From the NCBI GenBank assembly GCA_965228695.1, contig CBDDIB010000002.1, positions 1,497,089 to 1,561,088 on the forward strand: 64,000 nucleotides of DNA, in the 5' to 3' direction. The notes beneath the pieces were generated by a model. The model saw only the letters and a program-made list of their open reading frames with translations, was not told where the DNA came from and searched no databases. The translations under genes and the position numbers were made by a program. Of this stretch, positions 1-64,000 are shown piece after piece (within the stretch, counting starts at the first letter, position 1; each line of letters begins with the position of its first letter). This stretch comes from Alphaproteobacteria bacterium (GTDB taxonomy: Bacteria > Pseudomonadota > Alphaproteobacteria > UBA8366).

Positions 1-708
1 GCCGCTTTAGAGCCAACTTGTAAACGCGTTCCGCGCCGGGGTGATCGCGGTAGCGGACCATCCAGTCGCGCAATTCCTTGTAACGGGAGCGATAGTTGCG
101 GTGCATCAGCCGGTGATATCCCACATGGCCGAGCAACACCTTGTTCGACAATTTCTTGATCAGCTTGTCGGCCTGGCGCCAGCGCCGCCGCTCCTGCAGA
201 TCGAAAATTTGCCGATAGAGAGCAGCGTCCGATGCCGACAGGATGCGCGGCAAATCGACGCCGGACATCGGCGTGGCGTCATGCGCCGGCAAATTGGCGA
301 ATTGCTTCGGGTCCGGTGTCTGCACCACGCCCGCCGCGGTCAACGGCGCCTGCGTTTCGATCGGCGGTTCGGACGCGGGGAATTCTCCGGTCGCCTCGGC
401 GGCCTGATCGGCATTCTCGCCGGCGGCGCGATAGTCTTCGTCCGCGTTGGCGGCTCTTTTTCGTGCGTCTTCGGCGGCCCGGATGCGGGCGGCTTCGTCC
501 CGGGAAAGTTGACGCAGCATCGAGCGGACCGAGCTTGTCGGCACGGAAACGTCCGTGTCCGGCGTGGTCATCAGAAAGCCGGGCACCGGCTTATCGCTGG
601 AATCGTAAAATTCCAAATCCTCCGTCGCGGATGCGGCGGCGGTAAAGCTGATCGCCGAAAACAGGGCGATCAAACGGACGGCGTCGCGCGTTTGCGTGAA
701 CCTTGGCA
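1..708 (-). CDS. soluble lytic murein transglycosylase (Slt-like), N-terminal part; continues past pos 1; apparent 1-nt frameshift after codon 16
   Basis: Own translation of the minus strand. ATG at 708 reads MPRFTQTRDAVRLIAL. The frame that stays open down to pos 1 reads SAISFTAAASATEDLEFYDSSDKPVPGFLMTTPDTDVSV ... RQADKLIKKLSNKVLLGHVGYHRLMHRNYRSRYKELRDWMVRYRDHPGAERVYKLALKR. I associate this pattern with the N-terminal superhelical domain of Slt70-type enzymes. It is absent from the ORF track because no stop lies inside the window. The track ORF 41..757 (+) is its antisense shadow. Confidence 0.55.
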
Positions 709-852
709 TGGTCATTATGAAGGGGTTTTGATCCCCTGCTCCCCTAAGTCTTTATGAGTAGAATTATCGCGAATTTCTACTCAAATCGCAAGCATTGGGG
801 ATAAATAATTAGTATAGATTTGTTAATAACTGCTTTACTAAAGAGAATATGG

Positions 853-1743
853 TTAATTATTATTAATAATTTCATTTAATTTTGAACGAAGACTAAGTAA
901 ATCACACCAAGATTCTCTTTTTTGACCTGGTTGCCGCAACAAATACGCGGGATGGAAGGTCGCAATAGCTGGTATCGACGCGTCAAGGCCCGGTGAATAG
1001 TGCTCGTACCACTTGCCGCGCAGGCGCATGATGCCTTCGGTACGGTCGAGCATTGTCTTGGCCGCGGTACCGCCGAGGTAGACCAATACCTTCGGCGCGG
1101 CGAGTTCGATATGCCGGCGGATGAAGGGCATGCAGGCCGCGATTTCCGCGGTGGTCGGGCTTCGATTGCCCGGCGGCCGCCAGAACAAGATGTTGGAGAT
1201 ATAGGCGCCCTTGTCGCCATGTTCGCCGCGCGCCAAACCGATCGGGGCCAGCATTTGGTCCAGCAATTTGCCGCTGGCGCCGACGAAGGGCTTGCCCCGC
1301 CGGTCCTCTTCCACGCCGGGCGCTTCGCCGACGAACATCACCGCGGAGTCGGCATGGCCGTCGGAAAACACCGTGTTGGTCGCGGTGAATTTCAGGGCGC
1401 AGCCCTCGAAGGCGGCGACGGCTTCCCGCAACTCGTCCAGTGTCTTGGCGGCCGCCGCGGCGCTCGATGCATCCGCCGCTCCCTGTGCCGGCGCCACCAG
1501 ATCCGGTGAGGCCGCGACCGCTGGGCGCGTTTGCGCGGATTGCGACGCGGCGTTGGGCGGGGACGCATGGCTTTCCGTATGCTGCGGCGGGGCGGCTTGG
1601 GTCTGGGTCGGGGCAGGCGGCGGCGCGGCGAATCGATCGATCGGCTCGTCGGCGATCGCTTCATCCGCGCCCATCTCGGTGAGCCAGCGCAGCGCCGCTT
1701 CGGGGCTCAGTTCCGGGGGCATATCGCGGTCGTTTCCGGCCAT
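853..1743 (-). CDS. uracil-DNA glycosylase, family 4, with Pro/Ala-rich N-terminal extension
   Basis: Motifs GEAPGVEEDRRGKPFVGASGKLLD and FHPAYLLRQP. The track start at 1776 is TTG. I prefer ATG at 1743 (MAGNDRD...), which is preceded by GAGGA. Confidence 0.85.
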   Translation of the reverse strand: MAGNDRDMPPELSPEAALRWLTEMGADEAIADEPIDRFAAPPPAPTQTQAAPPQHTESHASPPNAASQSAQTRPAVAASPDLVAPAQGAADASSAAAAAKTLDELREAVAAFEGCALKFTATNTVFSDGHADSAVMFVGEAPGVEEDRRGKPFVGASGKLLDQMLAPIGLARGEHGDKGAYISNILFWRPPGNRSPTTAEIAACMPFIRRHIELAAPKVLVYLGGTAAKTMLDRTEGIMRLRGKWYEHYSPGLDASIPAIATFHPAYLLRQPGQKRESWCDLLSLRSKLNEIINNN

Positions 1744-1842
1744 GCTGATCCGTCCTCGCTCGGGACTCTCTACCAAAATAGACTACATTGCTATAGACAT
1801 CGGCCAACAACGATTACAGTGCACTAGACGAGGCGGACGAAA

Positions 1843-3489
1843 ATGGAACGGGACTCCATGGAATATGATGTCGTCATCGTCGGCGGCGGCCCGGCGGGGC
1901 TGGCGGCGGCGATACGGCTGAAGCAACTGTGTGGAGAGCAGGAAAAGGACGTGAATGTCTGCCTGATCGAGAAGGGCTCCGAGGTGGGCGCTCATATCCT
2001 GTCGGGCGCGGTTCTCGAAACGCGCGCGCTGGACGAGTTGATCCCCGACTGGTCCGACAAGGGTGCGCCGCTGAACACGCCCGTGACCGACGAGACGTTC
2101 ATGTTCTTGTCGGAGACCGGCGGGTTTTCGATCCCGAACTTCTTGCTGCCGCTGCCGATGCACAACAAGGGCAACTACATCATCAGCCTCGGGAACCTGT
2201 GCCGCTGGCTCGGCGAGCAGGCGGAAGCGCTTGGCGTTGAAATTTATCCCGGCTTCGCGGCGTCCGAGGTTCTGTACGACGACAGCGGCGCGGTGCGCGG
2301 GGTGGCGACCGGCGATATGGGCATCACCCGCGACGGCGAACAGGGCCCGAACTATCAGCCGGGCATGGAACTGCACGCGAAATACACCTTCTTCGCCGAA
2401 GGGTGCCGCGGGCACCTCGGCAAGGAGCTGATGGAAAAATTCAATCTCCGCGACGGCGTGGAAGCGCAGACCTACGGCATCGGCTTGAAGGAGCTGTGGG
2501 AGGTCGAGCCGGAAAACCATCAGGAAGGCCTCGTCGTGCACACCGCCGGCTGGCCGATGGACCGCGGGACTTATGGCGGCTCGTTCCTGTACCATTTGGA
2601 AAACAACATGGTGTCGGTCGGATTTGTCGTCGGGCTGGACTACGAAAATCCATTCCTGTCGCCCTACGACGAATTCCAGCGGTTCAAGACGCATCCCAAG
2701 ATCCGCGGCACTTTCGAAGGCGGCCGCCGCGTCGCCTATGGCGCGCGGGCAATCAACGAAGGCGGGCTGCAATCGCTGCCGAAAATGTCCTTCCCCGGCG
2801 GTTTGCTGATCGGCTGCGACGCCGGCACCGTGAACATGCCCAAGATCAAGGGATCCCATACCGCGATGAAGTCGGGCATGATCGCCGCCGAGTTGGCGTT
2901 CGAGTCCCTGACCGGCGGTACGGCGGAACCCGAACTGTCCGGATATGGCGATGCCTTCCGCGCCTCCTGGGCCTACAAGGAATTGCACGAGGCCCGCAAC
3001 GTGCGGCCGGCGTTCAAATGGGGCCTGCTCGGCGGCACGCTCTATACCGGCATCGACCAGGTGTTGTTGCGCGGCAAGGCCCCCTGGACCCTGAGCCATG
3101 GGCATGCGGATCACGAGACGCTGCGCAAGGCCGCGGATAGCAAGCCGATCGACTATCCGAAGCCGGACGGTAAGATCACCTTCGATAAGTTGACCAACCT
3201 GTCCTTCTCGGCGACCAATCATGAAGAGGACCAGCCGGGCCATTTGAAGCTCGTGGACGATTCTGTGCCGATCGAGATCAACTTGGCCGAATACGATGCG
3301 CCGGAACAGCGTTATTGCCCGGCCGGGGTGTATGAGATCGTGCGCGAGGATGACGGCTCCAATCCGCGCCTGCAGATCAATGCGCAGAACTGCGTTCATT
3401 GTAAGACCTGCGACATCAAGGATCCGACCCAGAACATCAAATGGGTGGTGCCGGAGGGCGGCGGCGGGCCGAATTACCCCAATATGTAG
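1843..3489 (+). CDS. electron-transfer flavoprotein:ubiquinone oxidoreductase (ETF-QO)
   Basis: N-terminal FAD fold [25 protein letters not shown]-terminal 4Fe-4S region CPAGVYE...[13 protein letters not shown]. Full length for the family. The 579-aa minus ORF 1783..3522 is its antisense shadow. Confidence 0.95.
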
Positions 3490-3566
3490 GGCAACCGATT
3501 GGCGCTGTTGGCGCTGCGGCAAGTCGGGTAGTATCGCGCCGGAATACCCCTGCCGGAGAGTTGTAT

Positions 3567-5408
3567 ATGGTGCCGGATTGGGTCATTTTTCATGCCATGA
3601 GTGCAAAGAGGATCTTGGATAAGCCCATGCTGCGCACACGGATAGGGTATCGGACGGCCGCCATGAGGGCGGTGCTCGCCACGATGGTCGGCGGCGCGTT
3701 GATCGCCTGCACACCGGACGAAGAAACCAGCAGCCAGGATGTCGCCGATGTCGGCCGCTCGGCGATAAAGTTGAAGGGTACGCCGGCCGAAGGGTCCGTC
3801 TTCGGGAGCTTCCTGGCCGGCCGTTTCGCCGAGAGCGAAGCCGACCTCTCCTTCGCCGCCAGTATGATGGAGCGCGTCCTCGAGGAAAATCCGGACGACG
3901 CCCGCATACTGCGCCGCGCCTTCATCTTGACCCTCGGCGCCGGCAAGCCGAAACGCGCATCCGAACTTGCGAAACGCTATCTCGACGGCGGCGGGACGCT
4001 GACATCCGCATCACTGCTGGTCGCCGCGCAGGATTTGAAATCGGGCGAAAACGATGCCGCTCTGGCGCGGATCGAGGCGTTGCCGAACAGCGGTCTCGGC
4101 CGGTTCGCCAAGCCGCTCGGACGGTCCTGGCTGCTCGCCGCCAAGAAGGATTACGATGGCGCGCTGAAGGCGCTCGGCGAACTCGAAAAGGAAAAAGGGT
4201 TCGAGGCGATGGCGGGCCTCCATTCGGGACTAATCGAGGAACAGGCCGGCCGCCCCGACGCGGCGGAGAAACGCTACCGGAAGCTCGCGGAAAATCCGAA
4301 GGAGGCCGCGTCGCGCGTGGTTCGGGTCCTGGCGTCGCTGTTGCAGCGCACCGGCAAGGCGGACGAAGCCCGCAAGGTGATCGAAGCGAAGCTGGAGCAC
4401 ACCCCCGAAAGCATGATCCTCCTCGAAGATCTGCAGCGCCTGGAAGACGGCAAGAAGCTGCCGCATCTCGTGTCGACGCCGGTGCAGGGATTCGCCGAAG
4501 GATTGTTCAACATCGCGTCGGCGCTGCCGCGCGACCGGGCGGAGAATATCGTTCTGCTGTACGGGCGTATCGCGCTCGACCTGGAGCCGACATTTTCGCT
4601 CAGCAGCCTGTTGGTCGGCGACGTGCTGGTCTCGCGGGAGCGCTTCAACGAAGCGATCAAAGTCTATCGCGACGTGCCGAAGGACACCGCTTATGGTTGG
4701 TCCGCGCAGCTTCGCATCGCCGATGCCTTGTACGAGTTGGAGAAGCTGGACGAAGCGACGGCGCATCTGGAAGAAATGGCCAAGCAGCGGCCGAACCGTA
4801 TGGATATGCTGCTGAAACTCGGCAACTACCTGCGGTACAAGGAAAAGTTCACCGAAGCCGTGAAGGCCTACGATCGCGCCTTTGAGCGGCTTAAGGATCC
4901 CGGCCGTCGGCATTGGACGCTGTACTACTCCCGCGGCATCGCGCTGGAACGGTCCAAGCAATGGGAGCGCGCCGAAAAGGATTTCCTGAAAGCGCTCGAG
5001 TTCGAGCCGGAACAGCCCTATGTGCTCAACTACCTGGGATATTCCTGGGTCGAGCAGGGTAAGAATATCGACCAGGCCCGCGACATGATCCAGCGCGCGG
5101 TGCAGCAGCGGCAGAACGATGGCTATATCGTCGATAGTATGGGCTGGGTGTTATACCGGCTCGGCAACTACAAGGAAGCCGTCACCCAGTTGGAACGGGC
5201 GGTGCAGTTGCGGCCGCAGGATCCGGTGATCAACGATCATCTCGGCGATGCCTATTGGCGGGTCGGCAGGCGGCACGAGGCGCGCTTCCAGTGGCGCCGC
5301 GCCCTCAGCTTCAAGCCGACGGACGAGAACAAGGAAAAGATCGAAAGCAAGCTCAAGGAAGGCTTGGGTGATCCCGAACCGCTCGGTAAACCGGATAAGA
5401 ATGGATGA
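3567..5408 (+). CDS. TPR-repeat lipoprotein
   Basis: ATG at 3567 lies 6 nt after GGAGAG. The track start 3441 would overlap ETF-QO. Lipobox-like GGALIAC. Multiple TPR-like repeats, e.g. YSRGIALERSKQWERAEKDFLKALEFEP. Its stop overlaps the ispE start (ATGA at 5405-5408). Confidence 0.75.
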   Translation: MVPDWVIFHAMSAKRILDKPMLRTRIGYRTAAMRAVLATMVGGALIACTPDEETSSQDVADVGRSAIKLKGTPAEGSVFGSFLAGRFAESEADLSFAASMMERVLEENPDDARILRRAFILTLGAGKPKRASELAKRYLDGGGTLTSASLLVAAQDLKSGENDAALARIEALPNSGLGRFAKPLGRSWLLAAKKDYDGALKALGELEKEKGFEAMAGLHSGLIEEQAGRPDAAEKRYRKLAENPKEAASRVVRVLASLLQRTGKADEARKVIEAKLEHTPESMILLEDLQRLEDGKKLPHLVSTPVQGFAEGLFNIASALPRDRAENIVLLYGRIALDLEPTFSLSSLLVGDVLVSRERFNEAIKVYRDVPKDTAYGWSAQLRIADALYELEKLDEATAHLEEMAKQRPNRMDMLLKLGNYLRYKEKFTEAVKAYDRAFERLKDPGRRHWTLYYSRGIALERSKQWERAEKDFLKALEFEPEQPYVLNYLGYSWVEQGKNIDQARDMIQRAVQQRQNDGYIVDSMGWVLYRLGNYKEAVTQLERAVQLRPQDPVINDHLGDAYWRVGRRHEARFQWRRALSFKPTDENKEKIESKLKEGLGDPEPLGKPDKNG

Positions 5409-6277
5409 ACGGTCGGGATGCCGGCGTTGTCGCGGTTGAGGCGCCCGCCAAGGTAAATCTCTATCTGCACGTTACCGCCCGCCGGTCGGACGGATATCAT
5501 GAACTCGATACGCTTATGGTGTTCACGGAACTGGGCGACCGGCTGACCGTGGCGCCGTCCGACGGTTTGTCGCTGGCGGTGGAGGGACCGTTCGCCGGAA
5601 ACCTGCCCCCGGACAGCGAAAACAATCTGGTGATGAAGGCGGCACGGGCCTTGGCCGACGCTGCCGGCGTCGCGCCGACCGCGGCGATGACGTTGACGAA
5701 GAATCTGCCGGTCTCTGCCGGGCTGGGCAGCGGATCGTCCGACGCGGCCGCCGCGCTGAAGGCATTGGCGCGCCATTGGGACATTCCCGCGGGGAGCGTG
5801 GACCTGGCCAAGGTCGGTCTTGGGCTCGGCTCGGACATCCCGGGTTGCCTCGAAGCCCGGTCGATTTTCGTCAGCGGTATCGGCGACCGTATCGAGCCGA
5901 CGCCACCGTTGCCGCCGGTCGACATGCTTTTGGTGAACCCGGGCGTTCAGCTTTCCACCAAATCGGTGTTCGAGGCCCGCAAGGGCGGGTTTTCGCCCGA
6001 GGCGCGCTTCGGCAAGGCGCCGGGCAATGTTCGCGCCCTCGCCGATTTGCTGGAATCACGGACGAACGATCTGACGGATCCGGCGGTCCGGTTGAGCCCG
6101 ATCATCGAGGAAGTGCTGGCGGCGATCGATTCGGCGCCCGGCTGCCGGCTCGCCCGTATGTCCGGCAGTGGCGCCACCTGTTTCGGCCTGTTCGACGATG
6201 CCGAAACCGCCACTCGGGCAAAGGAGCAAATCCAGCGCGAGAATTGGTGGTCCGCCGCAACGCGGTTGGCCGGCTGA
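5405..6277 (+). CDS. ispE: 4-diphosphocytidyl-2-C-methyl-D-erythritol kinase
   Basis: APAKVNLYLHVTARRSDGYHELDTLMVF and GHMP-kinase motif PVSAGLGSGSSDAAAAL. Confidence 0.9.
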   Translation: MNGRDAGVVAVEAPAKVNLYLHVTARRSDGYHELDTLMVFTELGDRLTVAPSDGLSLAVEGPFAGNLPPDSENNLVMKAARALADAAGVAPTAAMTLTKNLPVSAGLGSGSSDAAAALKALARHWDIPAGSVDLAKVGLGLGSDIPGCLEARSIFVSGIGDRIEPTPPLPPVDMLLVNPGVQLSTKSVFEARKGGFSPEARFGKAPGNVRALADLLESRTNDLTDPAVRLSPIIEEVLAAIDSAPGCRLARMSGSGATCFGLFDDAETATRAKEQIQRENWWSAATRLAG

Positions 6278-6369
6278 GTCGGGCCGATCGGGAAGCGGGC
6301 CGCCGCGATGGTGATTGCGACCGAACGTCTTGCCGTGCGTCGCGTTCGCCTCTATGTTTCCGCCGCCGT

Positions 6370-6443
6370 TGGGGCGTAGCCAAGCGGTAAGGCAACGGGT
6401 TTTGATCCCGTGATCGCAGGTTCGATCCCTGCCGCCCCAGCCA
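6370..6443 (+). tRNA. tRNA-Gln (anticodon TTG), CCA encoded
   Basis: TGGGGCGTAGCCAAGCGGTAAGGCAACGGGTTTTGATCCCGTGATCGCAGGTTCGATCCCTGCCGCCCCAGCCA. The 7-bp acceptor stem TGGGGCG/CGCCCCA pairs. The anticodon loop is TTTTGAT. The T-arm is GGTTCGATCC. Closely resembles E. coli tRNA-Gln as I remember it. Confidence 0.9.
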
Positions 6444-6498
6444 CTCCTTCGTCAAATCCTACCGGGACCGACCGTTTCGAGGTCGGCCGGATTGACGC

Positions 6499-8055
6499 TC
6501 ACGCAACCGTCGCGCTGTCGCTGTTGCCGGCGTCGAATTCGGTACTTGTCCATATCACCCGTTCCGCTGGGAAGCCGATCGATACGGTTGTGCCGATTCC
6601 GACGGTACTGTCGATTGACATCGTGGCGTCGTGCAGTTTCACCAAAGATGCGACCAACGGTAAGCCCAATCCCGCCCCTTCGATATTGCGCGTATGCGCA
6701 TTGTTCGCGCGTTCGAACGGCGCCATGAGTCGGCTGATGTCGGTTTCGGAAATGCCGACGCCGGTATCGGTGATGGTAATCTCGAGGCTGCCGTCGCTCT
6801 CAACATTCACGCTGAGCAACACGCGGCCTTCCTCATCGGTAAATTTTACGGCGTTGGTCAGCAGGTTGAGAACAATTTGGCGCAATGCGCGTTCGTCGGC
6901 GCGCAATGCCGGCAGGTTCTCTGGAAAGCGGGCGTCGAGCTGCAGTTTGCCGGCGCGTGCTTGGCCTTGGACAAGACGCATCGCGGTCGAAACGATTGCG
7001 CGAAGATCCACGTCCTCCTCGAAGAGTTCATATTTACGGGCTTCGATTTTGGACAGATCAAGAAGCACATTGATGAGGTCGAGGAGGTAAAGACCGCTGT
7101 CGCGGATGTCGTTTACATACCCTTCGTAGCGGTTGTTTTTAAGTGGTCCGTGCACTTCGCTCACCATCGCTTCGGAAAATCCGTTGATTGCGTTCAACGG
7201 CGTACGCAACTCGTGACTCATGTTTGCGAGAAATTCCGATTTGCTGTGGTTCGCTTGTTCGGCGGTCTCCTTGGCCAATCTCAATTCTTCATTGTGCTGC
7301 TGCGCTTTATCCAGATGGGCGCGCTCTTGGACGACAAGGCGCGTCAGCCGGCGCAGCAGGAAAGCAAACATCCACAGGCCGGTGATGACTCCAATAACCA
7401 TGAACGCGTAGAGACCGAAATGGCGCGCGTTATCCAAGATGGAGAGTGTCGGGAGACCAACCTGAACGCTTTGCACCCCGCGCAGGTCACCGACTGCCCA
7501 GTTGGTTTTCGGGCTGTCCTTCCGGCTGTTGTGGCAAGCGACGCAGCTTGCGCCCATACGAACAGGCGCCGCGTAGCGCAAAATCTGCACGCCGTCGATG
7601 TGTTCGACCCGAACGAAGTGATCCTTATCGCCCTGCTGCAGGGCCTTCAACGCGTCTGATTCGAACGCGTCCCGCGGTCCCCCATCAATCCGCCAGGGAA
7701 ACGGGTATGCACTGTAGAACCGGAATTTACCGCCTTCGGAAGTTTGGCTCACACGTTCGCCGAGCTCAATCGAGAGGGTTGCCGGCAGCGGAATGGCGCC
7801 GTCGCTATCGTGATAGGCGTGCGTGACGGTAGCGCCTCCTTTACGTGCACGAGGCACGATCTCGGAAGAATAGAAATCGCGAATACTCGCCATGGCGTCG
7901 GAATACGCTTCCGCACTCTTGTGCGCCGTGTTGTAGGCGATCTTGTCCGATATTGAGGAAATCTGAACGACGACCAGGACGAATCCGACGGCCGCGAAAA
8001 AAGAAAGCGCCTGGATCGGTCGGTGGGTCAGAATGTCAGAAAACCAATGTGTCAT
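6499..8055 (-). CDS. sensor histidine kinase with periplasmic CXXCH (heme-c type, DUF3365/Tll0287-like) domain
   Basis: TM1 IQALSFFAAVGFVLVVV. Periplasmic domain containing CVACH (codons at 7531-7545, checked in the DNA). TM2 FGLYAFMVIGVITGLWMFAFLL. H-box SHELRTPLNAI. N/G boxes NLLTNAVKFT, DTGVGI, GAGLGLPLV. No response regulator is adjacent. Confidence 0.9.
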   Translation of the reverse strand: MTHWFSDILTHRPIQALSFFAAVGFVLVVVQISSISDKIAYNTAHKSAEAYSDAMASIRDFYSSEIVPRARKGGATVTHAYHDSDGAIPLPATLSIELGERVSQTSEGGKFRFYSAYPFPWRIDGGPRDAFESDALKALQQGDKDHFVRVEHIDGVQILRYAAPVRMGASCVACHNSRKDSPKTNWAVGDLRGVQSVQVGLPTLSILDNARHFGLYAFMVIGVITGLWMFAFLLRRLTRLVVQERAHLDKAQQHNEELRLAKETAEQANHSKSEFLANMSHELRTPLNAINGFSEAMVSEVHGPLKNNRYEGYVNDIRDSGLYLLDLINVLLDLSKIEARKYELFEEDVDLRAIVSTAMRLVQGQARAGKLQLDARFPENLPALRADERALRQIVLNLLTNAVKFTDEEGRVLLSVNVESDGSLEITITDTGVGISETDISRLMAPFERANNAHTRNIEGAGLGLPLVASLVKLHDATMSIDSTVGIGTTVSIGFPAERVIWTSTEFDAGNSDSATVA

Positions 8056-8327
8056 AACGATAATTTTTTTGCTTAGCCAAGGCGGGTCGACATCCCCTTG
8101 AGGTCTAGTGCGCCGAAATTTTCCGACGCTTGGTGCCGTGGGCGACCTAGATATGATGTATACGTCGTAATTATTGATGAACCTGTATTGAATACACTTT
8201 GCAGTAGAAACCTTGAATGAACCGTTAATGGTTCAAGTCGAATGGCCGCCCTAAATCGGTTTTGGGATGACGTATCGTGAGATTCTATCTCACTGAATTT
8301 CAAGGATTTCTAACTATAATACCCGCG

Positions 8328-8972
8328 CTAATCCAACGCCCGTGCGATCGCGCGAATGGCGGCGGGGACCGGTTCGATCAGCGGTATCGCCATCCTTGGC
8401 GCCAGTGTCTTGGCGGCTTGGGCCAAGGGGCCACCGCCGATCACCACCGCCTCCGCGCCGTCGTTCACGCAACGCTGAATGGCGCTTGCGAGCGCATCGG
8501 CCAGCCGGGCCGGGTCGGCCATATTGTAGGACGCATCGCCGTCGGTAAGGCGGGTCGACACGAACTGCGCCGCGACGCCGTAAGCCTCGGCGCGTTTCCG
8601 GATGGCGGCTTCGAGACCGGGCAGCGTGGTGGCAACGCCGAATCGCCTCCCGCCGGCGGCGGCTTCGGTCATGCCGGCCTCGGCGATACCCGTCACCGGT
8701 ACGGGCAGGCTTTGCCGTGCTGCGTCGAGGCCTGGATCGCCGAAGGCCGAAATGACGTAGCCGTCCGCGTTGTCCTCGATCGAGGCCAGCAATGCCGCGA
8801 CTGCGTTCGCGGCGCTCTTCAAGCCGGCCTCGTCGGTAATCAGTGGCGGGCCTTCGTTGACGGTGGCGCCGGTCACGGTGATCCCTGATGGCGCCGCGGC
8901 CTGGGCGATGTCCGCCATCAAGCGCGTCGTCGTTGTATTGGTGTTGGGGTTGATCAGCGTGATGCGGCGCAT
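8328..8972 (-). CDS. Asp/Glu/hydantoin-racemase-fold protein (non-canonical: single Cys)
   Basis: MRRITLINPNTNTTTT...YVISAFGDPGLDAAR...AVVIGGGPLAQ resembles PF01177-type proteins (hydantoin racemase/Dcg1-like). Lies 45 nt downstream of the TPR::ATP-grasp gene on the same strand. Confidence 0.7.
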   Translation of the reverse strand: MRRITLINPNTNTTTTRLMADIAQAAAPSGITVTGATVNEGPPLITDEAGLKSAANAVAALLASIEDNADGYVISAFGDPGLDAARQSLPVPVTGIAEAGMTEAAAGGRRFGVATTLPGLEAAIRKRAEAYGVAAQFVSTRLTDGDASYNMADPARLADALASAIQRCVNDGAEAVVIGGGPLAQAAKTLAPRMAIPLIEPVPAAIRAIARALD

Positions 8973-9017
8973 GGCGTGTTCCGGGAGGGCTGTTCTTGCC
9001 GATCCATCGTGCCGGCG

Positions 9018-10778
9018 TTAGCCCGTGGGCATTGGTTTTCCGGCACGGTCGAAAAGATAAGCTTCGATGGCGTGCATCATCTCATGCGCGAACGGCGTGC
9101 GGTAGTCGGGACTTGTACCGCTCGACAACCCGGCCAGCGACAGACCCATGGCGGCGTTGATCTCGTAGACGACGACCCTGCCATCGGTACGAAAGCCGAA
9201 GTCGATGCCGTAGATGTCCAGGTCGGTCGTGTCGGTTACCTCCCGGAAGACGTCTTCCGGCGCGGCGCCCAGCACGGCTTCGGGGGAGGCATGAAAGGCG
9301 ATCTCTTCTTTGTCCAACCCGAGGGTCTTCCAATCAAGTGTGGTGAGACTCTCGCCGTGCACGTTCCAATCCGATCCGAAATGCATGCCGCACGGGCGCA
9401 TGGTGTCGCCGATGATGGCGATTCGATACCGGCGGAACAAACCATCCTCGGACCGGCAGTCATGATAGGCGATCGCATAGAAATCCGCGAAGGGATGATT
9501 TTGTAGGATACTGGTAAGCTCCGCTTCGTCTTGCACCTGCGTGGCGCCGTGGCCGGAATTCGTGTGCGACGGGCGCAGAATGATCGGTAACGCCATCTCG
9601 GCGAGAATACGGTCGCGGGTCGCGGCGACGTCGGCTTCGTGAGCGATTCGGATCGTGTGAGGAAAGGTGAACGTCTCGGCCGCGGCGAAGCGTTTAGCAT
9701 TTCCCGCGCGCGTGGTCTGTTTCACCGCCGCCGGCGTATTGACCAGCGGCATCGGCAGGGCTGCGCCCATGCGGTCGGTCCGCTCGGCATGGCCGCGTGC
9801 GTCGATGCGTTCGAAGACCGGCCGGTTGTTCAAGGCAATGTCGAACTCGGACAAATCCAGCACGTCGTCGAGATTTCCGATGGTGTCGGACAATACATGG
9901 GTGAATGCGATCCGGCCCGCCGGCAAGAATGACGGGAAATTACCCTGTGCATAGACAATCGGATGATGCTCGATGTTGGTAAAGGACTCTTCGCCAAAGG
10001 CGTCGAGAACCAGCACCCGTAAAGCCGGGGTGCCCGAACTGCGCGTCTGGCTCGGAAAATTCTCGATTGCGGCACGGGTGATCCGTTCGGCGTCGACCGT
10101 GGCGCCACTGTGGTAGCTTGCGGCCGCCAAGGCTTGGTAATGTTTCATCTTGTCCGGATCTGCGGACAGGACCGTCGAGAATGCCTGCCGGGCGTCGGCG
10201 AACCGCCCCATGCGAAACATCAGCCGGCCCCACAGATAATTCCGGTCGGTCGGCGGCCCGATGTTGTTTTTCAACGCATTGCGGATGACCGCGGCGGCGT
10301 CTTCGAATTGGCCGGATTCGATCAACGCGTCGGCATAGGCCATCTGGAGGTCGCCGCGCTTCGGTTCGGTTTGCACCGCGACCTTTAGATCGTCGGCGGC
10401 GTCCCGGTATCGGCCGAGCGCCGCCCGTATCATCCCCCGATTGCGGCGCGCCGAGAAATGCTCGGGTGATGCCTCGATCGCCGCGTCTAGGTGGCGCAGG
10501 CCGGCTTCGTGTTCGCCGTTTTGGATAAGCGCGGCGCCGAAATTGCTCAGGGCCGTCGGATTGTCCGGCAGGAGGACGAGCGCCGCCTCGGCGCGTTTGC
10601 GCGCGACCGCGAAGTCCCGGCGCTGCATGGCGATCCCGAAGCTGAGCGTCTGGGCTCCGGCATGGGTCGGTGTTTCGACAAGAATGCCGGCCAGCAGAGT
10701 TTCGGCCTCGTCGAATCTTCCCTTCGTCGCGGCCTCCGATGCCATTTCGAACGCGCTTTTTCCGTTCTGATCGTCCAT
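9018..10778 (-). CDS. TPR repeat :: ATP-grasp-like ligase fusion (paralogue A)
   Basis: The N-terminal ~240 aa are TPR-like. The C-terminal part has PIILRPSHTNSGHGATQV, GLFRRYRIAIIGD and DIYGIDFGFRTDGRVVVYEINAAMG, reminiscent of RimK-type ATP-grasp folds. Assigned by eye only. Confidence 0.65.
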   Translation of the reverse strand: MDDQNGKSAFEMASEAATKGRFDEAETLLAGILVETPTHAGAQTLSFGIAMQRRDFAVARKRAEAALVLLPDNPTALSNFGAALIQNGEHEAGLRHLDAAIEASPEHFSARRNRGMIRAALGRYRDAADDLKVAVQTEPKRGDLQMAYADALIESGQFEDAAAVIRNALKNNIGPPTDRNYLWGRLMFRMGRFADARQAFSTVLSADPDKMKHYQALAAASYHSGATVDAERITRAAIENFPSQTRSSGTPALRVLVLDAFGEESFTNIEHHPIVYAQGNFPSFLPAGRIAFTHVLSDTIGNLDDVLDLSEFDIALNNRPVFERIDARGHAERTDRMGAALPMPLVNTPAAVKQTTRAGNAKRFAAAETFTFPHTIRIAHEADVAATRDRILAEMALPIILRPSHTNSGHGATQVQDEAELTSILQNHPFADFYAIAYHDCRSEDGLFRRYRIAIIGDTMRPCGMHFGSDWNVHGESLTTLDWKTLGLDKEEIAFHASPEAVLGAAPEDVFREVTDTTDLDIYGIDFGFRTDGRVVVYEINAAMGLSLAGLSSGTSPDYRTPFAHEMMHAIEAYLFDRAGKPMPTG

Positions 10779-10805
10779 GCTGCGGTCTTTCGACTCCTCT
10801 GCCGG

Positions 10806-12581
10806 TCAGTTCGCCGAAATGGGCGATTCCTCAGCGCTGTGTGCTTTCGCCTTCTCGAACAACATGTCGGTGATCATTCCCTTGATTTGGTCGCACTGCG
10901 CAGTTCGATACGGAAACGTCTCCAAATCGCCGCCGTTCGCGATTGCCATCGCGCTGTTGACTTCGAAGACGATGATCCGGCCGTCTTCCTTGCGGATGCC
11001 GAAATCGATTCCAAAGACGTCAAGGTCCGTTGCGTCGACGATGTCGCGGAAGAACTCTTCGGGCGGTGCGCCGAGCACTTCTTCCGGATTTTCCCAGAAG
11101 TTTTTCTCCTCGACGTCGAAACCGAGTTCGGCCCATTTTTCGGGCCCATGCTCCCAGCTATGGACGTTCCATTTGAAATCGGCGCGTAGCCCGTCGGGGA
11201 TGAGGTGCCCGTCGATGCAGGCAATTCGATAGCGCCGGAACAATCCGTCCGGCGACGTACAGTCATGGTAGTCGATCGCGTAGAAGTAGGACAAAGGGTT
11301 CTGCCGGAGTACCTCGCGTAGGCCGTCTTCGTCCTCGATGAGCATGACGCCGTGGCCGACATGGGTGTGGCGCGGGCGAAGGATGATCGGGAACCGCGTA
11401 TTGGCCAAAACTTGTTCAACGGTGGCGTCGATGTTTGTTCCATGCCGGACGCCAATCGTGCGTGGAAAGATAAAGTTTTCCGCATCGGCAAACCGTTTGG
11501 CGTTCGCCTCCCGCGTCATCTTGCTCACCGCCGCCGGCGAGTTCACGATGGGTATCGGCAGTTCCGATACCCATTTCTGGTACTCATCGGCATGCTTGCG
11601 CGCCTCGAGCCGTTCGAAGACCGGCCGGTTGTTGATGGCGATATCGAACTGACCCATATCCAGTGCGTCATTCAGATCGCAGCCGGTATCCGCGATGGCG
11701 TGGGTATATGTGATCCGATCGATCGGCAGGAATGCCGGGAAATTTCCCATGATGTAATTGACCGGGTGACGGCCGATGTCGGTAAAGAAATCCAGGCCCA
11801 TCGGCTCGAGCACCAAAACTCGAAAATCGGAATCGGCGCTGCCGCGCTCGAAGCTTGGGAACTTTCGGTAAGCGCCCGCCGTGACCTTTTGTGCGTGGAG
11901 CATGTCGCCGCAGTGGAAACTCGCCGCCGCTAGGGCCCGATAGTGTTTCATTTCGCTCGCATCGGCCGATAGAACCGCGGCGAATGATTGCCGCGCGTCG
12001 GTAAATCGGTTCATGCGAAACATCAGCCGGCCCCAGAAAAAGGTTCGCTCGAGCTGTGATCCCACGTTGAGGTCCTTGGCTTCGCGAATTGCCGCCGCGG
12101 CTTCTTCATGCAGTCCCGATTCGATCAACGCATCTGCCAGCGCCATGCGCGTATCGCCGCGGTCCGGCTGAGCGGCGACGGCGACTTTGATATCCGCGGC
12201 GGCTTCCGCGTACTCACCGAGGGTCGCCTTCAACATCCCGCGATTACGCCGCGCGTAAAAATGATTGGGGTCCGCTTCGATCGCCGCGTTCAGATGCGGC
12301 ATCGCGGCCGCGAAATCGTTGCTTTGGATGAGCGCAGCTCCAAGATTGCTCAGCATGCTCGGATCGTCCGGCATGAGGGTCAATGCCGCCTCCGCGCGTT
12401 TCCGGGCGAGCGCGAAATCCTTGCGCTGCATGGCAATCGCGAAACTCAGGGTCTGAGCCTTGCTGTCCCTCGGCGTTTCGAGCAGCACGGCGGCCAGCAG
12501 AGTCTCGGCGTCGTCCAGCCGCCCGTTTTTGGCGGCTTCGGACGCTTGTGCGAAGGCTGTCATTTCCTGTGGCTCGCTCAT
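10806..12581 (-). CDS. TPR repeat :: ATP-grasp-like ligase fusion (paralogue B)
   Basis: Collinear with paralogue A over its full length, with the majority of positions identical by eye. Examples: AQTLSFAIAMQRKDFALARKRAEAAL; PIILRPRHTHVGHGVMLI; DVFGIDFGIRKEDGRIIVFEVNSAM. A 27-nt gap separates it from A. Confidence 0.65.
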   Translation of the reverse strand: MSEPQEMTAFAQASEAAKNGRLDDAETLLAAVLLETPRDSKAQTLSFAIAMQRKDFALARKRAEAALTLMPDDPSMLSNLGAALIQSNDFAAAMPHLNAAIEADPNHFYARRNRGMLKATLGEYAEAAADIKVAVAAQPDRGDTRMALADALIESGLHEEAAAAIREAKDLNVGSQLERTFFWGRLMFRMNRFTDARQSFAAVLSADASEMKHYRALAAASFHCGDMLHAQKVTAGAYRKFPSFERGSADSDFRVLVLEPMGLDFFTDIGRHPVNYIMGNFPAFLPIDRITYTHAIADTGCDLNDALDMGQFDIAINNRPVFERLEARKHADEYQKWVSELPIPIVNSPAAVSKMTREANAKRFADAENFIFPRTIGVRHGTNIDATVEQVLANTRFPIILRPRHTHVGHGVMLIEDEDGLREVLRQNPLSYFYAIDYHDCTSPDGLFRRYRIACIDGHLIPDGLRADFKWNVHSWEHGPEKWAELGFDVEEKNFWENPEEVLGAPPEEFFRDIVDATDLDVFGIDFGIRKEDGRIIVFEVNSAMAIANGGDLETFPYRTAQCDQIKGMITDMLFEKAKAHSAEESPISAN

Positions 12582-12695
12582 CCGGCTTCCTTCGTCCCTA
12601 CGGCGTTCGGGACGATAGTACCGCCTTGAGCGTGGGCAAGCCGAATCCCTCGAAAGGATAATCCTTTTACGCCATTCGGGGTATCGGATAGCGGG

Positions 12696-13430
12696 TTAGC
12701 GGTTCCGCTGCATCGTCTCGATATAGCGCTGGATCCGGTCTTTCAGGCCGGACTTGGCGGCGGAGCGGACCAAATCCGCCATATCCTCGGCGCGGGTATC
12801 CTGGGCCGTGGCGTCGAACAGGGCGCGGGTTGCGTCCGTTTCAAGCGTCCGGGCCGCGGCGCTGGCCGTGTCGATGATCGCCGGCCATTCGTCCTCGGCG
12901 GCGAGGCCGGTGGCGAAACCCATATCCTTGGCTTCGTCAGCGTCGAACGCGCGGGTTTCGTTTTGGATCGCGCGAGCGGCATCGACGCCGATCCGCGACA
13001 CCAGCCGCCGGGTTCCAAGGACGATCCCGAACGCCAGGCCCGGCATTCGGAAGGTGGTTCCGGGCGCGGCGACCCGCTGGCTGCAGGCGCAGAACACATC
13101 GGCGCCGGCCCCCATGGCGCGGCCGTTCGCCAGGGCAAGTGTCGGAAAAGGCAGATGGTAGAGTTTCTGCAGCAGGCTCTCGATCCGGATGAATCGCAGC
13201 AGGAGATCCCCGTCGCTGCGTTCTCCGATGTCGCTGAGATCAAAGCCCGCGCAGAAGTGCTTTCCCGCAGCGTCGAGAATCAGCAGGCGAGTATCGCCGT
13301 CCTCGGCATGCGCGATGGCGTCCGCGAGCGCGTCTACCATCTCTTCGTTCAGCGCATTCGCCTTTTCGGGCCGGTTCAGGGTGACCCGGACCACGCCCTC
13401 GCTTTCGGGGCTTACGGCAACGACCGTCAT
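12696..13430 (-). CDS. enoyl-CoA hydratase/isomerase family protein
   Basis: VTLNRPEKANALNEEM, FCAGFDLS, ALANGRAMGAGADVF. ATG lies 9 nt after the upstream PhyH stop. Confidence 0.85.
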   Translation of the reverse strand: MTVVAVSPESEGVVRVTLNRPEKANALNEEMVDALADAIAHAEDGDTRLLILDAAGKHFCAGFDLSDIGERSDGDLLLRFIRIESLLQKLYHLPFPTLALANGRAMGAGADVFCACSQRVAAPGTTFRMPGLAFGIVLGTRRLVSRIGVDAARAIQNETRAFDADEAKDMGFATGLAAEDEWPAIIDTASAAARTLETDATRALFDATAQDTRAEDMADLVRSAAKSGLKDRIQRYIETMQRNR

Positions 13431-13439
13431 ACCGCTGAC

Positions 13440-14354
13440 CTAAACGTGGGCGGGCTGCGGCGCGACCTTGCCCTCGCCGCCAAAGTAGCGGTTCTGCAGA
13501 ATGCTCTGGTTGTCGTAGATCGACCCTGGGCCTGCGTCCGGCTGGTACGGCAGCGGGATGCGAACCGGCGCGGGCACGACCCGCGGTGACAGGGTCGGCT
13601 CGCCCCGCACGATACGATTGTTGAAATCCTCCAGGCTGCCCTTCATGTCCGCGATCGGCCAGGCGTCCACCGCCGCATAGGCCTGCAGCAGGAAGGTGCG
13701 CGGCCGGTCGGACCGGTTGAAGGCGGATCCGTGAACCAGACGGGCATGATGAACGGTCAGCGTGCCTGCCGGGCCGGTCAACGGCACCGCGGCGGAGAAG
13801 TCGAGATCGCAGGCGTCCGGATCCATCGCGCCGCAGAAATACCCTTGTGAATGGTGGTCGTAGGTCGGGCCTTTATGCGTTCCCGGCAGGACCAGCATGG
13901 GGCCGTTCTCTTCCGTGCAGTCGTCAAGGTAAATGCCGACCGCGAGCACGTCGTCATTGGTGTGCGGGTAGAATGCCCAATCCTGATGCCATTCGACGGA
14001 TTCGCCGACACCGGCGGATTTCATGTTCACCTTGGTGTTGTGCGTTCGGATGCCGCTCGGGCCGAGGATGGGATCGAGGATGTCCATGATCAGCGGTTCC
14101 GCGGCATGCGCGCGGAAGAACTCGGAATTTGCATGAGGTGATTTGATGCGGCGCACGCGCGGCGTTTCCGGCGTGTGGGACGGGTCGAGATCGAGCACGT
14201 CGCTGCTCTCTGTAAGATTGACCGCGTCCGCGACCATCCGGTCGACTTCGGCCTTGATTTCTGCGATCCGCGCCGGCGCGACCGCATTGGGGAGCACGAT
14301 GTATCCCTGCTCGAAATACGTATCCACCTGTTCTTGCGTCAGTCTCGCCGCCAT
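13440..14354 (-). CDS. phytanoyl-CoA dioxygenase (PhyH) family Fe(II)/2OG oxygenase
   Basis: LTQEQVDTYFEQGYIVLPNAV, WHQDWAFYPHT (HxD), HHARLVHGSAFN. Start moved to ATG 14354, preceded by AGGAGA. Track start is 14390. Confidence 0.85.
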   Translation of the reverse strand: MAARLTQEQVDTYFEQGYIVLPNAVAPARIAEIKAEVDRMVADAVNLTESSDVLDLDPSHTPETPRVRRIKSPHANSEFFRAHAAEPLIMDILDPILGPSGIRTHNTKVNMKSAGVGESVEWHQDWAFYPHTNDDVLAVGIYLDDCTEENGPMLVLPGTHKGPTYDHHSQGYFCGAMDPDACDLDFSAAVPLTGPAGTLTVHHARLVHGSAFNRSDRPRTFLLQAYAAVDAWPIADMKGSLEDFNNRIVRGEPTLSPRVVPAPVRIPLPYQPDAGPGSIYDNQSILQNRYFGGEGKVAPQPAHV

Positions 14355-14542
14355 GCTTCTTCTCCTGCACCGATATTGTTGCGCTATCATACAGGCTTAA
14401 GGAGCCATGGGCGAGGGGGCGGGCGGGCGTGTCCCACGCCGGCTGGATTTGACAGGATAGCGGGAATCCCTGAGTTTTTGGGCTGTGTCCGGTCGGGCAT
14501 CGGTCCACAGCGGTCGCATCAAAATCCGGAGGATGGTCAGGA

Positions 14543-15745
14543 ATGGCGGATGAACTCGCCTTCGAAGGGCTCAAGGTATTCGACATGTCGCAGGGCGTTG
14601 CAGCGCCGTATTGCGGCATGCTGCTGGCGCTGAACGGCGCGGACGTGATCAAGATGGAACCGCACGCCCCCGGCGACTGGAGCCGTTCGATGGGCAAGCC
14701 CTACGGCGATCAAAGCGCCAGTTCGGTGATCCTGTGCCGGGGGAAGCGTAGCATCGCGCTCGACCTGAAGAAGCCGGCAGGAAACGAGATCGCCAAGAAA
14801 CTCGCGGCGGAGGCGGACGTGATCCTGCAGAATTACCGGCCCGGCGTGATCGAGAAATTCGGCCTCGACTACGAGTCGGTGCGCTCGGGCAACCCGGACG
14901 TGATCTATCTTTCCTTGACCGGTTTCGGGCCGGCCGGACCCAAGGCGAAGCTGCCGGCGACGGATTCCGTCATGCAGGCGTTTACCGGGTTCATGTCGAT
15001 CAATCGGGATGAGTCGGGGACGCCGCAACGCATCAACTATTATGCGATCGACGTCATCACCGGGCTCTATTCCTTCCAGGCCGTCTCGAGCGCGCTCTAC
15101 CGGCGGGCGACCAAGGGCGGCGGCAAGCATATCCGGACCAGCCTTCTGGAATCGGCATTGAGTTTCCAGGACGTGAAGATGGTGGAATTCCAATTGGAGG
15201 GTCCGGTTGCCGAACCGATCGGCGCGCCGGTCGGCACCTTCAAGAGCAAAGATGGGCATATCTGCGTCAACGCGCGCCGCGATCCGCATTTTCAGGCGCT
15301 GTGCCGGTTGCTCGGCCGCGAGGAGTTGATCGGCGATCCGCGTTATGCGGACGCGCGATCGCGGGTCGCCAATCGCGAGGATCTCCTGACCATCCTACAA
15401 GACACAATCGCGACGCGGACCACGGCGGAATGGGTCGAGGCGCTCAGCGAGATCGATATCCTGAACGCGCCGGTGAACGATTACGGCAATCTGTTCCAGG
15501 AGGCGCAGGTCAAGGCGGTCGATGCCGTGCGTTGGATCGAGGCTGACGCGGTCGGCAAGGTCCCGATGGGCAATATCGCCGGCGTACCGGCGGCCGCGAC
15601 CGATAATCCACGATCGCATTCCCCCCACATTGGCCAGCATAGCCGCGAGATTCTCGCCGAACTGGGGATGAGTGAATCCGAAATCGACGCCCTGTGCGCG
15701 GACGGCGCGGTTGCCGCCTACGACACCAAATTGGCAGCGGAATAG
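14543..15745 (+). CDS. CoA-transferase family III (CaiB/BaiF-like), paralogue 1
   Basis: FEGLKVFDMSQGVAAPYCGMLLALNGADVIKMEP, NYRPGVIEKFGLDYESV, AIDVITG. Confidence 0.9.
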   Translation: MADELAFEGLKVFDMSQGVAAPYCGMLLALNGADVIKMEPHAPGDWSRSMGKPYGDQSASSVILCRGKRSIALDLKKPAGNEIAKKLAAEADVILQNYRPGVIEKFGLDYESVRSGNPDVIYLSLTGFGPAGPKAKLPATDSVMQAFTGFMSINRDESGTPQRINYYAIDVITGLYSFQAVSSALYRRATKGGGKHIRTSLLESALSFQDVKMVEFQLEGPVAEPIGAPVGTFKSKDGHICVNARRDPHFQALCRLLGREELIGDPRYADARSRVANREDLLTILQDTIATRTTAEWVEALSEIDILNAPVNDYGNLFQEAQVKAVDAVRWIEADAVGKVPMGNIAGVPAAATDNPRSHSPHIGQHSREILAELGMSESEIDALCADGAVAAYDTKLAAE

Positions 15746-15753
15746 GAAATCTA

Positions 15754-16974
15754 ATGAGCGATGAACCGGCCTTCGCCGGGCTCAAAGTCTTCGACGCGTC
15801 GCAAGGCGTAGCCGCGCCGCATTGCGGCCTGCTGTTGGCGCAGCACGGGGCGGACGTCGTCAAGATGGAGCCGTTGAATGGCGATTGGAGCCGTGTTCTC
15901 GGCAAGAGCCTCGGCGATTACAGCCCGTATTCGCTGATCGTGAACCGCGGGAAGCGCAGCATCGCGCTCGATCTGAAGACGGATGACGGCCGCGCTATTG
16001 CGCAGCAGCTGGCCGCCGACGCCGACGTCATGCTGCAAAACTTTCGGCCGGGCGTGATGAAACGGTTCGGCCTCGACTACGAGTCGGTCCGCGCCGAGAA
16101 TCCGAACGTAGTTTACATGTCGCTGTCCGGTTTCGGTCAGACCGGACCCTACAGCAGCCGGCCTGCGACCGACATGGTGCTGCAGGCATTCAGCGGTTGG
16201 ATGTCGATCAACAAGGATCCGTCCGGCAAGCCGCAGCGCATCAATATGGTCGCGATCGATGTCATGTCGGGGCTGTACGCATTTCAGGCGGTCAGTACCG
16301 CGCTGTACCGCAAGGCGATGAAGGGTGTGGGGACGCATATCGAGATGAGCCTGATGGAGGCGGCGGCAGCCCTGCAGTCCGCGCCGGTGGTCGAGCATCA
16401 TTTCGGCATCAACCGCGCGGAAGGGATCGGCGTGCCGATCGGCGCCTTCAAGACCAGGGACGGATTTATCAATATCAATGCGCGCCGCGATCCGGTCTTC
16501 GCGAAATTCTGCCGCCTGCTCGGGCGGGAGGACCTGATCGAAGACCCTCGTTTCAAGACTCCGGCCGCGCGTGTCGAGAACGAGGCGCCGCTGCTCGCCA
16601 TGATCGAGGACGTTATCCAGACCCGCACAACGGCGGAATGGGACCGTGATCTCACCGAGTTGGATATCCTGCATGCGGCGGTCAACGATTACGGCGATTA
16701 TCTCGCCGACGCCCACGTTCAGGAAACCGGTGTGGTCTCCCATGTGATGCACGAAACCGTCGGAACGATTCCGATGACCAAAATACCGGGTCTACCGGCG
16801 GCCGAAACCGGCAATCCTCTGTCCCACGCACCGCATATTGGCGAACACACCATCGAAATCCTGACCGGCCTTGGTTTCACCGAGGATAAGATCGCCGCAT
16901 TGCGCGACGGGAGTATCGTCGGACAGTACGATCCCGACAAAGCGCCTGCGAATGCAGGGATGGCGCCTCCTTGA
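15754..16974 (+). CDS. CoA-transferase family III, paralogue 2
   Basis: ATG at 15754 (MSDEPAFAGLKVFDASQGVAAPHCG...), 8 nt after the stop of paralogue 1. Collinear with paralogue 1, more than half identical by eye. Confidence 0.9.
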   Translation: MSDEPAFAGLKVFDASQGVAAPHCGLLLAQHGADVVKMEPLNGDWSRVLGKSLGDYSPYSLIVNRGKRSIALDLKTDDGRAIAQQLAADADVMLQNFRPGVMKRFGLDYESVRAENPNVVYMSLSGFGQTGPYSSRPATDMVLQAFSGWMSINKDPSGKPQRINMVAIDVMSGLYAFQAVSTALYRKAMKGVGTHIEMSLMEAAAALQSAPVVEHHFGINRAEGIGVPIGAFKTRDGFININARRDPVFAKFCRLLGREDLIEDPRFKTPAARVENEAPLLAMIEDVIQTRTTAEWDRDLTELDILHAAVNDYGDYLADAHVQETGVVSHVMHETVGTIPMTKIPGLPAAETGNPLSHAPHIGEHTIEILTGLGFTEDKIAALRDGSIVGQYDPDKAPANAGMAPP

Positions 16975-17192
16975 GGCCTGTACGCATGTTTGGGATTTAG
17001 TCAACGCGGCAAACTGATCCGGTCACGTTGATGCATGAAGATAGAGGTTTGATTCATATAGAAATGTTGCTGGCCGCTCGAATTTACGGCAACAATGCGG
17101 CCATCCGTACGCATCTGCTGCGGAGATAAAGTTTTCCATGCGGAGTAGATTTCAAGTGTACGTGCAAGCGCCATGATTGCGTACGCTTGGCA

Positions 17193-17867
17193 TTAGATCA
17201 AGGCAGTGAGATCCGGTGCCGCGCGCCACGGTTTGGCTCCGGGCAGACGCGGGACCGCGGCAATTCGGAGATCCGGCAGGAACCTCTGGATCGTCGACGC
17301 TGTTTCCGCGACCGGCACCGGGCTTTCTTCGGACTCGCTGATGACGATGGCCGAAATGTCCAGGCCGCGCGCTGCCAGCGTTCCGGCGGCGGTCAGGGTA
17401 TGGCTGATCGTGCCGAGGTAACTTCCGACGACCAGCAGGCAGGGTGCGCCGAGCGCAGCCATCCAGTCGAGGACGGTTTCGCGCTCGGTCAGCGGCACCA
17501 TGACGCCGCCGACCCCTTCGATCAACGTGATCTCCTCCGGCCCGGCGGCGGCATTCCGGCAGTAGGCCACCAGGGCGTCGAAATCGATCGACCGGTTTTC
17601 CCGTACCGCCGCCATATCGGGCGATAACGGGGCCGCGAACCGGAAGGGCGACATGCGGTCGACCGTGTCGTCGGTCGGGGGCGTTCCCTGGCTTTGGAGG
17701 AGGATCGCGGTATCGCTCTCGTCGAAGTCTTCCGACGTAAATCCGCTGATCACGGGCTTCAGCACGCGGGGTTTTTTGCCCGCACGGTGCAGCTGATGGG
17801 CGAGTGACGCGGTGACAAGCGTCTTGCCGACGCCGGTGCCGGACGACGTTATGAAGATTGTTGTCAC
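17193..17867 (-). CDS. bioD: dethiobiotin synthetase
   Basis: (V)TTIFITSSGTGVGKTLVTASLAHQL P-loop. The GTG start at 17867 overlaps the bioF stop (GTGA, 17864-17867). The track ORF 17193..18635 is this gene extended upstream through an alternative frame of bioF. Confidence 0.85.
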   Translation of the reverse strand: MTTIFITSSGTGVGKTLVTASLAHQLHRAGKKPRVLKPVISGFTSEDFDESDTAILLQSQGTPPTDDTVDRMSPFRFAAPLSPDMAAVRENRSIDFDALVAYCRNAAAGPEEITLIEGVGGVMVPLTERETVLDWMAALGAPCLLVVGSYLGTISHTLTAAGTLAARGLDISAIVISESEESPVPVAETASTIQRFLPDLRIAAVPRLPGAKPWRAAPDLTALI

Positions 17868-19030
17868 GCGGCGTTCCGGCCGTCGCGATGGAAGGGGCGC
17901 ACCGCTTCCACCAGCCGCATGATGTCCTCGTCGCGATGTTCGGCGGTGAAGGTGAAGCGCAGCCGCGCGGTATCCTTGGGTACGGTCGGTGGCCGGATCG
18001 CCGTCACCAGGAAGCCCTGCTCGGCGAGGGATTGGCTGGCGGCGAGGGCGGAATCCGCGTCGCCCATGATCAGCGGCACGATGCAGCTTTCCGGATCGGG
18101 CAGGTTGAGCGCCCGCGTGAACAGCCGCGCCTTCTGCATCGGTTTCGCCACCAGCCCGGCGTCCTTTTCGATGAGGTCGAGCGCGGCGATCGACGAGGCC
18201 ACGGCGCCGGGCGGCAAGCCGGTCGTGTAGATGAAGCTGCGGGCGCGCGTCTTGATGAAATCGATCACCGCCTGGCTGGCACAAAGGTAACCGCCATAGA
18301 CGCCGATCGCCTTGGACAGCGTGCCCATCTGTAGCGGAACGCGGGCCTTCGTGCCGGTGACGAAGCTGCTGCCCTTGCCGCCGGCGACGACGCCGAGGCC
18401 GTGCGCATCGTCGGTCATCAGCCAGGCATCGTGGGCCTCGGCGCGTTCCGCCAACTCGACCACCGGCGCAAGATCCCCATCCATGCTGAATACGCCGTCG
18501 GTCAGGATCAGGCAGTGCGGATGGTTCGCGCGGTGTTCCGCCAGAAGCGATTCGCAATGCTCCAGGTCGTTGTGGCGGAAGATGACCAGTTTGGCGTGGC
18601 TGATCTGGGAACCCGCGAACAGGCAGGCGTGGCACAACTCGTCCGCCACGATCAGGTCGTCCGGACCGATCAGCGTCGGGATGACGCCCACATTGGTCAA
18701 ATAGCCGCTGCCGAAGACCACCGCCGCCTCGGTCTCCTTGTAGGCGGCGAGCTTGGCTTCCAGCGTTTCGAAGAGCGGATGGTTTCCCGTCACCAGGCGC
18801 GATGCCCCGGACCCCGCGCCATAGCGCCGGGTAGCCTCGTTCGCAGCGTCGATCACGCGTTTGTCATGCGAGAGGTTGAGATAGTCATTGCAGCAGAAGG
18901 AGATCATCTCTTTGCCGTCACGCCGGGTCAACGCGGCCGCGAAGCGGTCGGTTTCCGCGAGCGTGCGTTTCAGCGACTGCGCCTCGAGCCGTTCGAGTTT
19001 GCCGCGAACAAACTGTTCCAGAGAGTCCAT
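17864..19030 (-). CDS. bioF: 8-amino-7-oxononanoate synthase
   Basis: CCNDYLNLSHD, DDAHGLGVVG-like DDAHGLGVVAGG, PLP-Lys context GTLSKAIG. Confidence 0.9.
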   Translation of the reverse strand: MDSLEQFVRGKLERLEAQSLKRTLAETDRFAAALTRRDGKEMISFCCNDYLNLSHDKRVIDAANEATRRYGAGSGASRLVTGNHPLFETLEAKLAAYKETEAAVVFGSGYLTNVGVIPTLIGPDDLIVADELCHACLFAGSQISHAKLVIFRHNDLEHCESLLAEHRANHPHCLILTDGVFSMDGDLAPVVELAERAEAHDAWLMTDDAHGLGVVAGGKGSSFVTGTKARVPLQMGTLSKAIGVYGGYLCASQAVIDFIKTRARSFIYTTGLPPGAVASSIAALDLIEKDAGLVAKPMQKARLFTRALNLPDPESCIVPLIMGDADSALAASQSLAEQGFLVTAIRPPTVPKDTARLRFTFTAEHRDEDIMRLVEAVRPFHRDGRNAA

Positions 19031-19224
19031 GCCTCTCGCTCTTTGTGGGATCAGGAATGAGGGTGCATTTTCGCGCCGCCCGGCCCGCTGTCAACGCCCC
19101 AGTCGATGGGAGTGCCGGCGGCGTTTCGTGCGTTTGACTTTGCAGCCGCGCTCAAAGATGATGCGGGCGTCCGGGTCCTTTGTGGCGGGCCCATTCCTTA
19201 GAATTGCACCGGACCGACCAATCG

Positions 19225-20271
19225 ATGAATCTCGCGAACCAAAGTGATGCGCAAACGGCTGCCGAAACCGCTATGACAGGGGCCGCCGGCGCCGCGCCGC
19301 TGGCCGACTCCGGCGGGGTTCGCAACGACTGGTCGCAGTCGGAAATCCGGGCGCTTTTCGACCTGCCCTTCAACGACCTGTTGTTTCGCGCGCAGGCGAT
19401 CCATCGCCATCACTTCGATGCCAACCGCGTCCAGAAAAGCCGTCTGCTCTCGATCAAGACCGGCGGCTGTCCGGAAGACTGCAAATATTGTCCGCAATCG
19501 GCGCATTTCGAGACCGGCGTCGATGCCGAAAAACTGATGGACGTCGATGCGGTCATGGCGCAGGCGCGTGAGGCAAAGGACGGCGGCGCAAGCCGGTTTT
19601 GCATGGGGGCCGCCTGGCGCAGCCCGAAGGACCGCGACATGGACGCCATCATCGATATGGTGCAAGGCGTCAAGGCGCTGGGCATGGAAACCTGCATGAC
19701 CCTCGGCATGCTGAGCGGGCCCCAAGCTGCGCGCCTCGCCGAGGCCGGCCTGGATTACTACAATCACAACATCGACACGTCGGAAGAATTCTACGGCGAA
19801 ATCATCACGACCCGCACCTATCAGGACCGGCTCGACACGCTGGAGCATGTCCGCCAGTCCGGCATGAACGTGTGTTGCGGCGGCATCGTCGGGATGGGCG
19901 AAAGCCGCGACCACCGTGCCGGCATGCTCAGGACCTTGGCGACCATGCCGAAACACCCCGAGAGCGTGCCGATCAACATGCTGGTCCAGGTCGAAGGGAC
20001 GCCGTTGACCGGAACCGAGCAGCTCGACATTCTCGAGTTCATCCGCACGATCGCAGTGGCGCGTATTCTCATGCCGCAATCCTTCGTGCGGCTGTCCGCG
20101 GGCCGCGAGGCGATGACCGACGAGGCGCAGGCGCTCTGTTTCCTCGCCGGTGCGAACTCCATCTTCTGCGGCGAGAAACTGCTGACCACCGGAAACCCCG
20201 AGGTCGACGCGGACGATGCACTGTTCGACCGGCTCGGCATCGAACCCTACGAGGCTGAAGCGGGGGAATGA
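19225..20271 (+). CDS. bioB: biotin synthase (radical SAM)
   Basis: [11 protein letters not shown] radical-SAM triad, [16 protein letters not shown]. The start is uncertain: ATG 19225 or upstream 19180. Confidence 0.9.
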
Positions 20272-21551
20272 GCCCGCCGGATCGCCCGGAATGGAGTGAA
20301 ACCGGGTTCCCGCATATTTGGCTACCCTATTCGCAGATGAAGACGACGCCGCGCCCCGTCGAGGCGGTGGCGAGCGACGGCGTTCGGATACGGCTCGCCG
20401 ACGGCCGGGAATTGGTCGACGGCGTATCGTCCTGGTGGACCGCGTGTCACGGCTATAACCATCCGCATATTCGCGCGGCGGTCACGGCGCAGTTGGAGCG
20501 CATGCCCCACGTCATGCTCGGCGGGTTCGTGCATGAACCGGCGCTGACCCTGGCGCGGCGTCTGTCGGAAATCCTGCCCGGCGACCTGGGCCATGTTTTC
20601 TTCTCGGAATCAGGATCGGTGTCGGTGGAGATCGCCATGAAAATGGCGGTACAGTATTGGCTCAACCAAGGCGTCAAGGGGCGCGCGCGGTTCGTCAGTT
20701 TCCGTTACGGCTATCACGGCGACACGATCGGCGCGATGTCGGTGTGCGATCCGGACGAGGGCATGCACACGATGTTTCACGGTCTGTTGCCGGAGCAGAT
20801 CGTCGTCGACCTGCCGCGCGACGATGCCGGGTTCGAACGGTTCGGCCGTATGTTGGCCGACCGTTCCGACGAGATCGCCGCCGTCATGCTGGAGCCGCTG
20901 GTGCAGGCGGCGGGCGGTATGAAGTTTCACGGTCCGGATGTGCTACAGCGGATCGCGGCGCTGTGTCGTGAACACGATGTGCTGCTGATCTTGGATGAAA
21001 TCGCCACCGGATTTTGCCGCACCGGCACCATGTTCGCCTGTGAGCAGGCGAGCGTTTGCCCCGATATCGTGACGCTGTCCAAATCCTTGACCGGCGGGAC
21101 CATGGCGCTCGCGGCGACGGTGGCGACGGACCGGGTCTATGGCGCGTTTCTGTCCGATCGCTTCGACGCGGCCTTGATGCACGGTCCGACCTATACCGGC
21201 AACCCGTTGGCTTGTGCTGCGGCGAACGCATCGCTCGACCTGTTCGAACGGGAACCGCGCCAGGAGCAGGCACAGCGGATCGAAACGCAACTGGACAGCG
21301 AGTTGCAGCCCTGTGCCGGCCTTCCGGGCGTCGCCGATGTCCGGTGCCTGGGCGCGATCGGCGTGGTCCAGCTCTCCGGGCCGATGGACCTTAACGCGCT
21401 GCGCGGCCGCTTCGTGGAAAAGGGCGTGTGGATCCGTCCGTTCGGCGACATCATCTATGTGATGCCGCCGCTGGTCATCGAACCGGATGACCTTGCCGTG
21501 CTGACCGGTGCCGTCGTCGACGTCGTCGGCGAATGGTCCGCCGCGTTGTAG
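20268..21551 (+). CDS. bioA: adenosylmethionine-8-amino-7-oxononanoate aminotransferase
   Basis: ATGA overlap with bioB (20268-20271). [33 protein letters not shown] (PLP Lys). Confidence 0.9.
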
Positions 21552-21631
21552 CCGGAAGCGGCAGTCCGGAACTATCGGCTTGTGCTTTCAAAGCGTCCGC
21601 GATAGGTGATGCCGCATATTCGAGAGGAAGC

Positions 21632-22948
21632 ATGACGGAACAGACTGCAGGCAGCCTTATGTCGCTGGCCCGCGACTATCACGAATCGGGCCGGGTTCTG
21701 GACGCGGAACGGCTGTACAACCAAATCGTCGAGGAGGATTCCGGCAACGCGGAGGCGTGGTATTATCTCGGCGTTCTGCTGTTTCAGACCGGCCGAAAAC
21801 GGGACGCCATCGCGGCATTAGAGAACGCCGACGCCGCGCAGCCCGGTCATCCCGATATCCTCTCTAGCCTCGGCAGCGTTTGTGGTGACATTGGCGATTA
21901 TGAGACGTCGATCGCTGTCCTTCGGCGAGCCATCAAGGCATCGCCGCAGGATGTTACGCCGTACGAACGGCTTGGCATGACGCTGCTGGCGACGCGCCGA
22001 TTCGAGGAAGCGATCCCGGTCTATCAGCGGCTCAACGACTTGTTGCCGGAAGCGGGCGGCGGGTGGTTCAACCTGGGCCGCGTCTATGAAGGGCTGGGCC
22101 GCTACGAGGATGCGATCGACGCGTTTCGCGAGGCCCTGGCACGCAAGCCTCACTTCACCGAAGCCTATACCGGGATTGCCGCGGCGTCGCTGGACCTGGA
22201 CCGCCCGGCGGAAGCGATCGACGCCTGCGAACGGTGTTTCCGGATACTGCCGGGCGACACCAGCGCCATCGCCTATAAGGCGGTCGCCCTGGATGCCTTG
22301 GGGGATCGCGCGGCGGCGGCCGAACTAATCGATTTCGACCGGTTCCTGCGGGTCGGGCGGATCGAACCGCCGTCGGGATTCGACAGTATTGACGCCTTTA
22401 ACACGGCGCTGATCGACCATATTGATACTCACCCTTCGCTCAGTTTCGATCTGGAGGCGATCTCCTGTCACAACGGTGCGACGAGCGACAATCTGCTGGC
22501 CGAGCCGAAAGGACCGGTCGCCCATCTCGAGACAGCGCTCGTCCGCGCGTTCGACGGATATCTCCGGGGCATCGATCCGGCGCAGGAACATCCGTTCGTC
22601 GACGGCGCGCCGGAAAATTGGCGAATCGAAATGTGGGCGACCGTGTTGGAGCGGCAGGGCCATCAGTCGGCCCATATCCATCCGACCGGCTGGCTAAGCG
22701 GCGTTTACTACGTCCAGGTGCCCGAGGTGGTGAACGAAGGCGATTCGGGTCATAGCGGATGGATCGAATTCGGCAATCCGCCCGATCATTTCCCCGCGCC
22801 GAAGCGGCCGGGTCTTCGTTATCACAAGCCGGAACCGGGAATGTTCTTGTTGTTCCCGTCCTATGTCTATCACCGGACCGTCCCGTTCGATTCGGATACC
22901 CGGCGGATCAGCATCGCCTTCGATTTCGAGCCCTTGTGGGGCGGCTGA
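21632..22948 (+). CDS. TPR repeat :: putative 2OG-Fe(II) oxygenase (PF13759/TIGR02466-like) fusion
   Basis: ATG 21632 follows GAGAGGAAG. TPRs, e.g. AEAWYYLGVLLFQTGRKRDAIAALENA. C-terminal HIHPTGWLSGVYYVQVP...GWIEFGNP...GMFLLFPSYVYHRTVPF...RISIAFDF. Confidence 0.7.
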   Translation: MTEQTAGSLMSLARDYHESGRVLDAERLYNQIVEEDSGNAEAWYYLGVLLFQTGRKRDAIAALENADAAQPGHPDILSSLGSVCGDIGDYETSIAVLRRAIKASPQDVTPYERLGMTLLATRRFEEAIPVYQRLNDLLPEAGGGWFNLGRVYEGLGRYEDAIDAFREALARKPHFTEAYTGIAAASLDLDRPAEAIDACERCFRILPGDTSAIAYKAVALDALGDRAAAAELIDFDRFLRVGRIEPPSGFDSIDAFNTALIDHIDTHPSLSFDLEAISCHNGATSDNLLAEPKGPVAHLETALVRAFDGYLRGIDPAQEHPFVDGAPENWRIEMWATVLERQGHQSAHIHPTGWLSGVYYVQVPEVVNEGDSGHSGWIEFGNPPDHFPAPKRPGLRYHKPEPGMFLLFPSYVYHRTVPFDSDTRRISIAFDFEPLWGG

Positions 22949-22952
22949 CGCT

Positions 22953-23360
22953 TCAGTCCTCGTCCGCCTCGTCCGTTTTCAGGTGAAGCGCTACGGAATT
23001 CATGCAATAGCGCAGTCCGCTAGGCCGGGGTCCGTCCTCGAAGACATGGCCGAGATGGGCGTCGCAGGTCGCGCACAACACTTCGGTGCGGCGCATGAAC
23101 AAGCTGTTATCCTCGCGCGTGTCCACCGCGTCCTCGCCGAGCGGCGCATAGAAACTGGGCCAGCCGGTGCCCGAATCGAATTTCGTCTCGGATGAGAAAA
23201 GCGGCGTGCCGCAGCAAATACAGACGTAGGTGCCGTCATCCTTGCAGTCGTGATACTTGCCGGTGAAGGCCCGCTCGGTGCCATGTTGCCGGGTCACGTG
23301 ATATTGCTCGCGCGTGAGAAGATCGCGCCATTCCGCATCCGTTTTCTGCACCTTTGACAT
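22953..23360 (-). CDS. msrB: peptide-methionine (R)-S-oxide reductase
   Basis: [53 protein letters not shown]. Confidence 0.95.
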
Positions 23361-23398
23361 TGGTTTTCGTTCTCCCAGTTCCAGTTCGTCAGGCTTCG

Positions 23399-24061
23399 TT
23401 ACGGTGTGGAGTATCGCTGCACCTGCACGAGAAGGTCCGTCATCCGCCGATCGCGGAATCCGAATTCCGACAGACAGGATACCGTGTTCTTAAGATAGTC
23501 CCGGCAGCTTCCCAGTCGACCCTCCGCCGTGGCAAGGCGTTTGACCACCGTGGCCGGATCGAGCTTCCCGACGTATCGGGCGTGGTGCCGGTTGCTCGCG
23601 AAGGTGATGGCGCGGACATTGGACGTCGCTCCGGCAACCGTCACCCAGACCGGGCGATAGGTGCCGGCGAGCATTTCGCGTGCCCATACAATGTCCAGTT
23701 CTTCATGCACCGAGTCGGCGGCGATCCGGAAGGCGAGACCGCAACAGGAGCCGCCGGGTTCCAGGGCCAGCATCATGCCCGGCCGGTCCTCGGTCCCGCG
23801 GCCCGCGGTGGAAATCATGCAGTAACTGCGATGGTAACCGTGAATCCGTCCCGGCAGCCGGTCGACGAAATGAAAGGCCGGGTTCCACATCAGCGATCCG
23901 TATCCGAAGACCCATACGTCGCCGCCGTTCGGCACCGCGGACAGCATGGCGTTCTTGGAGGCCTCGCGTTCAGCGTCGGTCCAAATCCGGCCGTGGCGGC
24001 GGCTGTTGGCGGCCATCTCCTTGAAGGCGCCCCGTCGAATGGCGTCGCGGTCTAATGTCAC
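23399..24061 (-). CDS. ChaC-like gamma-glutamylcyclotransferase
   Basis: [42 protein letters not shown] start with no obvious SD, so the start is uncertain. Confidence 0.8.
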
Positions 24062-24440
24062 GGGTTGGAAATCCGAATGAAGTGAATTGGTTACGATCTA
24101 CCGGGCTATGCCGGCGTTGGCAAGCGCGACGCGTCTCCGATCGGCGGTGGTGGGGCTATCGAAAACCGTCGCGCACGAACGATCGAATTAATCGATTAAA
24201 TCAAATCAAAATATAAATAAATAGAAAAATCATCAAAATCAATTGCGAATCGAGAAATCAGAGAATTCGAACTATATATCCATCGATAATGTCGATTAAC
24301 ATAATCAAAATATTTGATTTACTTGTTCATTTTGTGGCTAAACCGCAACAATATTGCCTCATGATTCAGTTTCATATGGTTTTTAATTGGATATGGGAAA
24401 GAGATACGCGATTACTTGTGCAGCGAACTGAGACGTTTCC

Positions 24441-24475
24441 TGTGGTTTGCGACGCAGTGTGGCAATTGCGACGGA
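24441..24475 (+). promoter_or_regulatory. tandem direct repeat TGTGG-N1-TTGCGACG / TGTGG-N3-TTGCGACG in the conserved porin leader (copy 1)
   Basis: TGTGG at 24441 and 24458. TTGCGACG at 24447-24454 and 24466-24473. Conserved base for base in copy 2. Confidence 0.4.
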
Positions 24476-24536
24476 AGGACAGGGCGGTTCGATTTGTTTT
24501 TGGGGAGTTTGCAAGTTTATCAGTGTGGAGGTTTTC

Positions 24537-25733
24537 ATGACCAAGTTAAACAAAGCGTTGATGGCCACGACCGCCATTGCCTTTGCATCCGGTCTGGCTC
24601 TTCCGGCATCCGCTCAGGATCCGTCGAAAGCGCCAGGCGTCGTCAAGAGCAACGACAAAATTAAGCTTCGGCTGTACGGGCAGATCACCCGTCAGTTCGG
24701 TTTCGTCAACGACGGCGAGTCGACTACGTTCAAGCAAGGTCCGAACGGCAACACCTCGACCCGCATGGGCATCGACGGCCGCGGCAAGGTGACGAAGGAT
24801 GTCAACATCCGGACTCGCCTCGAATTCGCCCTAAATACCGGCAACAGCACGGGTGGTCCGCAGTTCGAGAACCAGCCCGGTTCGAACGACTTCGACATCC
24901 GCCATCTGGACGTGATCTTCAGCCACAAGAAGGCTGGCGCGATCTGGATCGGCCGCGGCGACTCCGCCACCAACGGCACGTCGGAAGTTAACCTGGCGCC
25001 GGGTATGAGCACCGGTCGTTTGGGTGGTTCGACCCATCACGCCGCCAGCGAATTCCGCTTGATGGACGAGGACGATAGTATTGAGCCGCAGCAGGTCGGC
25101 ACGATCGATCGTTTCTTCTCCAACTTCGATGGCGCGGGCCGGCAAAACCGTATTCGCTACGACACGCCGACCCTCTTCGGCTTCAAGGCGTCGGCCAGCA
25201 TCATCGACAAGCACAACTTCGATGCGGCCCTGCGCTACAGCGGCAAGATCGCGGGTACGGCGATCAAGAGCGCCGTCGGTTATTGTAACACCCAGGGTGC
25301 CCGTTCGTCCGGTGACGGCTCGTGCTTCGGTAACGGCGGCACGATTCGCGGCCAATCGACGGTCAACGGCTCGGTTTCGGTCAAGACTCCGATCGGTCTC
25401 GGCGCGACCTTCTCGGGCGCCAAGCAGTGGCAGAATACGTCCCCGACGACGGTGAACGAAGGCGATCCGTACAACATCCAGCCTTCGATCTGGTACACCA
25501 CGAAGGTTACCGAGCTTGGCGCGACGACTGCCGAATACGCCTTCCAGTACTGCAAGCATTGCGGTCTGAAAGACGACAAGGGCATCGGCCATGCCGTGAC
25601 CATCCTTCAGAAGGTCGATAGCACGGGTGGTGACTACTTTGCCACGTTCCGTCTGTATGATGTGGAGACGGCCACGAACGACAATATCGAGAACCTGTGG
25701 TTCGTCGGTGCCGGCTTCCGCCAACGCTTCTAG
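24537..25733 (+). CDS. outer-membrane porin, paralogue 1
   Basis: ATG 24537 follows GTGGAGG. Signal peptide MTKLNKALMATTAIAFASGLALPASA/QD. Alternating beta-strand-like pattern. C-terminal GAGFRQRF with terminal Phe. Confidence 0.8.
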   Translation: MTKLNKALMATTAIAFASGLALPASAQDPSKAPGVVKSNDKIKLRLYGQITRQFGFVNDGESTTFKQGPNGNTSTRMGIDGRGKVTKDVNIRTRLEFALNTGNSTGGPQFENQPGSNDFDIRHLDVIFSHKKAGAIWIGRGDSATNGTSEVNLAPGMSTGRLGGSTHHAASEFRLMDEDDSIEPQQVGTIDRFFSNFDGAGRQNRIRYDTPTLFGFKASASIIDKHNFDAALRYSGKIAGTAIKSAVGYCNTQGARSSGDGSCFGNGGTIRGQSTVNGSVSVKTPIGLGATFSGAKQWQNTSPTTVNEGDPYNIQPSIWYTTKVTELGATTAEYAFQYCKHCGLKDDKGIGHAVTILQKVDSTGGDYFATFRLYDVETATNDNIENLWFVGAGFRQRF

Positions 25734-25751
25734 GGAGTTTGAGCTGATTTG

Positions 25752-25934
25752 ATGCGAATCCTCCGCACCTTGTTGATCGCTTCCATTGCTCTGGCCCCGC
25801 CGTTGGCGCTTAGCGCCTGCGGCTGGGTCAAGGGCGACAAGGACGTCGATACGTCCGACGGTGAAGGGGCGATTGGTAAAGGGCCCGGACTATTGACCGG
25901 GAAACGCGGCGGCATCATCATCTTTCAGCGGTAA
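25752..25934 (+). CDS. small lipoprotein (60 aa precursor), paralogue 1
   Basis: MRILRTLLIASIALAPPLALSAC with lipobox LSAC. 18 nt after the porin stop. Duplicated with the porin (57 of 60 residues identical, 3 substitutions). Confidence 0.65.
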   Translation: MRILRTLLIASIALAPPLALSACGWVKGDKDVDTSDGEGAIGKGPGLLTGKRGGIIIFQR

Positions 25935-25952
25935 ATCCCGACCGAATCTTGG

Positions 25953-25995
25953 ACCGGCCCCGTCTCTCTTTGGAGAGGCGGGGCCGGTTCTGTTT
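25953..25995 (+). terminator. intrinsic terminator-like hairpin after module 1
   Basis: 16-bp stem ACCGGCCCCGTCTCTC / GAGAGGCGGGGCCGGT with one G.U pair and loop TTTG. Followed by a weak U-tract, TCTGTTT. Confidence 0.55.
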
Positions 25996-26305
25996 AAATA
26001 ATTGATCAAAAACGATAAAATTATCAATCGGCCCGTCCGGTTTATCCAAAAAAATCAATCGTTGCCCGGCTTGTAATCGCTCTCGTCGATGGTTGGATAA
26101 CTGCATTTGAATTCGCCGCGCCGGCGATGGCTTTGCGGGTTCGTCACCCATTTCCGAAATTCATAGAAATTCAGCGTCTTAGGCGGCCTTTCAGTTTGTC
26201 GCAATTGTGCAACAGGGATTTCCACACATTGGACAATCGGATGTTTTTAATTGGACAAACCGATTGATGACTTACTACTTTCTTCCAGCGAACTGAGACG
26301 TTTCC

Positions 26306-26340
26306 TGTGGTTTGCGACGCAGTGTGGCAATTGCGACGGA
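26306..26340 (+). promoter_or_regulatory. tandem direct repeat TGTGG/TTGCGACG in the conserved porin leader (copy 2)
   Basis: TTGCGACG at 26312-26319 and 26331-26338, the same arrangement as copy 1. Confidence 0.4.
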
Positions 26341-26401
26341 AGGACAGGGCGGTTCAAGTTGTTTTTGGGGAGTTTGCAAGTTTATCAGTGTGGAGGTTTT
26401 C

Positions 26402-27601
26402 ATGACCAAGTTAAACAAAGCGTTGATGGCAACAACCGCCATTGCCTTTGCGTCTGGTCTGGCTCTTCCGGCATCCGCTCAGGATCCGTCGAAAGCGCCG
26501 GGCGTCGTTAAAAGCGGCAACAAAATGAAAATTAAGCTGTACGGGCAGATCACCCGTCAGTTCGGTTTCGTCAACGACGGCGAAGCTTATACGTTCAAGC
26601 AAGGCTCGAACGCCAACACCTCGAACCGTATGGGCATCGATGGTCGCGGCAAGATCACGAAGGACGTCAATGTCCGGACCCGCCTCGAATTCGCCATTAA
26701 TCCCGGTGATTCGCATGGTGGTGAGCAGTTCAGCAATGCACCGGGTTCGAACGACTTCGACATCCGCCATCTGGACGTGATCTTCAGCCATAAGAAGGCT
26801 GGCGCGGTCTGGATCGGCCGTGGCGACTCGGCCACCAACGGCACGTCGGAAGTTAACCTGGCACCGGGTATCGGTACTGGTCGTCTGGGCGGTTCCGTCC
26901 ATCATGCCATCAACGAATTCCGTTTGATGGACAAGAATGACGGCCTCGCGGCTCAGTCGGTTGGCACGGTTAACCGCTTCTTCAACAGCTTTGACGGCGC
27001 AGGCCGGGTGAACCGTATTCGTTACGACACGCCCTCCTTCTTCGGTTTCAAGGCTTCGGCCAGCATCATCGACAAGCACAACTTCGACGCAGCCCTGCGC
27101 TATAGCGGCAAGATCGCCGGTACGGCCATCAAGGCCGCGGCGGGCTTCTGCGAAAGTAAGGGTGCTTCGAACTCGAATGACGGCGCGTGCTTCGGCAACG
27201 GCGGCACCATCGAAGGTGTTGCCAATGTCAACGGCTCGATCTCGGTCAAGACCCCGATCGGCCTGGGCGCCACCTTCTCGGGTGCCAAGCGCTGGCAGAA
27301 TCGTGCCGGTGTTGCCCATTCGACCGAAGGCGATCCGTACAACATTCAGCCTTCGATCTGGTACACCACGAAGGTTACCGAGCTTGGCGCGACGACTGCC
27401 GAATACGCCTTCCAGTACTGCAAACATTGCGGTCTGAAAGACGACAAGGGCATCGGCCATGCCGTGACCATTGCGCAGAAAGTCGATAGCACCGGTGGTG
27501 ACTACTACGCGACCTTCCGTCTCGTAGACGTCGAAACGGCCACGAACGACAATATCGAGAATTTGTGGTTCATCGGCGCTGGCTTCCGCCAACGCTTCTA
27601 G
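26402..27601 (+). CDS. outer-membrane porin, paralogue 2
   Basis: Signal peptide identical to paralogue 1 and identical C-terminal GAGFRQRF. One residue longer. Confidence 0.8.
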   Translation: MTKLNKALMATTAIAFASGLALPASAQDPSKAPGVVKSGNKMKIKLYGQITRQFGFVNDGEAYTFKQGSNANTSNRMGIDGRGKITKDVNVRTRLEFAINPGDSHGGEQFSNAPGSNDFDIRHLDVIFSHKKAGAVWIGRGDSATNGTSEVNLAPGIGTGRLGGSVHHAINEFRLMDKNDGLAAQSVGTVNRFFNSFDGAGRVNRIRYDTPSFFGFKASASIIDKHNFDAALRYSGKIAGTAIKAAAGFCESKGASNSNDGACFGNGGTIEGVANVNGSISVKTPIGLGATFSGAKRWQNRAGVAHSTEGDPYNIQPSIWYTTKVTELGATTAEYAFQYCKHCGLKDDKGIGHAVTIAQKVDSTGGDYYATFRLVDVETATNDNIENLWFIGAGFRQRF

Positions 27602-27619
27602 GGATTGCGTGCTGACTTG

Positions 27620-27802
27620 ATGCGGATCTTCCGTACCTTGTTGATAGCTTCCATTGCTCTGGCCCCGCCGTTGGCGCTTAGCGCCTGCGGCTGGGTCAAG
27701 GGCGACAAGGACGTCGATACGTCCGATGCGGAAGGCGCCATTGGCAAGGGGCCAGGTCTTCTGACCGGGAAACGCGGCGGTATCATCATCTTTCAGCGAT
27801 AG
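27620..27802 (+). CDS. small lipoprotein (60 aa precursor), paralogue 2
   Basis: MRIFRTLLIASIALAPPLALSACGWVKGDKDVDTSDAEGAIGKGPGLLTGKRGGIIIFQR. ATG 27620 is in frame with the track start 27605 (TTG). Confidence 0.65.
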   Translation: MRIFRTLLIASIALAPPLALSACGWVKGDKDVDTSDAEGAIGKGPGLLTGKRGGIIIFQR

Positions 27803-27816
27803 CAGTATCCGATTAG

Positions 27817-27856
27817 ACCGCCGGTTCGGGCTAACCCCGAACCGGCGGTTTTTTTT
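27817..27856 (+). terminator. rho-independent terminator after module 2
   Basis: 14-bp perfect stem ACCGCCGGTTCGGG / CCCGAACCGGCGGT, 5-nt loop, followed by a run of T (27849-27856). Confidence 0.8.
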
Positions 27857-28012
27857 ATGCCTGAATTTTCGAGTCCGGCTGGCGTATGAACGGTCTCGCC
27901 GCCGGCCGCGCTACGGGCCGGTCCCATCGGAGGCCTCATACATCCATAGGCGTATGCCGGGTCTGTCGTGGTTCGCCTAATGCGGTGCGCGGCGCCGTTA
28001 AGCGGCGCGGCG

Positions 28013-30097
28013 TCAATTGCCTTCCCGCCGCCAGGCAAGCGCTGCGGTGGCCAATACCAGGAACAGGATTAGCAGACCCGGCAGCGCGGGGGTTCGGCGC
28101 ACGTCGGTGACGAGATAGTCCTCGTTCGCAACCAGGCCGATCCAATCCCGGCCGGCGGTGCGGCGATCCGGAGCCACACGGCGAAGGGCCGGGAGCCCGT
28201 CCCGCAGCCAATTGACCGATCCGTTCGTTGCCGCAACGATCGGGCGCAGGACCGACTCGGTCGCCCGAACGTCGGCCAACTCCAGCGGGTTCAGCGTACC
28301 GGCGGCGGCCATCGCGATGAGATCGCCATTTCCGACGGAATACAGTCCGGTCTGCGTTACCGGGACAATCGCGCCATAGCGGCCGGCGCCGCGTTTGGTC
28401 AGGGTGATCGTGTTTACCGTTCCATCCGGATTGGTGATCTTCGCCTCCGGCGCTATCGGATCGACGCTGCGGCGCTCGATATCGAGTTTCCCGTCGCGGA
28501 TGCTGGCGCGCAGGGCGTTTTCTTCGAGTTCCGGTTCCTTCATCAACCAATGGGCGAGGCGGCGCAGTAGCTCGGCCTGTGGACCGCCGCCCTCGAACCC
28601 GCGCGCCCACAGCCAGATATGATCGCTCGTCACCTGCGCCACCCGGCCTTCGCCGACCCGGTCCAGGATCAGCAGCGGCGATGCGTTGGCGCCCCGCATC
28701 AGGGTGTGCCCGCGATTGGCCACCACCTCGATTTGGCGGAACCAACGGCCCCACTGCGGTTTTCCTTCGGCATGCTGCTCGGGGCCGGCAGGCAGGGCGG
28801 CGGTCACGGGATGGCTCAAGCCGGTTTCGGTCACCTGCGGGCGATATCCACGGGTCACGACGCCGCCGGTCGGCTCTCCGGGCAACGCTTTCCGAAGCGC
28901 GCTGCGATAGATGCTGAACGGGCTCGCAAAGGTCGGGCCGGCGGCCGACAACAGGGCGCCGCCGCCTTCGATATAATCAACGATATTCTGCAGGTAAACG
29001 GGCGGAAGGACGCCGCGCCGCCGGTAGCGGTCGAAGATGACGAGGTCGAATTCCTGCAGCTTCACTTCGAACAACTCGCGCGTCGGAAAAGAAATCAGCG
29101 ACAGCTCGTTGATCGGCGTGCCGTCCTGTTTTTCCGGCGGCCGCAGAATCGTGAAATGGACCAGGTCGACCGATGGGTCGGATTTTAGCAGGTTACGCCA
29201 GGTTCGCTCGCCGGCATGCGGTTCGCCGGACACCAACAGCACCCGCAGCCGGTCGCGCACGCCGTTGACCGACAGCACGGCCCGGTTGTTGGCCAGCGTC
29301 AACTCTCCGGCGACACCCGCGACCGCGAGTTCGAAAACCGTCGGGCCGCCGTGCTCCAAGGTGAAGGTCAGCGTGTGGTCCGTCCCGACGGGCACCGTCC
29401 GCGTCTCCTCTTCACCGCCGTCCCGGCGAATCGTGAGAGCCGTTTCGGTTGTCGTTTCGGCCCGGCCATGGTCCTCGACCCGTACCGTCATGGTGATTTC
29501 CTTGCCGACGATGCCATAGGACGGCGCACGGCTGACGATCAATCGGCGGTCAGTCTCGTTCCGGTCGCCCGCGATCAGTACATGCATCGGTGCCGGCAAT
29601 CCCGTGATGTCGGAGGCGTCCGGAACATCGTGCACCTGTCCGTCGGTCAGGAGGATCGACCCCGCCAGCCGCCGCGCCGGAACGTCGCGAATCGCGCGGC
29701 GCAGGGGTCCGATCAACCGGCTGCCATTCGCGCCATCCGATACATTCTCATGTTTCACGCGGACGACACGAAGATCCAGCGTGGCCGACATTTTCTCCAG
29801 CGTGGCGATAATTTCCGTCGCGTTCTTCTGGATTGATTCGTTCCGTTGGGCGACGGCGACGCTGGGCGTTTCGTCGACCATGACGACGGCGACGTCCTTC
29901 AAAGGCTCCCGGTCTTCTTCCACCAGCGCCGGGTTCATCAAGGCGAGCAGCAGGACGGAGATTCCGATGGCGCGCAGGCCCGATCCGCGGGCGCGGGCCG
30001 CGAACCCGAGCCACATCACCAGTACTCCGAGCACGATCGCCGTAATCAAAACCGGCATCGGCAGGAGCGGCGCGAAATCAAGGGTGGTCCAGCTCAT
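28013..30097 (-). CDS. conserved membrane protein (N- and C-terminal TM anchors, GATase1-like middle region), last gene of the MoxR operon
   Basis: N-terminal TMs PLLPMPVLITAIVLGVLVMWLGF / LRAIGISVLLLALMNPAL. C-terminal TM ALPGLLILFLVLATAALAW. The start lies 3 nt after the upstream stop. Confidence 0.7.
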   Translation of the reverse strand: MSWTTLDFAPLLPMPVLITAIVLGVLVMWLGFAARARGSGLRAIGISVLLLALMNPALVEEDREPLKDVAVVMVDETPSVAVAQRNESIQKNATEIIATLEKMSATLDLRVVRVKHENVSDGANGSRLIGPLRRAIRDVPARRLAGSILLTDGQVHDVPDASDITGLPAPMHVLIAGDRNETDRRLIVSRAPSYGIVGKEITMTVRVEDHGRAETTTETALTIRRDGGEEETRTVPVGTDHTLTFTLEHGGPTVFELAVAGVAGELTLANNRAVLSVNGVRDRLRVLLVSGEPHAGERTWRNLLKSDPSVDLVHFTILRPPEKQDGTPINELSLISFPTRELFEVKLQEFDLVIFDRYRRRGVLPPVYLQNIVDYIEGGGALLSAAGPTFASPFSIYRSALRKALPGEPTGGVVTRGYRPQVTETGLSHPVTAALPAGPEQHAEGKPQWGRWFRQIEVVANRGHTLMRGANASPLLILDRVGEGRVAQVTSDHIWLWARGFEGGGPQAELLRRLAHWLMKEPELEENALRASIRDGKLDIERRSVDPIAPEAKITNPDGTVNTITLTKRGAGRYGAIVPVTQTGLYSVGNGDLIAMAAAGTLNPLELADVRATESVLRPIVAATNGSVNWLRDGLPALRRVAPDRRTAGRDWIGLVANEDYLVTDVRRTPALPGLLILFLVLATAALAWRREGN

Positions 30098-30100
30098 CGA

Positions 30101-32863
30101 TTATTGCCCCAGCCGTTCGAGGATCGCCGGCACATGCACCTGATCCGACTTGTAGTTTCCGGTCAGCGTGTACATCACGAGGTTCACGCCGAAACGATAG
30201 GCCATCTCGCGTTGCCGTTCGCCGCCCGGGACGACGGGGAACATCGGCCGGCCGGCCTCGTCGATCGCCCAGGCCGCGGCCCAATCGTGACCGCCGGTGA
30301 TGACGCGCGAAACACCGTCATTCGTCCGCGAATCGCCCCGCTCCACCCAAACCTGCCCGCCGGTCCACCGACCGGGGAAGGCCTGCATCAGGTAAAAGGC
30401 TTTCGTCAGCACGTGACCGGGGGGGATCGGTTCGATCGGCGGCAGGTTCAGCCCGCGGGTAAGGCGGCGCAACGACTGCAGCAACGGGCTTGTCGCGCCG
30501 GACGACAGATTGCGGTCGCGGGTATCGATAAGGATGGTGCCGCCGGTTTCCATGAACCGGTTGAGCTTGCCGATGGTTTCCTCGGGCAATGCGCGTTGGT
30601 CCGTGGTGATCGGCCAATACACCAACGAGAAGAACGCCAGTTCGTCCGTGTCCAGATTTACGCCGATCGGCGCGCCGGTTTCCACGGCCGTCCGCTGGTT
30701 CAATACATTGCTCAATCCCGTCAATCCCGCGCGGCTCACGGAATCCACGTCATTCGCGCCGGTGATGACATAGGCCAATCGGGTCGCCTGACTGGCCTCG
30801 AGGGCGAACCGATCGGCGATGGATGATTGCTGCGCCGATAGATCGCTCGGTGAGGCGATCAACAACAGGATCGCCGCCGCGCCCAGCGTTGCGTTGCGCA
30901 TGGATGCCGGCCGCAGTTTTCGGGCAAGCAGCGCATCCAACAACAGCCCGCGCAGGGCCAGCGTGGCGATGACGTCCGCCAGGAAGAGCAGCAGCGCCAA
31001 CAACAGCAGCCATGGCTTCACATCGGTTTCGTCGGACTCCGCATACGGTTCTACGCTGACCCCAGCCGGCAGGGAACCCATCGCGGAGAGCTCGCTCACG
31101 CGGGGCCCGAGATTCAAGGCGCGGCGGGTATCCCCGATGCCATAGTAGCCGGGCGGATGCTGCGGGCCGATTTCGGCGTCGGCGAACGCCGAGGCGGTAA
31201 TCGCGGTGGCCGACGGTCCCGGTTTTGCGGCACGCCCGAACCCATTCAGCGTTTCGATCGGCGGCAAGGGGCGGTCGCCGGTCGTATCCGCCGTAACGCC
31301 ACGGCTGACGGCAATAACCCGGCGCAGCATATCCACGAACAAGCCGGAAAGCGGCAGATTCGTCCAATTCGTATTGGCGGTGGTGTGGATCAGGACGATC
31401 CGTCCCTTGCCGCGCCGTTCCGTGGTCACCAGCGGGGTTCCGTCGGTCAGGCGGGCCCAAGTCTTATCCGTCAGATCGAGCGACGGTTCGGCTAAAACTT
31501 GCCGGGAGATTGTCACGTCCTCGGGAATCTTGAGCCCGGAAAAGGGGCTTTCGCCGGAAAATTTGGCGAGCCGCGCCGGCTTGCTCCACAACAACGCGCC
31601 GCCGAGTGCGCGGCCGCCGCGCCGGAGGCGCACGGGCGTCAGATCGTCCGTATCGTCGCGCGCGATGCGCGGTCTGGCAAACCGGAGCAACAGGCCGCCT
31701 TGCTCAATCCAATCGGTCAGCGTACCGCGGTCTGCCGGGTTGATCGGAACTTCGTCGGGCACGATGATCACGGCGCGCCCGGCCCGCACGAGCGTCGGGA
31801 TGTCCCCATAGCGAACGTCGCTGAACGGCCGAAGGGCGCGATCCAGATAGAAACTCTCGGACAGCAGCGAGGGATCGCTATCCAACGGCTTTTCGGAGAT
31901 CAGGCCGACCGGCCGGCGTCGCCATCGTTCGTCCAGCAGCACCACGGTGCCGGCGCTTGCCTCGCCTTCCAGGTCGAGCCGCGCCACCTCGTTACGCACT
32001 TCGTTCGGGAAGTCGAACGTGGCGGTTGCTGTCAGCGCATCCGACTCGAATACCGCGCCGCTGGTGCCGAGGACGCGGCCGTCTTCGGCGAGTGCGCGGA
32101 TCTTCGCGGTCGCCACCGTGCCTGCCGTGGCGCGCCGCACGATCGCGGACAGGCCGGCCCCGGATTCGTCGGCGGGTAGAACGAGACGGGGCAGATCGAT
32201 ATCGTTATCGCGCAGAACGCGGACCGAGCCGTAGTCGCTCAGCGTCTCGATGAAGGGGGCCGCATCGGCATGCTCGAGACTGTCGCTCAGCCAGAGGACG
32301 GTCGCGTTGCCCGTGCTCTTCAGTTTTTCGAGGGCCGCCGCGGCCGCGCGGCGGTCGCTGGGCCAAGGTTTGGGGCGGAGGGCGTCGACCCGGCCGCGTG
32401 CGTCGTTCGGCTTGAGGACGCCGGACACCAGCGCCGCGCGGGCGTCCCCGGTCGGTGCCGTGGTCAGAATGATGACGCCGCGGTCTTCCCGTTTGGCCTG
32501 GGTGATTACCTGCCGCATCGTCGCCTGCCGATCGCTCCAGTTCGCCGCCGCGGCCCAGCCGTCGTCGACAGCGATCAGCACGGGACCGCGGCCGGTCAGT
32601 TGGGCGTTCGGGTTCAGCAAGGGATGCGCAAGACCCAGGATCAAGAGCGTCACCGCGGCGAGCCGCAGCAGGATCAGCCACCAGGGTGAACTCGCCGGCG
32701 TTTTTTCCGGGCTTTCCAGGCCGAACAGCAGCCGGATCGCGGGAAAACGGACATTGCGCGGTGCCGGGGGCGTGACCCGCAGCAGCCACCAAAGCAGCGG
32801 CAGCAGGATCAGGGCCGACAGGATCCACGGCGATGCGAAGGCGAGGGGGCCGAGTTCTAGCAA
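30101..32863 (-). CDS. BatA-like N-terminal double-TM domain / DUF4159 C-terminal domain protein (920 aa)
   Basis: (TTG start) MLELGPLAFASPWILSALILLPLLWWLLRVTPP matches the TIGR02226-type N-terminus as I recall it. C-terminal ...YRFGVNLVMYTLTGNYKSDQVHVPAILERLGQ resembles DUF4159. Confidence 0.7.
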   Translation of the reverse strand: MLELGPLAFASPWILSALILLPLLWWLLRVTPPAPRNVRFPAIRLLFGLESPEKTPASSPWWLILLRLAAVTLLILGLAHPLLNPNAQLTGRGPVLIAVDDGWAAAANWSDRQATMRQVITQAKREDRGVIILTTAPTGDARAALVSGVLKPNDARGRVDALRPKPWPSDRRAAAAALEKLKSTGNATVLWLSDSLEHADAAPFIETLSDYGSVRVLRDNDIDLPRLVLPADESGAGLSAIVRRATAGTVATAKIRALAEDGRVLGTSGAVFESDALTATATFDFPNEVRNEVARLDLEGEASAGTVVLLDERWRRRPVGLISEKPLDSDPSLLSESFYLDRALRPFSDVRYGDIPTLVRAGRAVIIVPDEVPINPADRGTLTDWIEQGGLLLRFARPRIARDDTDDLTPVRLRRGGRALGGALLWSKPARLAKFSGESPFSGLKIPEDVTISRQVLAEPSLDLTDKTWARLTDGTPLVTTERRGKGRIVLIHTTANTNWTNLPLSGLFVDMLRRVIAVSRGVTADTTGDRPLPPIETLNGFGRAAKPGPSATAITASAFADAEIGPQHPPGYYGIGDTRRALNLGPRVSELSAMGSLPAGVSVEPYAESDETDVKPWLLLLALLLFLADVIATLALRGLLLDALLARKLRPASMRNATLGAAAILLLIASPSDLSAQQSSIADRFALEASQATRLAYVITGANDVDSVSRAGLTGLSNVLNQRTAVETGAPIGVNLDTDELAFFSLVYWPITTDQRALPEETIGKLNRFMETGGTILIDTRDRNLSSGATSPLLQSLRRLTRGLNLPPIEPIPPGHVLTKAFYLMQAFPGRWTGGQVWVERGDSRTNDGVSRVITGGHDWAAAWAIDEAGRPMFPVVPGGERQREMAYRFGVNLVMYTLTGNYKSDQVHVPAILERLGQ

Positions 32864-32866
32864 TTC

Positions 32867-33799
32867 CTATGCCCCCGCTTCCGGCGCCATCGCCGTATAC
32901 AGATGCAAGAGCGCGGATTCGGGCGACGCATCGGTTCGGTGGGTCGTGAAATGCCAGCCGATGCGGCCGGCGATGCTCTCCAGGCCCGCCTGATGGTCTT
33001 CGAGCCGGCCATGATAGGCGGTCCGGACGGCTTCGACCCGGCTCAGCAAAGTATCGTCCTCGCCTTCGAATCCGCTGAACTTGATCCGGCCCTTGAAAGG
33101 AAGCCGCACCTCCGCAGGGTCCAGGACTTGCATCATCACGCCGCGCACGCCCCGGTCGGCCAGCCGCATCGCCACGGACTGGATTTCCGGCAGCGGGACC
33201 AGGAAGTCGCTTAACAACACGACATGCCCGTACCGCGGCAACGGGTCGCCCGGGGGCAAATTATGTGGGGTCTTTTCATCCGTTTGGGCGGAGTCTGCCG
33301 CCGTGGCGCTTTCCCGAATGATCGGGTCGAGCACGGTCGCGGTGAGCCGATTGAATGCGGCGCGCCCGGTCGAGGGAGGGTGCTCGGTGCCCAAGAGCGC
33401 GAATCGCTCACCCCCGCGCATCAGCAGGGCGGCAAGCGCCAGCAGCAGCAGATCGGCGCGTTCCCGCTTGGTGCCCAGATCCTGGGACGAGGTGTAATCC
33501 ATCGACGGCGACGTATCACGCCAGAGCCACACGCTTTGCGCGGCTTCCCATTCGGTTTCCCGCACGAAGATGTAGCGCGACTTGGCGGATTGCCGCCAGT
33601 CGATCGAGCTGGTCTCGTCGCCCGGTTCGTAGCGGCGGAATTGCCAGAAGGTCTCGCCCTGTCCGACGCGGCGGCGGCCATGCACGCCTTGCGCCACGGT
33701 CGTCGCCACGCGTTCCGCGGCGACCAGCAATGCCGGAAACCGCGATGCGAGCTGCTCGGCCCGCTGTTGCCGTTTTAAAGTCGGGTTACCGCCGTCCAT
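32867..33799 (-). CDS. DUF58 family protein
   Basis: FRRYEPGDETSSIDWRQSAKS motif. I prefer ATG at 33799, 20 nt after the moxR stop. The track start 33838 is a TTG overlapping moxR by 19 nt. Confidence 0.8.
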   Translation of the reverse strand: MDGGNPTLKRQQRAEQLASRFPALLVAAERVATTVAQGVHGRRRVGQGETFWQFRRYEPGDETSSIDWRQSAKSRYIFVRETEWEAAQSVWLWRDTSPSMDYTSSQDLGTKRERADLLLLALAALLMRGGERFALLGTEHPPSTGRAAFNRLTATVLDPIIRESATAADSAQTDEKTPHNLPPGDPLPRYGHVVLLSDFLVPLPEIQSVAMRLADRGVRGVMMQVLDPAEVRLPFKGRIKFSGFEGEDDTLLSRVEAVRTAYHGRLEDHQAGLESIAGRIGWHFTTHRTDASPESALLHLYTAMAPEAGA

Positions 33800-33819
33800 A
33801 TCGCTGTTGCCGCCCCCCG

Positions 33820-34839
33820 TCAGGACAACCGCTCGCAAAGGTGGCCGATGATCGAATCGATCGTTACGCCTTCGGCCCGCGCTGCGAAGTTGAGCGCCAT
33901 GCGATGGCGCAGGACCGGCGAGGCGAGGGCGATGACGTCATCGACCGATGGCGACAGCCGGCCTTGCAGCAACACGCGGGCTCGGCAGGCCAGCATCAGC
34001 GCCTGACTGGCGCGCGGTCCCGGGCCCCAGGCAACATGCCGCGCCACCGGATCCAGATCCGTCGTGTCGGGCCGTCCGGCGCGCACCATGGTGAGGATCG
34101 CTTCGACCACCTTCTCGCCGACCGGAATGCGCCGGACCAGGTGTTGCGCCGCCATAATCTGTTCCGCCGACAGGATCGCCGGCGGTTCCGATTCGCCGAG
34201 TCCCGTCGTGGCGAGCATCATGCTCCGTTCCGCGTCCTCGTCCGGATATCCCACCTCGACCTGGATCAGAAACCGGTCGAGCTGCGCTTCTGGCAGGGGA
34301 TAGGTGCCTTCCTGTTCCAGCGGGTTCTGGGTCGCCAGCACGTGAAATGGTTCGGGAAGGTCGTGGTACTCACCCGCGATGGAAACGCGCCGTTCCTGCA
34401 TCGCCTGCAGCAGGGCGGATTGGGTTCGCGGGCTCGCCCGGTTGATTTCGTCGGCCATCAGGAGCTGGCAGAAGATCGGCCCTTTGATGAAGCGGAAGGA
34501 CCGCTGCCCGCCGTCGCCCTCTTCGAGGACTTCCGAACCCAGGATATCCGCCGGCATCAGATCCGGTGTGAATTGAATACGGCGATCGTTCAGTCCCAAT
34601 ACCTGACCCAGGGTCTCAACCAGCCGGGTCTTGGCCAAGCCGGGCACGCCGATCAGCAAGGCATGGCCCCCGGCCAGCAAGGTGATCAGCGTTTCCTCGA
34701 TCACGTGTTCCTGGCCGAAAATGACCTGGCCGATCGCTTTTCGCGTCTGAACCAGCGTTTCGCCGGTCGTTTCTATATCTCTGCTGAGCGTCTCGATCTC
34801 GGTCTTGGTATCCGCAGGGCTGGTAATTGCCGGGCTCAC
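33820..34839 (-). CDS. MoxR-type AAA+ ATPase
   Basis: GTG start preceded by AGGAGA. Walker A GVPGLAKT. Walker B LLMADEINRASPRTQSALLQAMQE. The 512-aa plus ORF 33355..34893 is an antisense shadow. Confidence 0.9.
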   Translation of the reverse strand: MSPAITSPADTKTEIETLSRDIETTGETLVQTRKAIGQVIFGQEHVIEETLITLLAGGHALLIGVPGLAKTRLVETLGQVLGLNDRRIQFTPDLMPADILGSEVLEEGDGGQRSFRFIKGPIFCQLLMADEINRASPRTQSALLQAMQERRVSIAGEYHDLPEPFHVLATQNPLEQEGTYPLPEAQLDRFLIQVEVGYPDEDAERSMMLATTGLGESEPPAILSAEQIMAAQHLVRRIPVGEKVVEAILTMVRAGRPDTTDLDPVARHVAWGPGPRASQALMLACRARVLLQGRLSPSVDDVIALASPVLRHRMALNFAARAEGVTIDSIIGHLCERLS

Positions 34840-34889
34840 GGCGTATCTCCTGTAATCGAGTATGATGAATGTGATGATATGATCCGGGG

Positions 34890-35486
34890 ATGAGCAAGCA
34901 ACCCCCTAATCCAGCATTTCTCGCTGATTTGATCGATAAACACCGAACCGGCGACGAACCCGCCGCCGCGCCGCAATGGGATTTTGATCCTAAAGACTGC
35001 GGCGACTTCCCGATGCGCATCGGTCGAGACGGCACTTGGTACTATCATGGTACCCCGATCGGGCGAAAACCGATGTGTAAGCTCTTTTCCACCGTGCTAC
35101 GGCGCGACGACGCGGGCAACTTTTATTTGGTGACGCCGGTCGAAGCCGGGCGAATCGAGGTTGAAGATGCGCCGTTTACCGCGGTTGAGGTGATATCCGA
35201 AGGCAAGGGCGAGGAGCGGGTGATCTCCTTCAGAACGAACCTGGATCACATGATTACCGCCGGACCGGACAACCCGATTCGCGTCACCGACGATTCGGAG
35301 AGCGGCGAGCCGTCGCCGTATGTATTGGTGCGCGACGATCTGGAGGCGCTCATCCTGCGGCCGCAATTCTATCAGCTGGTGGAAATGGCCGAGGAACGGG
35401 TCGAGGGCGATGCGACCGTATTCGGCGTTTGGAGCAGCGGCGTCTTCTTCCAACTCGGCGCCGTGCCGACGGACGGGGCCTCATGA
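34890..35486 (+). CDS. DUF1285 family protein
   Basis: FPMRIGRDGTWYYHGTPIGRKPMCKLFSTVLRRDDAGNFYLVTPVE. ATGA overlap with the next gene. Confidence 0.8.
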   Translation: MSKQPPNPAFLADLIDKHRTGDEPAAAPQWDFDPKDCGDFPMRIGRDGTWYYHGTPIGRKPMCKLFSTVLRRDDAGNFYLVTPVEAGRIEVEDAPFTAVEVISEGKGEERVISFRTNLDHMITAGPDNPIRVTDDSESGEPSPYVLVRDDLEALILRPQFYQLVEMAEERVEGDATVFGVWSSGVFFQLGAVPTDGAS

Positions 35487-36109
35487 ACCGCGACTTAATC
35501 ATCGAACGCCTGGATGGCGCCGTCGCCGGGCGCTGGGGCTCGGGTATGGCGCGGGAACAGCGGTCGGAACGCGGCGATCACGACCTGAACCCCGGCATGC
35601 CAAAACCAACGACCCTACGGCCCGCTGCCGTTCTGGTGCCGATTGTGGAACGCCCCTCGGGGCTGACGGTCATCCTGACGCAGCGGACCGATCATCTGAA
35701 CGATCATGCGGGCCAGATCAGTTTCCCCGGCGGCCGCACCGAGCCGGAAGACCCGACGCCGGAAGCGACGGCGCTGCGGGAGACGGAAGAGGAAATCGGT
35801 CTGCCGCGCGACCGGATCGAAACCGTCGGCACACTCGACGTTTACGTGACGCGGACCGGGTATGAAGTCACGCCGGTCGTTGGGCTGGTCTCGCCGCCCT
35901 TCCCGATCAAGCCCGATCCCTTCGAAGTAGCGGATGTCTTCGAGGTGCCGTTGTCCTTCGTCGTCGACCCGACCAATCACCTGCGGGACAGCCGGACGCA
36001 CAAGGGCATCCAGCGCCAGTTCTACGTCTTGCCTTACGAAGAACGCTACATCTGGGGTGCCACGGCCGGCATGCTGGTCAACCTATCCGACGTTTTGCGG
36101 CGGACATGA
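35483..36109 (+). CDS. CoA pyrophosphatase-type NUDIX hydrolase
   Basis: ATG 35483 overlaps the DUF1285 stop. AAVLVPIV...ILTQRTDHLNDHAGQISFPGGRTEPEDPTPEATALRETEEEIGL (Nudix box). Confidence 0.85.
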   Translation: MNRDLIIERLDGAVAGRWGSGMAREQRSERGDHDLNPGMPKPTTLRPAAVLVPIVERPSGLTVILTQRTDHLNDHAGQISFPGGRTEPEDPTPEATALRETEEEIGLPRDRIETVGTLDVYVTRTGYEVTPVVGLVSPPFPIKPDPFEVADVFEVPLSFVVDPTNHLRDSRTHKGIQRQFYVLPYEERYIWGATAGMLVNLSDVLRRT

Positions 36110-37344
36110 CCGGCCGGCTCGCGCCTCAGCCCTGGATGGACGCGCCGGAAACCGCCGCCGTCCTCGACGCATTGGAAGGGGCCGGCGCGGAGGTCCGGTT
36201 CGTCGGCGGCTGCGTGCGGGATGCGCTGCTGGGCCGCGCCGTCAACGATGTCGATCTGGCGACCGATGCGTTGCCGGAGGCAGTCGTCGCGGCGCTCGAG
36301 GCGGCTGGGATCAAGGCCGTGCCGACCGGGCTGAAGCATGGAACCGTGACCGCCGTGTCGAACCATCGCCCGTTCGAGATCACGACGCTGCGGCATGACG
36401 TTGAAACCGACGGCCGACACGCGACCGTCGCCTTTACCGATGATTGGGAAGCCGACGCGGCGCGGCGCGATTTCACCATCAATGCGCTTTCGCTGTCACG
36501 GGACGGGACGTTGTATGACCCGTTCGGCGGCGAACGGGATTTGCGGGACGGTATCGTGCGTTTCGTGGGCGATCCCCAGCATCGCATCGAAGAGGATGTC
36601 CTGCGTTTGCTCCGGTTCTTCCGCTTTCACGCTTATTATGCTGCCGGCGATTTCGATGCGCCGAGCCTGGCGGCTTGCCGCGCCTTGGCGTCGCGGGTGC
36701 CGCGTCTGTCTGTCGAGCGGGTCTGGTCGGAGATGAAGCGGTTGCTGGCCGCGCCCGATCCGGCGCCGGTCATTCGGACCATGGACGAGATCGGCGCGCT
36801 TGTGTCCGTCCTGCCGGATCCGGTCGGCGTGGACCGGCTCGACCGTCTCGTCCAGGCGGAGAAAATTGCGGCCGGACGATGGCCGGAAGTCTCCGCCGAT
36901 GCCATTCGGCGCACGGGCGCGCTGCTGCCGCCGGATGGTAGGTCGGCTGCCGAGGCGGCCCGTCATCTCAAGGTTTCGACCGCCGATCGGAAGCGGCTCG
37001 TTGCTTTGGCCGATGGGGTGAACGCGCCGCCGGATATGAGGTCGCTACAGGCGTTGCGCCGTCTCCGGCATCGGTTGCCGCGAGAGACGATGGTCGATCT
37101 GGCCTTGGTGCTGTGGGCCGAGTTTGGCGAAGAAAAGTCCGCCGCGGCTGCGATCGAGATCGCGTTGGGCTGGACACCGCCGGCGTTTCCCTTGTCGGGA
37201 CAGGATGTCACGGCCCTGGGCGTCACATCGGGCCCCGAAATCGGGCGGCTGCTCGCCGCGGTCGAGGACTGGTGGATCGCGGAAGACTTCGCGCCCGACC
37301 GCGACGCCTGTCTCACACAGCTGGGAAATCTATTGAACACGTAA
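36106..37344 (+). CDS. cca: CCA tRNA nucleotidyltransferase
   Basis: RFVGGCVRDALLGRAVNDVDLAT, RRDFTINAL, EDVLRLLRFFRF. ATGA overlap with the upstream NUDIX gene. Confidence 0.85.
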   Translation: MTGRLAPQPWMDAPETAAVLDALEGAGAEVRFVGGCVRDALLGRAVNDVDLATDALPEAVVAALEAAGIKAVPTGLKHGTVTAVSNHRPFEITTLRHDVETDGRHATVAFTDDWEADAARRDFTINALSLSRDGTLYDPFGGERDLRDGIVRFVGDPQHRIEEDVLRLLRFFRFHAYYAAGDFDAPSLAACRALASRVPRLSVERVWSEMKRLLAAPDPAPVIRTMDEIGALVSVLPDPVGVDRLDRLVQAEKIAAGRWPEVSADAIRRTGALLPPDGRSAAEAARHLKVSTADRKRLVALADGVNAPPDMRSLQALRRLRHRLPRETMVDLALVLWAEFGEEKSAAAAIEIALGWTPPAFPLSGQDVTALGVTSGPEIGRLLAAVEDWWIAEDFAPDRDACLTQLGNLLNT

Positions 37345-37476
37345 GCGCTCGGGCAAGCCCGGGATCCCGTTGCATACGGGTGTTTCCGATCTCACGGTTC
37401 TTTGAATTGAATCGCCAATCCCATTTGGTAGCGTTCCATTCAGTTTGTTTTGCCCGACACCGTATTGGAGGGTTTC

Positions 37477-37905
37477 GTGGCGCGTGGATTTAGGGTGCAG
37501 GAGCGCATTCCGGCCACACCGGAGACGGTTTGGCGATATCTCACCGATGCCGACAAAGCCGGGGAATGGATGCCGGGCGTCGATGGTTTCACGCTATCCG
37601 GCGGCGGTACGCTCCAAACCGGATCCGTTCTCGTATTCCGCGCCCGGGGCAAGGATCGCGAAGCGTCTGTGACGGTCCTGGAGGAAGCCAGGCGGTTTGC
37701 GCTTACCTCGACCCAAGGCGGCGTGACCGCCACCTATGAATATGTATTGGCGCCGATACCGGATGGAGCAGAGGTGACATTGAATGCACGCTGCAACGCG
37801 ACGGGTATGTGGAAGCTGATCCATCCCGTGATCGTCATGGCGATGAAAAAGGCGGATTCGCCGCAACTCTCGAACCTCAAGGCGTTGATCGAACGATCCG
37901 AGTAA
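37477..37905 (+). CDS. SRPBCC (START/Bet v1-like) family protein
   Basis: (GTG)ARGFRVQERIPATPETVWRYLTDADKAGEWMPGV. GGAGGG lies 4 nt upstream of GTG 37477. Track start 37450 is TTG. Confidence 0.6.
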   Translation: MARGFRVQERIPATPETVWRYLTDADKAGEWMPGVDGFTLSGGGTLQTGSVLVFRARGKDREASVTVLEEARRFALTSTQGGVTATYEYVLAPIPDGAEVTLNARCNATGMWKLIHPVIVMAMKKADSPQLSNLKALIERSE

Positions 37906-37979
37906 TTGAGCGTCGCCAATCCGCATCCGGTCCCGGCCGGCGGATTGGACCGATGGTGTGAATTTCGGACCCTTTCCCT

Positions 37980-38432
37980 ATGCATTTTCGAAACGCGCGG
38001 TCCGATGAACTCTCGAAACTCAGCGGCCTTTGCCTCAGGTCCAAGGCGGTCTGGGGCTACGATCGGGCGTTTATCGATGCGTGCCGTGCGGAACTCACGT
38101 TAGATGCCGACGATCTGGCTAGAACCGATATCTTGGTAGCCGAGATCGACGGCGCTGTTGCGGGTCTCTATCAACTCGATGTCGATGGTGATGCCGCGGA
38201 ACTGTTGAAGCTGTATGTCGAGCCGGCTCACATAAACCGCGGGATCGGCAAATCGCTCTTCGCTGCTGCCGCGCAGAGGGCGAGGAAGCGTGGGGCGATC
38301 CGCATGCGTATCGAAGCGGACCCCCATGCCGCCGCTTTCTATCGGCGGTTGGGTGCGGTGCGTTCCGGTTCGGCGGAATCCGGCTCCATACCGGGACGTT
38401 TCCTGCCGTGTTTCGAATGTCCGCTCGTCTAG
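37980..38432 (+). CDS. GNAT family N-acetyltransferase
   Basis: LYVEPAHINRGIGKSLFAAAAQRARKRGAIRMRIEADPHAAAFYRRLGA (acetyl-CoA binding R/Q-x-x-G-x-G/A motif). Confidence 0.8.
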   Translation: MHFRNARSDELSKLSGLCLRSKAVWGYDRAFIDACRAELTLDADDLARTDILVAEIDGAVAGLYQLDVDGDAAELLKLYVEPAHINRGIGKSLFAAAAQRARKRGAIRMRIEADPHAAAFYRRLGAVRSGSAESGSIPGRFLPCFECPLV

Positions 38433-38471
38433 CGAATTTGTAAGTCGGAGAATTTGCGCAGAGTCGACGGT

Positions 38472-40004
38472 CTATTCCGCGTCTCTCGCCGGTTGGTGCA
38501 GGCGGTCCCGCCGGGTCTTTACGGCTTCGACCTGCCGTTTAATTTCGGTGGCGTTCCAGCCGAGATGGGCCGAAACGGCCTCCGCCGCCTTCTGGATATG
38601 TCCATCGGTCAGCCTATGGCGGTAGCCGAGTCCCGTCCGGGCGAACAGGATGTCACTCAGGGACGAGGCATGTTCGGTCTCCGCGACATACCCGAGATGC
38701 GAGAGCCGGACGCTGTCGTCACCGTCAACGACCGGCAAGGCGTTTGCGTCGCCGGGCAGTAGACGTGGTGTGTAATCTGGAGTCTGCACCGCGCCGGAGG
38801 GGGCGACGAGCCGTCGGACCGCCGCGGTCATCTCCCGTCCCGCCGAACGGTGGCTCATCACCGGGCCGGCGGTCATGGCGAGCACGTTCGGCATCCCCTG
38901 GTCCGCAAGGTCATGAATCTCCCGCGACCGATTGCCCTTGGGGATGTCGGGATCGTAGGTCAGCGGGCGTACGCCCGCCCAGCTGTAGACGACATCGGAT
39001 GCGTCGAGCGCCAGCCCCGGCAACACAGTCCGCGTTTCCGCGATCAAAAAATCGACTTCCGCCGTGTTGACGCGGATATCCTCGATATCGCCTTCGTAGA
39101 TCGTTTCCGTCGGACCGATGTGATGGTAGCCACCCTGGCTCGGCAGGCAGTAGTGCGGCTCGCCGATGCTGTTCACCGCCGCGATGCCGTAATCGTGGTA
39201 TTCGGGCGGCAATTGGACCGCGATATGCGAACCCTTGGTGCCGAGGATGTAGCGTTTCCGATCCGCTTCGCCTTGGACCGGCCGATTCACCGCGTCGATC
39301 CAGATTCCGGCCATGTTGAGGACGACGGGCGCGGTGACGACCACATCGTCCTCGTCGCTCGTCAGGCCGATACGCCAGTCGCCATTTCCGTCCCGCTCGA
39401 TCAGTCGCGCGGTGGTGTAATTGCGAACCACGGCCCCCATCCGTTCGGCGTCTAGGACGGCATCGATGCAGAACCGTTCCGGCCAATCGAGCATGTATTC
39501 CCGGAATGTCGCAACGGACCGCAGTTCCCCGGGATCCGCCAGTGCGTTGACCAGCGGCAGCCGGCAGGCCTCGTCCGGCGGCAGGCGGCGGTAATCCAGC
39601 GGCACCGATTTCGGCCCCAACCCACCGAGGATTTTGAATCCGGTATCGAGATGCCAGGGCTTGTAGGGACCGCTCTTGTAGATCGGAAAGCACAGGGTAT
39701 ACGGCATCAGGCGGTCGCTGGAATCGGTCACCAGCTCCGCACGTGTCTGCATCGATGCTTTGGCCATGGTGAGCGCGGTGCGGAAGCGGCGCGGGCTCAA
39801 CAGGAAATCCCGTACCGGGTTCGGCGTTTCGAAATACCGCAATCCGCAGTGCAGCATCCGCGTCGACCGGCTGCTCGACCCGGATGCGAAATCGCCCTTA
39901 TCGACCAACAGGACGGCGTAACCGGTGGCCGCCAAATGCTGCGCGCTGCTGGCGCCGTTTATGCCGCCGCCGATGACGACGACATCGAACCGCTGGCCGT
40001 CCAT
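38472..40004 (-). CDS. FAD-dependent glycerol-3-phosphate dehydrogenase-like oxidoreductase
   Basis: FDVVVIGGGINGASSAQHLAATGYAVLLVDKGDFASGSSSRSTRMLHCGLRYFE. Confidence 0.8.
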   Translation of the reverse strand: MDGQRFDVVVIGGGINGASSAQHLAATGYAVLLVDKGDFASGSSSRSTRMLHCGLRYFETPNPVRDFLLSPRRFRTALTMAKASMQTRAELVTDSSDRLMPYTLCFPIYKSGPYKPWHLDTGFKILGGLGPKSVPLDYRRLPPDEACRLPLVNALADPGELRSVATFREYMLDWPERFCIDAVLDAERMGAVVRNYTTARLIERDGNGDWRIGLTSDEDDVVVTAPVVLNMAGIWIDAVNRPVQGEADRKRYILGTKGSHIAVQLPPEYHDYGIAAVNSIGEPHYCLPSQGGYHHIGPTETIYEGDIEDIRVNTAEVDFLIAETRTVLPGLALDASDVVYSWAGVRPLTYDPDIPKGNRSREIHDLADQGMPNVLAMTAGPVMSHRSAGREMTAAVRRLVAPSGAVQTPDYTPRLLPGDANALPVVDGDDSVRLSHLGYVAETEHASSLSDILFARTGLGYRHRLTDGHIQKAAEAVSAHLGWNATEIKRQVEAVKTRRDRLHQPARDAE

Positions 40005-40017
40005 CGTCCCGCCGGGC

Positions 40018-41082
40018 CTAATCCGACATCAACGGCAGGTCGACCGACACCCCGTGACGGTGGGAAATGGTCACCGCCTCGGTCCATTCCATGTACTTCA
40101 CGCCGGTGACGAAATCCGTATGCGTGACGGGCTCGCGGCCCCGGATCGCGTTGATGAACTCCTCCTCGACGCGCCAACTGCCGCGCTTTGCGGGGTCGAC
40201 GGCGACTTCTTCCATGCCGGTTTGGCCGCGCTTGCCGGCGTGCAGCGACATGGCACCGGACTTGTCCTCATGCAGGAACAAGGTGCCTTCGGTGCCGTGG
40301 ATATAGATCTCGGCGTTCGACGGCGCATGGCCCAGTACGGTGGAGACGGTGAAGCGCATCTGGCCGCCTTGTTCCATCCGTCCGACCACATCGATGTGAT
40401 CGGGAATGGTCATCGGGACGCGCCGTCCGTCCGCGTCGACGCGATGCGGCACGACGCTCTGCCCGATGGCGCAGACGGAGGCGGCGGGGCCGACCCAGCG
40501 CATCATCGATTCGTACCAGATCCCCATGCTCATGATGTTGTTGCCGGAAAAATCCCGGTCGTGACGCCAATGCGGGGCGGACGCCATATCCGGATAGCCG
40601 CTGTTGGCCGCGACTCGCAGGTCGATTGTAATCAGATCGCCGATGGCGCCGCTGCCGATCATCTCGACGATGGTCGCGTCGAAGCCGAGCGTGCGCGGCG
40701 CCGGAACGATCTGCGCGATCTGCGTCGGGTGGAGGCGGGACACGTCCAGCATCTCCCGCGCCTCGCGCAGGTTGAGCGCCATACGCGCCTCGCACAGAAC
40801 GTGTTTGCCGGATTCCAGCGCGGCGATCGTCAATGGGGCGTGCATATAAGGCCAAGTCCCGATGCACACGGCGTCGATCGCGTCATCGTCGACGATCTCG
40901 GTCCAGTCGGCGGCGGCTTTCGCAACGCCGAACTCATCGGCGGCCCGCTTGGACGATTCGAGCGTGCGGTTGGCGATGGACACGATTTCCACGCCGGGCT
41001 GTTCCAGAAGGCCGGGAATATGTTTGCCGCGGGTGTTGGCGCCGGCGCCGATGACGCCGACACGGATGACGGGGTCTGCCAT
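40018..41082 (-). CDS. Gfo/Idh/MocA family oxidoreductase
   Basis: IRVGVIGAGANTRGKHIPGLL Rossmann N-terminus. EARMALN-type region. Confidence 0.85.
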   Translation of the reverse strand: MADPVIRVGVIGAGANTRGKHIPGLLEQPGVEIVSIANRTLESSKRAADEFGVAKAAADWTEIVDDDAIDAVCIGTWPYMHAPLTIAALESGKHVLCEARMALNLREAREMLDVSRLHPTQIAQIVPAPRTLGFDATIVEMIGSGAIGDLITIDLRVAANSGYPDMASAPHWRHDRDFSGNNIMSMGIWYESMMRWVGPAASVCAIGQSVVPHRVDADGRRVPMTIPDHIDVVGRMEQGGQMRFTVSTVLGHAPSNAEIYIHGTEGTLFLHEDKSGAMSLHAGKRGQTGMEEVAVDPAKRGSWRVEEEFINAIRGREPVTHTDFVTGVKYMEWTEAVTISHRHGVSVDLPLMSD

Positions 41083-41158
41083 GGATGTTTCTCCCTAATG
41101 TTTCGGCGACGGGTCGCCGTCTGTTTCGATTCTTCGCGATGAACGGCACGCGTTAGGA

Positions 41159-42109
41159 CTAAACGTTGCCTTGCGGCGGGACGGGCGTCAGGACCGGTTT
41201 GCCGTCGAAATGGGCGCGCAGATTGTCATAGACAAGATCGCCCATGGCGCGGCGGGTTTCGTTCGTGGAACTCGCGATATGCGGCGTCAGCACCACATTC
41301 TCCATCTCGATCAGCGCCGCCGGGACGTCGGGCTCGCCGTCGAACACGTCGAGCCCCGCACCGGCGATTCGGCCGTTCTGCAGTGCCGCGACGAGGGCCG
41401 GTTGATCGACGATCGGGCCGCGCGCCGTGTTGATCAGATATCCCCCCGGCCCCAGCGCTTCCAGCACCGCGGCGTCGACCAATCCGCGCGTGGCCTCGCC
41501 GCCCTCGCAGGCGACCAGCAGGATATCGCTGGCGTCGGCCAGGTCGAGAAGGGTCGGATAGGAGCGGTAGGGCAGGTCGCCCATCGGCTTGATGTCGTGA
41601 TAGGCGATGTTGATCCCGAAGACTTCGGCGCGGCGCGCCACCGCGCGGCCGATACGGCCCAGACCCAGGATGCCGAGCCGCCGGCCGCGAACCGTCGTCG
41701 CAAGGTCCATGCGGCCCTGCAGCCATTTGCCGGCGCGCAGGAAACGTTCGGATTCGCCGATCCGGCGCGACGTCATCAGAATGAGGGTCATTGCGAGGTC
41801 CGCGACGTCGCCGGTCAGCACTTCGGGCGTATGGGTCACGATCACGCCGCGTTTCTGCGCGGCGACCACGTCCGTCGCGTCGAACCCGACGCTGAAGGAG
41901 GCGATGATCTCGAGATTCTCGAGCCGATTGATCAGGTTGGCGTTCGGTCCCTTCATGCCGCCGGCCAGGATGCCGCGAATCTGCGAACCGACCTCGTCAA
42001 GCAGCTTGTCCGGCTCGGCAGGATCGACGAAGTCGTGGATGGTGTATTCCTTCGCCAGCCGTTCGGTCAGAAACGGCGGCAGGACGGAGACCTGCAACAG
42101 ATCAACCAT
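41159..42109 (-). CDS. D-2-hydroxyacid dehydrogenase (glyoxylate/hydroxypyruvate reductase-like)
   Basis: RRLGILGLGRIGRAVARRA (GxGxxG), LINTARGPIVD, LTPHIASST. Confidence 0.9.
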   Translation of the reverse strand: MVDLLQVSVLPPFLTERLAKEYTIHDFVDPAEPDKLLDEVGSQIRGILAGGMKGPNANLINRLENLEIIASFSVGFDATDVVAAQKRGVIVTHTPEVLTGDVADLAMTLILMTSRRIGESERFLRAGKWLQGRMDLATTVRGRRLGILGLGRIGRAVARRAEVFGINIAYHDIKPMGDLPYRSYPTLLDLADASDILLVACEGGEATRGLVDAAVLEALGPGGYLINTARGPIVDQPALVAALQNGRIAGAGLDVFDGEPDVPAALIEMENVVLTPHIASSTNETRRAMGDLVYDNLRAHFDGKPVLTPVPPQGNV

Positions 42110-42325
42110 GGATGTTTGCCTTGTCGTTATTCACACTTCGCGTTCTTCAATCTTGGCGCCGCCGCCTTCGGCGCGTGCCACTGTGGCGCACGGTCGGCGG
42201 ATCGACAAGTCGTGCGGCCGCTTTGACATTATGATGCGTCCCGCCGTTGCGCTACACTGTCGATAAAAGAAGCGTGGCGGGGTTCCTACCGAGTCATCGC
42301 GCCGATATATCAACAAACAGATGGG

Positions 42326-43192
42326 ATGTATCCAATGGCCACTGAAACGCTGACCCATACCACCGAAGACATCGAATACCTCCGTCACGGCGATCGGCCG
42401 ATGATGATGCGGCTGTTCCGTCCGGCGGGCACGGGGCCGTTCCCGATCGTGGTCGATCTGCATGGCGGCGCCTGGTGCAAGGGCGACCTGTCGGAATGTG
42501 CGATGCGCGACGCGGCGCTGGCCGACGCGGGCATTGCGGCGGCGTCGCTGGATTTCCGCCATGCCGGTGACGGTTACCCCAGTTCGCTGATCGATATCAA
42601 CTACGCGATCCGATATCTTAAGGCCAATGCGGCGTCCTTGGGGCTCGATCCCGAGCGGATCGGCGTCACCGGGCAGTCGAGCGGCGGGCATTTGGCCATG
42701 CTCGCGGCGATGCGCCCCCTCGATCCGCGATACGCGTCCATCGCGCTGGACGCGGGCGCACCCGCGGTCGACGCCAGCGTGCGCGCCGTCGGCATGAATT
42801 GGCCGGTAATCAATCCGCTGTCGCGCTATCGCCGGGCGGTTCAACTGACGAACAGCGACGACACGCCGGACTGGGTCGGCGATATCCCGGCGCGCCACGA
42901 TCTGTATTGGAAAACCGAAGAGAACATGGCGGAGGGCAATCCGATGCTGGCGCTCGAAGCCGGCGAAGCGGTCGAGACGCCGCCGGCGATCTGGGTCCAA
43001 AGCCAGCCCGATCCGGTGCATGATTATCGTGATCCGGAATCTCCGGTGGACATGAACGAACCGGAACGCTTCGCCGCGAACTACCAGAAGGCCGGCGGGC
43101 AGATCGAGATTGTCCATATCGATAAGTCGGGGCGCGACACGCACGAAGCCTCGGATCCGATCGTGGCCTTTTTCCGCAAACACCTGATGTAA
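42326..43192 (+). CDS. alpha/beta hydrolase (esterase/lipase-like)
   Basis: VDLHGGAW oxyanion motif and GQSSGGHLA nucleophile elbow. Confidence 0.8.
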   Translation: MYPMATETLTHTTEDIEYLRHGDRPMMMRLFRPAGTGPFPIVVDLHGGAWCKGDLSECAMRDAALADAGIAAASLDFRHAGDGYPSSLIDINYAIRYLKANAASLGLDPERIGVTGQSSGGHLAMLAAMRPLDPRYASIALDAGAPAVDASVRAVGMNWPVINPLSRYRRAVQLTNSDDTPDWVGDIPARHDLYWKTEENMAEGNPMLALEAGEAVETPPAIWVQSQPDPVHDYRDPESPVDMNEPERFAANYQKAGGQIEIVHIDKSGRDTHEASDPIVAFFRKHLM

Positions 43193-43209
43193 GGGAGGCG
43201 GCGCGGGCG

Positions 43210-43581
43210 TCAGAAGCCGGTCGTTTCGCCGGCCCGGTGGGTGATCCGTTTGGGTGACGCATGTACGCCCATCGTGCGGAGCGGTGTCGTGCCCGTGTTG
43301 CGGAAGCCATGCGCCGTGTTCGGCGGGGCGACGATCGTCGAGCCCGGGCCGACGGCGGTGACGTTGTCTTCGCTGTCGATCCACGCCTCGCCGCTGCCTT
43401 CCAGCACGGTGACGACCTCCATATAGGGGTGCGAATGTGTGCCGGTGGAATAGCCCGGCGGCGACGTCTGTATCCCGACGCGAACCGGCGTTGATCCCGC
43501 GTCGTCGCCCACCAGCGTCTGGTAGATGCGGCCCGACTCGTGCTCGTCCCGCTGAGCGTCTTCGATGTGGAGTATCGGCAT
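43210..43581 (-). CDS. cupin domain protein
   Basis: GYSTGTHSHPYMEVVTVLEG...PPNTAHGFRN (two cupin motifs). Confidence 0.75.
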   Translation of the reverse strand: MPILHIEDAQRDEHESGRIYQTLVGDDAGSTPVRVGIQTSPPGYSTGTHSHPYMEVVTVLEGSGEAWIDSEDNVTAVGPGSTIVAPPNTAHGFRNTGTTPLRTMGVHASPKRITHRAGETTGF

Positions 43582-43725
43582 GGCGTCATCCTGTCCGGTA
43601 GGTTCGACTGTCGCTAGAATAGCGCAATTGTCCTTTCGCCGCGCTAATTTGGCCGCGGCTCCGCCCGGTGCCTATACTTCTCGGATATTCTTCAGGGTAA
43701 AACAGCAAGCGCGGGAGCCAAATTC

Positions 43726-45447
43726 ATGAGCGCGAAGAACCATGTCGTCGGCACGGGCGGGGAACTGCTCATGCATCAACTCGTCGCGCAGGACGTCGAG
43801 TATGCGTTTACGAACACGGGCAGCGCGGAGGCGGGATTCTTCGACGCTTTCCTGACCGTGCCGGGTGTGCAGCCGATCCTGTTGCTGGCGGAATCGCTCG
43901 TGCTGTCGGCCGCAGACGGTTACGCCAAGGCCGCGAACAAGACCGCCTTCGTGAACGTGCATTTGGCGGCGGGCACGCGGCAGGGATCGGGCCAACTCCA
44001 AAACGCGTATTTCGACGGGTCACCCATGGTGGTCACCGCGGCCTTGCGCGACAACGGCACCTTCGGCGACCACAACACGCTCGGCGCGTCGAGCGGGTTT
44101 TCGCAGATGGGTGCGGTGGAGGACATCACCAAGAAGCGGTGGGAGGTCATCGACGCACGCGGCATCCCGCTGGCGACGCGGCGGGCCTTCAAGGAAGCGG
44201 GCACCATGCCGACCGGGCCGGTCTATCTCGCCTTTTCCAGTCCGGCCCTGGACGCGACGGGCGTCGAGGGAACGATTCAGGCGGCTCATCCGCTCGAGAT
44301 GGCGGAGACGCCGGGCGGTTCGACGTTGGGCAAGATTCACGATGCGTTGCTCAATGCCGAAAACCCGCTTCTGCTGGTCGGCCCGGATGTGCGGACCGCC
44401 GGTGCCCAGCGCGAAGTGCTGGAACTGTCGGAAAACTACGCCCTGCCGACGGCGGTCGGGTTCTACGACTACGGCGCCTTTCCGCTGAAGCACCCGAACT
44501 ACGTCGGCATGATCGACAACATTCCCGAGGGCGGCTACGACGTTGTCTTCTGCGTCGGGTACCGGCAGAACACGCGCGCCAATGCGAAGGACGAGAAATT
44601 CACCGATTGCGGGACGATCATCGCCATCGGCCACGATCCGGCGGTAATGGGCAATACCTTCGCGCTCGACCTCGACCTCTGGGGCAACGTGCGGCACACG
44701 CTGACCGCACTGAACGGGCTGTGGAAACCTGATCACGCCAATCTGCAGCATATCCAGAAACGCAAGCAGGATTTGTTCGCCCAGAGCGAGGAACGGGCGG
44801 CGGCGCAAGCCGGCGATGCGTCGGATCGCAGCGCGGAAAAGCCGATCCATCCGACCTATCTCGGCGACGCCATGGCGCGGACCTTGGCCGGGAACACGAT
44901 GCTGGTGTCGGAGAATTTCCGCGCCTCCGATCATCTCATGCCGTTCGGCTACGGCGACAACGATTGGCGGATGGTGCGCACCTATGGCGGCAGTCTTGGT
45001 TATGGACTCGGCGGCGCGATCGGGGCGCAGCTCGGCGCGCCGGACCGGCCGGTCGTTCTCAGCATTGGCGACGGCGGAGTGATGTACAGTTCATCCGGGT
45101 TCTGGACGATGGCGCGCTACAACCTGCCGATCCTCACCATCGTCTGGAACAACATGCAGTACCAGACCGTGCGGACGAATTTCGCGTCCTGGGGCGGCAG
45201 CATGAAGGAGCAGAACCGCTACCCGGAAACCTTCCTCGGCGACCCGGCGATCGACTTCGTGATGCTGGCGAAGGCGCAGGGTATCGAGGGCATGCATGTG
45301 CACGACCCCGGCGAATTGGAAGCGGCGCTGCAGCGCGGCCGGGACGCGCAGGCCGCGGGCGAGCCCTTCCTGCTCGACGTTCATATCGCCAATGTCGGGG
45401 CGGGCGCGGACCAGAGCTGGTACATGCCCTACGCACTGCAATCTTGA
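43726..45447 (+). CDS. thiamine-diphosphate-dependent enzyme (acetolactate synthase-like family)
   Basis: N-terminal Pyr domain. C-terminal TPP motif IGDGGVMYSSSGFWTMARYNLPILTIVWNN. Confidence 0.85.
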   Translation: MSAKNHVVGTGGELLMHQLVAQDVEYAFTNTGSAEAGFFDAFLTVPGVQPILLLAESLVLSAADGYAKAANKTAFVNVHLAAGTRQGSGQLQNAYFDGSPMVVTAALRDNGTFGDHNTLGASSGFSQMGAVEDITKKRWEVIDARGIPLATRRAFKEAGTMPTGPVYLAFSSPALDATGVEGTIQAAHPLEMAETPGGSTLGKIHDALLNAENPLLLVGPDVRTAGAQREVLELSENYALPTAVGFYDYGAFPLKHPNYVGMIDNIPEGGYDVVFCVGYRQNTRANAKDEKFTDCGTIIAIGHDPAVMGNTFALDLDLWGNVRHTLTALNGLWKPDHANLQHIQKRKQDLFAQSEERAAAQAGDASDRSAEKPIHPTYLGDAMARTLAGNTMLVSENFRASDHLMPFGYGDNDWRMVRTYGGSLGYGLGGAIGAQLGAPDRPVVLSIGDGGVMYSSSGFWTMARYNLPILTIVWNNMQYQTVRTNFASWGGSMKEQNRYPETFLGDPAIDFVMLAKAQGIEGMHVHDPGELEAALQRGRDAQAAGEPFLLDVHIANVGAGADQSWYMPYALQS

Positions 45448-45460
45448 AGGGGGGCCGATC

Positions 45461-45871
45461 ATGCCGCACCAACGCTACCGGACCTACGCCCACACCATGT
45501 CCCATGACGGCGAGGAATTCGAATACGAACTCGCCATGGCCGTGAAGGCCGGCAACCGGATCTGGGTGCGCGGCCAGACCGGGCTCGATTTCGACGGCAC
45601 CTTCATCGGCGAGGGCGACCCGGCCGCCCAGGCCGACAACGCGTTGCGCTGCACCGACATCCTGCTGCGCGAGGCCGGCGCGTCGCTGAACGACATCGTC
45701 AAGACGACGGTGTATCTGACCGACCGGGAATACCGGGTTCCCGTGTTTTCCGTCCTGGCGCGGTGGCTGAAGGGCGTTTGCCCGTGTCAGACGGGCTTGA
45801 TCGTCAACGGCCTTGCCCGTCCGGAAATGATGATGGAGATCGATGTCGAAGCGGTGATCAGCGCCGATTGA
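45461..45871 (+). CDS. RidA/YjgF family protein
   Basis: ATG 45461 follows GAAGGGGGG. RIWVRGQTGLD...DIVKTTVYLTD...EIDVEAV. Confidence 0.8.
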   Translation: MPHQRYRTYAHTMSHDGEEFEYELAMAVKAGNRIWVRGQTGLDFDGTFIGEGDPAAQADNALRCTDILLREAGASLNDIVKTTVYLTDREYRVPVFSVLARWLKGVCPCQTGLIVNGLARPEMMMEIDVEAVISAD

Positions 45872-45977
45872 TCCGCCACGACGCGCCGCCCGCCGGATTT
45901 CGAAACCTGGGCCGTCCTGATAAGGTCGGTCGAGGAAACCCAACGTTCGATTTTTTTACCCTGCTGCGGAGTACCCC

Positions 45978-46853
45978 ATGAAAAAGCGAAAATTCGATCG
46001 GAGCGCCGAGGATCTCGGCAACGCCGTCGGCCTCGAACACATGAACGTGGCGGTGCCGGATCAACGTCTGGCGACACTGTTTTACATCATAGGGCTGGGG
46101 TTCACCCGCGATCCCTACCTGGTGACCGGCGTGGTCAACATGTGGGTCAATATGGGCCGCAACCAGTTCCATCTTCCGATCGGCGACCCGCAGGTAATAC
46201 GCGGGCGGACCGGCATCGTCGTACCGTCGCTCGACCAGCTTGTCGATCGTTTGGACACGGTCCGCGGCGACTTGGCGGGGACGAATTTCGGCTATAAGGC
46301 GGCCAAACGTCACGTCGACGTCACCTGCCCTTGGGGCAATCGCCTGCGCTGCCATGCGCCGGAAGAGCGGTTCGGCCCGGTCCGGCTCGGCATCCCGTAT
46401 GTCGAGTTCGATGTGCCCGCAGGGACGGCGGCCGGGATCGGGCGCTTTTACAGCGATGTCCTCGGCGCCACCGCCAGCGTTGGCAAGGCAGGCCGCGGGC
46501 GCGCGGCAACCGTCTCCGTGGGGCCGAGCCAGTCGTTGATTTTTCGTGAGACCAAAAAGAAGCTGCCGGCCTATGACGGCCACCACCTTCAGCTCTATGT
46601 CAACGACTTCTCCGGCCCGCACAAGAAGCTGATGAAACGCAAGGTCATCACCGAAGAGAGCAACCAGCACCAATACCGGTTCGTCGATATCTACGATCCG
46701 AAAACCGGCAAGGTTCTATACCAGCTGGAACATGAAATCCGGTCAATGACGCATCCGCTCTACGGGCGGCCGATGATCAACCGCAACCCCGCGATCACGA
46801 ACAACGCCTATGCGGACGGTCACCAGGCGTATGCGTGGGCGCAGCCGGTTTGA
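45978..46853 (+). CDS. hypothetical protein, possibly VOC (glyoxalase/dioxygenase)-fold
   Basis: Coding-like composition. GLEHMNVAVPDQRLATLFYIIGLGFTRDP resembles a VOC beta-alpha-beta module. The function is not recognised. Confidence 0.5.
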   Translation: MKKRKFDRSAEDLGNAVGLEHMNVAVPDQRLATLFYIIGLGFTRDPYLVTGVVNMWVNMGRNQFHLPIGDPQVIRGRTGIVVPSLDQLVDRLDTVRGDLAGTNFGYKAAKRHVDVTCPWGNRLRCHAPEERFGPVRLGIPYVEFDVPAGTAAGIGRFYSDVLGATASVGKAGRGRAATVSVGPSQSLIFRETKKKLPAYDGHHLQLYVNDFSGPHKKLMKRKVITEESNQHQYRFVDIYDPKTGKVLYQLEHEIRSMTHPLYGRPMINRNPAITNNAYADGHQAYAWAQPV

Positions 46854-46872
46854 TGCCGGGCGCACCCGCGTC

Positions 46873-47385
46873 TTACCGGATGAACCGCTCGACATAGTCG
46901 GAACCGAGCCCGACGGATTCGAAATGCTTGCGCGCCGCCGCGACCCGGTCGAACACGTCGGTCGAGCCGATGGTGTTGCCTTCCTCGTCGCAATACAGCA
47001 GCGCGCCGGAGTTGTGGAACAGGGTGAGCATGGTGTCGCCTTCGTCCACGACCAATGTGTGGACATCCCCCGGCGGCTCGAACAGGTAACTGCCCGCCGT
47101 CGCGACCCAGTCGCGCTCCAGATAGCGCCAGCGGCCTTCCAGCACGAAGCCGTGGACCGGCGCCGGATGCCGGTGCCGCGAAATGACGCCCGCCTCGGTC
47201 ACCTTGGTGAGATGGACCCAATAGCCCTGGCTGACATTCAGGCAGAGCGGGCGTGACCATCGGCCGGGACCGTTCGGCACCCAGAGCCGTTCGTCCTCGG
47301 GCTCGCGGCCGTCCTTCCAGAAAATTTCATCCAGCATGTCCTGCGGGACAAGCGGCGAGTAACGCTTCTCAACCGTGTCGGGCAT
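46873..47385 (-). CDS. cupin dioxygenase, 2,4'-dihydroxyacetophenone dioxygenase-like
   Basis: ATG 47385 follows AGGTGA. ISRHRHPAPVHGFVLEGRWRYLERDW...LFEPPGDVHTL. Confidence 0.65.
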   Translation of the reverse strand: MPDTVEKRYSPLVPQDMLDEIFWKDGREPEDERLWVPNGPGRWSRPLCLNVSQGYWVHLTKVTEAGVISRHRHPAPVHGFVLEGRWRYLERDWVATAGSYLFEPPGDVHTLVVDEGDTMLTLFHNSGALLYCDEEGNTIGSTDVFDRVAAARKHFESVGLGSDYVERFIR

Positions 47386-47536
47386 CGGTCTCACCTAAAA
47401 GTTGTCGATCTTCGCCGACTATACTGAAAGCGCCGCGTCTTCACCAACTCGGCCCGATTTGGCGGCGTGAGGACGGCCGTGAGACAAAAAGCGGACTGAG
47501 GTGCCATTATTGAGTGAACTACGGGGAGACCGGGCG

Positions 47537-48070
47537 ATGGCGACATTCTATATGGTGGAAATGCACTATCCGGAGTCGGAGGATCGCGCCGCGTTCGACG
47601 ACTTTTATCACAACCATATTTCGATGCTGCTGACGATCGACGGGTTTCTGTCGGCGCAGCGGTATGAATGCGGCCCGGACGCGCGGGCGCCCTTCCTGGC
47701 GGTCTATCGGCTGCGCGACGCGGATGTGATGACCAGCGAAAACTATACGTCGAAGGCGGGCCGCAACTCGGTCGACCCGGCCTTCCGCGCGAAGATGACG
47801 AATTGGGACCGCAACCTCGTGCAGGGCGAGATCGACGATATGAATGTGCCGGATGGCGGCTGCATGGTCCTGATTGACCGGCAAACGCCCGATAGCCCCG
47901 CCTTGCCTGACGGATTTACGCCGCTGGAGATCGTCGGCCTCGACGCGACGATCGTGCAGCGCGGCGTCCGGATTTTCCCGGACGGGAATGCGGCGGCACC
48001 GGAAGGGCCGGCGGAGGGATGGACGGTGCGAACGTTTCGGCCGCTCCAAGCGCCCCGGCATCCGGATTAG
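47537..48070 (+). CDS. hypothetical protein
   Basis: MATFYMVEMHYPESEDRAAFDDFYHNHISMLL. Coding-like composition. No family recognised with confidence. Confidence 0.45.
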   Translation: MATFYMVEMHYPESEDRAAFDDFYHNHISMLLTIDGFLSAQRYECGPDARAPFLAVYRLRDADVMTSENYTSKAGRNSVDPAFRAKMTNWDRNLVQGEIDDMNVPDGGCMVLIDRQTPDSPALPDGFTPLEIVGLDATIVQRGVRIFPDGNAAAPEGPAEGWTVRTFRPLQAPRHPD

Positions 48071-48109
48071 GCCGGTGCCGGAACATCGGCGCCGGCGTTT
48101 GACGCGCCC

Positions 48110-49111
48110 TTACTCCGCGGCGTGCGCGTGCGCGCCGTCCGATCGTGGTTTATTCAAGAGCGTCAGCCGCCACATCTCGCGCGGATAGCGGTCGTACTCG
48201 AACCCGGTCGCCGCATGGATCGTGCAGCGGTTGTCCCAGGCCACGATGTCGCCCGGCTGCCAGCACCACTTCACCGTAAATTCCGGCCCGGTCACGTAGG
48301 GCAGCATGTCGCGCCAGACGCGGACGCTGTCATGCTCGACGCCTTCCAGATCGCAGGTGTCCAGATCGTCGCCGGCAAAATCCTGTCCCTTCGGCAGCAC
48401 GGCGCAGGTCGAGCTGTTCAATCCGTAGAGCGCGGGCTCGCCGCTGACCGGATGCTTCAGCACGACCGGCACGCGCCGGGGCGGGTTGGCCGCCCGCTGT
48501 TCGGGTGTCAGGACCGGATAGTCCGGCGAGTAGAGATTGATCTTCTTGTCATGATGCGCGAGCGAGCAGATCGCTTCCATGCCGGCCAGTTCGCGCTTCT
48601 TCGACTCGCCCAACCGCGCGTAGGCACCGCGCGTATCCGCGAACAGCGTTTCGCCGCCCTGCGGGGGCGCTTGCCGGCAGTGGAAGACCGAGCCGATCGG
48701 GGGATTTTCCCGGAAAGTGGAATCGGTATGCCAGACAGGGCGGCGGGTCTCCGGGTTGTAGCGAATGTCGTCATCGCTGGTCAGCGCCGGAACCTTGGCG
48801 AATTGGGCCGTCCGTTTTCCGGAATCATCCTTGAGGTTGCCGATGCGCAGGATCGGATATCCCGTCACCATCTTGTCTTCGCGGGCCGACAGGCTTTGAT
48901 TCTCGACCGCGCCGAAGACGGCGGACCAGGCCACAAGTTCGTCGGGCGCGGTATTCGTCAAATCCTCGCCGCGCACGGCCAGCAAGCCGCCGTGCCGGGT
49001 CCAGAGGTCGAAGGCGTCGCGCTGAAAAGCCGCGTCGGCCAGATCGGATCGGGTGACGCCCTCGATCATGATGCCGAATTCGCCGTTCAAGGTAGAGGTC
49101 TTGTGTTCCAT
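48110..49111 (-). CDS. TauD/TfdA family Fe(II)/2OG dioxygenase
   Basis: ATG 49111 (MEHKTSTLNGEFG...). WHTDSTF, RCTIHAATGF-type C-terminus. Confidence 0.8.
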   Translation of the reverse strand: MEHKTSTLNGEFGIMIEGVTRSDLADAAFQRDAFDLWTRHGGLLAVRGEDLTNTAPDELVAWSAVFGAVENQSLSAREDKMVTGYPILRIGNLKDDSGKRTAQFAKVPALTSDDDIRYNPETRRPVWHTDSTFRENPPIGSVFHCRQAPPQGGETLFADTRGAYARLGESKKRELAGMEAICSLAHHDKKINLYSPDYPVLTPEQRAANPPRRVPVVLKHPVSGEPALYGLNSSTCAVLPKGQDFAGDDLDTCDLEGVEHDSVRVWRDMLPYVTGPEFTVKWCWQPGDIVAWDNRCTIHAATGFEYDRYPREMWRLTLLNKPRSDGAHAHAAE

Positions 49112-49209
49112 GGGTTTCGCTCGGTTCGTTGGAGTTTTTGCCGGGAGGAGTGATTTGATGTGCGCCGTTATAAAAATAGCGCAACGCGATGCGCTGGCAA
49201 CAGGCCTCG

Positions 49210-49995
49210 TCAATTGTCACGGCAAACGGTTGTTTCCGATTCCGCGGCCTCCAGCTCAATCAGCTTCTCCAATTGCTCGCGCGTGATCGCGCCTTCCACA
49301 ATCGTGCGGCCGACGACGAAAGAGGGCGTGCCGGTGAAACCGAGCTGCTTGGCGATTTGGTCGTTTCGGCGCAGGACCGTGCCGATTTCCGCCGATTTCA
49401 TGTCGCGCAGCAGTCGGTTACCGTCGATGCCGACATCCTTTGCGACGAGCCGGAAGATGCCCTCGGTCGGTATGCCGCGCGTCTTCATTAGGGTCTCGTG
49501 GAAACGCACATATTGGTCTTGCCGCGCGGCCGCCAATGCCGCGCGCGCCGCCCGGTCGGACGCCGGACCGAGAATGGGCCATTCCTTGTAGACGACACGC
49601 AGGCGCGGATCCTTCGCTTGGATGTCGCCGAGATACGCGGAAACGACCCGGCAATAGGGGCACTGATAATCGAAGAACTCGACGATCGTCACCGCGGCGT
49701 CGGCCGGGCCGGCCGCCGGATCGTCAGGGTCATTGAACAGCGCGGCGCAGATATCGGTGACCGGTTCCGTATTCCGCCGCTCGGCCCCGAATTCGACGCC
49801 GGTCAGCGGCACGGCCGCCGGGCCCGGGCGTGACGTGCCGCCGGACAGGACCAGTTCGCGGAACCCTTCGGGCTGCTCCCGCGGCTGGAATTCGAGATCG
49901 TCGGCCGACCGGTGCGAAATGAATATATTGACCGCGATCAGGGCCGCGGCGGCGACGAGCAGAATTCTGTAGTTTTGCGGAATGCGCAGTTTCAT
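49210..49995 (-). CDS. DsbA-family thiol:disulfide oxidoreductase, membrane anchored
   Basis: N-terminal TM ILLVAAAALIAVNIFI. Thioredoxin-fold active site FDYQCPYC. Confidence 0.85.
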   Translation of the reverse strand: MKLRIPQNYRILLVAAAALIAVNIFISHRSADDLEFQPREQPEGFRELVLSGGTSRPGPAAVPLTGVEFGAERRNTEPVTDICAALFNDPDDPAAGPADAAVTIVEFFDYQCPYCRVVSAYLGDIQAKDPRLRVVYKEWPILGPASDRAARAALAAARQDQYVRFHETLMKTRGIPTEGIFRLVAKDVGIDGNRLLRDMKSAEIGTVLRRNDQIAKQLGFTGTPSFVVGRTIVEGAITREQLEKLIELEAAESETTVCRDN

Positions 49996-50104
49996 GCCTT
50001 TTGGATGCCACAGCCGGGCGGCCCATGCACCACAATCGTTGGTGATTTGTTGTTTCGAGCGCTATCGCAAAGAGACCGGGTCAATCAATTCGCCCTAGAG
50101 TCCC

Positions 50105-51364
50105 TTACGTCCGTGTTTTCGCGATCGCCGCCGCGACCTTGCCCCGGTGGGTCAGGCGGCCGAACACGGGCAGCCCCGATATCCGCCAGAACAGGCGTTG
50201 CGTCACATAGACCGCGGGCCGATGGATGTAGCAGATCGGGACCAGGGGCTTGGCGCGGGGACCGAAGCGGTAAAGCAGGAAATCGCTCGACGGCAGGAAT
50301 AGAAAGCGGAGTAGTGTCCGATGACCTTGCCTGCTGCGCATTCTGTCTCGCCAAATCTCGCGAAAGGTAGTGACACCGCCGACCGCGCCGGATAATGCGG
50401 CTTCGATCGCTTTGCGGTTCGTCCAGCGGGGGCTTGTGTCGAATGTGGTCAATACGTGCTCGGGCACCGGCGCATCCAGGCATTCGGTCAGGTACCGCAG
50501 CATCGTATCGACGGGAAGGTCGAGCCGGCTGTCCCTCACGATTCGGCTGAATTCGGGCCAGTCGATGCCGGGGTTCCCGTCGATCAATAGCTTGGCGTCG
50601 CAGGCCCAACGCAGATGCCCGCGCGTCCGTTCGTGGAAGGCGGCGGTCAGGATGTAGATCAAGTGATGGGTCGGCGACGGGATGCGCACCGGAACGCCCG
50701 CAATCTCGGCGGGCAGGCTGGCCGACCAGAGCGCGGCCGCGTCGTGGTGATAGACCGGTACGTCATACAGCGCCGTATGGACCACGAGCGGCAGCCCGTC
50801 CGTGTGCCGAAACCCCTGCCGGGCACCCGGCGCCGCCTCGGGCAGCCGCGCAGGAACGAATCCGCAGCCGCGCAACGCTTCGCCGGCAGCGGTCAACGCG
50901 TCCGGATGGACGAGCAGGTGCAGCGCATGGCAGTGCCGCTCGACCGGTGATTCGTACACGGTGTCGGCCAAGGCGCCGCCCCGCAGGGCGATGACTGGGA
51001 TATCCGCGCCGGTCGAAGCGGTCAAAATGTCGGCGTGAATTTCGCGGATAACGGTGCTGCGCAATTCCTCGCGGACGGTGGCGACCCGAAGGTAGGACTG
51101 CAGCTCTTTTTCGAGGGTGAAATCGTTGCGCCGCGCCGCGCCGTAGATGACGGGCAGCAAGCCTTTCAGCCCCGTTAGGTCGGTTTCGAAGAATTGCTTC
51201 AGATCGCCGGCGAGCGCCTGGAAGTCGCGCCAAGCGGCCGCCGCCGCATCGGGCGGGCAAAGACACGCCCGCAACAGCAGCGTGCGGAGTCGATCCGGCC
51301 GGACGATGTCCAGCGCAAATCTGACTTCCGCCACTCTCCCATCGGACTCGTCAGGGTTTTGCAT
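50105..51364 (-). CDS. NTP_transf_5-type (uncharacterised nucleotidyltransferase family) protein, paralogue with degenerate DxD motif
   Basis: Collinear with 54785..55927. At the position of RDLDMVV it reads HALHLLV (ALH codons at 50918-50926, checked in the DNA). Overlaps the GT2 stop by 14 nt. Confidence 0.65.
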   Translation of the reverse strand: MQNPDESDGRVAEVRFALDIVRPDRLRTLLLRACLCPPDAAAAAWRDFQALAGDLKQFFETDLTGLKGLLPVIYGAARRNDFTLEKELQSYLRVATVREELRSTVIREIHADILTASTGADIPVIALRGGALADTVYESPVERHCHALHLLVHPDALTAAGEALRGCGFVPARLPEAAPGARQGFRHTDGLPLVVHTALYDVPVYHHDAAALWSASLPAEIAGVPVRIPSPTHHLIYILTAAFHERTRGHLRWACDAKLLIDGNPGIDWPEFSRIVRDSRLDLPVDTMLRYLTECLDAPVPEHVLTTFDTSPRWTNRKAIEAALSGAVGGVTTFREIWRDRMRSRQGHRTLLRFLFLPSSDFLLYRFGPRAKPLVPICYIHRPAVYVTQRLFWRISGLPVFGRLTHRGKVAAAIAKTRT

Positions 51365-52055
51365 TCGTCGCCCGGCGCCGCGCGATCGCCGCTTCCGCCA
51401 GTTTGAGCAAGTCCGTCCGCAGCCCCTCGTCCTGTTGGCGGCTCATGTTGTTCTCGTGAATCCGCCGCCGGACGAGGACCCGGTTCACATGCTCGACCGG
51501 CACGCCCGCCGCCTTGGCATGGAACAGCAGGCCGGCCGTTTCGTCGTTTTGACCGCTATCGGTACTGAACCCGCCGATGCGGTCGATGACGTCCCGGCGC
51601 AGCAGCATCCCCTGCAGGGTGGTCAGGCGTGCGCCGTCATGCTCGGTGCCGCGCAATTGCTCTGCTTCGTGGGCCAGTTCCGCTTCCCAGAAATTCTCGA
51701 TCAGGCAGGTGCAGACCCCCGCGTCCGGTTTGCGGATCAGCCGTTCGACCTGCAACGCCGTCTTTTCCGGCAGCCAAAGATCGTCGGCGTCCTGAAAGGC
51801 GATGATGCTGCCCGTCGCCGCCGCCATCCCTCTGTTCCGGGCCGCCTTTACGCCTGCATTCGGCTGATCGATCACCGTGATGCGGTCGCCATAGCCGTCG
51901 AGGATCGCCTTTGTCCCGTCGGTCGATCCGTCATTCACGACGACGATCTCCATCGGGCCGTAGGCCTGTTGCAGCACGCTCTCGAGGCATTCGGCGATGA
52001 AGCGTTCACCGTTGAACACCGGGATCACGCAACTGACGACGGGAGAAGCTGACAT
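51351..52055 (-). CDS. glycosyltransferase family 2 (GT-A)
   Basis: ATG 52055 (MSASPVVSCVIPVFNGERFI...). VVVNDGSTDGT, FQDADDLW. Confidence 0.85.
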   Translation of the reverse strand: MSASPVVSCVIPVFNGERFIAECLESVLQQAYGPMEIVVVNDGSTDGTKAILDGYGDRITVIDQPNAGVKAARNRGMAAATGSIIAFQDADDLWLPEKTALQVERLIRKPDAGVCTCLIENFWEAELAHEAEQLRGTEHDGARLTTLQGMLLRRDVIDRIGGFSTDSGQNDETAGLLFHAKAAGVPVEHVNRVLVRRRIHENNMSRQQDEGLRTDLLKLAEAAIARRRATNAKP

Positions 52056-52071
52056 AGCGGCCTTGCCTGCC

Positions 52072-52488
52072 TTACGGCTTGAGGTTGGACAGCTCGGGAA
52101 GCGGCGGGTCGAGCGCGAAAAGGTCGACCATGTCGTCGAACTTGTTGAGCTGCGGCGTGGCATAGGCGTCGCCGTCAGGGGCGTTCTCCGGGATGGCCGC
52201 CGTGCTTGCCGCTTCCGCGTCGCTCGGCAACGCCAGCCGTTCCTCGACGAGCTTATCGGCCAGGGTTTCCACATCGGCCGCGGCGACGGACTTTTCGATG
52301 CCGTAGCGATTGGCCACGGCGTCGGCGATCGTATCCAGGTCGTTTCCGTTTTCGATCAACGACCAGATGTAACCGCCCACCAGGTCCATGCTGTAATACA
52401 TGCCGTTGGACAGGTTGATCAGGACCGCTTCGCCGTCGACTTCCTTGGCGGCGACTTCCGCCGTGTTGGGTTTGAGAATTTTCTGCAT
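52072..52488 (-). CDS. PqqD-family protein (RiPP-recognition-element fold) with ~45-aa acidic/Pro-rich C-terminal tail
   Basis: ATG 52488 (MQKILKPNTAEVAAKEVDGEAVLINLSNGMYYSMDLVGGYIWSLIENGNDLDTIADAVANRYG...). The upstream part of track ORF 52072..52623 overlaps GT4 and is discarded. Confidence 0.8.
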   Translation of the reverse strand: MQKILKPNTAEVAAKEVDGEAVLINLSNGMYYSMDLVGGYIWSLIENGNDLDTIADAVANRYGIEKSVAAADVETLADKLVEERLALPSDAEAASTAAIPENAPDGDAYATPQLNKFDDMVDLFALDPPLPELSNLKP

Positions 52489-52525
52489 GGTGCTTCTTTT
52501 TCTGATTGTTGGATCGGTTAATCCA

Positions 52526-53713
52526 TCAAACGGATGGAGAGGATTGGGGTGTCCGTGACATCGTACTTCGCGGGGCGCCGGGTCGAACCGAAGAGTCATC
52601 CAGAACCCGCCGGTAAAGTGCATCGTAGGCGTCCACGTTGGCTTCGATGCCGAACCGTTCTATCGCATCCTTGCGCGCACTTCGGCCGAGCTCGTCGGCG
52701 AGATTGGGCTGCGATAGGAGCCGTTTCAGCCGGTCGGCTAGGGCGAACGGATCCTCTTTGTCGACGAGATATCCGGTCGTGCCGTCGATCACGACTTCCG
52801 CCAGGCCCCCGGTACGGGCCGCGACCACTGGCCGGGCCATGAGGGCGGCCTCGATCGCCACGAGACCGAAAGGTTCGCGCCAGCGGGACGGCACGGCCAT
52901 GACGGTCGACCGGTTGATCAGGTCGAAGACAGAATCCGGGTCGACCCAGCCGGTGAACGTCACCGAATCGCCGAGGCCAAGGACCTTTGCCTGCTCTTCG
53001 AGCACAGCCCGTTCGGGTCCGTCGCCGGCGACTGTAAGCCGAGCCTCCGGAAAGCTCTCCCGGACATCGGCGAACGCCTCGAGGGCGACGTCGAACCCTT
53101 TTTCACGGATAAGCCGGCCGATGCACAGGATGTGCGGCGGTCCGTCCGGCATCGGTGCCGGGTCGGTGCCGCCGACGGTCAGTCCGTTGTGTATGCGGGA
53201 CGATTTGTCCTTTATCGCGGGGAACATCGACCGGATGTCGCCGAGGGTGGCGTCCGATACGGCGGTGACCCATGCCGCCTCGTCGAAGGCGCGGTGGACG
53301 ATGCCGCCCATCCCGCCGGATTCCGAAAAATCCGCGTGGATCGCGACCACGGTGGGGATCGGCGCGCGCCGGTTGCTTTCGAGATGCAGCGCGATGCTGG
53401 GCCCGTAGAGATTTGCATGGATCAGGTCGGGGGCCGCCTCGTTCCGGATCGCGGCTATTTTTCGCCGCAGGCTGATGAAGGCCTCCGGATCGCGGCTGCG
53501 AAGAACGTCGTGAAACGGGAGCCGATGAATGACCGTTCCATCGATGACTTCGTGCTCCGGATAATCGAGCTGTTGGGTCGTCACCACGGTGATGTCGTAG
53601 CCCCGCGTTCTGAGCACGGGGATGACCTGTGCCGCGAGGGTCTCGACACCGCCGATCGTGGGCCAGAAGAATTCGGTCCAATAGAGCAGGCGGATGGATT
53701 TGCCGCTATGCAT
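52526..53713 (-). CDS. glycosyltransferase family 4 (GT-B)
   Basis: ATG 53713 (MHSGKSIRLLYWTEFFWPTIGGVE) overlaps the upstream stop by 8 nt (ATGCATAG). EPFGLVAIEAALMARPVVAARTGGLAEVV. Confidence 0.85.
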   Translation of the reverse strand: MHSGKSIRLLYWTEFFWPTIGGVETLAAQVIPVLRTRGYDITVVTTQQLDYPEHEVIDGTVIHRLPFHDVLRSRDPEAFISLRRKIAAIRNEAAPDLIHANLYGPSIALHLESNRRAPIPTVVAIHADFSESGGMGGIVHRAFDEAAWVTAVSDATLGDIRSMFPAIKDKSSRIHNGLTVGGTDPAPMPDGPPHILCIGRLIREKGFDVALEAFADVRESFPEARLTVAGDGPERAVLEEQAKVLGLGDSVTFTGWVDPDSVFDLINRSTVMAVPSRWREPFGLVAIEAALMARPVVAARTGGLAEVVIDGTTGYLVDKEDPFALADRLKRLLSQPNLADELGRSARKDAIERFGIEANVDAYDALYRRVLDDSSVRPGAPRSTMSRTPQSSPSV

Positions 53714-54788
53714 GACCGGCAACCTCGCGGCTGATCCGCCGGACGGTGGGGCCGATGTCGCCGACGTTATGGCCAAGCTCCAACCAGAAGGCCGGCACCG
53801 TGGTTACCATGTCGCCGAGTTTGTCCAGCGATCGCGGCGCCGCGCCGGGTAGGATGATGATCGAACTTGGCGCGAGGGCGAGCATGGCTTCCATCGGTTT
53901 CGCCGACCGGTAGGTCGTCTGGGGTTGGTCGACGACCCTCGGCAGTATGACCGCGGAGATCGGCGTTTCCTTGGCAAAGCGCCCGCCCGGGTGATCCCGC
54001 AGATACGCGACCGACTTGTGCTCGATTTCGTGGTTTGGCTTGTGCGCGATCGCGGCGAGCGCGGGGAACCGGCTGATATGGTCATTGGCGATCAAGCAGG
54101 TCGCGTAGAGCGAATGACCGGTCAGTCCGCCATCCTTGCGCTGTGCCAGGGCGACAAAATCGTCGCTCAGGAAATCGAAACCTTCCAGGAAGCTGGCGAC
54201 AGACGATGTGCTCTTGCCGGATCCGCCGCTGCCGACGAAAAGGAGGCCTTGGTTTTCGGCGATCGCCAGGGCGGCGTGGATGAATTGTACGTCGTGATCG
54301 TCCAGCCAGATCGATAGCAGGCGATGGAAGGGCCGTGCCCGTTCGTCGAGAAACAACAGGGACCGGCTCCGGACGCAACCGGTGATCCGGTCCGCTTTCC
54401 GGTCCAGCAGCATGACCGCCGATTCACGCTGGTGCAGAACGTGCCGACCGTCGGGAGTTACGGCGACGTTGCCATAGAAATCGACCTCTTCGGGCCAGCG
54501 GGTCCAAAAAGCCGGTCCGGCGGCTTCCTCGTCCCAGACCTCGACCGTCAGGGCGGGGTCAACGCCATCCTGCGCACGCAAATGGCACATCGACCGGTCG
54601 ATGTCCGCCGCGAGGTCGTTGCCGACAATGCGCAGGCGGACCGGAAATCCCGCGATTCGATAATCCATTTCGACGATCGGGTTCGACGCCCGGCCGGCCA
54701 GGCTGGTGAAAGTGCCGCCCAATTTATCGATCGCGTCGGCGATGTCGATTTCCGGGGCCGGCACGGCGGTGACGCTATCGGTACTCAT
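53706..54788 (-). CDS. HPr-kinase-related P-loop kinase-like protein
   Basis: ATG 54788 overlaps the upstream stop (ATGA). Walker-A-like GSGGSGKST (54207-54233, checked in the DNA), followed by FLSDDF. The N-terminal 180 aa of the track ORF 53706..55340 are an alternative-frame read through the upstream gene. Confidence 0.7.
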   Translation of the reverse strand: MSTDSVTAVPAPEIDIADAIDKLGGTFTSLAGRASNPIVEMDYRIAGFPVRLRIVGNDLAADIDRSMCHLRAQDGVDPALTVEVWDEEAAGPAFWTRWPEEVDFYGNVAVTPDGRHVLHQRESAVMLLDRKADRITGCVRSRSLLFLDERARPFHRLLSIWLDDHDVQFIHAALAIAENQGLLFVGSGGSGKSTSSVASFLEGFDFLSDDFVALAQRKDGGLTGHSLYATCLIANDHISRFPALAAIAHKPNHEIEHKSVAYLRDHPGGRFAKETPISAVILPRVVDQPQTTYRSAKPMEAMLALAPSSIIILPGAAPRSLDKLGDMVTTVPAFWLELGHNVGDIGPTVRRISREVAGHA

Positions 54789-55927
54789 TGCATCGACTGC
54801 CCATACTTCGACAGCGATTCCCGGAAGCCGCCCCGGTGCTGGCGCATGACATTGAAAATGTGTTTGGCACGGTGCGCCTGCATGCTCAGCCCGCGCGTGC
54901 CGCAGCCGTATGTCAGGTCGAGGTGATGCGGTTTCAGCGGGGCGGTGACACCGGCGATCCAACGCGCAATATAGGTCAGGCGCGGCGAGTTCTGTTGGAA
55001 CAAGCAGTGTTTCAGATGGAAACGGGCGCTCAAAGTGTTCGTATTCAAATCCTCGGGAACCGGTGCGCCCAGCAATTCGCGAACCAACAGGAGGCGCGCC
55101 CGGAAGGCCCGGCCCATGCCGTGGTCCTGCAGATGCGCGGCGATGGACCGCCAGTCCAGCGTGTCTTCGTATCGGACGCAAATCGCCGCCAGATCGATAA
55201 GTTGGCGCAGACAGACTTCGCCGAGCAGGTATCCCGTGTCCTGAATTTCGGAGTTGAAGATATTGTGCAGGACGCGATGTTCGGGCGACAGCGCAACCAT
55301 GTTGAGACCCTCGACATCGACCCGAACCGCGTGTGCCCATGCCGCCTCAGCGTTGATGAAATGGCGTTGTTCGCCGGCCTGAATATGAAGCTCGACCGGG
55401 ACCATCCGGTCTTTACGGTGAAGCGGGCGGTAGTGATAGGTCCAGCGCTCCTCGGCGTCCCTGGGTTCGTAGCCGGCTTTCTCCATGACGCCGACACAGG
55501 CATCGAGGGCGTCGAGCGGCACGACCATATCCAGGTCGCGCAGGACCCGACCGCCAATACCGTCCGCCGGCGTTTCGAAGAGGAAGAGACCGCCCTTCAG
55601 GATCATCGGCGTGCACGCCACCGAATTGAGCAGCCCGACGACTTCCTCGGCTTCGCTCTTGATCCTCTCGTTGATTTCCTGGCCCATGAAATACCGGCGG
55701 CGCAGCGCCTGTTGCGCCGTTTTAGGAAGGTCGTCGCATAGACCGCGCCGGCGCAATGCAACCGCAAACGCCCCGGTCACATGCTCCTGATCGGCGAGTC
55801 GAAGCAGACGGGACCAATCCAAGTCGCGGGCGGCAAGGTCCGCCGCCAACGCGGCGCTATCCTCATCGGTCGGTGCGACGTTCAACGCACGGGTAATGAT
55901 GGAAAACGTGTGGCGAAAACCGGTCAT
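54785..55927 (-). CDS. NTP_transf_5-type nucleotidyltransferase-fold protein (DxD motif intact)
   Basis: ILKGGLFLFE...GGRVLRDLDMVVP (DLD codons at 55529-55537, checked). An upstream in-frame stop at 55946-55948 fixes the ATG at 55927. Confidence 0.7.
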   Translation of the reverse strand: MTGFRHTFSIITRALNVAPTDEDSAALAADLAARDLDWSRLLRLADQEHVTGAFAVALRRRGLCDDLPKTAQQALRRRYFMGQEINERIKSEAEEVVGLLNSVACTPMILKGGLFLFETPADGIGGRVLRDLDMVVPLDALDACVGVMEKAGYEPRDAEERWTYHYRPLHRKDRMVPVELHIQAGEQRHFINAEAAWAHAVRVDVEGLNMVALSPEHRVLHNIFNSEIQDTGYLLGEVCLRQLIDLAAICVRYEDTLDWRSIAAHLQDHGMGRAFRARLLLVRELLGAPVPEDLNTNTLSARFHLKHCLFQQNSPRLTYIARWIAGVTAPLKPHHLDLTYGCGTRGLSMQAHRAKHIFNVMRQHRGGFRESLSKYGQSMQ

Positions 55928-56200
55928 GATCGGAACGTCGATCCATTATGTGATGCGCGTTGTTTTCCAAATTGCTACGAGCGAAGTTGGGATACGGGAA
56001 AATCGGATAAAATTCTGATTCCTCGGGATATTTCGCGCAGCATTCGAAGGAATACCCGCAATGGTAGGCGATGGCCGCTATACCGGTCTATCGGCCACAA
56101 TGAGTATCCCTTTCAGTCAACGCCGGCGTACTAAATGACTGCCCACAAAGGTATCCCAGATTTTCGAGTGAATTGGGCTCGTTGGTTTCCAGAGGGCGAA

Positions 56201-57832
56201 TCAGTCCCTGTTCAGAAGCCGAAGTCGAAACCCCGGATTCGGTGCCCAATGAAAGCGATTGTGTTCCGGCGGTCCATCCTCGACGGCTTCGAGATCGTAG
56301 CCTTTCGCCAGCGCGGCAAGGAGGGTGCAGGCGATCTCGTGGGTCAATCTGTCGCCGACGCACATGTGCCGGAAAAGACCGAAGGGCGCATATTCGATAT
56401 GTGAAAACTTTCGACCAATGAACCGGTCTGGATCAAACTTCGCGGGATTTTCAAAGGTCCGGGAATCCTGATGTCCGTCTCTGATGCAAATTCGAATCAG
56501 CCAGCCCTTGGGGATGACATAGTCGCCGAACTCGAGGTCGCGTAGGGCTTTCCGATGCAGATATTCGCTCTGTTCGAGCCGTAATGTCTCGCTGACGATG
56601 CGGTCCGCCAAGGAGCGTAAACGCTGCGGACGGGATGCCCGGTTCCGCAGATGCTGCATCCATTCGGGGTGATCGCTTAGATGTTTGAGGACCCACATGA
56701 GCAGTCCCCCCACATCGTTGCACCCGGATTCCAGCATGAAAATAAGGTTGCCGAGAATGGTGGGGTCATCGAACTTGGCCGGGTCGGCCCGGCTGATTTC
56801 GGCAAGCAGGGAGCGCGAACGGTCGAATTCCGCGCGATCGCGCCGTGCTTCCTCGAGTATGAAATCCGTCAGTCGGCCGAGATTTTCCTGCGCCTTCTTC
56901 TGCGACGATCGCAGCATAAGGCGCGGAATGTTCACCTGTTGATAGAGCAGTTGCAGCTTTTCGAAAGCAGCACCATCGGGCCGGATACCCAGCAATACCT
57001 GCGCAAGTATCGCAAACAGCATTTGATCCAGATACTGCCGGGGTTTGACGCCGCCCGCCGACCCCAATTCGGCGTCGGCCGCCATCCGGGACAGCGTCCT
57101 TGCGGCCGCGGCTTCGGTCGGCGCGGAGCAGCCTTCCAGAAATTCTGGCGTGAACGCCGTCCGGAAAAGGTGATTGTAGACCTGATGGTCCTCCTGATTC
57201 ATGTAGCGCAGAAAGCCTCTCGGAAACAGGAGACTGAAAGGGGCGGGCGGCCACAGCTGCAACCTACTGTCGTGCCGGCGCAGGAGGTCGAGGCCCGCCT
57301 TATGGCCGACGACGCACACGGTCGGGCGCAGCGACGGGCATGGCAATGTGGACCCCACCTTGAAAATCGGGCCGTACCGTTCGGCCTGCCGCTGATAAAA
57401 GCGGTGGTCCAAATATGGATCCCAGGGCAGGATTTCGAATTTTCCCGGCAAGGCCTGCTTTCCCCGGCGGGACCCGAGCCACATCCAACAGAAAAAGCCG
57501 AAGGCCGCGAGAAGGCCGAGTATGGCTAGGATGCGAAGGAGCGTCGGCGCGAAGACGGCAATCGTGACGACCAGGAAGGAATAGATGGCAAGCAGCCCTG
57601 CCAGGGCAACGGCCTTCTTGCTCCCCTGGTGCCGAAAGGGCCGAAACATCGCCAATCGCCACGCAGGCCAGGGAAGCGCTAAGAGAATCCCGGCTTCGAT
57701 GAGCCGTTCGAAAAGGTTGGCCGCGGCATCCATTTGATATCCTATCCGCGAATATTGGTGATCAACAGCCAACGAAGTCCAGTCGCCCGCGAGTGCTAAC
57801 CCGGAAACCTGCGAGGGGTGTAATTGGGACAT
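56201..57832 (-). CDS. cytochrome P450 with N-terminal multi-helix membrane domain
   Basis: Heme-thiolate loop FGLFRHMCVG (Cys codon 56360-56362, checked). EXXR as ETLRLE. N-terminal hydrophobic segments AGILLALPWPAW and AVALAGLLAIYSFLVVTIAVFAPTLLRILAILGLLAAFGFFCWMWLG. Confidence 0.85.
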   Translation of the reverse strand: MSQLHPSQVSGLALAGDWTSLAVDHQYSRIGYQMDAAANLFERLIEAGILLALPWPAWRLAMFRPFRHQGSKKAVALAGLLAIYSFLVVTIAVFAPTLLRILAILGLLAAFGFFCWMWLGSRRGKQALPGKFEILPWDPYLDHRFYQRQAERYGPIFKVGSTLPCPSLRPTVCVVGHKAGLDLLRRHDSRLQLWPPAPFSLLFPRGFLRYMNQEDHQVYNHLFRTAFTPEFLEGCSAPTEAAAARTLSRMAADAELGSAGGVKPRQYLDQMLFAILAQVLLGIRPDGAAFEKLQLLYQQVNIPRLMLRSSQKKAQENLGRLTDFILEEARRDRAEFDRSRSLLAEISRADPAKFDDPTILGNLIFMLESGCNDVGGLLMWVLKHLSDHPEWMQHLRNRASRPQRLRSLADRIVSETLRLEQSEYLHRKALRDLEFGDYVIPKGWLIRICIRDGHQDSRTFENPAKFDPDRFIGRKFSHIEYAPFGLFRHMCVGDRLTHEIACTLLAALAKGYDLEAVEDGPPEHNRFHWAPNPGFRLRLLNRD

Positions 57833-57938
57833 TTCCCGCTCTTATGGCGATTTTCGGATATCGTGGTATTTCACTTCCCCGAGCCCATGGCGTACCCTTT
57901 GACCGGCTGGTTCGAACCCACCGACCGAGGAGCGCCGC

Positions 57939-58364
57939 ATGGAACCGCTGTTTCATCTTTCCATTCCCGTCGACGATCTGGACCGCGCGAAGACGTTCTA
58001 TATCGATACGCTGGGCTGCACGGTCGGACGTGAGACGCGGGGCCGGTTCGATATCAATTTCTTCGGGCACCACATCGTGGCGCATCTCTCGCCGCGGGAG
58101 GCGGCGAAGGCCAACGGCACCATCCCGTCCGACGGCGCGACCGCGCCGCTGCGCCATTTCGGCGTGATCCTGCCGCTGGACGATTGGAAGGATATGGAAC
58201 GCCGGCTGACCGATCGGAACGTCGCATTCTTGCTGTCGCCGCGCCTGTCCTTTTCGGGAAAACCGGCGGAGCAGCACATCATGATGCTGCCCGACGGCTG
58301 CGGTAACGTCGTCGAGTTCAAGTCCCAGCCCCGTGACCGCGTGTTCGCGACGGACGCGCCGTAA
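57939..58364 (+). CDS. VOC (glyoxalase/bleomycin-resistance/dioxygenase) family protein
   Basis: LFHLSIPVDDLDRAKTFYIDTLGC...HFGVILP...VVEFKS. Confidence 0.7.
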   Translation: MEPLFHLSIPVDDLDRAKTFYIDTLGCTVGRETRGRFDINFFGHHIVAHLSPREAAKANGTIPSDGATAPLRHFGVILPLDDWKDMERRLTDRNVAFLLSPRLSFSGKPAEQHIMMLPDGCGNVVEFKSQPRDRVFATDAP

Positions 58365-58388
58365 AGTCTCCGTCGATTGAGCAGAATG

Positions 58389-58940
58389 CTAGAGTAAACC
58401 CTTGAGCCTAAGGAGCCCGAAGGCGGCAACGGTCGTGGCATCCTTGATCTTGCCGTCGCAAATCATGCTTTCCAGCGTACTCATTTCGAAGGTTCGGGAG
58501 ATAAGGTCTTGTTCCTCCGGCTCCGGGGCGGGCGCATTCTGTTGCAGACCAGTGGCCAAGAACACATGGTAGCCCTGTGTGGCGTAGCCGTAGCCCTGGA
58601 ACAAATGCCCCCCATAGATCAAATCCGATGCTTCGAGGCCAGTCTCTTCCCGCAACTCTTGGCGGGCCGTTTCTAAAGGATCGCTCTCGGGCGCTGCTTC
58701 CCACGAGCCCTGCGGCATTTCCCAATAGCGTGCTCTGACTGGGTATCGAAATTGCTGAACAAGGTGAATTCGACCATCGGTTTCGACTGGGGCAATAGCG
58801 ACAAAATCCGGTTTCTCAACGACGCCATAAATGCCATCAGAGCCGTCCGGGCGTCGGATTTGATCCTCACGTACCCGCATCCATCGGTTTTCGTAGGCCA
58901 CGCGCGATTCGATCGTCTCAATATCCGGAACATCAATCAC
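58389..58940 (-). CDS. NUDIX hydrolase (ADP-ribose pyrophosphatase-like)
   Basis: GTG start follows GGGAGA. Nudix box GSWEAAPESDPLETARQELREETGL. Confidence 0.85.
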   Translation of the reverse strand: MIDVPDIETIESRVAYENRWMRVREDQIRRPDGSDGIYGVVEKPDFVAIAPVETDGRIHLVQQFRYPVRARYWEMPQGSWEAAPESDPLETARQELREETGLEASDLIYGGHLFQGYGYATQGYHVFLATGLQQNAPAPEPEEQDLISRTFEMSTLESMICDGKIKDATTVAAFGLLRLKGLL

Positions 58941-59095
58941 CCTGCATTCTCCCTAGCGGCGTATTCTCCAAGTTCTTGCGAGGATCATAGATTGGTTCTG
59001 AGACTCGGTTGAATCTCGTTTGAGATGACCGATGACCCCGGCAATTTTACAGTCTGCTGCTTCTTCAAATCCTGGACGCAAAATTGACATCCGTG

Positions 59096-59794
59096 TCAGG
59101 CGAGGTCGAACAGCAATAGGTCGGCCTCGTGCCCGGTTTCCAGGGTGATCGAATGTTCGCCGGATATCGCGGCGCCATCCCCCGCCCGGAGTTCGTCTCC
59201 GTTCAACTGAACGATCCCCGCGGCGACATGCAGCCAGGCCCGGCGGCTCGCGTCGAGTTCCTGCATCACGCGGTCGCCCTCGGCCAGCGATCCACGATAG
59301 AGCTTCACGTCTTGGTGGATGGTAACCGCATCGGCCGTTCCATGCCGGTCGGCCACTAATTGGAAGCGAACCTTCCGGTCTTCCGGCTCGAAGTGCTTCT
59401 GCTCGTAGCCGGGTTCGAGGCCGTCCGCTTCGGGGATGATCCAGATTTGCAGGAAGTGGACAACGTCCTCCTGGGAGGCGTTGAATTCGCTGTGGAGAAT
59501 GCCGGTGCCGGCGGACATGCGCTGAACGTCGCCCGGGCGGATCACCGAACCGTTGCCGAGGCTGTCGCGATGTTCGAGGGCGCCCTCCAGCACGACGGTG
59601 ACGATTTCCATGTCCCGGTGGCCATGTTCGCCGAACCCGGCACCGGGTATCACCCGGTCGTCGTTGATCACGCGCAGTGCGCCGAACCCCATGTGGGCCG
59701 GGTCGCGGTAGTCGCCGAAGGAGAAGCTGTGGCGGCTGTCGAGCCAGCCGAGTTTGGTATGCCCGCGCGTGTTGCGGTCCCGGATGACGATCAT
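59096..59794 (-). CDS. pirin family protein
   Basis: GWLDSRHSFSFGDY, GFGEHGHRDMEIVTVVLEGALEHRDSLGN. Confidence 0.9.
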   Translation of the reverse strand: MIVIRDRNTRGHTKLGWLDSRHSFSFGDYRDPAHMGFGALRVINDDRVIPGAGFGEHGHRDMEIVTVVLEGALEHRDSLGNGSVIRPGDVQRMSAGTGILHSEFNASQEDVVHFLQIWIIPEADGLEPGYEQKHFEPEDRKVRFQLVADRHGTADAVTIHQDVKLYRGSLAEGDRVMQELDASRRAWLHVAAGIVQLNGDELRAGDGAAISGEHSITLETGHEADLLLFDLA

Positions 59795-59927
59795 TCGATT
59801 ATCTCCCTACTGTCGTGGATGGACGATCCGGCGTATGGGCAGCGCACCGTGATCGCCACGGGATTATTTGGTGGCTCCAAGTCCGGAAATCCAATGTGAC
59901 GCGCGCTTGGGTGTGGACATATCAATT

Positions 59928-59944
59928 ATTCCATTTAATGGAAT
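59928..59944. promoter_or_regulatory. perfect 17-bp palindrome ATTCCATT-T-AATGGAAT in the divergent pirin/VOC intergenic region
   Basis: All 8 arm pairs checked base by base. Lies in an AT-rich stretch 134 nt from the pirin ATG and 122 nt from the VOC ATG. Confidence 0.35.
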
Positions 59945-60065
59945 GAAATTTTCAAAAAACCCACAATTCTATTTTTACGTTGGAACAATAAGTATGTGTG
60001 CCGATCGAGACTGAAACCGGCACAGCCCGTGCCGGTACCGACCAAACCATCGGAGGATTAGCAGG

Positions 60066-60476
60066 ATGACCACTTCAACCGTGACCGAGGGCGCGCATCA
60101 CATCGGACTGACGGTGCCCAACCTAACCGACACCCGCGCCTTTTTCATCGAGTCGTTGGGATTCAGCCAAGTGGGCGAGGTGCCGGATTATCCCGCCGTC
60201 TTCTTGAGCGACGGGACGACGATGCTCACGCTTTGGCAGGCCGAGAATCCGGAAACCGCGACCAAGTTCGACCGCAAGAACGTGATCGGCCTGCATCACT
60301 TCGCCTTGAAGGTGAAGGACGCCGAGACGCTGGATCGGCTGCACGGTCAACTGGCGGGCGCAGAGGGCGTGGATGTCGAATTCGCCCCTGAGGCGCTCGG
60401 TGACGGACCGGCTAAACACATGATGCTCGCCATACCCGGCGGCATTCGAATGGAACTCATCACGCTGCCGGCGTGA
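60066..60476 (+). CDS. VOC family protein (glyoxalase-like)
   Basis: GAHHIGLTVPNLTDTRAFFIESLGF...GLHHFALKV...RMELI. SD GGAGG upstream. Confidence 0.8.
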   Translation: MTTSTVTEGAHHIGLTVPNLTDTRAFFIESLGFSQVGEVPDYPAVFLSDGTTMLTLWQAENPETATKFDRKNVIGLHHFALKVKDAETLDRLHGQLAGAEGVDVEFAPEALGDGPAKHMMLAIPGGIRMELITLPA

Positions 60477-60522
60477 GTGCTTGGTTCGCTGTACCGGACG
60501 ACTGAAGACGGGATCGCGTAGG

Positions 60523-62175
60523 ATGGATGAGAGCAGAACAATCGAAGGTTCCCCCTTTCATGCCGGCGAGCAACAGGTGCAGGCGCGTCTGGGCGTCCGG
60601 GATATCGAGGACTGGGCCCGCAAGGTCGTTCGCCCCTATATGCCGGACGAGCACCGCGCTTTCCATACGTCGCTCCCGTTTTTGGTCGCCGGGGCCATGG
60701 ACGAACAAGGCCGCCCCTGGGCGACGCTGCTTACCGGACCCGACGGGTTCATCACGTCACCCGATCCCCGGTCGTTGGTGATGGACGGTATTTCGCTCGA
60801 CAACGACCCGCTGGAGGGCGCGCTCGCCGCCGGGCGGCACTTGGGGTTGCTCGGCATCGAACTGGCGACCCGGCGGCGCAATCGGATGAACGGCCGTGTC
60901 CGCGCCGGCGAAGACGGCCGGTTGATCTTCGACATCGACCAGACGTTTGGAAACTGTCCGCAATATATCCGCGAACGCGAATGGACTCGCGTTGAAAACC
61001 ACGTCGCCGGACCCTCGGAGATATCCGACCGGCTGTCGCCGAACCAGCGTGCGTGGATCGGCAAGGCCGACACATTCTTTATCGCGAGCGGCTACATCGG
61101 GGACGGCGACAGCCCGGCCTTCGGGATGGACGCGTCGCACCGGGGCGGCGAACCCGGGTTCGTGCGCGTCGTCGACGACACGCGGTTCCAATTTCCCGAT
61201 TTCGCCGGCAACAATCATTACAACACGCTCGGCAACATCGTTCTCAATCCGAAGGTCGGTTTCCTGTTCGTCGACTTTCCGACGGGAAGCGTGTTGCAGA
61301 TGACCGGCCATGCATCGATCGACTGGGACTCGGATGCGGTGGCAAAGATTCCCGGCGCCCGGCGTATCGTGACGTTCGAGATCGAAGAAATCCGGGAACG
61401 GCGCTCGGCCGTGCCCTTGCGGTGGGCGGAAAACGCCGATTTCGTTCGCTCCCTGCGGCTGATCGAGAAAATCCCCGAAAGCGACGATATCACGTCCTTC
61501 GTGTTCGAGGCGCGTGACGGCGCCCCCTTACCGATGTTCGAGGCGGGTCAGTATCTGCCCATCGAATTGAAGGTGCCGGGCATCGATGGCCCCGTTCGGC
61601 GAACCTATTCGCTCTCCGGTCCGCCGAGCACGGCGCGCTACCGGATTTCCGTCAAACGGGAACCGATGGGCATCGCGTCTCGGCATCTTCACGATCGTGT
61701 GGAGGTCGGCGCCATCATCGATGCCCGTCATCCGGCGGGGGAAGATCTCATGCTGCCGTGCGACCGATGTCCCGTCGCCCTGATCAGCGCCGGTGTCGGC
61801 ATAACGCCCATGATGTCCCTGCTGCATGAATTGGCGCGGGAACACAGCGACCGGCCGGTGTGGTTCATCCATGGCGCGCGCGACGGGGACCACCACGTTC
61901 TGTCGCGGGAAACGAGGGACCTCGTCGCGAGCCGGCCCTCGATCAGCCTGCATGTCGCCTATAGCCGCCCCGGCGAAACCGACCGGTTCGGTGAGGATTT
62001 TCAAAGCGAAGGCCGCATCGATGGCGCATTGGTCGCGCGGCTCGTGGACGCGCCGGACGCGCATTATCTTCTCTGCGGACCCGCATTCTTCATGGCGGGT
62101 GTTCAGGATTCCCTGGAACGCAGAGGCGTATCGCCCGACCGCATTCATACGGAATCGTTCGGCCCGAAAGGCTGA
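60523..62175 (+). CDS. PNPOx-like FMN-binding domain :: ferredoxin-reductase-type FAD/NAD(P) domain fusion oxidoreductase
   Basis: ATG 60523 (MDESRTIEGSPFHAGEQQVQ...). FAD motif RRTYSLS. NAD motif LISAGVGITPMMSLL. C-terminal HTESFG. Confidence 0.75.
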   Translation: MDESRTIEGSPFHAGEQQVQARLGVRDIEDWARKVVRPYMPDEHRAFHTSLPFLVAGAMDEQGRPWATLLTGPDGFITSPDPRSLVMDGISLDNDPLEGALAAGRHLGLLGIELATRRRNRMNGRVRAGEDGRLIFDIDQTFGNCPQYIREREWTRVENHVAGPSEISDRLSPNQRAWIGKADTFFIASGYIGDGDSPAFGMDASHRGGEPGFVRVVDDTRFQFPDFAGNNHYNTLGNIVLNPKVGFLFVDFPTGSVLQMTGHASIDWDSDAVAKIPGARRIVTFEIEEIRERRSAVPLRWAENADFVRSLRLIEKIPESDDITSFVFEARDGAPLPMFEAGQYLPIELKVPGIDGPVRRTYSLSGPPSTARYRISVKREPMGIASRHLHDRVEVGAIIDARHPAGEDLMLPCDRCPVALISAGVGITPMMSLLHELAREHSDRPVWFIHGARDGDHHVLSRETRDLVASRPSISLHVAYSRPGETDRFGEDFQSEGRIDGALVARLVDAPDAHYLLCGPAFFMAGVQDSLERRGVSPDRIHTESFGPKG

Positions 62176-62181
62176 TGCCGG

Positions 62182-63546
62182 CTATCCCGCCAAGCCGTCG
62201 GCGACGCGGCGGGCGCGGTCGGCCTGTGTCCGGGCGATGACCGCGCAGGAGCCGGTATAGGCTTCCGGATCCAGCTTGGCGGCGATGTCTTCCGGCGATA
62301 GATGGCGCCGTACCGTCTCGTTTTCGGCCAGCAGATCGGCGAAGGCGCGGCCGGTGGTCGCCGCCGCCTGGGCCGCGTCGTATATGGCGTCATGCGCCTC
62401 CTGGCGGCCAATCTCGCGGCCGAGGTCGAGCATCAGCGCCTCGCCCAGGATCAGGCCGCCGGAAAGGTCCAGGTTTTGCCGCATGCGCTCGGGGTCGACG
62501 GTCAGACCGCCGATCACCATCTCGATTCGCACGAGAATATTACCCATGGCCTCGCAGGCTGGCTCGACGGCGCTGCGCATCATCAGGTCGGTCGTGCGGT
62601 CGGCCTCGTGCTCGGTCTGCATCGCCTCCAGCGCCAGCGGCACCAGGGCGCGTACGTTCGCGGCGGCGGCGATGATGTCCTGCGTCAGCTTCGGATTGCG
62701 CTTCTGCGGCATGGTCGAACTGCCGACCGTGCCCGGCGGGACCGGCTCCTCGACTTCGCCGAACTCCTGTTTCATCAGCGTGTAGACCTCGCGGGCGATC
62801 TTGCTGCAGGTCGCCGCCAACAGACCCAGTAGCGTCACGTATTCCGCCTTGTGATCGCCGGTGGTGCGGGCCGGCACCGGCATCGGGGGCATGTCCAGGT
62901 AATGCGCCATCCGCTCGTGTAGTTCCTGGCCCTGGTCGCCGAAGGACGCGAAGGTGCCGGCGGCACCGCCCAGCATGGAGGTGAAGTTGCGTTTCTCCGC
63001 CTCGCGCAGGCGCTCCACATGGCGGCACAGCTCGTCGACCCAGACGCCGACCTTGAACCCGAAGGTGATCGGCACGGCATGCTGGCCGTGCGTCCGTCCC
63101 GGCAGCGGCGCGTCGGCGGTGCGCTCGGCCAGATCCGCCATGGCCGTCAGGCTGCGGCCGATCAGCGTCAGAAACTTCCGGTGCGCCCGGCGGATCAACA
63201 GCAGGTCGCCGGTCTGCGTGATGTTCTGCGTCGTCGCCCCCCAGTGCACATAGCCGCCGGCGTCGCCGTCGCAGATGTGCGCCAATTCCCAGACCAGCGG
63301 CACGATCTGATGCCCCGTCCGCGTCAGGGATTCAATCATGCGGTCGCGGTCGAGCAACTCGACCTTTGCCTTGGCGGCGATCTCTTTCGCGGCCTCGGCC
63401 GGGATCATGCCGAGATCGGCTTCGGCCTTCGCCAAGGCCGCCTCCACGTCGAGCCACGCCTGCCAGCGGCTTTCCATGGTGAACAGGTCGCGGATACCGG
63501 GATCGGCGATGCGGAAATCGGTCGGGTTTTGCGGCATATCGGACAT
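62182..63546 (-). CDS. fumarate-lyase superfamily protein (adenylosuccinate lyase / 3-carboxy-cis,cis-muconate cycloisomerase-like)
   Basis: ATG 63546 follows AAGGAA (MSDMPQNPTDFRIADPG...). Signature GSSTMPQKRNP. The upstream 86 aa of the track ORF are discarded. Confidence 0.8.
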   Translation of the reverse strand: MSDMPQNPTDFRIADPGIRDLFTMESRWQAWLDVEAALAKAEADLGMIPAEAAKEIAAKAKVELLDRDRMIESLTRTGHQIVPLVWELAHICDGDAGGYVHWGATTQNITQTGDLLLIRRAHRKFLTLIGRSLTAMADLAERTADAPLPGRTHGQHAVPITFGFKVGVWVDELCRHVERLREAEKRNFTSMLGGAAGTFASFGDQGQELHERMAHYLDMPPMPVPARTTGDHKAEYVTLLGLLAATCSKIAREVYTLMKQEFGEVEEPVPPGTVGSSTMPQKRNPKLTQDIIAAAANVRALVPLALEAMQTEHEADRTTDLMMRSAVEPACEAMGNILVRIEMVIGGLTVDPERMRQNLDLSGGLILGEALMLDLGREIGRQEAHDAIYDAAQAAATTGRAFADLLAENETVRRHLSPEDIAAKLDPEAYTGSCAVIARTQADRARRVADGLAG

Positions 63547-63618
63547 CGGGTATTCCTTATCGGTCGGCGGTGCAGTTCCTTGCGGCAGAATAACAGCAAT
63601 TCGGGAAGGGCGTTCATC

Positions 63619-64000
63619 ATGCAGCCGGAATACGTGGTTGTCGGGGCCGGGTCGGCGGGGTGCGCCGTCGCCTGCCGGTTGGTGCAGGGCGGTGCGCGGG
63701 TCGTGCTGCTCGAAGCGGGACCCAAGGACAGCAACCCGCGCATCCACGTGCCGGCCGCGCTGCGGCCCTTGCTGAACGACCGGGAGGTGAACTGGAATTT
63801 CCAAGCCGAGCCGGTGGAGAGCGCCGGCGGCCGCCGCATCAGCCTGCCGCGCGGCAAGGTGCTGGGCGGGTCTAGTTCGATCAACGGCATGCTGTATGTC
63901 CGCGGCAATCCCGCCGACTACGACGGGTGGGCGCAGCGGGGCTGCCGCGGTTGGTCCTATGACGAGGTATTGCCGTATTTCCGGGAATCGGAAACCTATA
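63619..64000 (+). CDS. GMC family oxidoreductase (choline dehydrogenase-like), N-terminal part, runs off the window
   Basis: Own translation: MQPEYVVVGAGSAGCAVACRLVQGG...GKVLGGSSSINGMLYVRGNPADYDGW. Not in the track because there is no stop inside the window. Confidence 0.85.
   Translation, partial: MQPEYVVVGAGSAGCAVACRLVQGGARVVLLEAGPKDSNPRIHVPAALRPLLNDREVNWNFQAEPVESAGGRRISLPRGKVLGGSSSINGMLYVRGNPADYDGWAQRGCRGWSYDEVLPYFRESETY

Follow-up and report, generated by a model that had tools for sequence, protein, structure and literature searches.

Three genes on the minus strand of the window (the whole stretch of DNA analysed, 64,000 nucleotides) form an operon, as judged by co-direction, short gaps, no terminator found and synteny. 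Two of them encode paralogous proteins, TG1 and TG2, which hold a genuine ATP-grasp domain with LysX, ArgX and RimK as nearest relatives by profile and fold; the third encodes a racemase-fold protein. Sequence comparison places the ATP-grasp domain in a large unannotated family that appears distinct and RimK/LysX-like. In our preferred reading, to which we give a probability of roughly 0.45, TG1 and TG2 may work as a pair of ATP-dependent amide ligases whose peptide or protein substrate is bound by the TPR domain, with a racemase-fold accessory and coupling to a dioxygenase. The features are listed in Table 1.

Table 1. Features of the three-gene unit and its upstream region
Feature	Position	Strand	Description and basis
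TG1	10806..12581	-	591-aa TPR::ATP-grasp protein; ORF listing
TG1 TPR solenoid, residues 9-240	11862..12557	-	Pfam, DSSP, Foldseek
TG1 ATP-grasp domain, residues 243-585	10827..11855	-	Family profile, Foldseek, invariant columns
TG2	9018..10778	-	586-aa paralogue of TG1, architecture and conserved catalytic residues as in TG1; ORF listing
Asp/Glu/hydantoin-racemase-fold protein, 214 aa	8328..8972	-	PF01177; catalytic cysteine pair absent
Candidate promoter/operator block of the three-gene unit	12586..12660	-	Six-genome alignment; putative function
Enoyl-CoA hydratase/isomerase-family gene	12696..13430	-	PF00378, E 2e-30; directly upstream
PhyH-family Fe(II)/2-oxoglutarate dioxygenase	13440..14390	-	PF05721, E 4e-38; two genes upstream

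The three-gene unit and its surroundings

The ORF listing agreed with the first-pass annotation, which had described three closely spaced co-directional genes. TG1 and TG2 are separated by 27 nt (10779-10805), TG2 and the racemase-like gene by 45 nt (8973-9017). A scan of the minus strand found no terminator-like site in the triad region. All three genes are real, since their proteins are conserved in related genomes (65-89% identity). The three genes are also syntenic elsewhere. Their order was retained in loci L001-L004, L087, L090-L092 and L095 and persists down to a TG identity of about 50%, including one genome whose large proteins share no more than about 50% identity. This recurrence was confined to one alphaproteobacterial subclade. 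Beside family members below about 47% identity, the racemase-like gene was absent at every one examined.

TG1 and TG2 had been proposed to be collinear paralogues, and they align end to end with 54% identity over 580 residues (3 gaps, E = 0). TG1 matched database protein P0001 at 100% identity and TG2 corresponds to P0023. The ATP-grasp-like motifs quoted in the first-pass annotation were found in both proteins, as PIILRPRHTHVGHG, RRYRIACI and GIDFGIRKEDGRIIVFEVNSAM in TG1 and as PIILRPSHTNSGHG, RRYRIAII and GIDFGFRTDGRVVVYEINAAM in TG2. For the third motif the difference is a single-residue indel plus a V/I exchange.

Upstream of TG1 is a 114-nt spacer with the candidate promoter/operator block, in which we found an imperfect palindrome (ATCCTTTCGAGGGAT), the hexamer TACTAT (12620-12615) and the ribosome-binding site GAAGGAAG. 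In the six-genome alignment, 64 of 120 aligned positions were invariant, mostly within this block. A generic sigma-70 scan of the spacer revealed no minus-strand site. The enoyl-CoA hydratase/isomerase gene possibly belongs to a longer shared transcript; its synteny was limited to close relatives. The PhyH gene product has EctD, human PhyH and leucine hydroxylase as nearest solved relatives, and its link to the unit was seen in close relatives only, plus one weak case on the opposite strand (L094). Besides the enoyl-CoA hydratase, the cluster in the window also contains two CoA-transferases. Nothing remarkable was detected among the small ORFs near the TG genes.

The ATP-grasp and TPR domains

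The C-terminal halves had been assigned to the RimK-type ATP-grasp enzymes, and both profile and structure searches recovered this fold. A family profile of the domain compared with the PDB gave LysX (3vpd) as the top match (E 5.4e-9), followed by CPSase, biotin carboxylase, RimK and Ddl. The AlphaFold models used had pLDDT values of 87-89 (AF2 model of TG1: 89.3, pTM 0.81). With the domain model (pLDDT 86.7), Foldseek returned LysX/ArgX (5k2m and 3vpb; E 5e-12, TM 0.55-0.67) and then synapsin, Ddl, ITPK1 and RimK. LysX and ArgX are amino-group carrier-protein ligases and RimK is the ribosomal protein S6 glutamate ligase; these enzymes ligate an amino acid to a protein's C-terminal carboxylate. 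Although they are the best matches, their identity to TG1 and TG2 is only about 15%. Apart from a marginal match of TG1 to PF08443 (Pfam RimK; 21.7 against a cutoff of 21, over only 45 residues), both proteins fall below the curated RimK/LysX family cutoffs. TIGR00768 (NCBIfam rimK_fam) scored 33.8 bits for TG1 and 20.3 bits for TG2 against a cutoff of 143.4, and Pfam gave no PF08443 match in TG2.

The key residues of the TG1 domain are R357, R402, R452, W471, N472, H474, E492, D526, E540 and N542. The Mg/ATP ligands proved to be conserved. In sets of 30, 15 and 93 sequences, with TG2-type sequences included in the alignment, D526 and E540 were invariant and N542 was present in at least 90%; the catalytic-loop Arg was invariant as well. 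Across the 93 distant representatives R402, R452, W471, H474, D526 and E540 stayed invariant. Common to TG1/TG2 and LysX, ArgX and RimK are P-x-h-h-[KR]-P...G-x-G, the catalytic-loop Arg, an N/H-containing substrate loop and the Mg2+ ligands D...E-x-N. The FEVN of the TG family lies opposite NEVN of LysX, with D526, E540 and N542 matching the LysX E-x-N region, and R452 lies opposite the Arg of LysX DIRV. In contrast to LysX and RimK, TG1 and TG2 carry Arg (R402) for the canonical Lys, exactly opposite the Lys of LysX VVLKP in the profile alignment. Another invariant Arg, R357, either coincides with the Lys of LysX GDK or is its neighbour, as the HMMER alignment is offset by one residue there. 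Both positions, which would correspond to the two phosphate-binding lysines of ATP-grasp enzymes, are Arg family-wide, a conservative substitution for Lys at each. W471-N472-V-H474 occupies the position of LysX HWITN, so that WNVH stands where LysX, ArgX and RimK have an N-x-x-R-G-G-type loop. Relative to LysX and RimK, about 45 residues are inserted, with E492 invariant and E491 nearly so.

The Arg-for-Lys changes at the VLKP strand and at or next to the GDK Lys count against a ligase, as do the ATP-grasp kinase ITPK1 and synapsin, which were among the top Foldseek matches at similar scores (E ~1e-10). Both observations would fit ATP-grasp domains working as kinases (as ITPK1) or as non-catalytic ATP-binding modules (as synapsin), with the TPR part serving assembly or signalling. 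However, the sequence-profile matches are ligases (LysX, RimK, CPSase, Ddl), and conservation across the family extends to the LysX-type Arg and the Mg2+ motif E-x-N, with N542 at the frequency given above. We consider this explanation improbable.

The proposed N-terminal TPR array was substantiated by sequence and model. Several Pfam TPR families matched above their cutoffs over about residues 10-240 of both proteins (TPR_19 with E 8e-18 and 1e-19), and in the TG1 solenoid TPR_19, TPR_16 and TPR_2 matched at E 1e-15 to 1e-18. DSSP on the AF2 model assigned 14 helices, from H9-18 to H227-240, which make up seven TPR-like repeats, and Foldseek agreed, with E 1e-10 to 1e-12 against consensus TPR and OGT TPR structures. 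R111, R112, R114 and G115 (RRNRG) were invariant in the 38-74%-identity set, and likewise G184, R185 and R189. An N-terminal TPR superhelix followed by a catalytic domain is also found in O-GlcNAc transferase and SPINDLY; the OGT and SPY TPRs matched the TG TPR part in Foldseek at E ~1e-9. This resemblance is purely architectural, since their catalytic domain is a GT-B glycosyltransferase and unrelated to ATP-grasp. Unlike LysX and RimK, TG1 and TG2 are fused to seven TPRs at the N-terminus and have no linked LysW-like or S6-like partner; no such gene was found linked to family members either.

The racemase-fold protein

For the third protein, the racemase fold claimed in the first-pass annotation stands, but racemase function is not supported. 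PF01177 (Asp_Glu_race) covers residues 4-208 (E 6.7e-44; 150.6 bits against a cutoff of 31), and the PDB matches were 3qvk/3qvj over the full length (E 8e-23) and 5lfd (E 6e-14). No curated NCBIfam family matched. Relatives include KpAllR (3qvj), PfAllR (5lfd), OpaE and NozR, and the pocket motifs NPN, FGDP, E98 and GGGPL are well kept. Cys79 and Cys184 are the acid/base pair of allantoin racemase and its relatives (PMC12661438). In the alignment to 3qvj, A76 lies opposite Cys79 and G180 opposite Cys184, and in the nearest 120 homologue clusters position 76 is A or G and position 180 is G. We read the protein as an accessory that this subclade has conserved, without the two-thiol racemase mechanism; more likely, it binds a small ligand or processes it through other chemistry.

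The adjacent gene had also been taken as a hint of an unusual or modified amino-acid donor. Here, the racemase would make a D- or unusual amino acid, and the TPR::ATP-grasp enzymes would ligate it to a protein C-terminus. The tight spacing and the synteny of the three genes would suit such a model, as would the full-length PF01177 match with its conserved pocket. However, no donor of the D- or modified amino-acid type can be deduced from a racemase-like protein lacking both cysteines. In addition, the gene is lacking beside the distant family members, and homologues of the 214-aa protein occur in unrelated transporter or ureide-type contexts. D-amino-acid supply by this protein is unsupported, and we regard the whole model as highly improbable.

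The wider family and the proposed ligase

Clustering at 50% identity divides the family of the TG ATP-grasp domain into 1,542 clusters. Neither Pfam nor NCBIfam has a model dedicated to this family, whose database names are uninformative. Our literature search found no published work on it and no characterised TPR::ATP-grasp system, as the first-pass annotation had surmised. Long TPR arrays were present in 54 of 93 representatives and a RimK match in only 13/93 wider-family members. Two features recur: paralogues that lie side by side as pairs, and TauD-type Fe/2-oxoglutarate dioxygenases that are fused to the family domain or encoded next to it. Two adjacent family genes occurred at 25 of 82 loci, in tandem or head-to-head, and in a neighbour-joining tree the head-to-head partners split into two old clades. 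A TauD domain was part of at least 17 of the best 150 representatives; the usual order was TauD::(TPR)::ATP-grasp, and one had the reverse. At L086 TauD is encoded by a gene of its own, 30 nt upstream of the family member. Neighbourhoods vary widely from lineage to lineage, and many members, TauD fusions and a third paralogue among them, are solitary without metabolic neighbours. At four Bradyrhizobium-type loci the family gene comes right after a same-strand operon (DUF2126/CP_ATPgrasp/Alpha-E) of a DUF2126 amidoligase, a circularly permuted ATP-grasp and a transglutaminase-like protein, with a gap of 25 nt at L039. This operon is not in the window and its link is limited to one sub-branch. 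An M28 peptidase gene neighbours family members in 11 loci.

By analogy with RimK and LysX, TG1 and TG2 would be a cytoplasmic, predicted catalytically competent ATP-grasp pair with ligase chemistry. With Mg-ATP bound, each would convert a carboxylate to an acyl-phosphate and hand it to an amine, yielding an amide bond. TPR domains hold substrates in other modifying enzymes, and the seven-repeat solenoid most likely grips the peptide or protein under modification. From gene adjacency alone we infer that the paralogues probably cooperate, as a hetero-oligomer or in two successive steps. Family-wide, the ligase step would be coupled to an Fe(II)/2-oxoglutarate dioxygenase; PhyH may fill this role here, as a possible counterpart of the TauD domains fused elsewhere. 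The paired ligase is suggested by the ATP-grasp identity, the active site, the TPR domain, the pairing, the dioxygenase link and the triad conservation, and the peptide theme in the neighbourhoods (DUF2126-type operon, M28 peptidase) was counted in its favour. Against it stands the near restriction of the PhyH link to close relatives. The neighbourhoods revealed no substrate or carrier gene linked to the triad or the family, and the enoyl-CoA hydratase, the two CoA-transferases and PhyH look metabolic; both points count against a peptide or protein substrate.

The same CoA-related genes and the lack of a linked substrate-protein gene would suit small-molecule amide ligases (L-amino-acid ligase or RIMKLA/MptN/CofF type), with the TPR part for oligomerisation or as scaffold. 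Such ligases would build or lengthen a compound of low molecular weight, for which a hydroxylated amino-acid derivative formed with the help of the dioxygenase is one candidate, and a product with two bonds to be made would match two ATP-grasp ligases acting in succession. Small molecules are common substrates in the RimK and TauD/PhyH families; they are also the substrates of the nearest solved relatives of the TauD domains and the local PhyH, which include TmpA, EctD, leucine hydroxylase and phytanoyl-CoA hydroxylase. The earlier idea of a protein substrate chosen via the TPR would compete with a small-molecule substrate: the TPR fusion is real, but the RimK family includes small-molecule ligases and the recurrent partner in the wider family is an Fe/2-oxoglutarate dioxygenase rather than a racemase. 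Long TPR arrays in more than half of the family, the many members without metabolic neighbours and the lineage-variable neighbourhoods, unlike a fixed biosynthetic cluster, argue against small-molecule ligases, which we consider possible but rather unlikely.

A paired ligase on a TPR-held protein could even supply the ligation step of a bacterial post-translational modification pathway that has not yet been described, although we regard this extension as unlikely. The TPR domain would pick the target protein, possibly via an acidic tail, as suggested by the invariant Arg cluster in the TPR repeats. The ATP-grasp pair would attach one residue or several, and hydroxylation of that target would fall to the dioxygenase (TauD fused elsewhere, PhyH here). 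In this scheme the racemase-fold protein without the thiols would have joined as an accessory, serving either ligand binding or reversal.

The thiol-less racemase-like clade (>100 clusters) is a separate puzzle, because databases call its members 'allantoin racemase' though the known catalytic residues are missing. Protein-decorating ATP-grasp ligases are few (RimK on S6, LysX on LysW, the tubulin ligases), and each opened a field. The family of about 1,500 clusters offers experimental handles in its peptide-binding fusion, Arg-for-Lys active site, obligate-looking pairs and repeated dioxygenase fusion. With a protein as substrate, soil Alphaproteobacteria and Burkholderiales would possess a previously undescribed modification system; with a metabolite as substrate, the domain fusions would indicate a hydroxylate-and-ligate pathway.

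Fold and active site of TG1 and TG2

TG1 and TG2, the two large paralogues of the window, are 54% identical and align end to end with 3 gaps. Pfam TPR families cover residues ~10-240 in both proteins. On the basis of motifs, the first-pass annotation had assigned the C-terminal halves to the ATP-grasp fold. This call needed stronger tests, because Pfam reported RimK at 21.7 bits (cutoff 21) for TG1 and nothing above cutoff for TG2, and the NCBIfam rimK_fam score of the TG proteins was far under its cutoff. Therefore, a profile of 15 C-terminal domains was used. Its best match was Thermus LysX (E 5.4e-9), with other ATP-grasp enzymes following. For full-length TG1, AlphaFold modelling (pLDDT 89.3, pTM 0.81) revealed 14 helices, equal to seven TPR-like repeats, and then an alpha/beta domain. 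The TPR part has a conserved Arg cluster (R111, R112, R114, R185, R189). With a model of the domain only (pLDDT 86.7), Foldseek recovered LysX/ArgX (E 5e-12, TM 0.55-0.67), followed by synapsin, D-Ala-D-Ala ligase, ITPK1 and RimK. Profile and structure searches thus bear out the ATP-grasp fold.

In an alignment of 30 sequences, N347, R357, P373, P398, R402, G409, R452, W471, H474, E492, L520, D526, E540 and M545 were invariant and N542 nearly so. TG1 and TG2 both retain all of these residues. LysX 'PVVLKP' corresponds to TG 'PIILRP', with R402 in place of the LysX Lys, and 'RDIRVF' corresponds to 'RRYRIA', with R452 in place of the LysX Arg. 'NEVN' of LysX aligns with 'FEVN', and R357 lies at or beside the Lys of LysX 'GDK'. 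The Lys-to-Arg replacement is family-wide and is kept across 93 distant representatives. Since the invariant residues align with LysX counterparts, the nucleotide and Mg2+ ligands, whose conservation was to be checked, are present with this replacement. Because the ATP-grasp machinery is conserved and its affinity is to LysX/RimK, ATP-dependent carboxylate-amine ligation is most likely the chemistry of TG1 and TG2. A kinase or a non-catalytic role of the ATP-grasp domains is possible but less likely.

The three-gene unit and the racemase-like protein

Gene features around the three-gene unit (window coordinates)
Feature	Coordinates	Strand	Remarks
TG1	10806-12581	minus	ORF table, 591 aa
TG2	9018-10778	minus	ORF table, 586 aa
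Racemase-like gene	8328-8972	minus	ORF table, 214 aa
Enoyl-CoA hydratase-family gene (ech)	12696-13430	minus	upstream of TG1
PhyH-family Fe/2-oxoglutarate dioxygenase gene (phyH)	13440-14390	minus	upstream of ech
Two tandem family-III CoA-transferase paralogues	14543-16974		divergent from phyH-ech; ~57% identical
tRNA-Gln gene	6370-6443		between ispE and racemase-like gene
Tll0287-domain sensor histidine kinase, CxxCH motif	6499-8055		between ispE and racemase-like gene

The gaps of 27 and 45 nt first read between the three genes have the same values in the ORF table, and no terminator-like hairpin was found between them on the minus strand. In the 114-nt spacer 5' of TG1 (12582-12695), a block that includes an imperfect palindrome, a TACTAT hexamer and a strong ribosome-binding site is nearly invariant across six genomes. 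We infer that this block is a dedicated promoter/operator, which would favour the three-gene unit as originally drawn. The CoA-transferases and phyH-ech together have the appearance of an acyl-CoA hydroxylation module, which may be without relation to TG1 and TG2.

Downstream of the racemase-like gene, a 272-nt AT-rich spacer precedes the Tll0287-type sensor histidine kinase. Small ORFs in this spacer were checked as a linked substrate or carrier; they were unconserved and nothing convincing was found. Some related genomes have the kinase and others lack it. As it is missing at this spot in three loci of relatives (L001, L004, L092), window 6370-8327 is a variable insertion point. Elsewhere in the window the G+C content dips to 0.555-0.56 (24001-28000) and 0.58-0.59 (56001-60000) versus ~0.63, and these segments may be acquired DNA. 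A role in anti-phage defence was also considered and rejected; the PADLOC scan returned weak TPR noise only.

The whole neighbourhood, in the order CoA-transferases, phyH-ech-TG1-TG2-racemase-like, ispE, is retained in four MAG genomes of Alphaproteobacteria and also in contigs from metagenomes. Alone this says little, because the flanking genes there are 83-96% identical. More telling is L087, a 3.9-kb contig with large proteins 48-54% identical to TG1/TG2 and a third protein at 68%. Here, the TG-TG-racemase-like order is retained, with junctions overlapping or of 33 nt. In locus L083 (41-45% identity) the tandem TG pair is retained and the racemase-like gene is gone, and none was found beside ~70 more distant loci. 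Synteny of the three genes thus holds for L087 and closer relatives and fails beyond them. A third, free-standing paralogue occurs in the same genomes (L005-L007, L088, L089) without a racemase-like partner. It has a conserved context of its own, with a RibD_C-domain gene on the upstream side and, on the downstream side, a convergent gene for a Gly-rich 91-aa protein. This protein was sought as a substrate or carrier, and no copy was found in the window.

The racemase-like protein matches PF01177 over its full length (E 6.7e-44), and its closest solved relatives are the Klebsiella and Pseudomonas allantoin racemases. In these, Cys79 and Cys184 form the catalytic pair, which is conserved superfamily-wide (PMC12661438). 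The corresponding residues here are Ala76 and Gly180. Precisely those two Cys positions are Ser in the double mutant deposited as 3qvk. Among the 120 best homologue clusters that we aligned (48-100% identity), 116 have Ala and 4 have Gly at position 76, all 120 have Gly at position 180, and no other column of the alignment held a conserved Cys. Judged from these residues, the protein cannot use a two-thiol 1,1-proton-transfer mechanism. The pocket motifs NPN, FGDP, E98 and GGGPL are >95% conserved across the clusters, and the protein probably still binds some ligand. The missing cysteines disfavour the earlier model, in which a racemase supplies an unusual or modified amino acid for ligation to a protein. 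Homologues occur in unrelated contexts, with peptide ABC and MFS transporters or with ureidoglycolate-lyase and PuuE-like genes. More than 100 clusters (homologues P0183-P0302) carry the database name 'allantoin racemase' or 'Asp/Glu/hydantoin racemase', yet lack both catalytic cysteines. This cysteine-less clade has the motifs AAFGDPG and IGGGPL and a conserved pocket; its member in locus L082 adjoins ureidoglycolate-lyase and PuuE-like deacetylase genes.

The wider TG family

A word-seeded search returned 36 relatives only, one of them named from a Phycisphaerae MAG. The exhaustive profile search yielded 1,542 cluster representatives at E <= 1e-30; with the cutoff relaxed to E <= 1e-10 there were 2,740. 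Scanning of genomes gave 186 relatives, from Bradyrhizobium, Nitrobacter, Hyphomicrobium, Paraburkholderia/Burkholderia and one Terriglobia MAG. In databases, family members are named 'tetratricopeptide repeat protein' or 'TauD/TfdA family dioxygenase' only. Of 82 loci, 25 have two family genes side by side, arranged either as tandem or as head-to-head pairs. Partners of the head-to-head kind split into two old clades in a neighbour-joining tree, and separate duplications gave rise to the window's TG1/TG2/third paralogue, the pair in L083 and that in L026. Because paralogue pairs recur, the two paired enzymes would act jointly.

TPR repeats were detected in 54 of 93 representatives and a TauD/TfdA dioxygenase domain in 11, with a further six TauD fusions among ten additional long members. 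Individual scans revealed the orders TauD::TPR::ATP-grasp and TauD::ATP-grasp (TauD first in P0051, P0053, P0056, P0064, P0067, P0097, P0101, P0107, P0150, P0160, P0171 and P0174) and one reversed ATP-grasp::TauD (P0052). MFN3231844.1 is one natural protein of the TauD::TPR::ATP-grasp type. One 837-aa member, P0106, has an N-terminal NTP_transf_5 domain (PF14907, uncharacterised nucleotidyltransferase) in place of TPR repeats. TauD-fused genes stand alone in their neighbourhoods (L084, L085). In L086 (7149-9491), TauD is encoded by a gene of its own, which terminates 30 nt upstream of the TPR::ATP-grasp gene. A tblastn search of 84 loci found no neighbouring TauD homologue, so the TauD link rests on the fusions and L086.

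No general conserved neighbour was found across 80 genome loci. Sub-branches of the family have peptide-related neighbours. An operon of DUF2126 amidoligase, circularly permuted ATP-grasp+Alpha-E and transglutaminase-like genes lies directly upstream of the TPR::ATP-grasp gene in four loci of Bradyrhizobium-type genomes (L039 976-9527, with a gap of 25 nt, L055, L075 and L077). An M28 peptidase is a neighbour in 11 loci. Lineage-specific clusters include SDR, two-component pairs, TRAP/TctC binding proteins and acyl-CoA dehydrogenases.

Proposed substrate and pathway

In view of the fused TPR domain, the free-standing family genes and the peptide-related neighbours, a peptide or protein encoded elsewhere is the favoured putative substrate. 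The main rival is that TG1 and TG2 are small-molecule ligases, since metabolites are the substrates of TauD/PhyH relatives and of several RimK-family enzymes and the local gene context is metabolic in appearance. Since dioxygenase fusions occur in both domain orders, hydroxylation and ligation would belong to one pathway. The PhyH gene could be the window's counterpart of the fused TauD; the PhyH-TG link was seen in close relatives only, plus one weak case (L094).

A full-text search for TPR combined with ATP-grasp gave nothing relevant, and RimK-type genes in a Paraburkholderia RB-TnSeq paper were unrelated. Neither the fold nor the likely chemistry is new. What appears to lack a description in the literature searched is the combination of domains, the Arg in place of Lys, the pairing of paralogues and the fusion to dioxygenases. 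In summary, TG1 and TG2 hold no surprise in kind, and they belong to a well-defined, experimentally tractable family.

Follow-up and report, generated by a model that had tools for sequence, protein, structure and literature searches.

What would a lasso-type recognition protein and its associated tailoring enzymes act upon at a locus that encodes no lasso cyclase? The question is raised by seven ORFs on the minus strand of the 64,000-nucleotide stretch of DNA analysed here (the window), which a preliminary description had read as a candidate undescribed pathway modifying a peptide or protein tail. All seven ORFs are present as described, and a re-check of the junctions reproduced the overlaps and gaps exactly. 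The start codon of the kinase gene lies over the stop codon of the type A NTP_transf_5 gene upstream, in an ATGA overlap at 54785-54788; the kinase and GT4 genes share ATGCATAG at 53706-53713; the GT2 and type B NTP_transf_5 genes overlap by 14 nt, ATGCAAAACCCTGA, at 51351-51364; and the other gaps between cassette genes are 37 and 16 nt. The domain calls for all seven genes were likewise borne out by Pfam and NCBIfam, that of the kinase being firm by PDB profile and fold. The interpretation as a whole fared less evenly: the domains and the notion of a non-lasso unit stand, while the parts concerning the P450, HPr-rel-A and novelty do not.

The gene furthest upstream encodes a membrane-anchored cytochrome P450 of 543 aa (56201..57832, minus strand; Pfam p450, 4e-25; haem motif FGLFRHMCVG), and it had been proposed that all seven genes form one pathway, in which this enzyme oxidises a phospho-glycosylated peptide or protein. 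We consider this very unlikely. The P450 gene does lie on the same strand, 273 nt upstream of the cassette, and is also found in locus L008, the kinase of which is 86% identical to that of the window; its best NCBIfam match is the RiPP P450 ApyO, yet with 79 bits against a cutoff of 525. However, of the close relatives compared, L008 alone shares it with the window. Blastn comparison with L001 and L007, whose kinases are 89-90% identical to the window kinase, reveals ∼60 bp in place of the 1.7 kb at window positions 56152-57895, with flanking synteny intact, and no P450 was found in any distant locus compared. Furthermore, the 224 bp of non-coding sequence directly upstream of the first cassette gene (55928..56151, minus strand) are kept in relatives with or without the P450 gene, positions 56151..49000 of the window forming one continuous blastn alignment to L001, L007 and L008; this is the probable promoter region of the cassette. 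The P450 gene is a clean insertion/deletion, a strain-variable accessory or unrelated neighbour outside the conserved cassette.

The other six genes do belong together. A cassette comprising the kinase, a PqqD protein with a C-terminal tail, type A and type B PF14907 proteins and one to three glycosyltransferases is found in ∼20 complete, distinct loci of Alpha- and Gammaproteobacteria with kinase identities of 39-90%, all loci compared being derived from metagenome-assembled genomes. A truncated locus from Gemmatimonadota, L017, holds four of the six genes, and more distant relatives (25-30% kinase identity) keep the tailed PqqD protein, the kinase and a glycosyltransferase and, except for L034, a PF14907 protein too. 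Because the six genes recur together down to 39% kinase identity, the arrangement is far beyond chance. Clustering of all ORFs of at least 30 aa from 18 loci revealed no further shared family and no conserved small ORF; neighbourhood comparison thus upheld the six-gene set, with neither the P450 nor a co-varying small ORF as a member.

No Asn-synthase-like cyclase was found among window ORFs of at least 500 aa, in agreement with what had been claimed for the 64 kb, nor in the Pfam-annotated relatives. The relatives examined likewise lack a B2 protease, and no lasso cyclase, protease or conserved small ORF was found in the ∼20 complete loci. One explanation would be that this is an ordinary lasso cluster in decay, from which the genes for the cyclase, protease and precursor have disappeared. 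Lasso clusters of the paeninodin, pseudomycoidin and Bsf types do contain a recognition domain, kinase and nucleotidyltransferase of these kinds, and kinship with the tailoring module (kinase plus nucleotidyltransferase) of phosphorylated lasso peptides is supported. However, the cyclase-less set is intact across phyla and over 39-90% kinase identity, with start and stop codons overlapping, the tail of the PqqD protein is under strong purifying selection, and no relative examined has a cyclase or B2 protease, making decay extremely unlikely. That the same set recurs in ∼20 complete loci supports the earlier reading of a conserved unit that is neither lasso nor decayed.

The kinase (360 aa; 53706..54788, minus strand) belongs to the HprK/PEPCK-like superfamily of P-loop proteins, an assignment that is weak by single sequence but firm by family profile and fold. 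Its match to Hpr_kinase_C has an E-value of 0.005, that to TIGR04352 an E-value of 7e-9 yet a score of just 35 bits, where the cutoff is 200, and that to TIGR04355 26 bits against a cutoff of 200; among the 102 homologues found, some are tagged, weakly or faintly, as PF27840 'ScmC' in precomputed Pfam annotation. The family profile, by contrast, has HPr kinase/phosphorylase as its top match in the PDB (E 3.5e-5), and the AF2 model (pLDDT 90.7) has PEP carboxykinases as its top Foldseek matches over both domains (E 2e-9), placing the protein among HprK relatives as had been described. Invariant features of the family are a GxGGSGKST Walker A motif, a DD motif and His171.

The two PF14907 paralogues differ in their catalytic residues. 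Type A (380 aa; 54785..55927, minus strand; Pfam NTP_transf_5, 3e-35) retains the canonical G-G...D-L-D metal-binding motif and, in an alignment of 42 paralogues, all type A members carry [RN]x[FL]xD[LM]D and a downstream acidic residue. D134 and D136, the equivalents of the type A DxD, are essential in PsmN (PMC6993621). Because the canonical motif is kept, type A is presumed to be catalytically active. Type B (419 aa; 50105..51364, minus strand; NTP_transf_5, 9e-31) has lost the first catalytic Asp in every member (RH[NSC]H[AG]I[DEH]L) and, in the window's clade, the second also (RHCHALHLLV). Type B probably either acts as a partner without activity of its own (a pseudo-enzyme) or catalyses an altered reaction.

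Two glycosyltransferases complete the enzymes. The GT4 enzyme (GT-B fold, 395 aa; 52526..53713, minus strand; Glycos_transf_1, 1e-42; Glyco_transf_4, 1e-18) occupies, in the window's alphaproteobacterial clade, the slot held by a second GT2 in most other loci. The GT2 enzyme (GT-A fold, soluble, 234 aa; 51351..52055, minus strand; Glycos_transf_2, 7e-35) has counterparts in every complete locus, with one to three GT2 genes in each, and a natural GT2-kinase fusion of 601 aa (P0095) occurs in a distant relative.

Such a gene content might suggest that the cassette serves glycoconjugate or polysaccharide metabolism, making or remodelling a phospho-sugar, nucleotide-sugar or glycolipid, with the PqqD protein only a scaffold. 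All loci have glycosyltransferases; in Gammaproteobacteria the loci also contain genes for an NAD-dependent epimerase, a protein resembling SMP-30/gluconolactonase and a hydrolase with an HD domain; a UDP-glucose dehydrogenase adjoins the L002 cassette, and in L017 the genes after the cassette encode an epimerase and a Wzx-like flippase. The fold of the kinase resembles that of PEP carboxykinase, a small-molecule kinase, across both domains, and LPP clusters (see below) are likewise located in capsule loci. Nevertheless, we find this explanation distinctly unlikely. The window and most loci are flanked by unrelated housekeeping genes, the core encodes neither a polyprenyl-phosphate transferase nor a polymerase or flippase, nor indeed any membrane protein, and no role in sugar metabolism is known for a recognition domain of lasso type that carries an invariant leader motif.

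That leader motif lies in the PqqD protein itself. The preliminary description had left the substrate unknown and had overlooked that this protein of 138 aa (52072-52488, minus strand) consists of three parts: a recognition domain, a linker and a tail with a lasso-type YxxPxL motif and an ultra-conserved segment. The recognition domain (RRE; residues 1-90; 52219..52488, minus strand) is of the lasso B1 type. Its match to PF05402 (4e-15) places the protein in the PqqD family, as had been proposed; its top NCBIfam matches are lasso B1 chaperones, the best being lasso_PqqD_Bac with 52.9 bits against a cutoff of 80. In the AF2 model (pLDDT 84-94 in this domain) the order of five strands and three helices agrees with the description of LppB and PbaB1, and the top Foldseek matches, TbiB1 with its leader (5v1v/5v1u; TM 0.88-0.92, normalised to the target) followed by another B1 (6jx3), are both leader-bound structures. 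The linker (residues 91-106; 52171..52218, minus strand; pLDDT 59-64) is of low complexity and shows little conservation, whether 22 or 120 homologues are compared.

The tail, DAYATPQLNKFDDMVDLFALDPPLPELSNLKP (residues 107-138; 52075..52170, minus strand), comprises YxxPxL (Y109, P112, L114), a short helix, DMVDLFAL, and an invariant D127-P128-P129. Its consensus is Y-x-x-P-x-L-x-x-[FY]-x-D-M-x-D-L-[FL]-A-L-D-P-P-[LM]-P-x-L. Of 120 homologues, 113 have the motif, in which nine residues never vary (Y, P, D, M, A, D, P, P, P), and a tail-only profile matches 368 cluster representatives, always at the C-terminus (9-26 residues from the end of proteins of ∼140 aa). Codon differences between the window and L009 number 12 synonymous and 3 non-synonymous in the tail, 34 and 36 in the recognition domain, and 2 and 12 in the linker, indicating that the tail is more conserved, and under stronger purifying selection, than the domain. 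No Ser or Thr is invariant at any tail position, and 14 of 113 tails have neither after the motif.

The motif [Y/W]xxPx[L/V/I/F/A] is that bound by the discrete recognition domains of lasso and LPP systems (PMC13381572), and YxxPxL occupies positions -17 to -12 in lasso leaders (PMC10368454). AF2 predicts residues 111-120 with a pLDDT of 88 between flanks of low confidence, with a strand at 115-117 (by DSSP) and a helix at 120-124. This strand immediately follows L114 and spans three residues, which is the register that a bound leader would take; in the crystal structure of PbaA, too, it is the three positions behind the motif Leu that pair with beta-4 (PMC13381572). The predicted strand implies a pairing partner, for which beta-4 is a candidate, and docking in cis and in trans would fit the model alike. 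Helix 3 contains a near-invariant Asp, D72, for which Ser or Ala is found in 4 of 5 sequences with a tail Phe or Trp, compared with 8 of 201 with Tyr, a covariation resting on essentially one clade. LppB D70 hydrogen-bonds the leader Tyr (PMC13381572), making D72 a candidate counterpart. The PqqD protein thus appears to supply, with its own C-terminal end, the peptide partner that had seemed absent.

We therefore give about an even chance to the following account: the cassette is a cytoplasmic, cyclase-less offshoot of the phosphorylated-lasso/LPP tailoring module, in which the recognition protein bears its own peptide and receives a tail-linked phospho-sugar. The whole has the look of a self-contained system for protein phospho-glycosylation. 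The YxxPxL segment would occupy the groove in which the recognition domain binds leaders, either by folding back or by pairing between molecules, as suggested by the identity of the motif, the AF2 strand in register and the one covariation pattern. Docking would then present the following conserved segment, DMxDL[FL]ALDPP[LM]PxL, to the enzymes, by analogy with the C-terminal part of LPP leaders. The kinase, type A (probably paired with type B) and the GT2/GT4 enzymes would build a phosphate-linked sugar on or near the tail, after the model of PsmK and PsmN acting on pseudomycoidin. With neither protease nor exporter in the cassette, what results would be a modified protein that stays inside the cell, not a secreted peptide. 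Retention of the kinase P-loop and DD motif and of the type A DxD counts in favour of this mechanism, as does the acceleration of BsfK by BsfB1 in the Bsf system (PMC10368454).

Two observations sit awkwardly with the tail as acceptor. It has no invariant Ser/Thr, whereas LppK takes Ser alone, its S3T and S3Y variants not being phosphorylated (PMC13381572), and its conservation is far above that usual for RiPP core peptides, so that a docking or regulatory motif fits at least as well as a substrate. Furthermore, triple Ala substitution of the YxxPxL residues of BsfA left phosphorylation in place (PMC10368454); leader docking is therefore not always required by such kinases.

It is accordingly possible, if rather unlikely, that the tail is no substrate but a built-in leader that keeps the domain folded or 'loaded' and/or a helix on which the kinase and the PF14907 pair dock, so that the enzymes would be constitutively active on a leaderless acceptor encoded elsewhere (a cellular protein or small molecule), or that it is a pseudo-substrate lid. 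The extreme conservation of the tail, with Ser/Thr invariant nowhere, counts in favour of this reading. LppB is insoluble without leader and PbaB1 fully folded only upon leader binding, and a leader in cis would therefore stabilise the recognition domain; according to one proposal the LPP leader contacts the enzymes, and not the recognition domain, with its C-terminal half. In engineered constructs, lanthipeptide and cyanobactin enzymes can likewise be switched on by leader peptides fused in cis. However, no candidate trans substrate co-occurs at any locus, the cassette has no additional recognition module, and a permanently filled leader groove leaves no obvious means of selecting a peptide substrate.

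The closest published system is that of the linear polyphosphorylated peptides (LPP) of Bacillota (Popov et al., Nat Commun, May 2026; PMC13381572). As LPP already combines a recognition element, an HprK-like kinase and an NTP transferase without a cyclase, the pathway cannot be called undescribed in that sense. Each is related to phosphorylated lasso peptides but lacks a cyclase, and in each a discrete recognition domain of lasso type is accompanied by an HprK-like kinase and a so far uncharacterised NTP transferase, with YxxPx[VL] as the motif recognised. The cassette nevertheless differs in several defining respects. LPP is reported only from Bacillota, while the cassette's hosts are Proteobacteria and Gemmatimonadota; LPP has a separate precursor, a peptidase and an exporter, all absent from the cassette, in which the motif is on the C-terminus of the recognition protein; LPP clusters are often surrounded by glycosyltransferases, which in the cassette are core members; and only the cassette has two PF14907 paralogues, one degenerate. 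The LPP acceptor is core Ser3, whereas the cassette residue at the spacing of LppA pSer3 from the Tyr (the 19th) is an invariant Asp.

The paeninodin, pseudomycoidin and Bsf systems share with the cassette the B1 recognition domain, the HprK-like kinase, the PF14907-type NTP transferase (PMC8498205, PMC6993621, PMC10368454) and the leader motif YxxPxL; PsmN adds hexose to the phosphate (PMC6993621). Relative to these phosphorylated lasso peptides, the cassette lacks a macrolactam synthetase, B2 protease, ABC exporter, separate precursor and conserved Ser acceptor, but has dedicated GT2/GT4 enzymes.

PqqD-family proteins are also paired with HprK-like P-loop proteins, as here, in two curated conserved neighbourhoods, the HPr-rel-A system (TIGR04352 HprK-related kinase A and its PqqD partner) and the SynChlorMet pair ScmC/ScmD, neither of which has a known substrate. 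The cassette is not a member of the HPr-rel-A families: the kinase reaches 35 of the 200 bits required by TIGR04352, the HPr-rel-A PqqD model is absent among the NCBIfam matches of the PqqD protein at E <= 0.01, and the ScmD model scores 18 bits against a cutoff of 100. With scores so far under the family cutoffs and no HPr-rel-A PqqD match, we conclude that the cassette is a separate family. The PqqD protein finds another parallel in engineered leader-in-cis RiPP enzymes, laboratory constructs in which a leader is fused to a lanthipeptide synthetase or cyanobactin heterocyclase. In both cases a leader is tethered covalently to its binder, which is thereby constitutively leader-loaded; those fusions are man-made, whereas that of the cassette is natural, ancient and family-wide, as its 368 cluster representatives attest.

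Reading the reverse complement, we found the seven minus-strand open reading frames, and every junction between them, to be as the preliminary description had placed them. An ATGA at 54785-54788 serves as the stop of the first NTP_transf_5 (PF14907) gene and the start of the kinase gene, the kinase and GT4 genes share ATGCATAG at 53706-53713, and the GT2 gene overlaps the second NTP_transf_5 gene by 14 nt (51351-51364); the gaps measure 37 nt between GT4 and PqqD and 16 nt between PqqD and GT2. Profile searches bore out the domain identities. The P450 matched the p450 profile (E 4e-25), the GT2 protein Glycos_transf_2 (E 7e-35), and the GT4 protein both Glycos_transf_1 (E 1e-42) and Glyco_transf_4 (E 1e-18). 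Two window proteins matched PF14907 (E 3e-35 and 9e-31), at 122.2 and 107.8 bits against a Pfam gathering threshold of 31.2, and the PqqD protein matched PF05402 (E 4e-15) at 56.4 bits against a gathering threshold of 23.4. A megablast search of the 8-kb region against plasmids gave no match, and a consensus scan for promoters and terminators scored the real sequence no better than shuffled sequence. None of the seven proteins (0/7) matched a PADLOC model, so a defence role finds no support there.

Homologues of the kinase detectable in the protein collection number 102. Neighbourhoods were gathered by exact look-up and by a one-genome-per-species scan (23 loci; 7-sequence kinase alignment), and the loci were compared with the window proteins by phmmer. 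The same gene set, in which the kinase is joined by a PqqD protein (136-168 aa), a pair of PF14907 paralogues and between one and three glycosyltransferases, recurs in about 20 complete and distinct loci whose kinases share 39-90% identity with that of the window. The complete loci are all from metagenome-assembled genomes, which represent Alphaproteobacteria (Rhodospirillaceae among them) and Gammaproteobacteria (Pseudomonadales, Steroidobacteraceae, Arenicellales and Methylococcaceae), and truncated loci with part of the set occur in Geminicoccaceae and Gemmatimonadota. The window clade has a GT4 in place of one GT2, and many gammaproteobacterial loci also carry an SMP-30/gluconolactonase-like protein, an NAD-dependent epimerase and an HD-domain protein. 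More distant relatives, at 25-30% kinase identity, keep PqqD, kinase and glycosyltransferase, and all except L034 keep PF14907 too; near some of them lies a gene for a sulfotransferase or an ABC transporter. All-against-all clustering of ORFs of at least 30 aa from 18 divergent loci brought up no additional family common to them, nor any conserved small ORF. The six-gene set is conserved and translationally coupled, and we have very little doubt that it is a functional unit. Its conservation across phyla rules out the alternative that it is what remains of a decayed lasso cluster.

Two of the loci deserve separate mention. In a gammaproteobacterial metagenome-assembled genome (L029, 6655-12204), every cassette gene is broken into two or three ORFs, the result either of pseudogenisation or of indel errors in a long-read assembly. 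In the Gemmatimonadota locus L017 (4832-6298), the cassette genes are PF14907, kinase, tailed PqqD and PF14907, with no glycosyltransferase in the part of the contig covered, and they are followed by an epimerase and a Wzx-like Polysacc_synt_3 flippase.

The membrane-anchored P450 (56201-57832, minus strand), which the preliminary description had counted as a pathway member, does not belong to this unit. It is present in L008 (86% kinase identity), and is absent both from L001 and L007 (89-90%) and from all distant loci. In L001 and L007 about 60 bp replace window 56152-57895, with flanks that align without a break by blastn and that take in the 224 bp immediately upstream of the cassette's first gene. 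A NUDIX gene at 58389-58940 (minus strand) is a second clean insertion or deletion relative to L001 and L007 (window 58362-59087) and, like the P450, belongs to the strain-variable stretch that adjoins the cassette on its upstream side.

By sequence, the kinase is the least secure of the domain calls for the seven genes. TIGR04352, 'HprK-related kinase A', matches it at E 7e-9 with 35.1 bits against a cutoff of 200, the relatives' kinases score 30-42 bits and so all fall below the same cutoff, and Pfam Hpr_kinase_C gives 16.9 bits, below its gathering score of 33.3. What settles its identity is a profile match to PDB sequences together with the predicted fold. A profile of 18 homologues placed HPr kinase/phosphorylase chains on top (E 3.5e-5), over a match that spans the hHGxxh...GxSGxGKS...DD signature, and the AlphaFold2 model (pLDDT 90.7) was aligned by Foldseek with PEP carboxykinases over both domains (E 2e-9, query-normalised TM about 0.5), the superfamily that includes the HprK catalytic domain. 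The protein thus has the Walker A motif, downstream DD and PEPCK-like fold of an HprK/PEPCK-like P-loop kinase. The preliminary description had staked its reading on the 138-aa protein being placed in PqqD by profile searches and on the 360-aa protein falling among HprK relatives; both placements held. Because G186, G191, K192 and D209, the Walker A GxxGxGKS/T and the DD motif are invariant, the kinase is probably active. When the whole protein is compared, N-terminal beta-rich domain included, PEP carboxykinases give a better superposition than HprK/P alone. The substrate of PEP carboxykinase is a carboxylate-bearing small molecule, and the likeness of the modelled fold may bear on what the window kinase phosphorylates. 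A distant relative, P0095 (601 aa; L035 6364-8169), is a natural GT2-kinase fusion whose gene has two PF14907 genes and an ABC transporter as neighbours on its flanks, and the fusion argues for coupled phosphorylation and glycosylation.

The paralogue alignment divides the PF14907 proteins into two types, whose genes overlap by 4 nt in several loci. Type A (window 54785-55927, minus strand) keeps the G-G...D-x-D motif (RDLDMVV) and a downstream acidic residue, and to judge from the alignment its catalytic motif is intact. By motif, its D-x-D is the putative counterpart of D134/D136, which are essential in PsmN, the enzyme needed for the hexose on the phospho-Ser of pseudomycoidin (PMC6993621). 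Type B (50105-51364, minus strand) has RHCHALHLLV in place of the DxD motif; the first Asp is lost in all 20 of 20 type B sequences (RH[NSC]H[AG]I[DEH]L), and the window clade is also without the second. We read type B as a putative pseudo-enzyme partner, or else as an enzyme with altered chemistry.

The best family matches of the PqqD protein are lasso B1 chaperones, that is, lasso recognition domains, the first NCBIfam match being lasso_PqqD_Bac at 52.9 bits, below its cutoff of 80. Its AlphaFold2 model (pLDDT 81.5) is closest to TbiB1 and another B1 protein, both crystallised with leaders (target-normalised TM 0.84-0.92). The model has strands at residues 4-7, 12-17, 20-25 and 30-34, three helices and a last strand at 86-89, the same order of five strands and three helices as in the beta1-beta5/alpha1-alpha3 topology of LppB and PbaB1 (PMC13381572), in keeping with the winged-helix fold of the PqqD family. 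D72, in helix 3, is near-invariant among homologues and may be the counterpart of LppB D70, the residue that forms a hydrogen bond with the leader Tyr (PMC13381572).

Across the PqqD proteins of 22 loci, this domain of about 90 residues is followed by a variable low-complexity linker and then by a C-terminal segment that is more conserved than the domain itself. Among 120 homologues, 113 carry Y-x-x-P-x-L-x-x-[FY]-x-D-M-x-[DE]-[LM]-[FL]-A-L-D-P-P-[LM]-P-x-L, in which Y, P, D, M, A, D, P, P and P are invariant, followed by 5-26 variable residues; the window segment is DAYATPQLNKFDDMVDLFALDPPLPELSNLKP. Compared with the locus L009, the tail (residues 107-138) has 12 synonymous and 3 non-synonymous codon differences, as against 34 and 36 in the recognition domain (residues 1-90) and 2 and 12 in the linker (residues 91-106). 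A profile of the tail alone found 368 proteins at E <= 0.001 among 1.84 billion cluster representatives (50% identity). In every match the motif lies 9-26 residues from the C-terminus, and the long matches are proteins of about 140 aa. The short matches that we inspected included no free-standing tail peptide; they are fragments, which still carry the last helix of the recognition domain, or frameshift chimeras. The one 52-aa protein from a word-indexed search, P0223, was rejected as a stand-alone peptide: it is an artefact of a run of N in the scaffold within the PqqD gene. Four isolated tails matched no Pfam or NCBIfam family at E <= 10, and the tail matched no PDB chain. A distant clade has the variant [FY]xxPxLxx[FY][ST]D[ML]QDLLL[LT]DP[IV]H[DE]V..GWP (L030 9530-9997, L031 9569-9994, L033 7582-8040, L035 2190-2621). 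Its loci adjoin ABC transporters, with a sulfotransferase as well in L030, and this clade may export a processed product.

YxxPxL corresponds to positions -17 to -12 of lasso leaders (PMC10368454), and [Y/W]xxPx[L/V/I/F/A] is the motif bound by discrete lasso recognition domains and by LppB (PMC13381572). In our model, residues 111-120 of the tail stand out at pLDDT 88, the preceding linker block having 59-64 and the next two blocks 61 and 51, and DSSP assigns a strand to residues 115-117, the three after L114. In the crystal structure of PbaB1 with PbaA, it is the three residues after the motif Leu that pair with beta-4 (PMC13381572), so the tail strand stands at the same place as in the PbaA leader. 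The alignment adds a covariation: the tail Tyr is replaced by Phe or Trp in 5 sequences, with Ser or Ala at column 72 in 4 of them, and is kept in 201, where column 72 is other than Asp in 8, several of these being chimeric; most of the signal comes from one clade and represents few independent events. We think it fairly likely that the tail engages the recognition domain, and infer that YxxPxL may dock in the leader groove, in cis or in trans.

How the tail would then be used can be set out as a proposal. With the YxxPxL segment occupying the leader groove, docking would present the following helix and the DPP[LM]P segment to the enzymes; in LPPs, the linear polyphosphorylated peptides of Bacillota, the leader's C-terminal half does not touch the recognition domain, and a contact with the modifying enzymes has been proposed for it (PMC13381572). 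The kinase, the two PF14907 proteins of types A and B and the glycosyltransferases would, in analogy to PsmK/PsmN and LppK, install a phosphate-linked glycan on or near the tail. The core encodes neither a protease nor an exporter nor any membrane protein, so we would expect the product to stay in the cytoplasm as a modified protein. That the tail itself is the modified substrate is a tentative reading, possible but short of probable. The strongest rival is that the substrate is supplied in trans and the tail serves as a docking helix, or as a leader built into the protein to activate or stabilise it. This rival explains both the extreme conservation of the tail and the lack of an invariant Ser, and the insolubility of LppB without its leader (PMC13381572) fits it too.

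The acceptor is the main weak point of this proposal. A conserved Ser or Thr was rejected, as neither is invariant: 14 of 113 tails have no Ser or Thr at all after the motif, most sequences have Asp or Arg at the [DST] position that precedes DM, and a distant clade has Phe for the leader Tyr. LppK accepts Ser only (PMC13381572). Counting from the leader Tyr as 1, the phospho-Ser is residue 19 in LppA (Y-16 to S3) (PMC13381572) and residue 20 in the Bsf lasso precursor BsfA (Y-17 to S3) (PMC10368454); the same count along the tail leads to two invariant residues, D127 at 19 and P128 at 20. An Asp could thus sit in the acceptor site, as an acyl-phosphate substrate or as a phospho-mimic, and the match could equally be coincidence. 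Kinases of this kind already add phosphate onto phosphate, as pyrophospho-Ser, and therefore might phosphorylate a carboxylate; the PF14907 pair and the glycosyltransferases would then capture or extend the acyl-phosphate so formed. We regard as unlikely this fullest form of the proposal, in which PqqD is a fusion of a recognition domain with its own precursor, a self-substrate modified at the LDPP Asp. If true, it would amount to a previously unknown modification on a self-targeting, non-secreted RiPP-like protein.

A further rival is that the cassette acts in sugar or polysaccharide metabolism, a role favoured by the accessory epimerase, gluconolactonase-like and HD proteins, by the flippase after the cassette in L017 and by the PEPCK-like fold of the kinase; the housekeeping genes that flank the cassette, its all-soluble core and the leader motif on PqqD speak against it.

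Elsewhere in the window, two tandem paralogues on the plus strand (24447-25733 and 26312-27601; 428 and 429 aa, 84% identical) occupy its only low-GC patch (GC 0.555-0.56 against about 0.63), for which Rfam ruled out rRNA as the cause at 24-28 kb. They matched no Pfam family at 1e-5, and look like outer-membrane porins because of an N-terminal signal-like segment and a C-terminal ...GFRQRF. Four large TPR-repeat proteins are encoded at 3441-5408, 9018-10778, 10806-12581 and 21533-22948, one of them fused to a 2OG-Fe(II) oxygenase domain; the two adjacent ones of about 590 aa had a size that suggested possible ABC exporters. A BatA/DUF4159 aerotolerance-type operon lies around 28-34 kb.

The preliminary description had interpreted the genes as a non-lasso system that modifies a peptide or protein tail; the finding is real and conserved, and that reading held only in part. 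As it had reported, there is no lasso cyclase, either in window ORFs of at least 500 aa, in Pfam-annotated relatives or in the 18-locus clustering. The check it had proposed of the relatives' surroundings gave neither a lasso cyclase nor a lasso protease in Pfam-annotated loci: an Asn-synthetase-like macrolactam cyclase is absent from these, and a transglutaminase-like B2 protease from Pfam-annotated relatives and conserved-family clustering alike. A PqqD-like B1 domain and a YxxPxL motif are present as in lasso pathways, but on one polypeptide. The hallmarks of a lasso precursor are Thr/Ile at -2 and a Gly/Ala-1...Asp/Glu-7-9 core; we found no conserved small ORF that could be a separate precursor, and the tail has no Gx5T spacing or ring-forming core. 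Membership of the HPr-rel-A system, which had also been raised, was not borne out, the kinase falling below the TIGR04352 cutoff and the HPr-rel-A PqqD model being absent from the six NCBIfam matches at E <= 0.01, in a release that may not include it. Against the SynChlorMet families, the cassette proteins fall below curated cutoffs.

The closest described system is that of the LPPs, which combine a recognition domain, an HprK-like kinase and an NTP transferase without a cyclase (PMC13381572). The cassette resembles it, by description only, in its discrete recognition domain, HprK-like kinase and NTP transferase. LPPs are found in Bacillota, to which their authors call them restricted, often inside capsule loci, and a signal peptidase I of archaeal type (LppS) is the marker used to define the family (PMC13381572); neither signal peptidase I nor any other peptidase appeared in our Pfam-annotated loci or conserved families. 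LPP clusters have an MsbA-like exporter, and their separately encoded precursor bears YxxPxVLxHQxIxFETxxS at its N-terminus (PMC13381572). Unlike these, the window cassette and most loci have no transporter, and ABC transporters adjoin the genes in some of the distant relatives only; the PqqD protein has its motif at the C-terminus, where the sequence diverges after YxxPxL, and is accompanied by no separate precursor. LPPs are polyphosphorylated on a Ser three residues into the core; in the tail, the 19th residue from the Tyr is the invariant D127, and no Ser is invariant.

PqqD-type recognition domains (RiPP recognition elements, RREs) are regarded as adaptors for leader peptides encoded by a separate gene. 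A large natural family of adaptors with their own leader motif would change cluster mining, as a search for a small precursor ORF would always fail here, and the family would give a natural counterpart to engineered leader-in-cis enzymes. Within the incomplete coverage of our literature search, neither a natural fusion of recognition domain and leader motif nor this gene set was found. Phosphate-and-sugar tailoring of the paeninodin and LPP type has so far been reported from Bacillota and a few other lineages. The cassette would extend the tailoring chemistry of paeninodin-type lasso peptides and LPPs to Alphaproteobacteria, Gammaproteobacteria and Gemmatimonadota, and move it from secreted peptides to apparent intracellular protein modification. 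With six soluble proteins, one of them a built-in substrate candidate, it is a small system, and PF14907 transfer chemistry would be directly testable with it by co-expression and intact-mass spectrometry. The type of pathway is already known; what is new is an adaptor and leader on one chain, a PF14907 pair of one active and one degenerate member by motif, glycosyltransferases in the core, a core free of processing and export, and the host range.
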